Positions 1-35,026 of a DNA stretch of 35,026 nucleotides are shown here, piece after piece. The notes below the pieces were generated by a model, which saw only the letters and a program-made list of their open reading frames with translations, did no database searches and was not told the DNA's origin. The position numbers and the translations under genes are program-made. Within the stretch, counting starts at the first letter, position 1. Each line of letters opens with the position of its first letter. The stretch covers positions 1 through 35,026 of IMG/VR virus record IMGVR_UViG_2698536657_000017; one strand, 5' to 3'. This DNA is from a virus (lineage: Duplodnaviria; Heunggongvirae; Uroviricota; Caudoviricetes).

Positions 1-651
1 TTAGTCTTTATCTGCCGGACTTAAGGTCACAGAAGAGAGATAATTCAGCAGGGCGATATCGTTCTCGACACCCAGCTTCATCATCGCAGATTTCTTCTGG
101 CTACTGATGGTTTTAATACTGCGGTTCAGCTTTTTAGCGATCTCGGTCACCAGGAAGCCTTCCGCAAACAGGCGCAGAACTTCACTCTCTTTTGGGGAGA
201 GACGCTTGTCACCGTAACCACCAGCACTGATTTTTTCCAACAGGCGAGAAACGCTTTCCGGGGTAAATTTCTTCCCTTTCTGCAGCGCGGCGAGAGCTTT
301 CGGCAGATCGGTCGGTGCACCTTGTTTCAGCACGATCCCTTCGATATCCAGATCCAATACCGCACTAAGAATCGCCGGGTTGTTGTTCATGGTCAGAACA
401 ATGATCGACAGGCTTGGGAAATGGCGCTTGATGTACTTGATTAAGGTAATGCCATCGCCGTACTTATCGCCAGGCATGGAGAGATCGGTAATCAACACAT
501 GCGCATCCAGTTTCGGCAGGTTGTTGATCAGTGCTGTAGAGTCTTCAAATTCGCCGACAACATTCACCCACTCAATTTGCTCAAGTGATTTGCGAATACC
601 GAACAAGACTATCGGATGGTCATCGGCAATAATTACGTTCATATTGTTCAT
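1..651 (-). CDS. rcsB: Rcs phosphorelay response regulator RcsB, complete (216 aa)
   Basis: Full ORF MNNMNVIIADDHPIVLFGIRKSL...SVTLSPADKD. It has a receiver domain (DD..D..K pattern) plus a LuxR/FixJ-type C-terminal HTH (LSPKESEVLRLFAEGFLVTEIAKKLNRSIKTISSQK). It matches my memory of E. coli RcsB end to end. Confidence 0.97.
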   Translation of the reverse strand: MNNMNVIIADDHPIVLFGIRKSLEQIEWVNVVGEFEDSTALINNLPKLDAHVLITDLSMPGDKYGDGITLIKYIKRHFPSLSIIVLTMNNNPAILSAVLDLDIEGIVLKQGAPTDLPKALAALQKGKKFTPESVSRLLEKISAGGYGDKRLSPKESEVLRLFAEGFLVTEIAKKLNRSIKTISSQKKSAMMKLGVENDIALLNYLSSVTLSPADKD

Positions 652-695
652 GTACTTGTACCTATGTATTAACTATTTGATTTTAAAAATATATT

Positions 696-1985
696 CTATG
701 CTTTGTTTAGTCGTTGGGGCACCTGTGGGACATAAGTACATAGCTTTCTGTTTAGTACTTCTACCTGGGACTGGTTATTGTCTTTCATCCATGCACCGTA
801 AACATTGTAAACCATCTGGGCATTCGCATGTCCCATCTGGTTGGCTATGAAGTTTGGATTTGCTCCGGCAGTTAAAGCCCAGCAAGCATAAGTATGCCGA
901 GACTGATACGCTTTTCTATGGCGAATTTTTGCTCGTTTTAATGCAGATTCCCATGTTCTGTTGATGGATGTTACGGCATAATGAACTCCTGAGTTACCTG
1001 TGCGATCTAATATCTGAGGATTGAAAACAAAGCTGCATGAGTGAGTGCTTGTCCGGCCATACTCTCGCAGCTTTACTTCTATCTGATATTGTTTACCAAG
1101 CCTGGTTAATGTCGCCTGATTTTTTAATACGTCAATTGCTGGCTGTATGAGTTGTATTACCCTGTTTGTTCCTGCATCTGTTTTGGGTAGTGTAAATTCC
1201 TTTGTCTGAGTGTAATTCCTTTTGACGGTCAAGGTACCCGCTTCCAGATCGATATCCTCCCATGCCAGCCCACACAGTTCGCCATGCCGCATCCCGGTAT
1301 ATACAGCCAGCGACCAGAAATTTTTAGTTTGCTGGTGGTGGCACGCATCAATCAGTCTGGCAAACTCATCTTTTGTTAGTGGATCGGGAGGTGTTTTCGC
1401 TCTTTTCAGTGATGGAAGCTCACTGAAAGGGTTTTTGCCTATATACCCATTGTTTGCCGCAAAACGGAACATCCCGGAGATAATTGTCATATAGCTATTT
1501 ACAGTAGGTACACTACGACCTTTAATAGGCTTCCTCTGATTTTTTCCTGGCAACTGATATCCCGTTAATAATTCTTTACGAAAAATGAGAACATCTTCCT
1601 GTGTAATTGATGATGCCAGTTTGTTCCCTCCAAGGCAGTCAAGGCAATTTCGGATAGCTGATTTGTATCTGACCATGGCATTTGCTGTTATTTCCATTTT
1701 CTTAAGCTCAAGCCATTTTTCCGAAAGTGCCTTAATGGTTATCTCTTTTTTTCCCAGACCAAAGTGTTTCAGGTTAGGGGAATTAGGGAACTGCGCGGCG
1801 TAGTCGAAGCTCCCCATTCTGATTGCAAAACAAACGGAAGTACGAAGTTCACCTGCGATCTTCCGGTTTTTGGCGGTGTCAGGAACACCGAGGTTTTCTC
1901 TGACACGTTTGCCGTTATAGTGAAACCATATGCGGAGTGATCCGCCATGGTTTTCAACGCCTGTCGGGTATGATGCGTTACTCAT
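696..1985 (-). CDS. int: Tyrosine recombinase / phage integrase (429 aa)
   Basis: N-terminal arm-binding-type segment (GSLRIWFHYNGKRVRENLG). C-terminal catalytic signature: R in TGMRHGEL, HxxR-like SRHTYACW, GHAN, and Y in VYNVYGAW. It is the first phage gene next to host DNA and is followed by xis. Confidence 0.9.
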   Translation of the reverse strand: MSNASYPTGVENHGGSLRIWFHYNGKRVRENLGVPDTAKNRKIAGELRTSVCFAIRMGSFDYAAQFPNSPNLKHFGLGKKEITIKALSEKWLELKKMEITANAMVRYKSAIRNCLDCLGGNKLASSITQEDVLIFRKELLTGYQLPGKNQRKPIKGRSVPTVNSYMTIISGMFRFAANNGYIGKNPFSELPSLKRAKTPPDPLTKDEFARLIDACHHQQTKNFWSLAVYTGMRHGELCGLAWEDIDLEAGTLTVKRNYTQTKEFTLPKTDAGTNRVIQLIQPAIDVLKNQATLTRLGKQYQIEVKLREYGRTSTHSCSFVFNPQILDRTGNSGVHYAVTSINRTWESALKRAKIRHRKAYQSRHTYACWALTAGANPNFIANQMGHANAQMVYNVYGAWMKDNNQSQVEVLNRKLCTYVPQVPQRLNKA

Positions 1986-2018
1986 TAAACCTCCCAGACG
2001 TCCAGGAGCATTAACAGG

Positions 2019-2273
2019 TTAACCGGAACTTGCATTTTTGGCACCTGGTTGTTTCTGGTTTTCGATCCAGCGCATAATTTCCTCAATGTTGTATACACAT
2101 TCACTGAAAGGCCCGGGCTCTCCTTCTGCTGCGTAATGACGGTATTCTTTCCCCAGTAACCAGGATTTTTTTCTTGCTCTGGCAATGGTTCCTGATTTCA
2201 GTCCAGTTGCAGCAATAAGGGTTCTTTCTGTGCACCATTTGCTGGGCGTTATCTGATAGATGATTGTTTCCAT
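2019..2273 (-). CDS. xis: Excisionase-like protein (84 aa)
   Basis: Small ORF directly upstream of int on the same strand. The segment TGLKSGTIARARKKSWLLGKEYRH resembles the DUF1233-type putative excisionase family from memory. Confidence 0.7.
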   Translation of the reverse strand: METIIYQITPSKWCTERTLIAATGLKSGTIARARKKSWLLGKEYRHYAAEGEPGPFSECVYNIEEIMRWIENQKQPGAKNASSG

Positions 2274-2280
2274 TCCTGAC

Positions 2281-2427
2281 TCACACTATCTTCAGGCCAC
2301 GGCAGTGGCACCACACGTCAAACATTCGCTTTACAACTTCACGGCAGTAGAAGCCGTGAGCATCTCTGGTTAAATCGTATCGGTACCCGTATCTGAGTCG
2401 TATCCATATTTCAAACTCGCGATTCAC
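2281..2427 (-). CDS. Hypothetical small protein (48 aa, GTG start)
   Basis: Hand-translated VNREFEIWIRLRYGYRYDLTRDAHGFYCREVVKRMFDVWCHCRGLKIV. GGAG lies upstream of the GTG. It fills the gap between neighbouring genes in a packed operon. It is below the ORF-track size cutoff. Confidence 0.35.
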   Translation of the reverse strand: MNREFEIWIRLRYGYRYDLTRDAHGFYCREVVKRMFDVWCHCRGLKIV

Positions 2428-2447
2428 GACTTATTCTCCTGCTGTCT

Positions 2448-2690
2448 TTATGCCAGTTCATCCGGTTGCGCTGGGGCCCAGGCCTTCCGTGGCCTGTATT
2501 TGCGGCGTTTTCTGGCTTCAATGCGTATCTTTGTCACCCTGACTGGCTTTGGTTCGTGCCGGAACACTTTGTTTCTGATATTACGCCGTGTATTCATCAT
2601 CCAGATAAAACGCTGGGTATGGTCGCATCCGTCATCAACGGTAATTACTGTGCGGACCAGTTCATCGTTAATATCAACCATTTCACCCAT
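2448..2690 (-). CDS. Hypothetical early protein with a very basic C-terminus (80 aa)
   Basis: Its start overlaps the stop of the upstream gene by 8 nt, which is operon packing. The C-terminal tail KIRIEARKRRKYRPRKAW is very basic. No family recognised. Confidence 0.5.
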   Translation of the reverse strand: MGEMVDINDELVRTVITVDDGCDHTQRFIWMMNTRRNIRNKVFRHEPKPVRVTKIRIEARKRRKYRPRKAWAPAQPDELA

Positions 2691-3585
2691 TCACTGAGCC
2701 CTCATACGCGAATTTCGTGGCTTCCATCAGTTGCGTCCATACCCATTCAAGAAATTGTGCGTTTTCTCCTGAGCGGTCATATTCATCGACGCTGCGGGGC
2801 TTGATGGTCGCCAGTAGTGGCACAATCCGGTACTTCATCTGTTCGGTTAACTTGTCCGGTACAAGTCGCCAGCCGTTATATTTCGATGGAACATGGTGGT
2901 ATTCAGCCAGGAAGCGTCGTATATCGTTTTTCATTTCCTCGCATGAGTTCTGATCATGAAGTGCAGCGGAAAGCCAGCGTCCGATATATTCAGGGATTCG
3001 CACATCAAGTACTTTTTCTGCCGTCGTCAGCATTGCCTGTCGGCAGGCGTTCCAGCCGTTGACATAGTGACGTGTTGCATCCCATGAAACCTGCACATCA
3101 GGGTAAGCATCCTGTTCTGTTCTCACTGGCGGTATCTGAGGAACAGTGAATAGTGGACTGACGATATATTTATCCAGAGAGCCTCCCCGCTCTTCTGCAA
3201 GACTTTCCCACGATGTCATTGTGGGGACCCTGTAACCTGCTTTTTTGTGCGTATACATCCATGCCACTCTGCCGTTATCATCTGCGGCGGCAATGCGCTG
3301 CCAGGCAGGATAAAGCGGGGTGTATGTTTCTCTGTCATTACGGGCGTCAGGCATGGCATCAATACTGCAAACTTCCCCCGTAAGGTTATTCAGCCAGGCC
3401 TTCGGGCTAATCTCTGACGTTACGATTTCATCCAGTTTTTTCTCCAGATTTTCTATGTGACTGATTAGCGCAAGGATAACTGGCGGAGTGGCAAGGGAGT
3501 GAAATGCTTCCAGATCACATCCCTTGTCTCCATATACGGTATTTTGTGCGGCGTCACGCAGTGCTTTCAGATCAGCTTCTTTCAT
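2683..3585 (-). CDS. Hypothetical early protein, Ead/Ea22-like N-terminus (300 aa)
   Basis: Long ORF. Its start overlaps the upstream stop as ATGA. The N-terminus MKEADLKALRDAAQN resembles Ead/Ea22-like lambdoid early proteins from memory only. Confidence 0.6.
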   Translation of the reverse strand: MKEADLKALRDAAQNTVYGDKGCDLEAFHSLATPPVILALISHIENLEKKLDEIVTSEISPKAWLNNLTGEVCSIDAMPDARNDRETYTPLYPAWQRIAAADDNGRVAWMYTHKKAGYRVPTMTSWESLAEERGGSLDKYIVSPLFTVPQIPPVRTEQDAYPDVQVSWDATRHYVNGWNACRQAMLTTAEKVLDVRIPEYIGRWLSAALHDQNSCEEMKNDIRRFLAEYHHVPSKYNGWRLVPDKLTEQMKYRIVPLLATIKPRSVDEYDRSGENAQFLEWVWTQLMEATKFAYEGSVNG

Positions 3586-3806
3586 CGTTCAGACTCCCTT
3601 GTTGCTGTTTTGTAGGCGCGCAGGATGTCGCGTGTTTTTCCTGATAATGACGACTTAACCAGGAAAAAGCCGCTCCGGCTTTCTGTGATGTCCGGCGTGC
3701 ACAGAAGTACCGCATCAACGACACGATTATGTTTTCGCAATGTCAGGCGGGAACTGGTGATAATCAGTTTTGCCTGTTCGCCGTAATCGGTGAATGAAAT
3801 AATCAT
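3582..3806 (-). CDS. Hypothetical protein (74 aa)
   Basis: I chose the internal start MIISFTDYGEQ, which lies just after the stop of the upstream gene (3823) and has GGAG upstream. The longer 144-aa version in the ORF track would overlap the neighbouring gene by about 190 nt. Confidence 0.5.
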   Translation of the reverse strand: MIISFTDYGEQAKLIITSSRLTLRKHNRVVDAVLLCTPDITESRSGFFLVKSSLSGKTRDILRAYKTATRESER

Positions 3807-3822
3807 CTGATGGCGATCTCCG

Positions 3823-4185
3823 TTATGAAAGTGTTCCTGCTGGTTCAATGCTGATAATTTCTGCTGCAATAAGCATACCTGCCAGCCATGCTTCGCCGAG
3901 CATGTCCTCATCCGTACATGCAAGATCACCGATCTGTATTGTGGCCATAATGTTAGTTTCACCGGTATATTCATCCTGTGCTTCTTCATACGGCAGGTTT
4001 TCATAAAGGTTTTCAATTGCGCAGGTTATTACATCCAGTCCCGTCAGATTGCCGACAACGTCCACTTCAAATGTTTCGCGGTACTCCCATTGCCCGAGTG
4101 TCAGACGAACCGTCTGTCTTGCCATGCGCCCGCATAATGTCATGTTCGGGTCGTAGTTCATGATTGCCGCAGTAGTGCTATTCAT
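3823..4185 (-). CDS. Hypothetical acidic protein (120 aa)
   Basis: The start MNSTTAAIMNYDP is preceded by GGAGG at a 5-nt spacing and overlaps the upstream stop by 8 nt. No family recognised. Confidence 0.6.
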   Translation of the reverse strand: MNSTTAAIMNYDPNMTLCGRMARQTVRLTLGQWEYRETFEVDVVGNLTGLDVITCAIENLYENLPYEEAQDEYTGETNIMATIQIGDLACTDEDMLGEAWLAGMLIAAEIISIEPAGTLS

Positions 4186-5047
4186 GTTCTGCCTCCGGTG
4201 TGTAAATAGCTTTGTCGTGTTTAAATTCACCGTTCCAGTTTTTCTTCATAGGGAGTTCACCGTTCATGTAAAACTGGTATAAACGGTGGCATCCTTTTTC
4301 CAGCAATACGGGGGTGAATTTCGTGAATGTTGCTTTCCCGTGTGGAGTGATCTGTACTGCTTCTTCGGTCAGGTATCTGTCACGGGCATAAGAGGCCGTG
4401 CGCCAGCGGGGTGTTTTCTCCGGATCGCGTTGTTCGTTGAATACCCATTTTCGGCCAGACAGCCACCACATTATCTGGCTGGTATTTACGCCGTTCAGCG
4501 CACGGCAGAACTGGGGAACAGTCATGCCTTTAGAGAAATGTTTTTCCAGACTGTCTACGGTTGCAGAGAGCGTTTTATTTTCCAGGGCCATAGCTTCAGC
4601 CCGTTCTTCGGCCTCAATAACCATCAACGCGAGTTCCTTGCGAGTGAGTACGCGCTGAACATCGATGTTTTCCCGCTGAGTGAAGTAGAACTCCACAAGG
4701 TCTTCGTGATAGTTCCACGCCTGATCCGTTTCCAGCAATTTTGCGTGGTTGGCTGCGCCGCGTTCGGTCCAGAGGATGAGGGATCGAACATTGCTGGCAA
4801 TTTTCACAGAGTAGCTTTGAGATACTCTGTGCTTAAGTTCACGTAGTTCATCGCCTTCCAGCAAAAAATAATGCTTTCCAACAACGAATCGTTCTTCGTT
4901 TCGGGAATGATTCTGGCGAATACGGATTGGTGTTGCTCCATAACCTGCCGCCAGTTGTTCAGTGGTCACAACGCGTTGACCGCGATATTCGATAATTTGC
5001 AAATCACGGGCTGCCACCGGCACAAGTTCAGTTGATTTTTTCATCAT
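4178..5047 (-). CDS. Antirepressor-like protein, ORF6N N-terminal domain plus KilAC-type C-terminal domain (289 aa)
   Basis: N-terminal LQIIEYRGQRVVTTEQLAAGYGATPIRIRQNHSRNEERFVVGKHYFLLEGDELRELK is typical of ORF6N/KilA-N-like domains. The C-terminal half (MTVPQFCRALNGVNTSQIMWWL) resembles phage antirepressor KilAC. GAGG RBS present. Confidence 0.75.
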   Translation of the reverse strand: MMKKSTELVPVAARDLQIIEYRGQRVVTTEQLAAGYGATPIRIRQNHSRNEERFVVGKHYFLLEGDELRELKHRVSQSYSVKIASNVRSLILWTERGAANHAKLLETDQAWNYHEDLVEFYFTQRENIDVQRVLTRKELALMVIEAEERAEAMALENKTLSATVDSLEKHFSKGMTVPQFCRALNGVNTSQIMWWLSGRKWVFNEQRDPEKTPRWRTASYARDRYLTEEAVQITPHGKATFTKFTPVLLEKGCHRLYQFYMNGELPMKKNWNGEFKHDKAIYTPEAEHE

Positions 5048-5067
5048 TACACCTCACGAAAAGCTGA

Positions 5068-5652
5068 TTAGTGGAACACTCTGGTTTCCGGTTCTGAGTT
5101 GTCAGTGGCTTCACTGATAAGCCCATCCAGAATCATGTGCATCGCTCTGTAACCTTCCATTGTGATGCCGGTTTTTTCGCCGTCGCCCAGAGCGCCGGTG
5201 AATGCTTTGTACATAAGAATGCTTTTGAGCAGCCCTGATTCCGCTCCGTAAGTTTCTATGAGTGCCCATTCCATATAGTTCTGCATAGCGAGACGTAATG
5301 GTTTCAGGTAGATTGTCATGCCACCGTTGTGGCCTCTGTACATGGTGCCCTTGTCTGTACCGCCATTCTCGTTAAGCACTTCGGTCCAGCCGTTTCTGGT
5401 GAGCTGTTCAGAGAAGAACATGGCGGTATAAAGCCAGCGCCAGTACATGATTGTCTTTTCCGGCGCTAGCTCACCTGTCATGCCTTTTTCTTCTGCTTCA
5501 CTGATGCAACACACTATTTCCAGACCATGCCAGATCGGCTCGTCAAAACAGCCTTCATCGAGCATTTCCAGTGCTTTGTTGATATCAAGCAGTCCGTAAG
5601 GTGTGTGGATACCTTCAGCGGTAAGAAAAAATAACTGTTCAGTTGCAGTCAT
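5068..5652 (-). CDS. Hypothetical protein (194 aa)
   Basis: I chose the start MTATEQLFFLT, which overlaps the upstream gene's stop by 14 nt. The 257-aa version in the track would overlap the 186-aa ORF heavily. No family recognised. Confidence 0.6.
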   Translation of the reverse strand: MTATEQLFFLTAEGIHTPYGLLDINKALEMLDEGCFDEPIWHGLEIVCCISEAEEKGMTGELAPEKTIMYWRWLYTAMFFSEQLTRNGWTEVLNENGGTDKGTMYRGHNGGMTIYLKPLRLAMQNYMEWALIETYGAESGLLKSILMYKAFTGALGDGEKTGITMEGYRAMHMILDGLISEATDNSEPETRVFH

Positions 5653-6199
5653 GGTTTGCTCTCTTCTTAAATGGTCTTTGCGCGACAAGCCGGCAATACT
5701 GATCAATCCAGGCGTTGTATTTTTCCATCCAGGCATCAAACTGTTTTCTGCGTGCAAGGATGCGCAACAGGCGATGAAAACAACGCCCGTGAGCTCTGTA
5801 GTATTCGGGCGTAATTTCTCCCGGATGAAAGACTTCTCCATATTCCGGATGCATCAGGCGCTGGTCAGGCAGACGTTTTTCAAAACCTGAACTTTCGAAT
5901 ACCTTCGTTGTCATAAAATGAGCGAGATGTATGATGGCCGTTTTTCGCGTGAAGCATTTCTTAACTTGTCCGTGGCGGCAGACTCTGTAAACAGGGCCGC
6001 AATCGAGTTCGTATTTATGAAAAGCACGGTCGATTCCGGCATTATTTATTGCACTGTATTCCGCATCACTGAAGAAAGGTGGAAATACGATGTATCCTTC
6101 CATTGTCAGCGCCAGAACGCGCGGATCGGTTTCTGTCAGCCATTCGTTTTCTGTGAATTCTTCAGAATTAATTTCAATGATTTCAGGTTCTTCTTTCAT
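5639..6199 (-). CDS. Hypothetical protein (186 aa)
   Basis: Clean ORF with GGAG upstream (cacGGAGtaaccATG). No family recognised. Confidence 0.6.
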   Translation of the reverse strand: MKEEPEIIEINSEEFTENEWLTETDPRVLALTMEGYIVFPPFFSDAEYSAINNAGIDRAFHKYELDCGPVYRVCRHGQVKKCFTRKTAIIHLAHFMTTKVFESSGFEKRLPDQRLMHPEYGEVFHPGEITPEYYRAHGRCFHRLLRILARRKQFDAWMEKYNAWIDQYCRLVAQRPFKKRANHDCN

Positions 6200-6371
6200 G
6201 GTTACTCCGTGTTCATCCGGTGTTAATTACTTTTATTCACTCTGAGCGCAGCCAGAAGATGTGGCTCAGCAATTCGTTTGTTGCGATATATCTGTGATAC
6301 AGCCTGGCCTTTTCAGGTCGTAAAAATCCCCGACAATAAAGCTGTAAATTAATTACTGTTCTTAAATAATG

Positions 6372-6566
6372 TTATTCGTTTTCAGTCCGGCACAGATGCT
6401 TTTCTGCTTTGTCTGCTGTACAGGATAATGAGCGGAAAAGACAATTCATCATGTTTAGCGCATCTGGTGAACCAATATCACCGCTGTCAATAATCACCTG
6501 TAACAAAGACAGGCTTTCTGTTATCTCGCAGTGGACATTATCGAGTACTTCAACGCAATTATTCAT
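6372..6566 (-). CDS. Hypothetical small protein (64 aa), paralog of 7144-7344
   Basis: The ORF aligns by eye with the 66-aa ORF at 7144-7344. Shared pattern: L-x-x-V-x-x-E-I-x-E-x-x-S-x-L ... SGD-x-G ... L-x-RS ... C-x-x-KA. Confidence 0.5.
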   Translation of the reverse strand: MNNCVEVLDNVHCEITESLSLLQVIIDSGDIGSPDALNMMNCLFRSLSCTADKAEKHLCRTENE

Positions 6567-6606
6567 TTTTCATTATCTCCGTTATTCCGGGGGAGGAGCT
6601 ATGCTG

Positions 6607-6969
6607 TTAATGATTAACGCATCCGGTAATATGCCCCTCTTTAATGTAATCGATGCATTCATTCAAAAGTTCATCAATGATTAACTTTCCTGATTCAGTC
6701 AGATACTCACCATGTTGGTTGATACCGACAGCATCCTGGTATGCAGTGCGTATTGCTGTTTCACCATCTTTCCGCCCAAACTCACCACGGGTAACGCCTT
6801 CAAATCGTAATAGCAACTGGCTTATGAACTGTTCTGTTATTTCAATAGTTGTTAACTCTCCATCATGACGCTTTACAGTGAGGAGATTACTTCCTGTTTT
6901 TCGTTTCATCCGCCGCAGTGCTGCAACCGTTATGCGGCGACGATATGCAGAAATGTATTCATCTTTCAT
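6607..6969 (-). CDS. Hypothetical protein (120 aa)
   Basis: ORF in the packed operon, with its start 3 nt after the stop of the small upstream ORF. No family recognised. Confidence 0.55.
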   Translation of the reverse strand: MKDEYISAYRRRITVAALRRMKRKTGSNLLTVKRHDGELTTIEITEQFISQLLLRFEGVTRGEFGRKDGETAIRTAYQDAVGINQHGEYLTESGKLIIDELLNECIDYIKEGHITGCVNH

Positions 6970-6972
6970 TTG

Positions 6973-7071
6973 TTATTTCCCGTATGCCTTTTTGAGAAAC
7001 AATACTGCAACTGACCAGTATCCGGCATCAGCCATTAATAAAGCGGTTTTATAGGCATGTTTGTTTTTCAT
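6973..7071 (-). CDS. Hypothetical small peptide (32 aa)
   Basis: Hand-translated MKNKHAYKTALLMADAGYWSVAVLFLKKAYGK. GGGGA lies 7 nt upstream, and the stop is 3 nt before the next start. It is below the ORF-track cutoff. Confidence 0.35.
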   Translation of the reverse strand: MKNKHAYKTALLMADAGYWSVAVLFLKKAYGK

Positions 7072-7143
7072 GTGTCATCCCCATTTTAAAATAGTGAGAA
7101 CTCCCGACCGCAGACCGTCATGTTTTTATGTATGATTGTCTGT

Positions 7144-7344
7144 TTAATTTCCTTTATTCGTTCTCAGAGCATCAACATACTCGTAAGCCTTTTCACAGGT
7201 TTTATTCATGGAACGAATCAGACAAAGTAAGAAATCATCTGTCTCTCCGTTATCACCAGAGTTTTTAAATATAAACTCAAGCATTGACGTGTTTTCTTTT
7301 ATTTCTGCTGCCACTTCCTCAAGCATAATCAGGGGAGTTTTCAT
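7144..7344 (-). CDS. Hypothetical small protein (66 aa), paralog of 6372-6566
   Basis: ATGA start/stop overlap with the upstream gene. See the paralogy noted for 6372-6566. Confidence 0.5.
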   Translation of the reverse strand: MKTPLIMLEEVAAEIKENTSMLEFIFKNSGDNGETDDFLLCLIRSMNKTCEKAYEYVDALRTNKGN

Positions 7345-7532
7345 GTTCTTTGTTCCTTAAATGCATCGCATGCGCTTCTGGCGTATTGTTGTGCCAGTAA
7401 AAATATGTCATCCGAAAGTTCATCACATTCTTCATCACCGGAAGCCGAAATGATTAACCCCGCTTCAAGCAGTACTGCAATGTGATGAAAAGCTGTTTCC
7501 GGTTCGTTGGTGAGGCCTTTGAACATTTTCAT
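7341..7532 (-). CDS. Hypothetical small acidic protein (63 aa)
   Basis: I chose the start MKMFKGLTNEPE, which has AAGGA 8 nt upstream and lies right after the stop of the upstream gene at 7534. The 84-aa track version overlaps that gene. Confidence 0.5.
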   Translation of the reverse strand: MKMFKGLTNEPETAFHHIAVLLEAGLIISASGDEECDELSDDIFLLAQQYARSACDAFKEQRT

Positions 7533-7533
7533 C

Positions 7534-7911
7534 TTACGATTCCTTTGTCGTGTCAGAATGGAAACTTGTAAGTAACCACATCGGATCGCAGTCAAGTATA
7601 TTTGCCAGAGGAATCACCTGGCTTGCCAGAGGTTCAGCCTTGCCGTTCTCCCACTGGATGATGGTTTCTTCATCAACTCCAAGCAGCGTGGCGAGTTCAG
7701 CGGTGGATAGACCGCAGCTTTCGCGTTGGGTGCGGATGCCATCACGGCAATCTTTTTTGTTTCTCGGAGGTAACAGAATATGTTTTAGTTGTTGGATTTT
7801 TTCGATTCCAACCTCAAGGAGTACGTGACGGTTTCTTTCCGATACAGACTCCAGACTTTCATGAAGCAGCGATTCTACTTGTTCGATAAGCATCAATTGT
7901 GAAGTAGACAT
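7534..7911 (-). CDS. XRE-family HTH protein, first gene of the leftward (PL) operon (125 aa)
   Basis: C-terminal HTH GLSTAELATLLGVDEETIIQWENGKAEPLASQVIPLANIL. It sits immediately downstream of a consensus promoter and operators, in the position lambda N occupies. Confidence 0.75.
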   Translation of the reverse strand: MSTSQLMLIEQVESLLHESLESVSERNRHVLLEVGIEKIQQLKHILLPPRNKKDCRDGIRTQRESCGLSTAELATLLGVDEETIIQWENGKAEPLASQVIPLANILDCDPMWLLTSFHSDTTKES

Positions 7912-7920
7912 AAAAAAACC

Positions 7921-7952
7921 TCGTAACCAATATTTCGAAATCTAGGTTACGA
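7921..7952. promoter_or_regulatory. OL: two overlapping 18-bp operator-like palindromes (TCGTAA-N6-TTTCGA and TCGAAA-N6-TTACGA)
   Basis: TCGTAACCAATATTTCGAAATCTAGGTTACGA. It has the same half-site family as the three sites between cI and cro, and it overlaps the -10 of the leftward promoter. Confidence 0.5.
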
Positions 7953-7972
7953 GTGAGTAATGTAGGTGTCAA
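7944..7972 (-). promoter_or_regulatory. PL-like sigma70 promoter (TTGACA-17-TAACCT on the minus strand)
   Basis: Reverse complement reads TTGACAcctacattactcactcgTAACCT. The -35 is at 7967-7972 and the -10 at 7944-7949, with a 17-nt spacer, directly upstream of the HTH gene. Confidence 0.55.
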
Positions 7973-7996
7973 GAGCAATTAATGTTTTTTGTTGAA

Positions 7997-8656
7997 TTAA
8001 ATTTGCATACGCATCTCAACGACAACACCAATAATTTCACAATCCCCATTGATGGGGATCAGTGGATAGCGTGGGTTTAGTGGCTTTAGGAAACATTGCC
8101 CAGCGTCTTCTATGTACTGTTTAAGGGTTGCCTCTCCGGAGTTTTTGAGCCTGGCGACGACATATTTTCCTGAAAAAACTTCTTTGTCAGGGTTAACAAG
8201 AATGTTCATGCCTTCAAAAATAGAGAACTCTCCATTCTGTGATGTCATTGAGTCCCCTTTCACTTCCAGCCAGAAGCCGTGATCGCCCGCATATATATCG
8301 CTACCAATCCATTCTTCTGGATAAGCTATGTAATCTTCGCAGTTCCAGGGGCCAGCACTCACCCATGTTAGTTTCGGATATCTATAACGGTTTGGAGAAA
8401 CTGGCTTAGGATTTCGGACGTTTTGAATGCTATCTGTAGGTGATGGGGCGCTGCCGTCAAGAAGCCATTTAGGAGAGCATTTCAATGCATCCGCGATTCT
8501 AAATAGGTTTGAAGATCTTGTGTCTTGTGAGTCTCCTAACTCTATTTTGCTGATTGTTACACGCGAGACACCAGTCAATTTTGCCAGGTCATCTTGTGAC
8601 ATTCCTAGCTGTACTCTGCGCATTAACAGTCTGCCACCAAAGCTATCGTGATCCAT
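7997..8656 (-). CDS. cI: cI-type prophage repressor, HTH plus S24/LexA-like autopeptidase (219 aa)
   Basis: N-terminal HTH (MSQDDLAKLTGVSRVTISKIELG). Probable Ala-Gly cleavage site (VSAGPW). Ser-Lys dyad context (KGDSMT ... VVARLK). I chose the start MDHDSF because of a strong AAGGGGGAG RBS, and because the longer track ORF would cover the operators. Confidence 0.9.
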   Translation of the reverse strand: MDHDSFGGRLLMRRVQLGMSQDDLAKLTGVSRVTISKIELGDSQDTRSSNLFRIADALKCSPKWLLDGSAPSPTDSIQNVRNPKPVSPNRYRYPKLTWVSAGPWNCEDYIAYPEEWIGSDIYAGDHGFWLEVKGDSMTSQNGEFSIFEGMNILVNPDKEVFSGKYVVARLKNSGEATLKQYIEDAGQCFLKPLNPRYPLIPINGDCEIIGVVVEMRMQI

Positions 8657-8672
8657 CTTCTCCCCCTTCTTG

Positions 8673-8760
8673 TCGAAATAATCGTTTCGAAACAAATATA
8701 GCAAAAAATCTTGAAATCTAGGTTTCGGAAAATTAAGATTAATCGAAACAAACGTGTCGA
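8673..8760. promoter_or_regulatory. OR: three operator-like palindromes (consensus TCGAAA-N6-TTTCGA) at 8673-8690, 8711-8728 and 8743-8760
   Basis: TCGAAAtaatcgTTTCGA, TTGAAAtctaggTTTCGG and TCGAAAcaaacgTGTCGA lie in the divergent cI/cro intergenic region. Confidence 0.55.
8711..8739 (+). promoter_or_regulatory. PR-like promoter (TTGAAA-17-TAAGAT)
   Basis: -35 at 8711-8716 (inside the middle operator), 17-nt spacer, -10 at 8734-8739. It lies about 30 nt upstream of the cro-like start. Confidence 0.45.
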
Positions 8761-8767
8761 GGTGGAT

Positions 8768-8977
8768 ATGGATTTGTATGAAATTCTAAAAAACATGTTT
8801 GGATCGAATGTTGAAATAGGTCGTTATTTTCCCCGAAGGGGAAGGGCTAGAACCGGACAGGCTGTAGGTAAGTGGAAAACCCGAGGTGTGCCGGAAGACG
8901 TGGCGATCCTTTGTCATCTGGATCCCAAAATTCCTTATCAGCATCCGTCGCTCATGAATGCCAGTCATGAATCGTGA
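8768..8977 (+). CDS. cro: Cro/YdaS-like small DNA-binding regulator (69 aa)
   Basis: The start MDLYEILKNMF has a GAGG RBS. It is divergent from cI. The segment TGQAVGKWKTRGVPEDVAILCH resembles the YdaS/Cro-family HTH from memory. Confidence 0.7.
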   Translation: MDLYEILKNMFGSNVEIGRYFPRRGRARTGQAVGKWKTRGVPEDVAILCHLDPKIPYQHPSLMNASHES

Positions 8978-8995
8978 TGTTCTGCCGGAGGCTGT

Positions 8996-9289
8996 ATGTC
9001 CCCTGATTACGTTCAGATGGAGATGCCTGCCAGGTACAGCCAGGCAGATTCAGAGTGGATTAAGCGGCAGTTACAGAGCCTGCCTTCCTCACTGAGACAG
9101 AAGGTTGCCCTGAAATACGCGGAGGTTTACGAAGTTACTTTTGATTCCGAGCCTGTTTCATTCCGTAAGGAGAACAGAGCGAGGCATGAAGCCAATGTAC
9201 GGCTGCGCAGGTTCGTTGAAACACACGGGCGTGCATTACAGGGGTATACGACTCAGCCGCCCCTGGCAGGAACGCAACAGCGTACCTGA
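8996..9289 (+). CDS. Hypothetical protein in the cII position (97 aa)
   Basis: GGAGG RBS and a clean ORF. No recognisable CII or HTH motif. Confidence 0.55.
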   Translation: MSPDYVQMEMPARYSQADSEWIKRQLQSLPSSLRQKVALKYAEVYEVTFDSEPVSFRKENRARHEANVRLRRFVETHGRALQGYTTQPPLAGTQQRT

Positions 9290-9531
9290 ATGGTGTTGGT
9301 CTTAAAGGTGACCGACGGGCTGAGACCCCACTTCTCAGGATGCACCTGTGTACTACCAAGCTAGTGCATAAGTTGAGAGGGGGGGTAAGGGGGGGAGTGC
9401 CCGTGTGTTAGTGCGAAGCACTGGAACGGGATCTTCCAACAGACGGGTACAGAGGTTAGGTAGATCTCGATCTAAAGGGGCATCCCTGAAAAAACGGACG
9501 TATCAGCAAACTAGTACATCATGGTTAAAAT

Positions 9532-9900
9532 ATGAGAGCTGAACTGAAACAGGTACTAATCAACCTTCTGGAAGAGGAATTCGGACATGGAATGGACAAG
9601 GTCACATTCGACTACGTTCTGCAAAAGAAAATCAAATCTCTGGGCTGTGAGTTGCAACGCTGTTTCACTGTCAGGCTGAAAGGTGATCGCAGGGGATTTA
9701 TCGATCTTCTGGTTATTTCTCCCGATGGTCAGCGTTGCGCAGTTGAGGTGGATAACCGATCGCCCCGTCAGCGTTCACTGATGAAAATTCGAGCGCTTCC
9801 TGAAGGCATTTCGGGATTTGTTTTTCTCCGTGATGGCAAACATCCACAGCGTTATATCGCCGATGGTGTGGATGTCATCCGGGCGACCCGGTTTAAGTAA
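9532..9900 (+). CDS. Small PD-(D/E)XK-like (DUF559/Vsr-like) nuclease-fold protein (122 aa)
   Basis: The motif GFIDLLVISPDGQRCAVEVDNRSPRQRSLMK fits a D...E-x-D/K restriction-endonuclease-like core. The RBS is weak, so the start is uncertain. Confidence 0.55.
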   Translation: MRAELKQVLINLLEEEFGHGMDKVTFDYVLQKKIKSLGCELQRCFTVRLKGDRRGFIDLLVISPDGQRCAVEVDNRSPRQRSLMKIRALPEGISGFVFLRDGKHPQRYIADGVDVIRATRFK

Positions 9901-9933
9901 TCACTGTATCAGCCCTGTCATCGGGAGAATACC

Positions 9934-11592
9934 ATGCTGAATATCAAGCCGAATTTTGCTCAGGAACGTGCGCTGAATATGTTGCGTCATGACTGGAAAA
10001 CATATCAGTCCTTCATGATGTACATGCCTACAGGGAGTGGTAAAACCGGCCTGGCGGCGTTCATCACTGCTGGTCTGGTAAGCCGTGGCATGCGCGTTCT
10101 GTTTGTCGTTCCTTATACCATTTTGATCAACCAGACAGCACAGCGCTTTGTTCAGTACGGGCTTTCCGGGGATGAAATCAGCTTTATCTGGCGTGATCAT
10201 CCCAATAACGACCCGTCACGACTGATTCAGATTGCCAGTGCGGATACGCTGATTCGCCGTGATTTTCCTCAGAATATCGACCTGCTGATTATTGATGAAG
10301 CTCATCTCCGTAAGCGCCGCATCCTCACGGAAATCGAACGACTGGTTGCAGAGGGAAATGTGAAGGTGATTGGGTTGTCCGGTACACCCTTTTCATCGTT
10401 CCTGGGGCGTTATTACCAGCGTCTTCTCAAGCCGACCACTATAGGGGAACTGATCCAGCGTGGCGAACTGAGCAATTACGAATTTTATGCGCCCACGAAA
10501 CCGGATCTGGAAGGTGTAAAAACGAAAGTCTCAATGGAGTACGGCAGGGATTACGACGAATCACAACTGGCAGAGATTATGTGCGGCGCGGATCTGGTTG
10601 GCGATATTGTCGATAACTGGCTGTGTAACGGAAGGGATTTACCGACAGTGGCGTTCTGCGTCAATAAAACGCATGCCAGCTTCGTGACCATGCAGTTCAA
10701 CAAAGCCGGAATTAACGCAGAGGTGATGGTTGCTGAAACGCCACATGATGAGCGTCAGTTAATGATCAGTCGTTTTGAAACGGGAGCGACGAAAATCATT
10801 GTCAGCGTTGGCGTTCTGGTGGCGGGATTTGACAGTGATGTCCGGTGCATCATTTACGCACGCCCGACAAAATCAGAGATTCGCTGGCTTCAGGCGATTG
10901 GGAGAGGATTGCGTACAGCGCCAGGCAAGGAGTCATGCCTGATTTTCGACCATTCCGGTACGGTTCATCGCCTGGGATTTCCTGAAAATATTGAGTATGA
11001 CGAACTGCCCGGCAAAAACGACGGGATGCAGGTGTCATCATCACGTGGTAACGAAATTCGGGAAGAAAAACTGCCGAAAGAATGTCCGGGGTGTCATTTC
11101 ATGAAACCGGCAGGTGTTTATGTCTGTCCGAAATGCGGATTTAAACCGCTGGCTGGTGAGGATGTGAACACAGATACCCGCCGCAATATCAGGAAACTCA
11201 GCAAGGACGAAAAAATTTACACCAAAAGCGACAAACAGGCCTGGTGGAGTCAGATCAAATTCTATCAGCGTCAGCGTGCCTCTCTGGGGCGACCGGTCAG
11301 CGATGGATGGTGCGCTCACACTTTCCGGGAGAAGTTCGGCGAATGGCCTGACGGGCTGAGCAGTTTTCCGATGGAAATCACCCCGGAGGTCAGTAATTAC
11401 ATCAGACACAAATTCATCCGGTTTGCCAGAGGGCGTAGCCGGGCAGAGAAGATGACGGAAAAATCCCCCGAAGCGCTTTCTCTGTCCCTGCTTCATGGTG
11501 TCCGGTCTGGGGTGCCGGAAGGCAGTGAGTCGTGGCAGATCATGCAGGCAAAGCAACAACTTCAGAAAAACAGAAACAGTCTGAGTCAGTAA
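9934..11592 (+). CDS. SF2 DEAD/DEAH-box replicative helicase (552 aa) with a C-terminal CxxC...CxxC zinc ribbon
   Basis: Walker A MPTGSGKT, motif II IIDEAH, motif III SGTP, motif VI QAIGRGLR. Zinc ribbon CPGCHFMKPAGVYVCPKCG. GGAG RBS. Confidence 0.9.
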   Translation: MLNIKPNFAQERALNMLRHDWKTYQSFMMYMPTGSGKTGLAAFITAGLVSRGMRVLFVVPYTILINQTAQRFVQYGLSGDEISFIWRDHPNNDPSRLIQIASADTLIRRDFPQNIDLLIIDEAHLRKRRILTEIERLVAEGNVKVIGLSGTPFSSFLGRYYQRLLKPTTIGELIQRGELSNYEFYAPTKPDLEGVKTKVSMEYGRDYDESQLAEIMCGADLVGDIVDNWLCNGRDLPTVAFCVNKTHASFVTMQFNKAGINAEVMVAETPHDERQLMISRFETGATKIIVSVGVLVAGFDSDVRCIIYARPTKSEIRWLQAIGRGLRTAPGKESCLIFDHSGTVHRLGFPENIEYDELPGKNDGMQVSSSRGNEIREEKLPKECPGCHFMKPAGVYVCPKCGFKPLAGEDVNTDTRRNIRKLSKDEKIYTKSDKQAWWSQIKFYQRQRASLGRPVSDGWCAHTFREKFGEWPDGLSSFPMEITPEVSNYIRHKFIRFARGRSRAEKMTEKSPEALSLSLLHGVRSGVPEGSESWQIMQAKQQLQKNRNSLSQ

Positions 11593-11593
11593 G

Positions 11594-12562
11594 ATGAAAA
11601 CAGCAGAAGCAGCGAAAGGCCACTGGCCTGAAATTTTAAAACATTACGGACTGCCGCCAGTCACGGGTAAAAAGCACTTCAAAGGGGAATGTCCGGTTTG
11701 TGGTGCCAGAGGTAAGTTCCGTATTGATGACCGTGATGGCACCGGAACGTGGATCTGTGTTTGTGGTAGCGGTGACGGCATGAAACTGATCGCTCTGACA
11801 CAAAAAAGAGCGTTTCATGAAATTTGCGCTGAAATAGACCGCATCACGGGGAATGAATACCGGAGAGATAAACCGCCTGTGATCTGTACGTCGGAAAGCC
11901 TGAGATCGCGCATTCAGCGTCGATTTTCAGCGCTCACGTCGCTACAGGGAACATCTGGTGCTGAATATCTTCGTTCCCGTGGCATATTCAGTCTTCCGGT
12001 TGAGGGAGTTCGCTTCAACAGCCAGCAAAATTATAACGGGCGCATGTTCCAGTCTCTTTATGCCCTGGCGACCGACGACAAGGGAGAACTGTGTTACCTG
12101 CATCAGACATTGCTTGATGGAGCTAAAAAAGCAGACATTGGTATCAGCGCCAGAAGGCTCAAATCTTTACAGGACGATAACTATCTGGACCATGCCCGGT
12201 CAGTTGCTATCAGGATGTTTCCGGTAGCCAGTACACTGGGTATAGCTGAAGGTATCGAAACCGCGTTGTCCGCACATCAGATTTACAAAGTAAATACCTG
12301 GGCAACCATTAACAGTGGTTTTATGAAAAAGTTCCGCGTACCGGCGGGAGTCACCCATCTGATTATTTTTGCCGATCGCGATGAATACAGTGCTACCGGA
12401 ATGGCTGCGGCCTGTGAATGCGCACATGCAAATCTCCAGGCCCGAAATGACATTCAGCGGGTAAGTGTCCGGTGGCCTGATCATGATGATTTCAACAATA
12501 TGCTCATGAACGGCGATCAGGTTCGGGAACTGGTTTTTTACAGAAAAAAGGCGGTTGCGTGA
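11594..12562 (+). CDS. Phage/P4-type primase: zinc-binding domain plus Toprim (322 aa)
   Basis: N-terminal HWPEILKHYGLP...GECPVCGARGKFRIDDRDGTGTWICVCG is typical of primase zinc-binding domains. Toprim-like acidic motifs (GIAEGIETALS, IIFADRDE) follow. It is adjacent to the helicase. Confidence 0.85.
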   Translation: MKTAEAAKGHWPEILKHYGLPPVTGKKHFKGECPVCGARGKFRIDDRDGTGTWICVCGSGDGMKLIALTQKRAFHEICAEIDRITGNEYRRDKPPVICTSESLRSRIQRRFSALTSLQGTSGAEYLRSRGIFSLPVEGVRFNSQQNYNGRMFQSLYALATDDKGELCYLHQTLLDGAKKADIGISARRLKSLQDDNYLDHARSVAIRMFPVASTLGIAEGIETALSAHQIYKVNTWATINSGFMKKFRVPAGVTHLIIFADRDEYSATGMAAACECAHANLQARNDIQRVSVRWPDHDDFNNMLMNGDQVRELVFYRKKAVA

Positions 12563-13425
12563 TGCGTACGGACAATCAGGTACATAAAGCTTTATTCACT
12601 ATCCCGACGGCAGCGTACAGCGCCGTTCCGGCAAATATCAAACCTCTGCCAGAACAAAGGAGGATCACCGGACATAAACAGACAGATGCTTATCTCTGGA
12701 TTCTGGAGGTTATTCACCTGAACGAGGCCGTACATCTGGACGCAGCCGAAGCAGCACTGGAGAAACTCAAAATAACGCCGGAAGAAGCGAGTGAACGGTA
12801 TGGACGTTATTTGCAGGAGATTAATGTTGATCCTTTCCAGATTGCTTTCGCAACCATAGGCATAGATAACCCGGCGCAGGCGATCAGGAATGCCCGTGAG
12901 AATATCAAAAAAGCCGCATCAGTCAGGGCCACATTTGGCAGCTATGAGGCAGCACTCGATGATGTGGAGGCTGAGCGGATAATTCGCACCTCCCCGAAAT
13001 TTATCGACGATTACTACTGGGGCTGGACTGCGGCAGAGAAAAAAGCCGGAAGTATTGACGGTGTTCGCTCAAATGAAATTGATGATCAGCGTCGTGCATA
13101 TGTTGATGGCTATCGTGATGTACTGCCAGAGCCTCATACATTGTCAGACGTTGTTCGTGAGTTTATTTACTGGGACTGGCTTTATGAGATGCGCCAGACA
13201 GCGGGGAGAGAAACAGGGGACAAATACGGTTTCACAGGTGAACATCATGAGTCAGTATATGATCGGCAGTTCTGGCTCGAAAATTTGCTGGGAAAAATAA
13301 AGCCTGTGACGCGTGATGAAGCGGTTGAAGTGTGTCGCTGGTTTCTGGCAAGCGGAAAAGATGAGTACATGGAAGACAATGGTTCAGCGGTCATTCTCAA
13401 TCTGGTTGGGGAGTGTGAGCAATGA
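12562..13425 (+). CDS. Hypothetical protein (287 aa)
   Basis: The ATG overlaps the primase stop (TGATG). It is a long clean ORF between the replication genes and Q, which is the nin-region position. No family recognised. Confidence 0.65.
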   Translation: MRTDNQVHKALFTIPTAAYSAVPANIKPLPEQRRITGHKQTDAYLWILEVIHLNEAVHLDAAEAALEKLKITPEEASERYGRYLQEINVDPFQIAFATIGIDNPAQAIRNARENIKKAASVRATFGSYEAALDDVEAERIIRTSPKFIDDYYWGWTAAEKKAGSIDGVRSNEIDDQRRAYVDGYRDVLPEPHTLSDVVREFIYWDWLYEMRQTAGRETGDKYGFTGEHHESVYDRQFWLENLLGKIKPVTRDEAVEVCRWFLASGKDEYMEDNGSAVILNLVGECEQ

Positions 13426-13503
13426 AGCCGGAGATATCCAGTAGACATTTTCCCCCTGAGCATTCAAATCAGAAAAAGTATGGTTACAGCGGAGTACAGA
13501 ATA

Positions 13504-13929
13504 ATGCGTGATATCCAACAGGTTCTGTCCCGATGGGGTGCATGGGTGGTAAATAATCATGAGAGTGTGGCATGGTCCGGCGTCGCTGCCGGATTTAAGG
13601 GAGTGATCCCATCAAAGGTTAAATCACGGCCTCAGTGTACCGATGATGATGCGCTGATTATCAGCAATTGCATGGCGCAACTGAACGTCAACAACAGCGA
13701 TTTGCATGATTTTCTGTATGATTATTATGTGTTCGGGATGACGCTTATGGGACTGGGCCGTAAGCATGAGCGCTCTGATTGCTGGGCCGGGCGGGTACTG
13801 CAAAAAGCTGAAGGTGTTATTGAGGGGATGTTGATTATGCAGGGAATAAAACTGGAAATGGACAGATACGTTGAGCGTGAACGATCAGGGGCACAGGTCA
13901 GTCAGTTTTCCGGACATACGGGAAATTGA
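13504..13929 (+). CDS. Q: Late-gene antiterminator Q, phage 82/21 (QuuD-like) type (141 aa)
   Basis: [60 protein letters not shown] matches my memory of Q82/QuuD-family proteins. I preferred this start over 13480 because GGAG lies upstream of it. Confidence 0.85.
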
Positions 13930-13953
13930 AAGCGCGGGGTTTTACTGTAGAAT
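13926..13953 (+). promoter_or_regulatory. Sigma70 promoter (TTGAAA-16-TAGAAT), most likely the hok mRNA promoter
   Basis: -35 at 13926-13931 (overlapping the Q stop codon) and -10 at 13948-13953. The predicted start at about 13961 coincides with GGTGCTTGAGG, which resembles the conserved 5' end of hok-family mRNAs. Confidence 0.55.
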
Positions 13954-14019
13954 GACTGCGGGTGCTTGAGGGTGTCTGCCTCGGGCATGCTGCCGTAAGG
14001 CAGACGGAGAAAAGCCCCA

Positions 14020-14080
14020 GTTAACATTACGCGTCCTGCAAGACGCTTAACATTAATCTGAGGCCAATTTCATGCTGAAC
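14020..14080 (-). ncRNA. sok: Sok-like antisense RNA (boundaries approximate)
   Basis: Minus-strand promoter TTGCCT-17-TAACCT (-35 at 14110-14115, -10 at 14087-14092) points into the hok leader. The transcript would be complementary to the upstream in-frame ATG (14072) region. It contains the hairpin GCGTC-N6-GACGC (14031-14046). Confidence 0.4.
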
Positions 14081-14128
14081 ACATGTAGGTTAGCCTCTTA
14101 CGTGCCGAAAGGCAAGGAGAAGCAGGCT

Positions 14129-14284
14129 ATGAAGCAGCAAAAGGCGATGTTAATCGCCCTGATCGTCATCTGTTTAACCGTCATTCTGACGGTACTGGTA
14201 GCGAGGAAAGACCTCTGCGATGTACGAATCCGAACCGGCCAGACGGAGGTCGCTGTCTTCGTAGACTACGAATCTGAGAAGTAA
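14129..14284 (+). CDS. hok: Hok/Gef-family type I toxin, HokD/RelF-like (51 aa)
   Basis: MKQQKAMLIALIVICLTVILTVLVARKDLCDVRIRTGQTEVAVFVDYESEK is near-identical in pattern to RelF/HokD as I remember it. AAGGAG RBS. The upstream leader resembles the hok mRNA fold-back elements. An in-frame upstream ATG at 14072 occupies the mok position. Confidence 0.9.
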   Translation: MKQQKAMLIALIVICLTVILTVLVARKDLCDVRIRTGQTEVAVFVDYESEK

Positions 14285-14458
14285 GAGACCTGGCGGGGGA
14301 GTAATCTCCCGCCCCCTCTGATGTGTCAGGCATCCTCAACGCACCCGTACTTTAGTTGTCATATGCTCCGCAAAATGCAGGTTGTCGTTGCAACCCGTGC
14401 GGTAATTTTTTGTGTGCGAGTGCTCAAAAAACGTTGATTTTCATAAAAGGACGATTTT

Positions 14459-16543
14459 ATGCTGCCAGACCAGCGACCAGCGACCAGCGACCGTAAATCA
14501 AGAAAGTCTGTAAAATCTGTTGAACCAGACATTGCCGACCGGGCTAACAACTGGCTCAAATCTTATGGACTTGATTACAAACTGGAGCAGGCACCACTTA
14601 ACAACGAGATCGATAACGCACTGGATGCTTATTTTTCGAAAAATGGCGGCACAGGCGGTAATCGTCCCGACGTAAAACTCCTTGTTCAGGACAAATACGG
14701 CAAGCAGTATCCCGTTCTCATCGAGTATAAAGGCTACAAGGACAGGCTTATCAGACTTGGCAGCAACGGTATTATTGAGAACAAAGATGCCAGAAAAGAA
14801 TGGAATTTTAAAAATATTAATGGATACGCGGTGAATGGCGCAGTCCATTATGCCAACGCACTTCTTCAGTTCACCAATTACCCTGATATTATTGCTATTG
14901 GTATGACCGGCTGGCGCGATGATGGTACAGGCGAACTGCATCATGAAATCGGCGTGTGGTACGTATCAAAGAATAATTTAGGAGCCGGGCAGAAGGTTGG
15001 TGAATTCACCGACTTATCGTTCCTTGCTGACAAAAATGTTGATGGATTTCTCAACAAGATAAAGCTGCTTAATCTTCCTCCCGAAGAACTGGAAAAAATC
15101 AAGGCCAGCAAAGAGGAAGAGATAGACACGCGACTTTCCCGTCTGAATAACGATATTTACCAGAATGAAAAGGGGCTTGGTGAAAGCGATCGTGTTTACC
15201 TTGTTGTGGCTACCGTTATTGCAACGTTGGGGATTCCGGGAAAGTTAGCACCGCTGGATAAAAAAGAACTGACCTCTTCAACGGAGGAGGACTTGCGTGA
15301 TGGTGATATTATTTTCAGGAAAATAAGGAATTTTTTAAGGCTGAAAGCTGTTCCTGAAACAAAAAGAGAAATGATTTTGCGCTCGTTGCAAAATACGCTG
15401 TGGACTGAAAACATTAACAAACCAGTCAACGGTGAAAGCCAGTTAAAGCGCGTGTTTGTTAAAGTTGTTGATGATCTTGGGGAGTATTACAAAATCGGAC
15501 TGACCACTGATTTTACGGGCAAACTGTTTAATGAGATGTATCGCTGGCTTGGATTTACGCAGGACAAACTCAATGACGTCGTTCTGACACCACCTTATGT
15601 TGCCACATTGCTGGCACGACTCGCCAGAGTAAACAAAGATTCCTATGTGTGGGATTTTGCTACAGGTTCTGCGGGATTGCTTGTGGCTGCAATGAATGAA
15701 ATGCTCATTGACGCCAGAGAAAATATTCACTCACCGAATGAACTACAACTTAAGGAAGCGCAAATCAAGGCTGAACAGCTTCTTGGCCTTGAGGTGTTAT
15801 CCAGTATTTATATGCTGGCCATCCTGAATATGATTTTGATGGGGGATGGTAGCTCGAATATCCTCAATAAAGACTCGCTAGCCGATTTTGACGGCAAGTA
15901 TGGATTTGGGAAAACAGGAGAAAAATTCCCTGCGGACGCATTTATTCTCAATCCTCCGTATTCAGCTAAAGGTAACGGCATGATTTTCGTGCAGAAGGCG
16001 CTGTCGATGATGGATAAAGGCTATGCTGCAGTGATTATCCAGAGTTCAGCCGGCACAGGAAAGGCTACGGAGTACAACAAAAAAATACTCAAGGAAAATA
16101 CCTTGCTGGCAAGCATCAAAATGCCTGCGGATCTGTTTATTGGTAAATCAAGCGTTCAGACGTACATTTACGTTTTTCAGGTAAAAATTCCGCATAACGC
16201 GAAACAGGCTGTTAAGTTTATCGACTTTTCCAATGACGGCTATGCTCGCTCTAATCGCAAAAAGGCAAGAAACAATCTTGTTGATGCCGATCGTGCAAAA
16301 GAGCGTTATCAGGAGGTTGTGGATCTGGTTCACTTCGGGAAAGGTTGCCTTAATATCTTTACGGAGGATGAATATTTTGAGGGAACAATCGATCCTGATA
16401 GTGGTGAGGACTGGAATCAGACCAGGCCAGTAGATGCTAGGCCAACGCTGGATGATTTCAAAAAGACGGTAGGTGATTACCTTGCATGGGAGGTCTCGCA
16501 ATTACTGAAAAAACAAGGTGAAAACAATTTTGCGGGAAAGTAA
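14459..16543 (+). CDS. Fused PD-ExK nuclease plus gamma-class N6-adenine DNA methyltransferase, BcgI-A-like RM subunit (694 aa)
   Basis: N-terminal D71-X17-E89-x-K91 (NRPDVKLLV...PVLIEYKG, nt 14666-14731). MTase motif I DFATGSAG (15653-15676) precedes motif IV NPPY (15950-15961). AAGGA RBS. It is followed by an HsdS-like gene, and no HsdR-like gene is present. Confidence 0.85.
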   Translation: MLPDQRPATSDRKSRKSVKSVEPDIADRANNWLKSYGLDYKLEQAPLNNEIDNALDAYFSKNGGTGGNRPDVKLLVQDKYGKQYPVLIEYKGYKDRLIRLGSNGIIENKDARKEWNFKNINGYAVNGAVHYANALLQFTNYPDIIAIGMTGWRDDGTGELHHEIGVWYVSKNNLGAGQKVGEFTDLSFLADKNVDGFLNKIKLLNLPPEELEKIKASKEEEIDTRLSRLNNDIYQNEKGLGESDRVYLVVATVIATLGIPGKLAPLDKKELTSSTEEDLRDGDIIFRKIRNFLRLKAVPETKREMILRSLQNTLWTENINKPVNGESQLKRVFVKVVDDLGEYYKIGLTTDFTGKLFNEMYRWLGFTQDKLNDVVLTPPYVATLLARLARVNKDSYVWDFATGSAGLLVAAMNEMLIDARENIHSPNELQLKEAQIKAEQLLGLEVLSSIYMLAILNMILMGDGSSNILNKDSLADFDGKYGFGKTGEKFPADAFILNPPYSAKGNGMIFVQKALSMMDKGYAAVIIQSSAGTGKATEYNKKILKENTLLASIKMPADLFIGKSSVQTYIYVFQVKIPHNAKQAVKFIDFSNDGYARSNRKKARNNLVDADRAKERYQEVVDLVHFGKGCLNIFTEDEYFEGTIDPDSGEDWNQTRPVDARPTLDDFKKTVGDYLAWEVSQLLKKQGENNFAGK
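14468..14492 (+). repeat. Heptanucleotide tandem repeat (GACCAGC) x3.6 inside codons 4-12 of the RM gene
   Basis: Perfect period-7 identity across 14468-14492 (gaccagc gaccagc gaccagc gacc). The unit length is not a multiple of 3. Confidence 0.9.
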
Positions 16544-16602
16544 ATTCCCCGCTCAGCGATAAATTAAGAAGCGTTGAGTGGGGAGAGTTCAGGATTGGCG
16601 AT

Positions 16603-17139
16603 TTGTTCTATGTGAGCACAGGCTCGCTTATCTCCTCAGGAAGATTAAAACCAGGCAAAATTAAACGTGTTTCAGCAAAGAGCGATCAAAACGGTATCAT
16701 CGGAGAGTTTGATACCGAGTTTATGGATGATGCAAGGCATTATGAAAATTTTATAAGCGTTAATTTTTTTGGAGATGCTTTTTATCATCCTTATTGTGCC
16801 AGCGTAGAAATGAAGGTGCATGTTCTTACATTAAAATCAAGTAAGTCCGACTTTAATGCAAAGCGCGGACTGTATGTTGCCAGTATGATTAATAAAGCTT
16901 TAAAGGGGCGTTTTAATTATGGTCAACAGTTATCGAGTTCCAAACTCAGAGATGGAGAATATTTCATCTCATTACCAGTGAAAAATAATGAAATTGACTG
17001 GTTTTTTATGGATAATTATATAGAAGAGCTGGAAGCGGCCCATATAGAAGAGCTGGAAGCTTACTTGCTGGTTAGCGGACTCGCGGACTCGCGGACTCGC
17101 GGACTCGCGGACTCGCGGACTCGCGGACTCGCGGACTGA
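16603..17139 (+). CDS. HsdS-like specificity subunit, N-terminal half (TRD1 plus central helix), terminated inside or after an 8-mer repeat tract
   Basis: The frame is open from 16522. It has the conserved S-subunit N-terminal motif VEWGEFRIGDLF, a TRD-like body, and a coiled-coil FFMDNYIEELEAAHIEELEAYL. It then reads through the repeat as GLADSRTRGLADSRTRGLAD and stops at TGA 17137. The only start codon after the motif region is TTG at 16603. Confidence 0.7.
   Translation: MFYVSTGSLISSGRLKPGKIKRVSAKSDQNGIIGEFDTEFMDDARHYENFISVNFFGDAFYHPYCASVEMKVHVLTLKSSKSDFNAKRGLYVASMINKALKGRFNYGQQLSSSKLRDGEYFISLPVKNNEIDWFFMDNYIEELEAAHIEELEAYLLVSGLADSRTRGLADSRTRGLAD
17018..17060 (+). repeat. In-frame 24-bp tandem duplication (ATATAGAAGAGCTGGAAGC core, x1.8) in the S central helix
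   Basis: Copies at 17018-17036 and 17042-17060 are identical and have a 24-nt period. They encode IEELEAAH/IEELEAYL. Confidence 0.85.
17075..17137 (+). repeat. Octanucleotide tandem repeat (GCGGACTC) x7.9 between the two halves of the S gene
   Basis: There are 7 perfect units at 17075-17130 plus 7 nt of an eighth. The unit length is not a multiple of 3. The flanking ORFs are in different frames (pos mod 3 = 1 upstream, 0 downstream). Confidence 0.97.
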
Positions 17140-17201
17140 TAAGCTATGAGCTTACACCGCAGGAATATAACGCGATTGAGCTATTAAATAGCAATAATCT
17201 T

Positions 17202-17723
17202 ATGTGGGGCACTTATAACCTCAAAAAGTTATTTGGCCCCGCAATAAGAGGTAAGCGTCTGAAAAACGCAGATCGTATTCCCGGATCCTTGCCTTTTGTT
17301 ACTGCGGGTGAAGGCAATGAAGGTATTTCTGCATTTATCAGTAATGATGTTGTTGTATTCCCTGAAAATACCATTACGATAGATATGTTTGGCTCCGCAA
17401 AATACAGAAATTATGAGTATGGTGCAGATGACCATGTGGCAGTTGTTCATACAGAATTCTTTGACAGAAATGCCGTTATTTTCATAACAGCATCAATTCA
17501 TAAGTCTTCTTGTACCGGAAAGTTCAACTACGGGAGAAATTTCTATGCAAAAGATGCCGACGAGTTAATGGTATCTTTGCCGTCAAAAGATAATAACCCT
17601 GATTATTCTTTCATGGAGACGCTAATTTTAGCAGTACATAAACTGGTCATCAAAGATGTTGTCCAGTACACTGATAAAAAGCTGGTAGCGTACAGGCAGA
17701 TTACATCTGAGAAGGTCGTTTAG
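17202..17723 (+). CDS. HsdS-like specificity subunit, C-terminal half (TRD2 plus C-terminal helix)
   Basis: MWGTYNLKKLF parallels WGEFRIGDLF of TRD1. Further parallels are MFGSAKYRNYEYG vs FFGDAFYHPYCAS, and VSLPSKDNNPDYSFMETLI vs ISLPVKNNEIDWFFMDNYI. The frame is open upstream through the repeat tract (...LISYELTPQEYNAIELLNSNNLM). Confidence 0.7.
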   Translation: MWGTYNLKKLFGPAIRGKRLKNADRIPGSLPFVTAGEGNEGISAFISNDVVVFPENTITIDMFGSAKYRNYEYGADDHVAVVHTEFFDRNAVIFITASIHKSSCTGKFNYGRNFYAKDADELMVSLPSKDNNPDYSFMETLILAVHKLVIKDVVQYTDKKLVAYRQITSEKVV

Positions 17724-17845
17724 TGCAAATCCCCACCTGACAGGGTGGGGAATGGTCAGGTTATCGTGCCCTGATGCAGAAAAACAGTTTACAATCGTAA
17801 AAATCATCATATCATGACAAAAGTGGTTACATTGCCACGCAGCCG

Positions 17846-17870
17846 AACCCGCCGATGCGCGGGTTTTTTG
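17846..17870 (+). terminator. Intrinsic terminator
   Basis: AACCCGC-cgat-GCGGGTT followed by a T6 run. Confidence 0.7.
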
Positions 17871-18050
17871 TATCCGGAATCCTGTGAGTTATACGGAAAG
17901 TACACAGAAAGGAAGGTGCGACCGCAATTAATAACAAAATCTTAAAAATTGCATATGGCACTATTAGTTTTCTAAATATTGTATATTTTGAGTATTGCAG
18001 GATATCCCCTGTAACGAAGTTTGCGTAACAGCATTTTACTCTACGAGTTT

Positions 18051-18081
18051 GCCAGCCTCCCCCAGTGGGCTGGCTTTTTTT
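18051..18081 (+). terminator. Intrinsic terminator
   Basis: GCCAGCC-tcccccagtg-GGCTGGC followed by T7. The T-run occurs only in the plus orientation. Confidence 0.65.
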
Positions 18082-18298
18082 ATCTGATGCGCTTCACATC
18101 AGGGTGACGTTCTGTTGCCGCTTCATGGAAAATGTCGCTGAGCCAGCCCGGTATCTCGTCTTCTGTCATATCGTCTGGAATGACAATATCGTATAACCGG
18201 GAGAATTTTCGTTCTGTCAGGTCTGCCCGGAAGACCAGCCAGTGATCACCTTCACGTTTGACACCAATATGTCGACCAAAGACGTTGTAGATTAGCAC
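18080..18298 (-). CDS. Hypothetical small acidic protein (72 aa, GTG start)
   Basis: AAGAGG RBS 6 nt upstream of the GTG. It is the only convincing minus-strand gene inside the rightward late region. No family recognised. Confidence 0.55.
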   Translation of the reverse strand: MLIYNVFGRHIGVKREGDHWLVFRADLTERKFSRLYDIVIPDDMTEDEIPGWLSDIFHEAATERHPDVKRIR

Positions 18299-18485
18299 TA
18301 TCGACCTCTTTCAGGAATTGTGTAACTGAGATGACAGATTCAGATTTCGTCAATAAATGCAAAATGTCAATCCTGAGATCATGGTGAGCTATCTGGCGGT
18401 TTTTTATATCTGTTTAACGGGGGATGTTACATACCTCACAATTCAGTCAGTTGAAGGTTGTCTGCCCGGATGAGAATTTGTTAGA

Positions 18486-18663
18486 AAATTTCTGCATGGT
18501 GAATCCCCCTGAGCGGAGGGGCATATCAGCGACAGGTGGTTGGTTATATCCCTTATCTGGTGCGGGTTCAGGTGCTGATACTGAACTCACCGGGAGGCAC
18601 CCGGCACCATGCAATGAACGGTACATAGCGCTACTCTTCAGCCCCTCTCCGGAGGGGCTTTTT
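18486..18663 (+). ncRNA. Candidate structured RNA / short terminated transcript, unit 1 (ends approximate)
   Basis: Promoter-like TTGAAG (18451-18456) with TGaGAATTT downstream. Closing helix TGCATGGTG (18493-18501) pairs with CACCATGCA (18605-18613). Hairpins CCCCT-N6-AGGGG and CCGGG-aggca-CCCGG. Terminator AGCCCCTC-tccg-GAGGGGCT-TTTT (18640-18663). Confidence 0.45.
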
Positions 18664-18752
18664 AATGAGGGGAAGACACTGGGCAGTGAAATGTTAAATC
18701 ACTCACAATTCAGGTAGTTGACGGTTGTCTGCTTGGCTGAGAATTTGTAAAA

Positions 18753-18939
18753 AAAATCCTGCATGGTGAATCCCCCTGTGCGGAGGGGCGACTGGTGAAT
18801 GGTATGATCTCTTTGATGATCGTAAGCGAGAATACGCGGGTTTGGTGGCACCAGGCCGAACTCACCGGGAGGCACCCGGCACCATGCAGTATACAGAGAT
18901 TAGGCATATACCAAGGCCCCTCATAGCAGGGGCCTTTTT
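18753..18939 (+). ncRNA. Candidate structured RNA / short terminated transcript, unit 2 (ends approximate)
   Basis: Promoter-like TTGACG with TGaGAATTT. Perfect 10-bp closing helix CTGCATGGTG (18759-18768) pairs with CACCATGCAG (18880-18889). It has the same two hairpins as unit 1. It has its own terminator AGGCCCCT-catagc-AGGGGCCT-TTTT (18914-18939). Confidence 0.45.
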
Positions 18940-19157
18940 ACATGCAAAAAAAGCCGCCCCGGGAAGAGCGGTTGGCAAGAAGAAAAGCAATATGAACAAT
19001 TAATTAACGATGGGAATAATACCTTAGAGTAATCACCTTGCGCAACTGTAAGGGCATATTTCATCTTTGCGGGCTGTTTTTCCGGGTGACTTCTGTGTTT
19101 CCGGAGGCCAGCCTGTACCTTCTCTGACTCAGAACATTATCCCGGCCGGGAGGATTC

Positions 19158-21068
19158 ATGGCATTTAAACACTATGACGTGGTCAGGGCGGCGTCGCCGT
19201 CAGACCTTGCGGAACGAATAACTCAAAAACTGAAGGAAGGGTGGCAGCCTTATGGTAGTGCGCTGATTTCGACAGCTGGTTATGGTGCGGAGTTCATCCA
19301 GCCAGTTGTGAGTGAGGGGAGCATCTCATCACCAGAGGAGCCAGGCAACCGTCCGACGACCTCAGCGCCTTCTGTTGCGCCAGAATATTACTATGTGATC
19401 GCGCTTGCTGGTCAGTCCAATGGTATGTCATACGGTGAGGGACTGCCATTACCGGATACATTCGACAGCCCTGATCCACGTATTAAACAGTTAGCGCGTC
19501 GCAGTACGGTGACACCGGGAGGTGCTGCATGTATCTATAACGATATTATCCCGGCAGATCACTGTCTCCATGATGTGGAGGATATGACAGGGCTTAATCA
19601 TCCCAAAGCGGATTTATCGAAAGGTCAGTACGGCTGTGTGGGACAGGGGCTGCATATCGCCAAAAAGCTTCTGCCATTTATACCGGCGAATGCGGGCATT
19701 CTTCTTGTTCCGTGCTGCCGTGGTGGTTCAGCTTTCACCACCGGAACCGATGGCACATACAGTGACACTACTGGCGCCTCAGAGAGTTCCACCCGCTGGG
19801 GGGTGGGCAGGCCGCTGTATAAGGACCTCATTGGTCGTACAAAAGCCGCGCTGGCGAAGAATCCGAAAAATGTGCTGCTTGCCGTGGTATGGATGCAAGG
19901 GGAATTTGATTTTAACGGAACGCCAGCGAATCATGCAGCCCGTTTTACAGAAGTGGTGGATCAATACCGTGCGGACCTTGCAGATATGGCGGGGCAGTGT
20001 GTGGGTGGCTCAGCTGACAGTGTTCCCTGGATTTGTGGAGACACAACATATTTCTGGAAGCAGAAGAACGAAACGGCGTACCAGACGGTGTACGGTAGTT
20101 ACAAAAATAAAACGGAAAAGAATATCCATTTCGTGCCGTTCATGACCGATGAGAACGGGGTGAATGTGCCGACGAACAAACCGGAAGAAGACCCGGATAT
20201 TCCGGATATCGGGTATTACGGTTCAAAATGGCGAACGGACAGAAGCACCTGGACATCTCAGGACAGGGCCAGTCATTTCAGTTCATGGGCTCGCCGTGGG
20301 ATTATTTCCGACCGTCTGGCAACGGCGATTCTGAGCTGCGCGGGTAAGTCTTCTGCGTTTGTTAATGGTACTGCCGGGGTGGTTGTTCCAGACAGACCGG
20401 TTACCACCTCAGAGTCTGTAATTTTTTACGATGCCAAAAAAGCTTCAGACAATCAGCTGAAACCTTATGGCTGGGACGGTATGGATGGCAGACGCACACT
20501 GGTTGATGACAGCGGCAATAAAGCTCTGCGAATTGAGAAAAATAACAGCGCGAAATCCTGGTCAATGTACTGTGATATTGCTGCAGACAAGGCAAAACTT
20601 TTACTGGAAAAAGGCGGGGAAATTGCTGTCCGGTTTAAAATCCCCGAAAACGTCAATCTTGAGACAACCAGAAACAAGTATGCCTTTGGTTTGTACTGGC
20701 GAATAGCGGAATGGCCGGGTGAGGGTGGTGAAGGCTATCTGAGTTCTTTCTTTGTCCAGACAGATAAAGCCAGTATTGATGTTGCATACCATCATACAGT
20801 TAATCAACAAAAAGAACTTGGCACGTTTGGCGCATTCGACCATGACTGGCATACGCTTGCATTTAAATTTAAGGGCAGTAACAGCATTAATGTTACTCCG
20901 GTGCTTGATGGTGTGGATGGACAGGCGTTTGACCTGGTGAAATGGGCCAATACTGCTAATGGACTCAACAGGTTTGTCATTACGGATATTACAGGTAGTG
21001 CAGAAACCTACCCTGTACTTATTGATACGGTGGAAGTTAAAGCAAACAAAGCTGGAGCAGCCGCATAA
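19158..21068 (+). CDS. nanS-p: Prophage sialate O-acetylesterase NanS-p type (DUF1737 N-terminus plus SASA/DUF303 esterase plus C-terminal domain), 636 aa
   Basis: N-terminal MAFKHYDVVRAASPSDLAERITQKLKEGWQPYGS (DUF1737-like). Esterase block YYYVIALAGQSNGMSYGEG with the GQSN motif. The size and the position downstream of the Q/stx slot match NanS-p genes of Stx phages, from memory. Confidence 0.85.
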   Translation: MAFKHYDVVRAASPSDLAERITQKLKEGWQPYGSALISTAGYGAEFIQPVVSEGSISSPEEPGNRPTTSAPSVAPEYYYVIALAGQSNGMSYGEGLPLPDTFDSPDPRIKQLARRSTVTPGGAACIYNDIIPADHCLHDVEDMTGLNHPKADLSKGQYGCVGQGLHIAKKLLPFIPANAGILLVPCCRGGSAFTTGTDGTYSDTTGASESSTRWGVGRPLYKDLIGRTKAALAKNPKNVLLAVVWMQGEFDFNGTPANHAARFTEVVDQYRADLADMAGQCVGGSADSVPWICGDTTYFWKQKNETAYQTVYGSYKNKTEKNIHFVPFMTDENGVNVPTNKPEEDPDIPDIGYYGSKWRTDRSTWTSQDRASHFSSWARRGIISDRLATAILSCAGKSSAFVNGTAGVVVPDRPVTTSESVIFYDAKKASDNQLKPYGWDGMDGRRTLVDDSGNKALRIEKNNSAKSWSMYCDIAADKAKLLLEKGGEIAVRFKIPENVNLETTRNKYAFGLYWRIAEWPGEGGEGYLSSFFVQTDKASIDVAYHHTVNQQKELGTFGAFDHDWHTLAFKFKGSNSINVTPVLDGVDGQAFDLVKWANTANGLNRFVITDITGSAETYPVLIDTVEVKANKAGAAA

Positions 21069-21207
21069 TTGCTAAAAAAAGCCGCCAGCGGCAGGAATGG
21101 AAGCTGGCGGAGGTAATCCCAATGGAGAATGTAAAGAAAAGATGCTTTCGTACATTGGTTTTTTAAATGAAAACAGTTCTCATTGTCAACCATAACGGTA
21201 AGAAATT

Positions 21208-21390
21208 ATGATATTTATTCATCAGGTGATGCTGTACTTCTGTACGGCGGTCTGTGTGCTGTATCTTCTTTCGGGTGGGTACAGGGCAGTGCGCGATTTC
21301 TGGCGCAGGCAGATTGATAAAAGGGCCGCTGAGAAAATCAGCGCCAGTCAGTCAGCCGGAAGCAAACCCGAAGAGCCCGTTACTCCTTAA
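21208..21390 (+). CDS. Hypothetical small membrane protein (60 aa)
   Basis: One hydrophobic helix (VMLYFCTAVCVLYLLSGG) followed by a charged tail. It sits between nanS-p and the lysis genes. Confidence 0.5.
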   Translation: MIFIHQVMLYFCTAVCVLYLLSGGYRAVRDFWRRQIDKRAAEKISASQSAGSKPEEPVTP

Positions 21391-21415
21391 CAACCCCTTT
21401 CAGCGAGAAAATCCC

Positions 21416-21688
21416 ATGTCAGAAATTACATCCCTGGTCACTGCAGAGGCAGTGAAGGAAGTCCTGCGCTCTGAAGAAGTCCGGAGCGCACTGAAACAGA
21501 AACTTCGCCAGAATCTTGAGGCGCGTCTTGATGCAGAAGTTGATGCCATTCTGGATGAGCTGCTTGGTGTACAGGCAGAGCCACCGACTGAAGCGGGAGA
21601 TACCACCGCAGAGAGCGGTGAAGTTCAGCCTGAATCACCGGTCGCCGATGCGACTGAACCTCAACCCGAATCGGTCATGATGCTGTAA
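21416..21688 (+). CDS. Hypothetical acidic protein (90 aa)
   Basis: I chose the start [15 protein letters not shown]. The longer track ORF overlaps the previous gene in another frame. Confidence 0.55.
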
Positions 21689-21764
21689 CGAGGAGTCAGG
21701 GCCATCAGTAAACGGCTGCTGGCCTTTTTCATGTTGTGAGCTTCCGGATTGCGGGAGACGGGGT

Positions 21765-21980
21765 ATGTACCAGATGGAAAAAATCACAACAGGTGTGTCA
21801 TACACCACGTCAGCGGTGGGAACGGGCTACTGGTTCCTGCAGTTGCTGGACAGGGTTTCCCCGTCTCAGTGGGCGGCAATAGGCGTGCTGGGGAGTCTGC
21901 TGTTTGGGCTGCTGACATATCTGACGAACCTGTATTTCAAGATTAAAGAAGACCGGCGTAAGGCGGCGCGGGGAGAGTAA
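21765..21980 (+). CDS. S: Class II holin, S21 (pinholin)-type, with a dual-start motif (71 aa)
   Basis: [71 protein letters not shown] closely parallels phage 21 S as I remember it. Met1/Met4 give a potential antiholin/holin pair. Confidence 0.9.
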
Positions 21981-21984
21981 GCTG

Positions 21985-22518
21985 ATGAGCAGGAAATTCC
22001 GCTATGGTTTATCAGCGGTCGTTCTGGCGCTGATTGCTGCAGGTGCTTCTGCGCCTGAAATCCTCGACCAGTTTCTTGACGAAAAAGAAGGTAACCACAC
22101 CACGGCATACCGTGATGGTGCGGGTATCTGGACCATCTGCCGTGGTGCCACCCAGGTGGATGGTAAGCCTGTCGTCCCCGGCATGAAGTTGTCGAAGGAA
22201 AAATGCGACCAGGTTAACGCCATTGAACGTGATAAGGTGCTGGCATGGGTGGCGAAAAACATCAGAGTGCCACTGACCGAACCTCAGAAAGCGGGGATCG
22301 CGTCATTCTGTCCTTACAACATTGGCCCCGGTAAGTGTTTCCCGTCGACGTTTTATAAACGAATTAATGCAGGCGATCGCAGGGGAGCGTGTGAAGCGAT
22401 TCGCTGGTGGATTAAGGACGGTGGCAGAGACTGCCGTATCCGCTCAAATAATTGCTACGGTCAGGTATCCCGTCGCGACCAGGAGAGTGCGCTGGCATGT
22501 TGGGGTATCGACAGGTAG
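21985..22518 (+). CDS. R: SAR endolysin, GH24 lysozyme (177 aa)
   Basis: N-terminal weakly hydrophobic signal-anchor-release segment (YGLSAVVLALIAAGASAP). The catalytic region EGNHTTAYRDGAGIWTICRG is typical of R21/P1 Lyz-type lysozymes. Confidence 0.92.
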   Translation: MSRKFRYGLSAVVLALIAAGASAPEILDQFLDEKEGNHTTAYRDGAGIWTICRGATQVDGKPVVPGMKLSKEKCDQVNAIERDKVLAWVAKNIRVPLTEPQKAGIASFCPYNIGPGKCFPSTFYKRINAGDRRGACEAIRWWIKDGGRDCRIRSNNCYGQVSRRDQESALACWGIDR

Positions 22519-22606
22519 CAGAATATTTTGCTGAAAAATAACGTTGGTCAACGCGGACGGATAACACGAAATCCTGCGAACTGGCAAAACCTAAGTGAAT
22601 AAAAGT

Positions 22607-22646
22607 AAAAACCCCGTTTTTGGCAGCAAGCGGGGTTTTGTGTTTA
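22607..22646 (+). terminator. Intrinsic terminator-like hairpin inside the lysis cassette
   Basis: CCCCG (22612-22616) pairs with CGGGG (22631-22635), with additional inner pairing, followed by TTTTGTGTTT. An A-run upstream makes it potentially bidirectional. Confidence 0.5.
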
Positions 22647-22710
22647 TGGCAGTAAGCTATGGGTGGCTGCCTTGATTGATTTTAGCAAACTGATTAGGGA
22701 GTTGCGACTC

Positions 22711-22806
22711 ATGATTAGTCAATTACCAAACTGGAAGTTTTTGCTGGTCTGGAGCATCCCTTTTTTATGGGGGGTATCCCAGTTAATTGTGGCAATTAAG
22801 GGGTAG
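22711..22806 (+). CDS. Candidate small hydrophobic peptide (31 aa)
   Basis: Hand-translated MISQLPNWKFLLVWSIPFLWGVSQLIVAIKG, with GGGAG upstream. It is below the ORF-track cutoff. Confidence 0.3.
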   Translation: MISQLPNWKFLLVWSIPFLWGVSQLIVAIKG

Positions 22807-22808
22807 CT

Positions 22809-22940
22809 ATGTCAGACAAACTCATAACGCTGGCGAAGATCCTCTGTGTAATCGTCGGCATTTCATTTTCACTAATGCTGGTTGCTATTTTTCTTTTCCT
22901 GCCCTGGATGATGTTGTCTTCGTCGGGGATGCTGGGGTAA
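22809..22940 (+). CDS. Candidate small single-TM peptide (43 aa)
   Basis: Hand-translated MSDKLITLAKILCVIVGISFSLMLVAIFLFLPWMMLSSSGMLG, with AAGGGG upstream. It starts 2 nt after the previous small ORF's stop. Confidence 0.35.
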   Translation: MSDKLITLAKILCVIVGISFSLMLVAIFLFLPWMMLSSSGMLG

Positions 22941-23122
22941 CAGTGACTGATGACATCAGCAGAGCGCTGGCTTTGCTATTAAGTGGGTGGCGGTTGGTAT
23001 CGCTGTGTCTCCGATACTGTATGGGCTGGCAAAACTGGTCATTGCGCTGAAATCGTGAACTTTATTTAAACAGATGAGTAATGAAATTGCTGTACTGGTC
23101 CGGGCAATTCGCTGGTGGTGAT

Positions 23123-23584
23123 ATGAACCGTATTCTGTATGTGGTGATTATTGTACTGCTGGTGGCCTGTGGTGCGCTTAGTCTGGGGCTGAATCATTAC
23201 CGCGATAACGCCATCACCTACAAAGCGCAGCGCGATAAAAAAGCCAGAGAGCTGGAGCTAGCAAACGCAACCATTACTGACATGCAGCAGCGCCAGCGTG
23301 ATGTTGCTGCGCTTGATGCCAGATACTCAAGGGAATTAGCCGATGCGAGAGCTGAAAATGAAACTCTGCGCGCTGATGTTGCCGCTGGTCGTAAGCGCCT
23401 GCGGATCAACGCCACCTGCTCCGGTACCGTGCGTGAAGCCCCCACCACCTCCGGCGTGGATAATGCAACCGCCCCCCGACTGGCAGACACAGTTGAACGG
23501 GATTATTTCACTCTCAGAGAGCGGTTGATGCTGATGCAGAAGCAGCTGGAAGGGGCACAGGACTATATCCGCACTCAGTGCTGA
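23123..23584 (+). CDS. Rz: i-spanin Rz (153 aa)
   Basis: N-terminal TM ([18 protein letters not shown]) followed by a coiled-coil periplasmic domain, with an Rz1 gene embedded in the +1 frame. I chose the start MNRILY. Confidence 0.85.
23343..23528 (+). CDS. Rz1: o-spanin Rz1 lipoprotein (61 aa), embedded in Rz
   Basis: Lipobox LVVSAC. The proline-rich mature part [27 protein letters not shown] is nearly identical to lambda Rz1 as I remember it. Confidence 0.88.
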
Positions 23585-23883
23585 ACTAAGTTTTGCTGAT
23601 GCGCCGTATCGTCGCCGTATTCCCGCATAAACAGAGACCGCAGCCACCTTATCTGCGTGAGTGTGCGGGGGTAATCAAAAACGATGCACACCGGGTTTTC
23701 TCATTTTTCACGAGATGGGAGCGATTTCCCGCGAAGCCGCCTGTCCGGTGCGGTGGTGGAAGAAACCGGATAAAACAACCTCATTGTACAAATATCGATC
23801 AAGTATGGCGCTGCTGTGTGAATTCTGAAAAATCACAGCGGTCATTATGCGTCAGTTTTTAACAGAGGACGTCAGAAAGTGAC

Positions 23884-24690
23884 ATGGCAAAGCTGGACTG
23901 GAAAAAGCTGGAGCAGGCATTCCGACGCGAACATGCCGAAACGGGAATAACATTACTGGACTGGTGCCGGAAGAAAAAGATTAATTACAACACCGCCAGA
24001 ACCCGTATAAAAATGGGCAAAATCGATCATGAAATTGATCATAAAACCGATCATGAAATCGATCATGACATCTCAGATGAAGAACCCAGCAATGACGCGT
24101 GTTCCGACGATGAAAAATGCGCAAAAAACTCTGAAAAAAACTGCGCAAATTCGGCAGAAACGAAACGGATTCGTGGTTCCCGACTTTTACCTCCTTCAAA
24201 CGCTTTTTCTCAGCGAAACACCCACGCCGTAAGACACCGTGGATATGCGAAGTATCTTGAGGCAGATAACCTCATGGATGATGCGTCCGACATGGTGCTG
24301 TTCGATGAACTGGTGTTCACCCGGGCCCGCGCACTTTCAGTAACTAAGGCACTTAAAGGGATGTTCGCCGACCTGGAAGAGGCAACTGACGTGGAAACCC
24401 GCGTTGCTCTTTACGACAAAATACTCAAAGCTGAACAGGCCCTTGACCGGAATATTGCCCGTATCGAGTCAATTGAACGCTCATTGCTGACGCTGGACGT
24501 CCTGGCTGAGACAGCACCAAAACTTCGTGCTGACCGGGAAAGAATCAACGCCGCCAGAGATAAACTCAGAGCGGAAACCGATATTCTGACCAGCCAGCGC
24601 CGGGGTGTTATTACGCCAGTCAGTGACATCGTGTCATCGCTGCATGAAATGAGTAATTCGGGGAGACTGGATGACATTCCGGAAGAATAA
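23884..24690 (+). CDS. terS: Terminase small subunit (268 aa)
   Basis: N-terminal HTH-like segment (GITLLDWCRKKKINYNTARTRIKMG). It lies immediately upstream of, and overlaps, the large terminase gene. The C-terminal half is coiled-coil. Confidence 0.7.
   Translation: MAKLDWKKLEQAFRREHAETGITLLDWCRKKKINYNTARTRIKMGKIDHEIDHKTDHEIDHDISDEEPSNDACSDDEKCAKNSEKNCANSAETKRIRGSRLLPPSNAFSQRNTHAVRHRGYAKYLEADNLMDDASDMVLFDELVFTRARALSVTKALKGMFADLEEATDVETRVALYDKILKAEQALDRNIARIESIERSLLTLDVLAETAPKLRADRERINAARDKLRAETDILTSQRRGVITPVSDIVSSLHEMSNSGRLDDIPEE
24022..24069 (+). repeat. Four tandem 12-bp units, each containing GATC (ATCGATCATGAA-like)
   Basis: Units at 24022, 24034, 24046 and 24058, with GATC at 24025, 24037, 24049 and 24061 (exact 12-bp phasing). 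They are codon-aligned and encode IDHE-IDHK-TDHE-IDHD. Confidence 0.9.
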
Positions 24691-26377
24691 AACGCGATGT
24701 GATGAACCTGCAGAAATGACTGAGACCGAACAACGTCTGTTCATTATGACAAAACTGAGCAATCCCTGGTGGCGCCTCAATCATCTCTACAAAATACAGA
24801 ACGAAAAAGGTGAACTGGTCACCTTCAGAATGCGACCGGCGCAACGTCAGTTGTTTCGTAACATGCATAATAAAAACATTATCCTGAAAGCGCGCCAGCT
24901 GGGATTTTCCACAGCCATTGATATTTATCTTCTCGACCAGGCATTATTCATTCCGCATCTCAAATGCGGGATCGTCGCTCAGGATAAACAGGCTGCCAGT
25001 GAAATTTTCCGCACAAAAATTGCTGTACCGTTTGATCATCTCCCTGACTGGCTGAGAGCCTCATTCACCATCGTTGAACGTCGTAGCGGTGCCTGCGGTG
25101 GCTATATCCTGTTTGGTCACGGCTCGAGTATTCAGGTGGCAACCTCATTTCGCTCAGGTACGGTGCAGCGCCTGCATATCTCAGAGCACGGCAAAATTTG
25201 CGCGAAATATCCGGCTAAGGCGAAAGAGCTGCGAACCGGTACGCTTAATGCCGTCTCTGATGAATGCATTATTTTTGATGAATCCACGGCTGAAGGCGTG
25301 GGTGGTGATTTTTACGAGATGAGTAACCGTGCACAGGAGAGCACTGCATCAGGCTTATTGCTGACGGCACAGGATTATAAATTCCATTTTTACGCATGGT
25401 GGCAGGATCCTAAATACAGCGCCAGAGTGCCTGAAAGCGGGCTGAAGCTGTCACGGGAAAAAATGACGTATTTTTCTGCGGTTGAGAAGGCAATGAACAT
25501 CACGCTTACCGATGAGCAGAAGCAGTGGTACATCAGTAAGGAAACTGAACAGCGTGAGGAAATGAAGCAGGAGTTTCCCTCAACGCCACAGGAGGCGTTT
25601 CTGACGTCCGGACGACGTGTGTTCAGTGCCGAAAGTACATTGCAGGCAGAATCATTCTGTTCGCCACCGATGATTGTTTATGACATTGAACCTGTTACAG
25701 GAGCGAAGACTAAAGCTCAGTCTCTGCGTGAAGGAAATAAAAACGAGTTGCAGCGGACGCTGATGAATTATCTGCTGGTATGGGAACTGCCGGATCCGGA
25801 TGAAGAGTATGTTTGTGGGGCAGATACTGCCGAAGGGCTGGAGCACGGAGACCGCTCATCGCTGGATGTTGTCAAACGCAGTAATGGCGAGCAGGTGGCT
25901 CACTGGTTCGGGCATCTCGATGCTGAACTTTTTGCTCATCTCATTTCGCAGGTCTGTCGTATGTATAACAACGCGTTTGTGGGGCCGGAGCGTAATAATC
26001 ACGGACATGCAGTTATCCTGAAACTCCGGGAACTCTATCCGACACGTTATATCTACAACGAACAGCATCTTGACCAGGCATATGACGACGATACGCCCCG
26101 CCTTGGCTGGCTGACAACCCGTCAGAGCAAACCTGTTCTGACCGAAGGAATGAAAACGCTCCTGAATAATGGAATATCAGGGATCCGCTGGTCAGGCACA
26201 TTATCGGAAATGAACACCTACGTTTATGACGCGAAAGGCTCCATGAATGCACAGGAAGGCTGCTTTGATGATCAGCTCATGAGCTACATGATTGCCCAGG
26301 AGATGCGCGCCAGAATGCCGGTGAGGGTAAAACAGAAAACGGATAAACGCAGAACCACACACTGGATGGCACACTGA
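24671..26377 (+). CDS. terL: Terminase large subunit (568 aa; alternative start at 24716)
   Basis: Size and position fit. ATPase-like N-terminal half (ILKARQLGFST Walker-A-like; IIFDEST Walker-B-like) and a nuclease-like C-terminal half. An in-frame ATG at 24716 avoids the overlap with terS. Confidence 0.88.
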   Translation: MTFRKNKTRCDEPAEMTETEQRLFIMTKLSNPWWRLNHLYKIQNEKGELVTFRMRPAQRQLFRNMHNKNIILKARQLGFSTAIDIYLLDQALFIPHLKCGIVAQDKQAASEIFRTKIAVPFDHLPDWLRASFTIVERRSGACGGYILFGHGSSIQVATSFRSGTVQRLHISEHGKICAKYPAKAKELRTGTLNAVSDECIIFDESTAEGVGGDFYEMSNRAQESTASGLLLTAQDYKFHFYAWWQDPKYSARVPESGLKLSREKMTYFSAVEKAMNITLTDEQKQWYISKETEQREEMKQEFPSTPQEAFLTSGRRVFSAESTLQAESFCSPPMIVYDIEPVTGAKTKAQSLREGNKNELQRTLMNYLLVWELPDPDEEYVCGADTAEGLEHGDRSSLDVVKRSNGEQVAHWFGHLDAELFAHLISQVCRMYNNAFVGPERNNHGHAVILKLRELYPTRYIYNEQHLDQAYDDDTPRLGWLTTRQSKPVLTEGMKTLLNNGISGIRWSGTLSEMNTYVYDAKGSMNAQEGCFDDQLMSYMIAQEMRARMPVRVKQKTDKRRTTHWMAH

Positions 26378-28521
26378 TGAAAAATGAAATTAACACCACA
26401 GCGATGAAAAACGATCATGGATCCACGCCGCGTTTTTCTCAGCGTCAGTTACTGTCTCTCTGTTCTGATATTGACAGTCAGCCTCTCTGGCGTGATGCCG
26501 CAAACAAGGCCTGTGCGTATTATGATGGCGACCAGCTGGCACCGGAAGTTATCCAGGTACTGAAAGATCGCGGTCAGCCCATGACCATCCATAACCTCAT
26601 TGCCCCCACGGTAGATGGTGTACTGGGAATGGAGGCAAAAACAAGAACGGACCTGATAGTGATGTCAGACGATCCGAACGATGAAACAGAGAAACTGGCA
26701 GAGGCCATTAATGCGGAGTTTGCTGATGCGTGCCGTCTTGGCAACATGAATAAGGCCCGCTCCGATGCCTATGCGGAACAAATCAAGGCGGGGCTCAGTT
26801 GGGTGGAGGTCAGGCGCAACAGCGATCCGTTCGGACCTGAATTCAGGGTATCCACAGTCAGCAGAAATGAGGTTTTCTGGGACTGGCTCAGCCGGGAATC
26901 CGACCTGAGTGACTGCCGGTGGCTGATGCGTCGCCGCTGGATGGATACCGATGAGGCAAAAGCCACGTTCCCGGGAATGGCTCAGGTTATCGATTATGCT
27001 ATTGATGACTGGCGTGGTTTTGTCGATACCACGATTACTGAAGGCCAGCCCAGTCCGTTGATGAGTGCATGGGAAGAGTATCAGTCATGGGATCGCAGGG
27101 AGAATGAATGGCTTCAGCGTGAACGCCGTCGTGTGCTGCTTCAGGTGGTTTATTACCGTACATTCGAGCGTCTTCCGGTGATTGAACTCAGTAATGGACG
27201 GGTGGTGGCTTTTGATAAAAATAATCTGATGCAGGCGGTGGCTGTGGCATCCGGGCGGGTTCAGGTGAAAGTCGGGCGGGTAAGTCGTATTCGTGAAGCC
27301 TGGTTTGTGGGCCCACACTTTATTGTGGATCGCCCCTGTAGTGCTCCGCAGGGGATGTTTCCGCTGGTTCCTTTCTGGGGATACCGAAAGGATAAAACCG
27401 GGGAGCCATACGGGTTAATTTCCCGCGCCATTCCGGCACAGGATGAGGTGAATTTTCGTCGTATCAAGCTGACCTGGCTGCTTCAGGCCAAACGCGTGAT
27501 TATGGATGAGGATGCCACCCAGTTGTCAGACAGCGACCTGATGGAGCAGATCGAACGTCCAGATGGCATTATTAAACTGAATCCGGCCCGAAAAAATCAG
27601 AAAAGTGTCGCAGATGTTTTTCGGGTTGAGCAGGATTTTCAGGTTGCCAGCCAGCAGTTTCAGGTCATGCAGGAATCGGAAAAACTTATCCAGGATACCA
27701 TGGGAGTGTATTCCGCATTTCTCGGGCAGGATTCAGGTGCGACGTCAGGCGTGGCTATCAGTAACCTGGTGGAGCAGGGGGCCACAACCCTTGCGGAAAT
27801 CAACGATAACTACCAGTTTGCCTGCCAGCAGGTGGGAAGACTGTTGCTGGCTTATCTTCTCGATGACCTGAAAAAACGCCGTAATCATGCAGTGGTGATT
27901 AATCGCGATGATCGCCAGCGTCGCCAGACCATTGTCCTCAATGCTGAAGGTGATAATGGTGAACTGACCAATGATATTTCAAGGTTAAATACACATATTG
28001 CGCTGGCGCCTGTTCAGCAGACACCGGCGTTTAAGGCACAGCTTGCACAGAGAATGTCAGAGGTTATTCAGGGGCTGCCGCCTCAGGTGCAGGCTGTTGT
28101 GCTCGACCTGTGGGTTAATCTTCTGGATGTGCCGCAGAAACAGGAGTTTGTTGAGCGTATTCGTGCTGCGCTGGGGACGCCAAAATCACCGGATGAAATG
28201 ACGCCGGAAGAACAGGAAGTAGCGGCACAACAACAGGCACTTCAGCAACAACAGGCAGAACTCCAGATGCGCGAGATGGCTGGCAGAGTGGCAAAACTGG
28301 AAGCTGACGCCGCCAGGGCACATGCAGCTGCACAACGGGATAATGCCAGTGCACAGCGGGAAGTCGCCCTGACACAGGGGCAGCGTTATGTGGATGCGCT
28401 TAACCAGGCACATACGGCAGAAATCATTACCGGCGTACAGAATATGGAACAGGAGCAGGACGTTCTTCAGCAACAGATGCTGTATACGTTACAACAGCGG
28501 ATGAATGAAATGTCGCTCTGA
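26377..28521 (+). CDS. Portal protein (714 aa)
   Basis: A large ORF whose start overlaps the terL stop (TGATG). It has a Q/A-rich coiled-coil C-terminus. The order terS-terL-portal is typical, and it resembles the portals of 933W-type phages from memory. Confidence 0.85.
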   Translation: MKNEINTTAMKNDHGSTPRFSQRQLLSLCSDIDSQPLWRDAANKACAYYDGDQLAPEVIQVLKDRGQPMTIHNLIAPTVDGVLGMEAKTRTDLIVMSDDPNDETEKLAEAINAEFADACRLGNMNKARSDAYAEQIKAGLSWVEVRRNSDPFGPEFRVSTVSRNEVFWDWLSRESDLSDCRWLMRRRWMDTDEAKATFPGMAQVIDYAIDDWRGFVDTTITEGQPSPLMSAWEEYQSWDRRENEWLQRERRRVLLQVVYYRTFERLPVIELSNGRVVAFDKNNLMQAVAVASGRVQVKVGRVSRIREAWFVGPHFIVDRPCSAPQGMFPLVPFWGYRKDKTGEPYGLISRAIPAQDEVNFRRIKLTWLLQAKRVIMDEDATQLSDSDLMEQIERPDGIIKLNPARKNQKSVADVFRVEQDFQVASQQFQVMQESEKLIQDTMGVYSAFLGQDSGATSGVAISNLVEQGATTLAEINDNYQFACQQVGRLLLAYLLDDLKKRRNHAVVINRDDRQRRQTIVLNAEGDNGELTNDISRLNTHIALAPVQQTPAFKAQLAQRMSEVIQGLPPQVQAVVLDLWVNLLDVPQKQEFVERIRAALGTPKSPDEMTPEEQEVAAQQQALQQQQAELQMREMAGRVAKLEADAARAHAAAQRDNASAQREVALTQGQRYVDALNQAHTAEIITGVQNMEQEQDVLQQQMLYTLQQRMNEMSL

Positions 28522-28540
28522 AAACTCTGGCTTCAACTGA

Positions 28541-28566
28541 ACCCCGTCATCGTACGGGGTTTTTTG
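28541..28566 (+). terminator. Intrinsic terminator after the portal gene
   Basis: ACCCCGT-catcgt-ACGGGGT followed by T6. Confidence 0.75.
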
Positions 28567-28678
28567 TTTCCGGAGGTAAGCGTTCCGGGAGCGGTGCGCT
28601 TATTCGCGGGGGCAGCGATAAGCCTTATTTACTCAACCATTCGGATCTGTCCGATAAACAGACCATGCGGAGTTATTT

Positions 28679-29686
28679 ATGGATTTTGAATTTACGGGTG
28701 AAGAAACCCCGGAACAACTGGAAAAAATGCTGGAAGGACTTGGGGATGTGGATATTGACAGTCACGCACAGGACGTCGTGACGGAAGATACCACGGAAAA
28801 ACATGCGGATGAGGAAGCACAGACTCAGACGGGCGATAACAATGTGGCACCGACGCCGGATGCCAGTGTGGAGCAGACGCAGGACGTGAAGGAGCCGGAA
28901 GCGAAGGGGGTGCTCACCCGCGACGGTAAACACGTCATTCCCTATGAAGTCCTTGAGGCTGAACGTTCCGGTAAGCAACGGGCCGAACAGGAAGCCGCAC
29001 TTCTTCGTGGGCAGATAGCTGAAGAAAAACGCAGGGTGGAACTGCTGACATCTCAGATCCACCAGGCCGGTATGAAGCCCACACCGTTACCGGAAAACGA
29101 AAAAATTTCTGATGAGCAGATTGCCCGTATCAGGGAGATGTATCCGGAAATTGGTGACGCGGTGGCTTCGCTCATCCGTAAAAATAACTATCTCCAGTCC
29201 CGTGTTCAGCAATCAACACAGCAGGCAGAAGGTAATGGTGGTGAGTATTTATCACCGGTTCTTGATGCGATGAATGCCGTGCCGGTGCTGAAAACGTGGC
29301 AGGAGTCCGATCCGGATCGCTTCTCGGTTGCTGTATCCATCGACGGGAAGCTCCAGAATGACCCCGCATGGAAAGACAAAACGCTCACTGAACGTTTCGC
29401 TGAAGTGGCCCGTCGTACGCAGGTTGCTTTCGGTGAAGTCAGTGAGTCGTCTGCTGACAACCAGGCAGACAAAACGGATATCCGGAAAACGGCGGAAGAA
29501 AAAGTGAAGACCGCTGAACAGGAGCAGGCAGTACCTGCTTCCCCGTCAGATTTAGGCACCACGGCCTCCGTCGGAACCGGTGATAATTTTGAACGGTTAC
29601 TTGGTGCTTCTCATTCAGAGGCTGAGGCGATTATGCGTGGTATGACGAATGCTGAAATAGACGCACTTCTGGAGAAGCTCGGGTAA
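28679..29686 (+). CDS. Scaffolding-like protein (335 aa)
   Basis: Highly acidic, low-complexity and helical (E/Q/A-rich). It sits between the portal and major capsid genes. GGAG RBS. Confidence 0.6.
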   Translation: MDFEFTGEETPEQLEKMLEGLGDVDIDSHAQDVVTEDTTEKHADEEAQTQTGDNNVAPTPDASVEQTQDVKEPEAKGVLTRDGKHVIPYEVLEAERSGKQRAEQEAALLRGQIAEEKRRVELLTSQIHQAGMKPTPLPENEKISDEQIARIREMYPEIGDAVASLIRKNNYLQSRVQQSTQQAEGNGGEYLSPVLDAMNAVPVLKTWQESDPDRFSVAVSIDGKLQNDPAWKDKTLTERFAEVARRTQVAFGEVSESSADNQADKTDIRKTAEEKVKTAEQEQAVPASPSDLGTTASVGTGDNFERLLGASHSEAEAIMRGMTNAEIDALLEKLG

Positions 29687-29709
29687 CTTACTGAAGGAGT
29701 ACTGAAGTA

Positions 29710-30924
29710 ATGACGACTGTAACATCAGCCCAGGCGAATAAGCTGTATCAGGTGGCGCTTTTTACCGCTGCCAACCGCAACCGCTCGATGGTTAATATCC
29801 TTACTGAACAGCAGGAAGCGCCAAAAGCGGTTTCGCCGGACAAGAAAAGCACGAAGCAGACCAGCGCAGGTGCGCCGGTTGTCCGTATCACAGACCTTAA
29901 CAAACAGGCCGGTGATGAAGTGACCTTCAGCATCATGCACAAACTCTCAAAACGTCCGACGATGGGAGATGAGCGTGTTGAAGGTCGTGGTGAGGATCTC
30001 AGCCATGCTGACTTCTCCCTGAAAATCAATCAGGGACGTCACCTGGTGGATGCAGGCGGACGTATGAGTCAGCAGCGCACGAAGTTTAACCTGGCATCCT
30101 CTGCCAGAACGCTTCTGGGGACGTACTTTAATGACCTGCAGGACCAGTGTGCGATAGTGCATCTTGCGGGAGCTCGTGGTGATTTTGTTGCTGACGACAC
30201 CATTCTGCCGACAGCGGAGCACCCTGAATTCAAAAAAATCATGATCAACGATGTACTGCCTCCGACACATGACCGTCACTTTTTTGGCGGTGATGCGACA
30301 AGCTTTGAGCAGATTGAAGCGGCAGATATTTTTTCTATTGGCCTGGTGGACAATCTCTCCCTGTTCATTGACGAAATGGCGCATCCGTTACAGCCGGTTC
30401 GTCTGTCCGGTGATGAACTTCACGGAGAAGATCCATATTACGTCCTGTACGTCACGCCGCGTCAGTGGAATGACTGGTACACCTCGACGTCCGGTAAGGA
30501 CTGGAACCAGATGATGGTTCGTGCCGTGAACCGTGCAAAAGGTTTTAATCATCCGCTGTTCAAAGGTGAATGTGCGATGTGGCGCAATATCCTGGTTCGT
30601 AAGTATGCGGGTATGCCGATCCGTTTCTATCAGGGGTCAAAGGTTCTGGTATCAGAGAATAACCTGACGGCAACCACGAAAGAGGTCGCTGCTGCAACCA
30701 ATATTGACCGCGCCATGTTACTGGGGGCTCAGGCGCTGGCAAATGCTTACGGTCAGAAGGCGGGCGGTCACTTCAACATGGTTGAGAAGAAAACGGATAT
30801 GGATAACCGTACTGAGATAGCAATCAGCTGGATCAACGGTCTGAAAAAAATCCGTTTCCCCGAGAAGAGCGGCAAGATGCAGGATCACGGCGTGATTGCC
30901 GTTGATACAGCAGTGAAGCTCTGA
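29710..30924 (+). CDS. Major capsid protein (404 aa)
   Basis: It follows the scaffold gene, has a strong GAAGGAG RBS, and is followed by a strong terminator. Its size is typical of a major capsid protein. Confidence 0.8.
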   Translation: MTTVTSAQANKLYQVALFTAANRNRSMVNILTEQQEAPKAVSPDKKSTKQTSAGAPVVRITDLNKQAGDEVTFSIMHKLSKRPTMGDERVEGRGEDLSHADFSLKINQGRHLVDAGGRMSQQRTKFNLASSARTLLGTYFNDLQDQCAIVHLAGARGDFVADDTILPTAEHPEFKKIMINDVLPPTHDRHFFGGDATSFEQIEAADIFSIGLVDNLSLFIDEMAHPLQPVRLSGDELHGEDPYYVLYVTPRQWNDWYTSTSGKDWNQMMVRAVNRAKGFNHPLFKGECAMWRNILVRKYAGMPIRFYQGSKVLVSENNLTATTKEVAAATNIDRAMLLGAQALANAYGQKAGGHFNMVEKKTDMDNRTEIAISWINGLKKIRFPEKSGKMQDHGVIAVDTAVKL

Positions 30925-30941
30925 TTTTTTCCTTTCCCCAT

Positions 30942-30965
30942 GCCGGGTTTTCGCCCGGCTTTTTC
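30942..30965 (+). terminator. Intrinsic terminator after the capsid gene
   Basis: GCCGGG-ttttcg-CCCGGC followed by T5. Confidence 0.75.
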
Positions 30966-30979
30966 AGGAGTCATTAATT

Positions 30980-31369
30980 ATGGCAAAGACTATCCTTGCC
31001 CCGTCACTGAGTGAACGGGTCTATACGGGTACGCACGGTAATGAGTCGGTGGCAGAAGGCGTATTTACGGTGAATGCTGCGGAAGCGGACAGTGTTATTC
31101 ATCTTCTCTCACTGCCAGTGGGCATCCGTATCAACTCACTCCAGCTGGTTTCAACGGGTGGTCTGGGTACTGCAACCGTCAGCATTAAGTCCGGTGAGCA
31201 TGCTCTCATCGATAACAGCGAAGCTGTTTCTGCAAAATTTGCCAGATATGTGCCAGTGGAGCCGTACACCACACAGCGTGACGGGGAGCTGGTTACTGTC
31301 ACCATTAAGACTGCCGCTGCAACCGGCACCCTGAATGTTCTGCTGCGTTATACCGTGGTGGGATACTGA
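30980..31369 (+). CDS. Hypothetical structural protein (129 aa), possible head decoration or accessory protein
   Basis: GGAG RBS. It is bracketed by two terminators next to the capsid gene. Its composition is beta-rich. Confidence 0.65.
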   Translation: MAKTILAPSLSERVYTGTHGNESVAEGVFTVNAAEADSVIHLLSLPVGIRINSLQLVSTGGLGTATVSIKSGEHALIDNSEAVSAKFARYVPVEPYTTQRDGELVTVTIKTAAATGTLNVLLRYTVVGY

Positions 31370-31382
31370 TTAAAACCTTCCG

Positions 31383-31404
31383 GCCCGCGTCATGCGGGCT
31401 TTTT
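31383..31404 (+). terminator. Intrinsic terminator
   Basis: GCCCGC-gtcat-GCGGGC followed by T5. Confidence 0.75.
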
Positions 31405-31418
31405 ATCCGGGGAATTAT

Positions 31419-31880
31419 ATGAGTGAGAAAATTGCCGTTGTCTATATCGGCCCAAAACCCGTGAAAAAGGACACCATTACCGGAAGCCGCACATTGTTCC
31501 CGCGTCTTGAGCCGGTGCATGTTGACAGTGCGATGGCCTGGCAACTGCTGGGGTTTCCGGATGTCTGGGTTCGTCATGAAGAGCTTGATGATGTTCTGAA
31601 AAAGCAACAACAGAATGAGCAGTTGCGGCAGGCACAGCAGGCGCAGGAAAGAGTGCTTGCTGCGCGGGCAGAAGCGGAGAACAGTTTTGTTGTTTCTGTT
31701 AACGGGCAGGAGGTGGATTTAAGTAAGCTCACCTCAGCACGGCTGGCGACGCTGTGTGAGGCAGAAGAGCTGGATATTCACAAAGACCCGAAAGAAACGG
31801 CTGAGGCATTCCGTATCCGGGTGCGTGAGGCATTTCGCCGTCGTGTTGCGGAGACTGAACAGCATGGCGGAACTGAGTGA
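31419..31880 (+). CDS. Hypothetical structural-module protein (153 aa)
   Basis: The start MSEKIAVVYIGPKP has GGGGA upstream. The longer track start lies inside the terminator. Confidence 0.6.
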   Translation: MSEKIAVVYIGPKPVKKDTITGSRTLFPRLEPVHVDSAMAWQLLGFPDVWVRHEELDDVLKKQQQNEQLRQAQQAQERVLAARAEAENSFVVSVNGQEVDLSKLTSARLATLCEAEELDIHKDPKETAEAFRIRVREAFRRRVAETEQHGGTE

Positions 31881-32427
31881 TTTTTTACCGTATGTCCGTC
31901 GTCAGATCAGCGGTCCACTGAACATTATGATGACGGATGCTCTGTCAATGGCTGCCGTGGCATTCAGCCGTCAGTCGCTGGTGTGCCGTCGGGAGGTTAC
32001 TGTTGTACCAGTAGCAGGAAAAGAAATCGTGCTTCCGTATGACAAAGATGATGAGGAGTGCGTTCATATCATCCGTATCTCTGACGATAATCATGAGCTT
32101 TTTGTCGGTCGGGATGTGGATATCAGCTCCGGACGCTCCCTGCGATTTGCCTGTTCTCCCGGTGAGGTGAGCGTGCTTTATGCCGTCGCTCCGAAAGCCG
32201 GACGCAGCCAGATACCGGATGAACTCCTCACATGGCCTGAAGAAGTGGCAGCGGGGGCACTTGAGCGGTTGTTCATGCAGACTGGTGTTTCATGGTCAGA
32301 CCCGTTACGCGCACAGTATTTTTCTGTGCAGTTTTCTGAGGGGATCCGTCGGGCATATCGTCATACACTGGCGACAAGTCCGTACTCCTCATACCGCAAT
32401 CCTGTCCGCAGACAAAGGTTTTACTGA
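31864..32427 (+). CDS. Hypothetical head-completion-module protein (187 aa)
   Basis: The start MAELSDFLPYVRRQ overlaps the previous gene by 17 nt. The upstream part of the longer track ORF is in a different frame from the real upstream gene. Confidence 0.6.
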   Translation: MAELSDFLPYVRRQISGPLNIMMTDALSMAAVAFSRQSLVCRREVTVVPVAGKEIVLPYDKDDEECVHIIRISDDNHELFVGRDVDISSGRSLRFACSPGEVSVLYAVAPKAGRSQIPDELLTWPEEVAAGALERLFMQTGVSWSDPLRAQYFSVQFSEGIRRAYRHTLATSPYSSYRNPVRRQRFY

Positions 32428-33077
32428 TGACGACGATTACTGAAATCATCGGACGAGTGAACACGCAACTGGTTGACCCGATGATGGTGCGCTGGCCTCT
32501 GGCTGAGCTGTGTGATTATTACAATGATGCTGTGCGGGCGGTGATTCTGGCAAGGCCGGATGCAGGCGCAAGCCTGGAAACGCTCAGTTGTGTCCCTGGC
32601 GCACGCCAGACTTTACCTGATGGCGCAATACAGCTTCTTGACGTGATATGCCTCAGCGATGGCAGTGCGATTAAACCAGTATCCCGGGAGGTGCTTGATG
32701 CACAGTATCCCGACTGGCACATGCTGAGGGGAAAACCGGAATGCTTTATCAGCAACGACCTGTCCCCGCGCGTATTCTGGCTGTTTCCTGTCCCTGACAA
32801 AGAGATAAGTATTGATGCAGTGGTAAGCCGGATACCGGAGGCAGTGTATGTTCTGACGCAGGACGATGATACGCCAGTTCCACTGGAAGAGGCTTATGTT
32901 AACCCACTGGTGGACTGGATGTTGTTTCGTGCTTTCAGTAAGGATGCTGCCGGTGGTGCAGAATCGGGGCTGGCTGCGCAGCATTATCAGAGTTTTGTTG
33001 AGCAACTTGGGATCAAACAGGGGGCAGACAGTGCATTGTCTGCCCGTAAAAAAGTGTTTAACGGAGGTGGAGTGTGA
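32427..33077 (+). CDS. Hypothetical head-tail adaptor-like protein (216 aa)
   Basis: Its start overlaps the previous stop (TGATG). It sits between the head genes and the tail fibre. Confidence 0.6.
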
Positions 33078-35026
33078 GTGTTGTTGTTTCGGGGACGCTG
33101 AAATCTCCTGATGGTGAGGCGATATCAGGAGCAAATATTACCCTGACGGCGCTGACAGTTTCACCGGATGCGCTCAGCGGCACCAGTGCGTCGGCAGTGA
33201 CCCGTGAAGGTGGATATTACGGAATGACGATGGATCCGGGGGAGTATGCGGTTTCGGTGACGGTGAAAGGGAAGACTGCTGTCTACGGACGTGTGCGTAT
33301 TGAGGGGACCGAAAGTACGGTGACGCTCAATATGCTGTTACGCCGCAGTCTTGTTGAGGTGAGCATACCCGGAGAGCTGCTGACAGATTTCCGGCAGATA
33401 CAGAATAATGTGGCTGATGACCTTGCCACTATTCGTCGCCTGAATGAAGACACGGCGACAAAAAACACTCAGGCCACACAGTCAAAAGAAAGTGCAGCAG
33501 CCAGTGCGAAGAGTGCATCTGACAGTGCAAAGACGGCAACCAGCAGGGCGGCTGAAGCCGGACAAAAAGCGACTGATGCCACTGAGGCCGCGACCCGTGC
33601 AATCACAGCAGCGGGGAATGCAGAGGAAAGCTCGACCCGTGCCGGAGAGTCTGAAAAAGCCGCCGGAGCTGATGCAGAAAAAGCCAGACAGCATGCTGAA
33701 AAGGCCAGGCTGGCGCAGGAGAGCGCCGGAGAGATCCTTAAGCGGGCAGAGGCTGCCACTGTCAGTGCTGAAGAGGCCAGACGTATGGCTGAGAATGCAC
33801 GGGGGCCCCGGGGGCCTCAGGGAGAAACTGGTCCGAAGGGGGATGTCGGTCCTAAAGGCGAAACAGGTCCAGTGGGCCCTCAAGGGCCCGCAGGGCCGAA
33901 AGGTGAGCGTGGTGACGTTGGTGCTCAGGGGGCTGTAGGGCCCGCTGGTCCGCGTGGTGAGAAGGGCGAACAGGGGGAGCGAGGACCGCAGGGAATACCA
34001 GGCCTGAAGGGGGATACCGGAGAGCGGGGGCCTAAAGGGGACCAGGGGGATATGGGGCCAAAAGGCGAGAAAGGTGATCCGGGAGGTCCTGCAGGCCCGC
34101 AAGGTCCTAAAGGTGAACGAGGAGAAGCCGGACCACAGGGACCGATGGGAGCACGAGGTGAGCGTGGGGAGACTGGCCCCCGAGGTGAACCTGGTCCTGC
34201 AGGTCCGAGAGGCGAACGAGGAGAGACCGGACCTCAGGGACCTCGTGGAGAGCCAGGTCCGGCAGGCAGCGCTGCAAATGTGGCTGATGCGACGACGGCA
34301 CAGAAGGGAATTGTGCAGTTAAGCAGCGCAACGGACAGTGATGATGAAACGAAGGCAGCCACCCCGAAAGCGGTGAAAGCGGCAATGGACAAAGCGGACG
34401 GATGCCTGGAGAAAGCGAAAAACGGTGACGATATCCCGGATAAGGTGAAGTTTCTGAACACCGTGGGAGCAGCCAGAGTATACGGGCGGGACATTCATAC
34501 GGGGGCCGGTGAATGGAAAACACGCGAGTTTGTTGCCTGGCTGAAAGAAAAAGGGGCATTTGACCAGCCTTACTGGATGATGAAGGCATCACTGCTTGCG
34601 TCAATGAATAAAGTCATCACGGATGTCGGACCGGGAAAACTCAATCTGGGTGGCTGTGTCATTGAGGTGATGGGAACGTATGAGGCTGCCATAGTCCGGG
34701 TCACCATTGGCGAATACGGTGCAACGGGGTTTATTAATGGCACGGTCTGTACCTGTACGGTTTACGGCGACACACGGTATTTCCACTGGCGGGTGGATTA
34801 CAGCACAAAAAACAAACCGGATACGGTCAGCCAGCGGGATGCCAGCACGACGCAGAAAGGTGTGGTGCAGTTAAGCAGTGATACTGGCAGTAATGACGAA
34901 ACAAAGGCAGCCACGCCGAAGGCCGTGAAGGCGGCAATGGATGTGGCAAATGAAGCGAAAACAAAGGCAGAAGAGGCTGCAGCAGGAGGTGGTGTTCCCG
35001 GTCCGAAAGGAGAGAAAGGCGACCCC
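33074..35026 (+). CDS. Tail fibre protein with a collagen-like domain, 5' partial (651 codons, no stop in window; GTG start)
   Basis: This ORF is not in the ORF track because it is open at the window end. I hand-translated it from GTG 33074, which has GGAGG 6 nt upstream and overlaps the previous stop. The product reads [24 protein letters not shown]..., then an alanine-rich coiled coil, about 51 G-X-Y triplets, and two QKG[IV]VQLSS...[15 protein letters not shown] phage tail-fibre repeats. Confidence 0.85.
33803..34267 (+). repeat. Collagen-like G-X-Y repeat region (about 155 codons) within the tail-fibre gene
   Basis: [38 protein letters not shown]...[11 protein letters not shown] second G-X-Y run begins at the very end of the window ([12 protein letters not shown]). 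Confidence 0.9.

What the first reader, a model, noticed from the sequence alone, without database searches (positions are those of the whole stretch)
22519..23122. 0.6-kb insert between the endolysin and spanin genes: an internal terminator plus two back-to-back tiny hydrophobic ORFs
In most lambdoid lysis cassettes R is followed directly by Rz/Rz1. Here there is a terminator-like hairpin (22607-22646). Two Shine-Dalgarno-preceded micro-ORFs follow, separated by 2 nt. The first is 31 aa (MISQLPNWKFLLVWSIPFLWGVSQLIVAIKG). The second is 43 aa (MSDKLITLAKILCVIVGISFSLMLVAIFLFLPWMMLSSSGMLG). Both are essentially single transmembrane helices. A possible third hydrophobic frame (...KWVAVGIAVSPILYGLAKLVIALKS, ending at 23056) follows. 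Candidates include lysis-timing modulators (antiholin-like or holin-interacting peptides), a small membrane toxin cargo gene, or a superinfection-exclusion peptide. The 87-aa ORF in the track for this region is in a different frame and looks spurious.
Basis: seen in the sequence. Interest (0 to 1): 0.55.

Follow-up and report, generated by a model that had tools for sequence, protein, structure and literature searches.

The report
Membrane micro-genes between endolysin and spanin
The gap between the cell-wall enzyme gene and the outer-membrane disruptor gene of this lambda-like prophage holds a real transcription terminator and a row of tiny, conserved genes for single-helix membrane peptides, which are common in Shiga-toxin phages but have never been studied and have no known function.

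Summary
Between R (SAR lysozyme, 21985-22518) and Rz (23123-23584) lie a conserved leader, a strong intrinsic terminator (22608-22646) and a chain of translationally coupled micro-ORFs.

- ORF1 is probably 44 aa, starting at TTG 22672. The 31-aa form uses the family's invariant internal Met. It belongs to a ~45-aa family (PHROG 6632) found from Escherichia to Pseudomonas phages. That family is under clear purifying selection (pN/pS 0.32) and always follows a covarying terminator hairpin.
- ORF2 (43 aa, PHROG 4906) is limited to E. coli/Shigella phages. It is full length in all 276 phage records that carry it, and directly precedes Rz in every locus examined, including behind Ant in Stx2 phages.
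- The third frame is a frameshifted pseudogene of a 38-60-aa paralogue. A fourth micro-ORF is cut to 15 aa.
- The insert is not unusual: 2051 of 5426 complete E. coli genomes carry at least part of it.

No promoter, antisense RNA, Pfam, NCBIfam, defence-system or literature match was found. Best reading: late-operon inner-membrane peptides that are non-essential accessories of lysis. The function is inferred, not shown. This is moderately interesting as a new member of a known kind.

The parts
21765..21980 (+). Class II (S21-type) holin/pinholin, 71 aa, with Met1/Met4 dual start
   Evidence: ORF list; PGAP 'class II holin family protein'
21985..22518 (+). R, lysozyme with an N-terminal SAR-like hydrophobic segment, 177 aa
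   Evidence: annotated lysozyme; C-terminal 44 codons have pN/pS 0.11
22519..22607 (+). Conserved 3' leader of R, shared by all cargo types including Ant-carrying Stx2 phages. Contains a hypervariable near-palindrome at 22542-22553
   Evidence: Alignments and allele list; RNAalifold gives two small hairpins without covariation
22608..22646 (+). Intrinsic terminator hairpin (arms 22608-22619 and 22628-22639, U-run after). An A-run before it makes it look bidirectional
   Evidence: 12 pairs; -18.3 kcal/mol on the + strand, -13.1 on the - strand; equivalent hairpins about 30-40 nt before homologous ORFs in six other phages; 4 of 12 pairs show compensatory changes
22672..22806 (+). Micro-gene O1, 44 aa from TTG 22672 (SD GGGTGG here, GGGAGG in most alleles). 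Predicted as an N-terminal amphipathic helix plus one TM helix
   Evidence: PHROG 6632; homologues of about 45 aa in Escherichia, Salmonella, Enterobacter, Citrobacter, Klebsiella, Providencia and Pseudomonas; pN/pS 0.32 in frame against 0.77 and 1.89 off frame; AF2 helices 4-17 and 20-43, pLDDT 82
22809..22940 (+). Micro-gene O2, 43 aa, one TM helix (residues ~11-33), conserved G17xxxS21. Identical to RefSeq WP_001280931.1 (hypothetical protein)
   Evidence: PHROG 4906, E = 4e-21; 105 homologues, nearly all 43 aa; full length in 276 phage records; pN/pS 0.50 in frame against 0.80 and 1.16 off frame
22943..23058 (+). O3t pseudogene. GTG start, then a 1-nt deletion in the T-run at 22972-22974, so the hydrophobic C-terminal part (stop 23056-58) is out of frame. 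The intact form is 38 aa (51 aa as PGAP calls it), or 60 aa where it is the first gene of the array
   Evidence: Alignment with E2348/69; PGAP 'frameshifted'; PHROGs 1115/3246/4493; architecture table
23074..23121 (+). O4 remnant, 15 aa ([15 protein letters not shown]). A 39-nt in-frame deletion of the 28-aa O4. Its last codons carry the Rz ribosome-binding site and its stop lies 1 nt before the Rz ATG
23123..23584 (+). Rz i-spanin (start at the MNRILY... Met, not the upstream ATG at 23081)
   Evidence: PGAP coordinates; homologues start here; pN/pS 0.25
23343..23528 (+). Rz1 o-spanin lipoprotein embedded in Rz
   Evidence: ORF list, lipobox-like LVVSAC

Best explanation
The insert is a stack of small promoterless gene cassettes sitting in the Q-dependent late operon, between the endolysin and spanin genes.

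How it is built:
- An intrinsic terminator stands at its front. Only terminator-resistant (Q-modified) polymerase should read into it, so the peptides would be made late, together with the holin, the SAR endolysin and the spanins (inferred).
- Ribosomes then translate a chain of coupled micro-genes: O1 (44 aa), O2 (43 aa), the now-defective O3t, a truncated O4, and then Rz. The Rz ribosome-binding site lies inside the last micro-ORF.
- O1 and O2 are genuine proteins. Each is a single-pass, probably N-in/C-out, inner-membrane peptide.
- O1, O3 and O4 are paralogues of one family. O2 is a separate family.

Most likely function (inferred, not shown): non-essential accessory peptides that act on the membrane steps of lysis, such as holin triggering, SAR-endolysin release or spanin action. 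They could do this through helix-helix contacts or through a general effect on the energised membrane, and so tune lysis timing.

In this phage only O1 and O2 are still intact.
For: Coding:
- The O1 family has pS 0.575 and pN 0.186, with dN/dS 0.08-0.45 between alleles from six phages. All six have non-ATG starts behind strong SDs. There are no stops in frame and 2-7 in each other frame.
- S5, K6, R12 and M14 are invariant across 32 homologues.
- O2 keeps 43 codons over 62-100% identity.
- O2 pN/pS is 0.50 overall and 0.37 in the N-terminal half, against 0.80 and 1.16 off frame.
- Where the O2 ATG is lost (ATA), an in-frame ATG one codon upstream takes over.
- One O2 variant (P0053) has a short internal stretch that reads like the overlapping frame and then returns to frame, which looks like a compensated frameshift.

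Late-operon expression:
- Q lies at 13480-13929 on the same strand.
- No + strand promoter-like site lies in the insert.
- The terminator is conserved and covaries.
- The ORFs are joined by ATGA or TGATG overlaps or gaps of 2-10 nt to Ant, a 231-aa Rha-like gene, each other and Rz.

Lysis link:
- O2 lies directly upstream of Rz in every architecture found among 184 loci.
- O3 lies directly upstream of Rz in Salmonella prophages that have a different holin and lysozyme.
- The O1 family lies between a GH19 endolysin and unrelated spanins in Enterobacter, and between R and Rz in H-19B and SPN3UB.

Membrane peptide:
- The most hydrophobic 19-residue Kyte-Doolittle windows score 1.95-2.93.
- The AF2 model has two helices.

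Non-essential:
- K-12 Qin has no insert.
- Cassette content varies between phages.
- O3t and O4 are decayed here.
Against: - No experiment or paper bears on function.
- There is no similarity to holin, antiholin, releasin or spanin families. Pfam, NCBIfam and PADLOC are empty. hhalign of O3 against the S21 holin gives 3% probability.
- The O1 family also sits in tail or baseplate modules: SEN34, Rac-SA53, Citrobacter and P. aeruginosa. That argues against a lysis-specific partner for that family.
- O2 selection is only moderate, and its C-terminal half looks nearly neutral (pN/pS 0.65-0.92).
- Within the commonest architecture the insert is almost invariant. Much of the conservation there reflects recent spread, not constraint.
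- Terminator function and Q read-through are inferred from sequence only.
Confidence: 0.5

Rival explanations
1. The micro-genes are moron-type cargo whose job is unrelated to lysis. They would be small inner-membrane peptides that act on a host membrane function or block superinfection, in the manner of HK97 gp15. The R-Rz junction would simply be one of several permissive slots in late operons.
For: - The O1-family cassette, with its own hairpin, is found after the baseplate spike gene in SEN34 and Rac-SA53.
- It is found just before tail gene J in Citrobacter, next to a lipoprotein moron.
- It is found among small ORFs in the tail module of P. aeruginosa phages, on 497 contigs.
- The same R-Rz slot carries clearly non-lysis cargo, namely Ant and a Rha-like gene.
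Against: - No promoter precedes any copy examined, and a terminator stands in front, so expression from a repressed prophage is not expected.
- O2 and O3 were never seen away from Rz.
- In three unrelated lysis cassettes the O1 family sits at the same endolysin-spanin junction.
- No PADLOC hit.
Confidence: 0.25
2. The ORFs are translated but the peptides have little function of their own. They would persist because ribosomes must be carried across inserted DNA to keep Rz/Rz1 translation coupled, and because the block hitch-hikes with recombining lysis modules.
For: - The Rz SD is embedded in the last codons of whichever micro-ORF precedes it: GGGGTGA or GGTGGTGA.
- In K-12 Qin, R itself overlaps Rz.
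- The O2 C-terminal half is nearly neutral.
- O3t and O4 decay without loss of the phage lineage.
- The insert is near-invariant in architecture A, which points to recent spread.
Against: - The O1 family is under strong purifying selection over Escherichia-Pseudomonas distances, and also where no spanin follows.
- The O2 N-terminal half is constrained (pN/pS 0.37).
- Hydrophobic single-TM character is kept through all sequence change.
- A coupling spacer would not need to be a membrane helix.
Confidence: 0.12
3. The important product is RNA. The leader plus terminator would be a 3'-UTR-derived small RNA of the R transcript, or a terminator/antiterminator switch controlling entry into the micro-ORFs and Rz.
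For: - The conserved leader ends in a Hfq-type terminator.
- It has a hypervariable segment flanked by conserved sequence, as in prophage anti-sRNAs (PMC4104026).
- The MFE of 22519-22655 pairs 22563-22578 with the 3' arm of the terminator.
Against: - No Rfam family matches.
- RNAalifold does not keep the alternative pairing and finds no compensatory change in the leader.
- No promoter lies upstream.
- This reading does not explain the coding signatures of the ORFs.
Confidence: 0.06
4. O1 and/or O2 are type I toxins, that is, small membrane-depolarising peptides held in check by an antisense RNA that ends at the bidirectional hairpin.
For: - The peptides are small and hydrophobic.
- The hairpin has A- and U-runs on both sides and folds on the minus strand (-13.1 kcal/mol).
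- One minus-strand promoter-like site lies at 22815-22786.
- A real hok/sok locus is present elsewhere in the window.
Against: - Promoter-like sites are at chance level: 3 found, 2.7 expected.
- The minus-strand site is not kept in the O3-O2 architecture or in the Salmonella and Pseudomonas cassettes.
- The ORFs have no promoter or long 5' UTR of their own and are coupled to neighbouring genes.
- No Rfam or Pfam toxin/antitoxin match.
Confidence: 0.03

Closest known systems
Antiholins and accessory lysis-cassette membrane proteins (lambda S107, S21-71, P1 LydB, P2 LysA, T4 RI)
   Same: They are small membrane proteins encoded inside the lysis cassette and made with the holin. They are not essential for lysis and are thought or shown to tune its timing. 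O1 also has two possible starts (TTG 22672 and the invariant Met at 22711), which recalls dual-start motifs.
   Different: There is no sequence relation. The genes sit between endolysin and spanin, not at the holin. They are separate genes rather than alternative starts of the holin. No timing effect has been tested.
Mu gp25 'releasin' (DUF2730; PMC9239132)
   Same: It is a single-TM accessory protein in a SAR-endolysin lysis cassette. It lies a few genes from the endolysin and spanins and acts on a membrane step.
   Different: gp25 is 99 aa and N-out/C-in, with a 73-aa acidic cytoplasmic domain, and it is required for lysis. O1 and O2 are 43-44 aa, probably N-in/C-out, have almost no soluble domain, give no DUF2730 match and are dispensable in relatives.
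Morons of lambdoid phages (Juhala et al. 2000, as cited in PMC4104026; examples named from my own knowledge: bor, lom, HK97 gp15)
   Same: It is extra DNA present in some relatives and absent in others, at fixed junctions of late operons. It often encodes small envelope proteins, and the same slot can hold alternative cargo such as Ant or a Rha-like gene.
   Different: Classical morons carry their own promoter in front and a terminator behind, and are expressed from the prophage. Here the terminator is in front, no promoter is seen, and the genes are translationally chained to their neighbours.
Type I toxins such as Hok (a hok/sok locus is at 13960-14284 of this window)
   Same: Short hydrophobic single-helix peptides encoded on a prophage.
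   Different: There is no antisense RNA gene, no own transcription unit and no family match.

Membership tests
PHROG 6632 / 45-aa 'DFSKLIRE...IRWW' phage peptide family (O1) | Profile match and shared N-terminal motif DFSK[LI]IRE.R.M followed by one hydrophobic helix, total length about 45 aa | tested here: met
   hmmscan E = 2.2e-5 for the 31-aa part, aligned to profile positions 14-43 of 45. The full 44-aa reading aligns end to end with 31 homologues. The window allele has the rarer '...LIVAIKG' C-terminus instead of 'IRWW'.
PHROG 6632 cassette | Intrinsic-terminator hairpin 30-40 nt upstream of a non-ATG start with a strong SD | tested here: met
   Seen in the window, E2348/69, H-19B, SPN3UB, SEN34, Rac-SA53 and the P. 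aeruginosa phage YMC11/02/R656, and in the Enterobacter locus. Covariation in 4 of 12 pairs.
PHROG 4906 (O2) | Profile match over the full length | tested here: met
   E = 4.2e-21, residues 1-43 on profile positions 7-49 of 49. Identical to WP_001280931.1.
PHROG 1115/3246/4493 (O3, O4) | Intact reading frame matching the profile | tested here: not met
   The intact E2348/69 forms match (E = 3e-24 and 3.8e-6). In the window O3t is frameshifted and O4 has lost 13 codons.
Holin / antiholin | Sequence membership in a holin family | tested here: not met
   No Pfam hit at E <= 1. hhalign of O3 against the S21 holin gives 3% probability and O2 against the holin 0.06%. Only a shared [AV]x[IV]G[VI]xxS motif was seen.
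Holin / antiholin | Timed membrane permeabilisation, or inhibition of it | not testable with these tools
   Needs induction and lysis curves.
Releasin (DUF2730) | DUF2730 domain, N-out/C-in topology with a large cytoplasmic domain | tested here: not met
   No Pfam match. The peptides are 43-44 aa with no soluble domain.
Spanin (i-, o- or u-spanin) | Periplasm-spanning domain or lipobox | tested here: not met
   Too short and without a lipobox Cys context. The true Rz/Rz1 follow at 23123 and 23343.
Classical moron | Present or absent between conserved flanking genes in related phages | tested here: met
   Absent in K-12 Qin. Alternative cargo occupies the same slot.
Classical moron | Own sigma-70 promoter upstream and terminator downstream | tested here: not met
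   No + strand promoter-like site lies in 22519-23122. The terminator lies upstream of the genes.
Type I toxin-antitoxin | Conserved antisense or divergent sRNA gene with its own promoter | tested here: not met
   The one minus-strand promoter-like site is at chance level and not conserved in other architectures. No Rfam hit.
Intrinsic (rho-independent) terminator | G+C-rich stem, short loop, U-run; structure kept in evolution | tested here: met
Intrinsic (rho-independent) terminator | Terminates transcription in vivo and is overridden by Q | not testable with these tools
   Needs a reporter assay with and without Q.

The most novel reading that the evidence does not exclude
O2, possibly together with the O1/O3 family peptides, is a new class of lysis regulator. 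It would be a 43-aa inner-membrane helix that binds the transmembrane domain of the pinholin, the SAR endolysin or the Rz i-spanin through its conserved GxxxS face. In that way it would set the time of lysis, and so the time of Shiga-toxin release, in essentially all Stx phages.
Probability: 0.22. Interest if true: 0.65.

Novelty: new member of a known kind. Interest (0 to 1): 0.42.

Why it matters
Lysis timing of Stx phages sets how much phage and toxin an induced STEC cell releases. The lysis cassette of these phages is usually drawn as S-R-(ant)-Rz/Rz1.

This work shows that a 43-aa membrane peptide gene directly precedes Rz in every Stx-phage locus examined. It is mostly unannotated. A second peptide family, about 45 aa and terminator-led, is conserved from Escherichia to Pseudomonas phages.

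If these peptides affect holin, endolysin or spanin function, they add a layer to a well-studied paradigm, and simple deletions and lysis curves can test that. If they do not, they are a clean example of how micro-genes persist and recombine inside phage late operons.

There is also a practical point for annotation:
- O1 is missed by PGAP in these genomes.
- O2 is missed in many phage records.
- The 87-aa ORF should not be called.

Tried and rejected
- Rfam, both at permissive E-value on 21000-24500 and at gathering threshold on the whole window, gives nothing in the insert.
- Pfam, NCBIfam and PADLOC give no meaningful hits. The only matches are sub-threshold, to DUF3930 and to an MFS small-subunit model.
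- Literature searches by peptide words, accession numbers, PHROG ids and lysis-cassette terms found no paper on these ORFs. The Sakai RIBOseq supplements do not contain the peptides. The 'Cryptic Bacterial Microproteome' preprint does not mention lysis or prophage contexts. The Pas sRNA preprint concerns the esterase-holin gap, not this one.
- Homology of O3 or O2 to the S21 pinholin TMD2 is rejected as unproven. It was suggested by a Smith-Waterman z of 3.7 and by a natural holin-O3 chimera, P0224, but hhalign gives 3% probability.
- An O2 relative next to the Pseudomonas O1 homologue: the neighbouring 38-aa hydrophobic ORF shows no similarity (z = 0.09).
- The genome-contig scan for O2 found only a 328-nt contig labelled Xanthomonas pisi, which I take to be probable contamination.
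- A profile search of 1.84 billion representatives found only 31 O2 relatives, so there is no remote family.
- An antiterminator alternative structure in the leader appears in one MFE fold but not in the consensus fold.
- Within-architecture dN/dS for O1, O3t and O4 could not be used: there are only 4-9 segregating changes.
Full report
**What is in the window.** The region lies in the late operon of a lambdoid prophage.
- Antiterminator Q is at 13480-13929.
- Downstream on the same strand lie a hok/sok locus, a DNA methylase pair, two STnc100 copies and a SASA esterase.
- Next come DUF1378 and DUF826 genes, a class II S21-type holin (21765-21980) and a lysozyme with an N-terminal SAR-like segment (R, 21985-22518).
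- The 604-nt insert follows, then Rz (23123-23584) with Rz1 embedded (23343-23528).
- The insert is 100% identical to Escherichia phage phiSTEC1589-Stx1c and to six complete E. coli chromosomes.

**Checking the observation.**
- The hairpin has 12 pairs (22608-22619 with 22628-22639), an A-run before it and a U-rich tail after it.
- It folds at -18.3 kcal/mol, with z = -2.6 against shuffles.
- The 31-aa ORF runs 22711-22806, with GGGAG 9 nt upstream.
- The 43-aa ORF runs 22809-22940, with AAGGGG 5 nt upstream. The two are 2 nt apart.
- The third hydrophobic frame ends at TGA 23056-58.

**The insert is common, not unusual.**
- At least part of it is present in 2051 of 5426 complete E. coli genomes, and most of it in 587.
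- K-12 Qin lacks it: there rrrQ overlaps rzpQ directly.
- The 933W-like Stx2 phages carry Ant in the same slot, behind the same leader.

**Architectures.** I collected 184 loci from IMG/VR, phage records and genomes, and located each element by tblastn. I call the micro-ORFs O1 to O4.
- R-O1-O2-O3t(38 aa, GTG start)-O4(28 aa)-Rz: about 80 loci, including E2348/69.
- R-O3(60 aa)-O2-Rz: about 70 loci.
- R-O1-O2-Rz: 6 loci.
- R-Ant-O2-Rz: the Stx2 phages.
- R-(231-aa Rha-like gene)-O1-O2-(O3t)-Rz: for example Stx1a_99E13 and PhiR5_1.
- The window type: 11 loci.

The window type is the first form after decay. A 1-nt deletion in a T-run (22972-22974) frameshifts O3t. A 39-nt in-frame deletion cuts O4 to 15 aa (23074-23121). 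PGAP independently marks O3t as 'frameshifted' and calls O2 a hypothetical protein, WP_001280931.1.

The 87-aa ORF is an artefact of this frameshift. It joins an out-of-frame overlap of O2, the intact start of O3t and the shifted tail.

**Is O2 a gene?**
- It matches PHROG 4906 (E = 4e-21).
- It has 105 homologues in the 5.8-billion protein set. All those named are from E. coli, and nearly all are 43 aa.
- It is full length and ungapped in 276 phage records at 62-100% identity. Almost all of these are Stx phages, and there it is usually unannotated.
- A profile search of 1.84 billion representatives adds nothing distant.
- Summed over pairs of 20 haplotypes, pN/pS is 0.50 in frame against 0.80 and 1.16 in the other frames. 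It is 0.37 in codons 1-26 and 0.65 in codons 27-43.
- For comparison, the flanking R and Rz segments give 0.11 and 0.25.
- In Ant-type phages the ATG is ATA, and an ATG one codon upstream is used. That start overlaps or abuts the Ant stop.
- One variant (P0053) has a short internal stretch that reads like the overlapping frame and then returns to frame, which looks like a compensated frameshift.
- G17 and S21, four residues apart in the helix, are among the nearly invariant residues.

O2 is therefore a real gene, but only moderately constrained.

**Is O1 a gene, and where does it start?** tblastn with the 31-aa peptide found weak full-length matches in Salmonella phages. Reading those loci showed that the reading frame extends upstream.
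- SPN3UB has VIDISKLIRELRLMIEQLPNWKF...IRWW, between its lysozyme and Rz.
- SEN34 has VIDFSKLIMELRVMGEKLPNWKF...RWW.
- The window reads LIDFSKLIRELRLMISQLPNWKF... from TTG 22672, with GGGTGG 7 nt upstream. Most other alleles have GGGAGG there.
- The family is about 45 aa and matches PHROG 6632, whose profile is 45 long.
- It occurs in H-19B, Stx2c phages, Rac-SA53, Enterobacter, Citrobacter, Klebsiella, Providencia and P. aeruginosa.
- S5, K6, R12 and M14 are invariant.
- Between six alleles, pS is 0.575 and pN 0.186, a ratio of 0.32 against 0.77 and 1.89 off frame. Pairwise dN/dS is 0.08-0.45.

That is clear purifying selection. In the Rha-type loci, the 31-aa form alone is present and overlaps the upstream stop as ATGA. 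Both starts may therefore be used; this is inferred.

AlphaFold2 gives helix 4-17, a break at Pro/Asn, then helix 20-43, with mean pLDDT 82.

**Relations among the peptides.**
- The C-terminal helix of O1 resembles the C-terminus of O3 (Smith-Waterman z = 6.5, 0 of 2000 shuffles).
- O4 resembles the middle of O3 (z = 6.4).
- O4 ends in the same IRWW + stop + Rz-ATG junction as the 45-aa family.
- O2 is unrelated to the others.

The four-ORF array thus looks like a mosaic of two ancestral cassettes (45-aa-Rz and O3-O2-Rz). Every recombinant has stayed open. This last step is inference.

**The hairpin belongs to the cassette.** In every member of the O1 and O3 families that I examined, a hairpin of the form AAAA(C/G)CCCCG-loop-CGGGG(C/G)UUUU lies 30-40 nt before the start codon. 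This holds in lambdoid lysis cassettes, in baseplate and tail modules, and in Pseudomonas.
- Across 11 versions, 4 of 12 pairs show compensatory double changes.
- The Ant cargo has a different hairpin at the same place.
- No + strand promoter-like site lies in the insert, and promoter-like sites in the region are at chance level: 3 found against 2.7 expected.

The simplest reading is that the genes are reached only by terminator-resistant late transcription. This is inferred, not shown.

**Population pattern.**
- Within the commonest architecture, the stretch from the hairpin to the end of O4 is almost invariant (pi about 0-0.01).
- R, the first part of the leader and Rz are polymorphic (pi up to 0.19).
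- The block has therefore spread recently across different R and Rz alleles, and conservation inside that group says little about constraint.
- A hypervariable near-palindrome (window 22542-22553) sits in the leader between conserved flanks. I cannot explain it.

**What does it do?** Nothing known matches.
- Pfam, NCBIfam and PADLOC are empty.
- The PHROG families are 'unknown function'.
- I found no paper.

Context is the only guide, and it points two ways.

For a lysis role:
- O2 directly precedes Rz in every architecture found.
- O3 directly precedes Rz in Salmonella prophages that have a different holin (Phage_holin_2_3) and a 161-aa lysozyme.
- The 45-aa family sits between a GH19 endolysin and unrelated spanins in Enterobacter.

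Against a lysis-specific role:
- The 45-aa cassette also sits after the baseplate spike gene (SEN34, Rac-SA53), before tail gene J (Citrobacter), and in the tail module of P. aeruginosa phages.

The peptides are dispensable in relatives, and two of the four are decayed here.

I commit to this reading: late-made, single-pass inner-membrane accessory peptides that most likely tune the membrane steps of lysis. My overall confidence is about 0.5 that the anatomy and expression logic are right, and about 0.3-0.35 that the function is lysis tuning. The main rival is a non-lysis membrane 'moron' function (0.25).

A type I toxin reading is rejected. There is no conserved antisense promoter, no own transcription unit, and the ORFs are coupled to their neighbours.

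**Comparison with known systems.** The peptides work most like antiholins and other accessory lysis-cassette membrane proteins, or like the Mu releasin in concept (PMC9239132). They fail every sequence-membership test for those families. They resemble morons in their presence/absence pattern, but not in having their own promoter.

**Verdict.** The features are real. The genes are recorded only as hypothetical proteins or not annotated at all, and their function is open. Interest is moderate.

Noticed in passing
window 22542-22553 (leader just after the R stop): A hypervariable near-palindrome (CGTTGGTCAACG here; CGTTGGCCAACG and GCGTGGCCACGC in other alleles; CGTGGCGCCACG in Salmonella) sits between well-conserved flanks. 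It reaches 18 segregating changes in 30 nt, while the neighbouring hairpin has none. I have no explanation for it.
   Followed up: partly
window 13480-17139: The slot downstream of Q (13480-13929), where Stx phages carry stx, holds sok RNA (13960-14134) with a hok-like ORF (14072-14284), an N6 DNA methylase (14459-16543) and a Methylase_S protein (16603-17139). No ORF of stx1A size lies where phiSTEC1589-Stx1c carries stx1, even though the lysis region is 100% identical to that Stx1c phage.
   Followed up: partly
window 18465-18670 and 18732-18945: Two tandem copies of the sRNA STnc100 (Rfam RF02076, 153 and 200 bits) lie just upstream of the SASA esterase gene. A 2026 preprint reports STnc100/PasD at this kind of position.
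   Followed up: no
window 21068-21765: The gap between the SASA esterase and the holin is where the prophage sRNAs PasA/PasC are reported to lie (bioRxiv 10.64898/2026.05.13.724894). Here it contains the DUF1378 and DUF826 ORFs. A chance-level Rfam match to Esr41 lies at 21074-21148 on the minus strand (E = 0.99). I did not check for a Pas homologue.
   Followed up: no
protein P0224 (ENA, 554-nt contig): A natural chimera: residues 1-36 of the S21-type holin are fused, exactly at the Trp that opens TMD2, to the transmembrane tail of O3 (…SPSQW|VAVGVAVSPMLYGLAKLVIALKS). The two helices share a [AV]x[IV]G[VI]xxS motif, but profile comparison does not support homology.
   Followed up: partly
L190 1762-1899 (SEN34), L199 1801-1938 (Rac-SA53), L206 3001-3138 (Citrobacter), L198 2501-2647 and L200-L202 (P. 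aeruginosa): The 45-aa O1-family gene, each time with its own upstream terminator hairpin, sits in baseplate or tail modules rather than lysis cassettes. In Pseudomonas it is followed by another 38-aa hydrophobic ORF that is unrelated to O2.
   Followed up: partly
L191 1496-1606 (SPN3UB) and L194 about 2226-2312 (Salmonella prophage): Yet another ~36-aa hydrophobic ORF (MSKRDVSALCFLMAAAVAISGNDGWGWLIFAGIIIL in SPN3UB) overlaps the stop of the lysozyme gene, ahead of the conserved leader.
   Followed up: no
window 22563-22578 with 22629-22643: In the minimum-energy fold of the whole leader, an upstream segment (AACACGAAAUCCUGCG) pairs with the 3' arm and U-run of the terminator, like an antiterminator. 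Three substitutions seen in other alleles would keep the pairing through G-U, but one (CCTGAG) would break a pair. The consensus fold does not retain the pairing.
   Followed up: partly
window 23081-23122: The longest Rz ORF starts at ATG 23081 (167 aa), and the phage record annotates it that way. Homologues and PGAP start at 23123. The upstream extension overlaps the O4 remnant in another frame.
   Followed up: yes
L184 (NZ_JPLE01000251.1, 328 nt, labelled Xanthomonas pisi): The only hit for O2 among species-representative genomes is a 328-nt contig carrying an Ant-type O2. I take it to be probable E. coli phage contamination of that assembly.
   Followed up: no

Follow-up and report, generated by a model that had tools for sequence, protein, structure and literature searches.

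We find that the small terminase gene (terS) of an stx-negative 933W-like prophage carries four strictly phased YGATCA hexamers just after the codons of its DNA-binding module. Read against homologous genes, these hexamers are probably the main TerS-recognition cluster of a P1-like pac site from which headful packaging starts. A pac made of repeated hexamers inside the small-terminase gene is a kind of site already known, as in P1. What appears to be newly seen is a P1-like hexamer pac candidate in the 933W/Stx-phage lineage, a tandem single-cluster architecture mixed with TGCGCA elements, and a family-wide series of hexamers tied to helix 3 of TerS. The 933W-like phages are the main carriers of Shiga toxin genes, and they package by headful and transduce host DNA. 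With a candidate of ~150 bp in hand (24000-24170), packaging initiation, transduction and a possible control by Dam become directly testable. All coordinates refer to the window, that is, the whole 35,026-nt stretch of DNA that was analysed (Table 1).

Table 1. Positions of the terminase region features in the window.
Feature	Coordinates	Strand	Product or residues	Basis or remark
terS, small terminase subunit	23884..24690	+	268 aa	PHROG phrog_370 'terminase small subunit', E 2.6e-123
N-terminal three-helix (helix-turn-helix) DNA-binding module	23884..24018	+	residues 1-45	related to P1 PacA
Helix 3 and flank codons, putative recognition helix	23986..24012	+	residues 35-43, YNTARTRIK	
Predicted disordered linker carrying both hexamer clusters	24019..24231	+	residues 46-116	AlphaFold2
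Four 12-bp units, one YGATCA hexamer each	24022..24069	+		proposed TerS-binding elements of pac
TGCGCAAA element 1, family-typical hexamer	24118..24125	+	read Cys-Ala-Lys	
TGCGCAAA element 2	24142..24149	+	read Cys-Ala-Asn	24 bp after element 1
terL, large terminase subunit	24671..26377	+	568 aa	PHROG phrog_2 'terminase large subunit', E 4e-53
Portal protein	26377..28521	+	714 aa	Pfam PF16510 P22_portal, E 1.6e-126

The terS locus and its GATC array

Overall, the window best matches a prophage that lies next to rcsB in E. coli CFIAFB20190167 and is stx-negative; the replication module of this prophage is of the helicase/primase type, and an HsdM/HsdS cargo lies downstream of Q. In the terS region, the window shows 100% identity to Escherichia phage phiSTEC1589-Stx1c and 98 to 99% identity to 933W, VT2-Sakai, P13374 and over 200 further Stx phages (the terS genes of 933W and the window share 98.5% nucleotide identity). 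Colinearity of the whole window with phiSTEC1589-Stx1c was ruled out: the match runs only from ~17780 onward, and the window lacks stx genes. The last 20 nt of terS are also the first 20 nt of terL, and the terL product is presumed to be the nuclease and motor that TerS recruits. With its predicted N-terminal helix-turn-helix, its predicted helical core and a gene directly 5' of terL and portal, the window TerS fits the plan of headful-phage small terminases. AlphaFold2, given the family alignment, places helices at residues 6-20, 24-31 and 35-41 (pLDDT 73-86) and long helices at 113-238. A Pfam search found no domain in TerS, and searches of the PDB by sequence and by Foldseek, the latter with the AlphaFold2 model as query, returned nothing beyond chance or coiled-coil matches.

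The array consists of the 12-mers ATCGATCATGAA, ATTGATCATAAA, ACCGATCATGAA and ATCGATCATGAC, which start at 24022, 24034, 24046 and 24058. Their hexamers (24024-24029, 24036-24041, 24048-24053 and 24060-24065) are, in order, CGATCA, TGATCA, CGATCA and CGATCA, and on the opposite strand TGATCG, TGATCA, TGATCG and TGATCG. Each contains a GATC (24025, 24037, 24049 and 24061), and every element is a Dam site. An earlier note on this DNA had described four GATC-containing 12-mers at a strict 12-bp spacing within terS, and both positions and spacing are confirmed exactly; the likeness that it saw to the P1 element TGATC(A/G) also holds, as all four hexamers fit that consensus on one strand or the other. 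The extended consensus of the unit is AAAnYGATCAwrAA, and Tandem Repeats Finder reports a period of 12 with 4.4 copies at 24020-24072 (score 78). The window as a whole is not rich in GATC (121 seen, ~136 expected from base composition), and the array is its sole 100-bp stretch with four; the nearest GATC outside it lie at 23797 and 24970. Thus, the array is a tandem repeat and not the product of a general GATC enrichment. Three copies of GATCAT at 12-bp spacing were tried as a diagnostic and rejected, because an IMG/VR scan with this unspecific pattern returned more than 120 unrelated loci, giant viruses included.

The locus is carried by 386 of 5,426 complete E. coli genomes. Among the ~387 E. 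coli records, ~370 have four units and 17 have a match that is 12 bp shorter (three units in the three that are shown). Four units were found in 38 of 38 IMG/VR pattern matches and in the induced phage Lys12581Vzw; one IMG/VR contig has five (L189). Protein clusters with other copy numbers comprise P0044 with five units (57 members) and P0002, P0017 and P0026 with seven, two and one, the last three being singletons and P0017 and P0026 partial sequences. The sole point difference seen within natural arrays affects the third base of unit 2 (T/C), and it retains YGATCA. The natural copy numbers of 1, 2, 3, 4, 5 and 7 indicate that slippage operates, so the slippage alternative raised in the earlier note is true as a process, which does not exclude a function at the DNA level. 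The same note had proposed a comparison of 12-mer number among relatives, and its outcome is twofold: four units dominate, but the range runs from 1 to 7. The strong mode at four fits either constraint or recent common ancestry.

The array might be only an in-frame linker peptide made by slippage, with GATC as a by-product of Asp-His codons and with pac lying elsewhere or recognition being loose. We consider this unlikely, although several observations agree with it besides a copy number that is polymorphic from one to seven units. All units share one frame, in which the array encodes residues 47-62 (IDHE IDHK TDHE IDHD), and this peptide falls within a predicted disordered segment of ~70 residues. 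AlphaFold2 gives linker residues 46-116 a pLDDT below 50 (block means 31-48), and the linker is the most variable part of the TerS family alignment. The enrichment of YGATCA over synonymous codons is also marginal (P 0.01-0.06); for the window's own array, four hexamers were observed where 1.63 were expected by synonymous-codon resampling (P 0.03). The codon evidence for the window array is weak, because its four units, duplicated in tandem and sharing a frame, are not independent. What weakens the peptide explanation is mainly the multi-frame arrays of homologues, together with the parallel in P1.

Hexamer arrays across the TerS family

We collected 377 TerS homologues, with DNA for ~110 loci from GTDB genomes and IMG/VR and for two Salmonella loci. 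All aligned homologues carry short repeats, differing in kind, directly after the N-terminal domain. Seen in these alignments, the window array represents one version of a feature common to the family. The earlier note had taken the encoded peptide for an odd insertion; it aligns instead with SAQK-type repeats at the same position in homologues.

For most homologues the repeated element is TGCGCA, usually TGCGCA(A/G)A, in 4 to 8 copies within the 100-250 bp after the helix-turn-helix, and the hosts comprise Escherichia, Citrobacter, Salmonella, Serratia, Yersinia, Dickeya and Aeromonas. The hexamer is read as Leu-Arg-Lys or Val-Arg-Lys (cTG CGC AAa), as Ser-Ala-Gln (agT GCG CAa), or as Cys-Ala-Lys or Cys-Ala-Asn (TGC GCA AAa), with two or three of these frames used per gene and three across a 16-locus set. 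We resampled synonymous codons with the protein held fixed, using a codon usage pooled from the same genes, which makes the expectation conservative. The first 130 codons hold 4 to 8 TGCGCA where 0.3 to 1.2 are expected (P <=6e-4 in 16 of 16 diverse loci). This reading in several frames, at counts far above the synonymous expectation, shows that selection acts on TGCGCA as DNA and not on the peptide. Most spacings are 9-14 bp (9, 10, 12, 14). A Pectobacterium/Brenneria clade has TTCGCA or ATCGCA instead, 5 to 6 copies in ~75 bp and in two frames (Ser-Gln, Ile-Arg). These arrays occupy the same position as that of the window, and selection on a peptide cannot explain multi-frame arrays at such P values.

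Relatives from Salmonella, with TerS 57-62% identical, carry 3 to 5 YGATCA at a strict 12-bp spacing. Their units include AGTGATCAAAAA, AGTGATCATAAA and AACGATCATGAA, and the peptides are SDQK, SDHK and NDHE. Repeat residues 1, 3 and 4 differ between the Salmonella and window units, whereas A..YGATCA..RAA and the phase are retained. It counts further against a mere peptide repeat that the Salmonella peptides vary while YGATCA and the 12-bp phase stay. When the Salmonella GATC unit AGTGATCAAAAA is set against the E. coli TGCGCA unit AGTGCGCAAAAA, the flanks are common and only the central dinucleotide differs.

The same comparisons bear on a role at the protein level, to which the DNA motif would be secondary: the His/Asp-rich segment, (DHxx)n, would act as a metal ligand or fix how far the helix-turn-helix domains extend from the TerS ring. 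His and Asp do recur every four residues, length changes by whole units, and the array is flanked immediately by the DNA-binding domain and the linker. Homologues, however, have Ser-Ala-Gln-Lys or Ser-Gln-Ile-Arg repeats there, free of His and Asp, and Salmonella alternates His with Gln. Pfam and PDB matches are absent, and the structure of the segment is not confident. We regard such a role as highly improbable.

The window also retains elements of the TGCGCA type. TGCGCARA occurs on its plus strand in just two copies in 35 kb, namely the two TGCGCAAA elements, both within terS. They lie 53 and 77 bp downstream of the array, fall in a period-12 repeat reported by Tandem Repeats Finder (24113-24149), and are both conserved in TGCGCA-type relatives. 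The first TGCGCA of the family (IK-LRK) is mutated in the window to IK-MGK (ATGGGCAAA), and the four YGATCA stand in place of the SAQK-type array.

Helix 3, PacA and hexamer type

The N-terminal module of the window TerS resembles that of P1 PacA. TerS residues 4-48 align with PacA 1-45 (BLASTP E 0.009), and hhalign of the TerS family profile against PacA gave E 3.4e-5 with a probability of 72%. PHROG matches are reciprocal: the first 100 residues of TerS match phrog_1711 (E 1.1e-6), to which PacA is assigned (E 4e-202), and PacA matches phrog_370 (E 1.9e-4). Support for a PacA-type module in the window TerS is moderate, coming from such profile and pairwise matches, and covers ~45-90 residues only.

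The P1 pacA gene (NC_005856; L238) has GATC hexamers at 45724, 45731, 45743 and 45758 and at 45854, 45866 and 45877, an arrangement of 4+3 in 160 bp that is read IIDH, NDQ, GDH, NDR, DDH and VIT. These begin at about codon 65, after NTARRYL (residues 33-39), and the window array occupies codons 47-62, after helix 3. Aligned in this way, the window array is at the position equivalent to the left hexamer cluster of P1. The P1 pac spans 161 bp and comprises seven TGATCA/G hexamers and an IHF site; its cleavage is regulated by methylation, and synonymous recoding of its hexamers lowers the titre about 9-fold (PMC10028697). That proven pac hexamers of a homologue sit at the equivalent position is a further argument against a slippage-made peptide as the whole explanation of the array.

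The identity of helix 3 also tracks hexamer type, a further point against the peptide explanation. ART[RQ]IK is paired with YGATCA, ARR[YH][IL]K with TGCGCA, and AKR[YH]IT with TTCGCA, with zero exceptions in 82 distinct genes and 103 full-length proteins. With helix 3 left aside, the window TerS comes closest to the E. coli TGCGCA type (identities of 27/34 in the N-terminal and 145/150 in the C-terminal part), and the Salmonella GATC type comes closest to a TGCGCA type from Salmonella (30/34 and 128/150). The E. coli and Salmonella GATC types nevertheless share helix 3 at 8/9 positions, compared with 6/9 against their own nearest backbones. Because the pairing cuts across the backbone phylogeny, helix 3 and the array seem to change, or to be exchanged, as a unit. 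Note that this co-variation rests on just three or four independent changes, and that fewer than 40 bp separate helix 3 from the array, a distance at which linkage alone could explain their co-inheritance. A simple recognition code is absent, since P1 PacA combines an ARRY-type helix 3 with TGATCR hexamers, and the TGCGCA elements retained in the window make the specificity picture mixed.

We suggest, tentatively and with more doubt than confidence, that the TerS family might represent a natural series of pac-specificity swaps, in which two or three residues of helix 3 were retuned together with the central dinucleotide of the hexamers (TGCGCA, TTCGCA, YGATCA) and the switch to GATC led to Dam-controlled packaging. 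If this is true, the GATC switch in 933W and Salmonella repeats the P1 solution in a clinically important Stx-phage lineage, and packaging, hence the transduction of host and toxin genes, whether generalized or lateral, is tied to the state of DNA replication and methylation. How small terminases read pac is poorly understood, and near-identical proteins with paired helix and hexamer changes offer ready-made pairs for specificity swaps in studies of binding and structure. Such hexamer/helix pairs could also help in the design of phage vectors with orthogonal packaging signals.

Packaging, Dam methylation and known systems

According to a published report (PMC3752737), 933W has terminally redundant virion DNA and moves host markers efficiently by generalized transduction. 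Terminal redundancy and transduction together imply headful packaging from a pac site, which must exist. In view of the reported redundancy, a cos site at 23585-23883, the alternative mentioned in the earlier note, was set aside. Literature searches yielded no mapped 933W pac site, no relevant PhageTerm data on Stx phages and no link to PacA; the genome ends of phage records follow prophage order or were re-cut at terL by their authors, and are therefore uninformative on pac. The pac-type reading of the earlier note survives in a changed form: it gains from the kinship with PacA, the position of the P1 hexamers, the arrays of homologues and the link to helix 3, and it loses the notion of an inserted peptide.

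Under this pac reading, oligomeric TerS would bind the phased hexamers late in infection through its PacA-like helix-turn-helix domains, with one domain per hexamer, at a spacing of roughly one helical turn. The two TGCGCAAA elements possibly participate in this binding. The TerS complex would then recruit TerL, and a first cut would be made nearby, perhaps between the two clusters (~24066-24117). This cut would start the headful packaging series.

By analogy with P1, the Dam methylation state could plausibly affect TerS recognition or cleavage at the window array, although we hold this with less confidence than the pac reading itself. The analogy draws on three points: all four elements are Dam sites, the host is Dam-positive, and the characterised relative P1 is Dam-gated. 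Methylation is not intrinsic to the family mechanism, because the hexamers of most relatives cannot be methylated by Dam. Some relatives, 933W among them, have a DNA methyltransferase in the nin region, which the window lacks.

Phased GATC clusters are the type of site used by readers of hemimethylation such as SeqA, and a protein bound to the array, which falls within the first 190 coding nt of terS, could alter expression. The array might therefore serve something other than packaging, either autoregulation of terS/terL by TerS or a SeqA/Dam-sensed timing of late functions after replication. The non-GATC arrays of most relatives, however, are unreadable by Dam or SeqA, and P1, the sole characterised homologous system, uses its hexamers for pac cleavage. 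We give such a non-packaging site very little credence.

Several known packaging systems share parts of the proposed arrangement. The pac sites of SPP1 (pacL/pacR, bound by G1P) and P22 (a 22-bp site, gene 3) lie within or overlap the small terminase gene, are recognised by the N-terminal helix-turn-helix of TerS, and serve headful packaging. Their proteins and DNA motifs are unrelated to those of the window, and P22 has a single asymmetric site whereas the window has a phased array. To our knowledge, methylation control is not known for either site. The R-elements of lambda cosB are repeated short elements bound by the winged helix-turn-helix of oligomeric gpNu1. Lambda differs from the window in being a cos phage with a defined nick site, IHF-assisted bending and elements outside the coding sequence, and there is no sequence relation.

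Closer to the window are the terS genes of the TGCGCA and TTCGCA types (phrog_370; for example, that of Escherichia phage PhiR12_3), which belong to the same family and stand in the same order of lysis genes, terS, terL and P22-like portal. They are found as well in prophages of Citrobacter, Salmonella, Serratia, Yersinia, Dickeya, Pectobacterium and Aeromonas, and our literature search found no experimental study of their arrays. Like that of the window, these arrays directly follow the helix-turn-helix, have A-rich flanks and a spacing of 9-14 bp, and are accompanied by one or two TGCGCA elements further downstream. Unlike the window's YG-AT-CA, their hexamers are TG-CG-CA or TT-CG-CA; because of this difference in the central dinucleotide, only the window-type hexamer is a Dam substrate. 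Helix 3 differs too, being ARR[YH][IL]K or AKR[YH]IT in these genes and ARTRIK in the window. TerS of the PhiR12_3 type is identical to the window TerS at 145 of the last 150 residues.

The P1 system differs from the window in several respects. Beyond the N-terminal module, TerS is unrelated to PacA, and TerL is unrelated to PacB (best BLASTP E 5.5, no similarity). Two clusters (4+3) flank the cut site in P1, whereas the window has a single tandem cluster of four followed by the two TGCGCAAA elements; bipartite 4+3 GATC clusters are absent from the window, its downstream elements not being GATC hexamers. A scan of both strands of 23950-24300 for the IHF consensus WATCAANNNNTTR, allowing up to one mismatch, gave no match, such a consensus scan being a weak test. 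A Dam-type enzyme, Dmt, is encoded by P1 itself; the window has none of this type and encodes only an HsdM-family methyltransferase. The two systems nevertheless agree in their core arrangement. Both have TGATC(A/G) hexamers, each with a Dam site, in the 5' part of the small-subunit gene after the helix-turn-helix codons, and in both most hexamers encode Asp-His or Asp-Gln. Neighbouring hexamers are roughly one helical turn apart in each (7, 12 and 15 bp and then 12 and 11 bp in P1; 12, 12 and 12 bp in the window), and P1 and 933W are alike in headful packaging and generalized transduction.

Mosaic make-up of the window and its cargo module

The window is a mosaic, divided into positions 1-17780 and 17780-35026. 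Identity with phiSTEC1589-Stx1c is 98.5-100% across the late region, and the early and replication region, which includes genes for a helicase, a toprim primase and Q, resembles PhiR12_3 and Oslovirus-type phages. Because no stx genes are present in the window, we regard it as an stx-negative member of the 933W-like group. The cargo slot downstream of Q, which stx occupies in phiSTEC1589 and 933W, here holds hsdS.

This hsdS lies 3' of an HsdM-family methyltransferase ORF and consists of two half ORFs, with the octanucleotide repeat GCGGACTC placed where they meet. At the present copy number of GCGGACTC, the hsdS frame runs into a TGA; an alternative frame past the repeat continues into GLISYELTPQEY, whose read-through counterpart is an intact 361-aa HsdS in a related prophage without the repeat. 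This arrangement suggests that the prophage carries, as cargo, a type I specificity gene subject to phase variation. The GACCAGC tandem repeat is a potential second frameshift-type repeat in the hsdM/hsdS module.

Coordinates of cargo and other features
Feature	Record	Positions	Remarks
Q	window	13480-13929	in the early and replication region
HsdM-family methyltransferase	window	14459-16543	694 aa
GACCAGC tandem repeat (7 bp)	window	14468-14492	x3.6, perfect; extreme start of HsdM-family ORF
hsdS, first half ORF	window	16603-17139	
GCGGACTC repeat	window	17075-17137	x7.9, perfect; TRF score 126
hsdS, second half ORF	window	17202-17723	
Lone CGATCA	window	23796-23801	AATATCGATCAAGTA; flanks partly similar to the array's
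DNA methyltransferase, nin region of 933W	L261 (NC_000924)	16823-17350	175 aa

Interruption of terS and apparent exchange of its DNA-binding module

Comparison of protein sequences identified Salmonella homologues (P0067, P0068, P0073, P0069-P0072, P0091 and P0110) that retain the TerS C-terminal body and have a different N-terminal helix-turn-helix domain. Their linker is Lys/Arg-rich, without SAQ or DH repeats. Since the N-terminal domain differs on a kept C-terminal body, we infer that the DNA-binding module of TerS is exchanged as a cassette.

A group of Stx2a prophages of about 48-51 kb has an interrupted terS. As seen in the locus L003 (LC727843.1, 3001-4433), an element encoding OrfA/OrfB transposase ORFs of the IS3 family breaks the gene directly after a three-unit array, between GATCATGACATC and TGAACCGCCCCGGG. 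In the databases, many 'partial terminase' proteins begin just past the array (the cluster P0007, 173 members); these entries are probably the products of assembly breaks at the terS/IS junction.

Other GATC sites and methylases

A lone CGATCA precedes the start of terS by 88 bp and lies within the 300-bp gap that follows the Rz-like gene. Given that YGATCA occurs 22 times in the 35 kb window, this copy could be a chance occurrence. As for methylases, 933W has a DNA methyltransferase in its nin region, whereas the window is without it.
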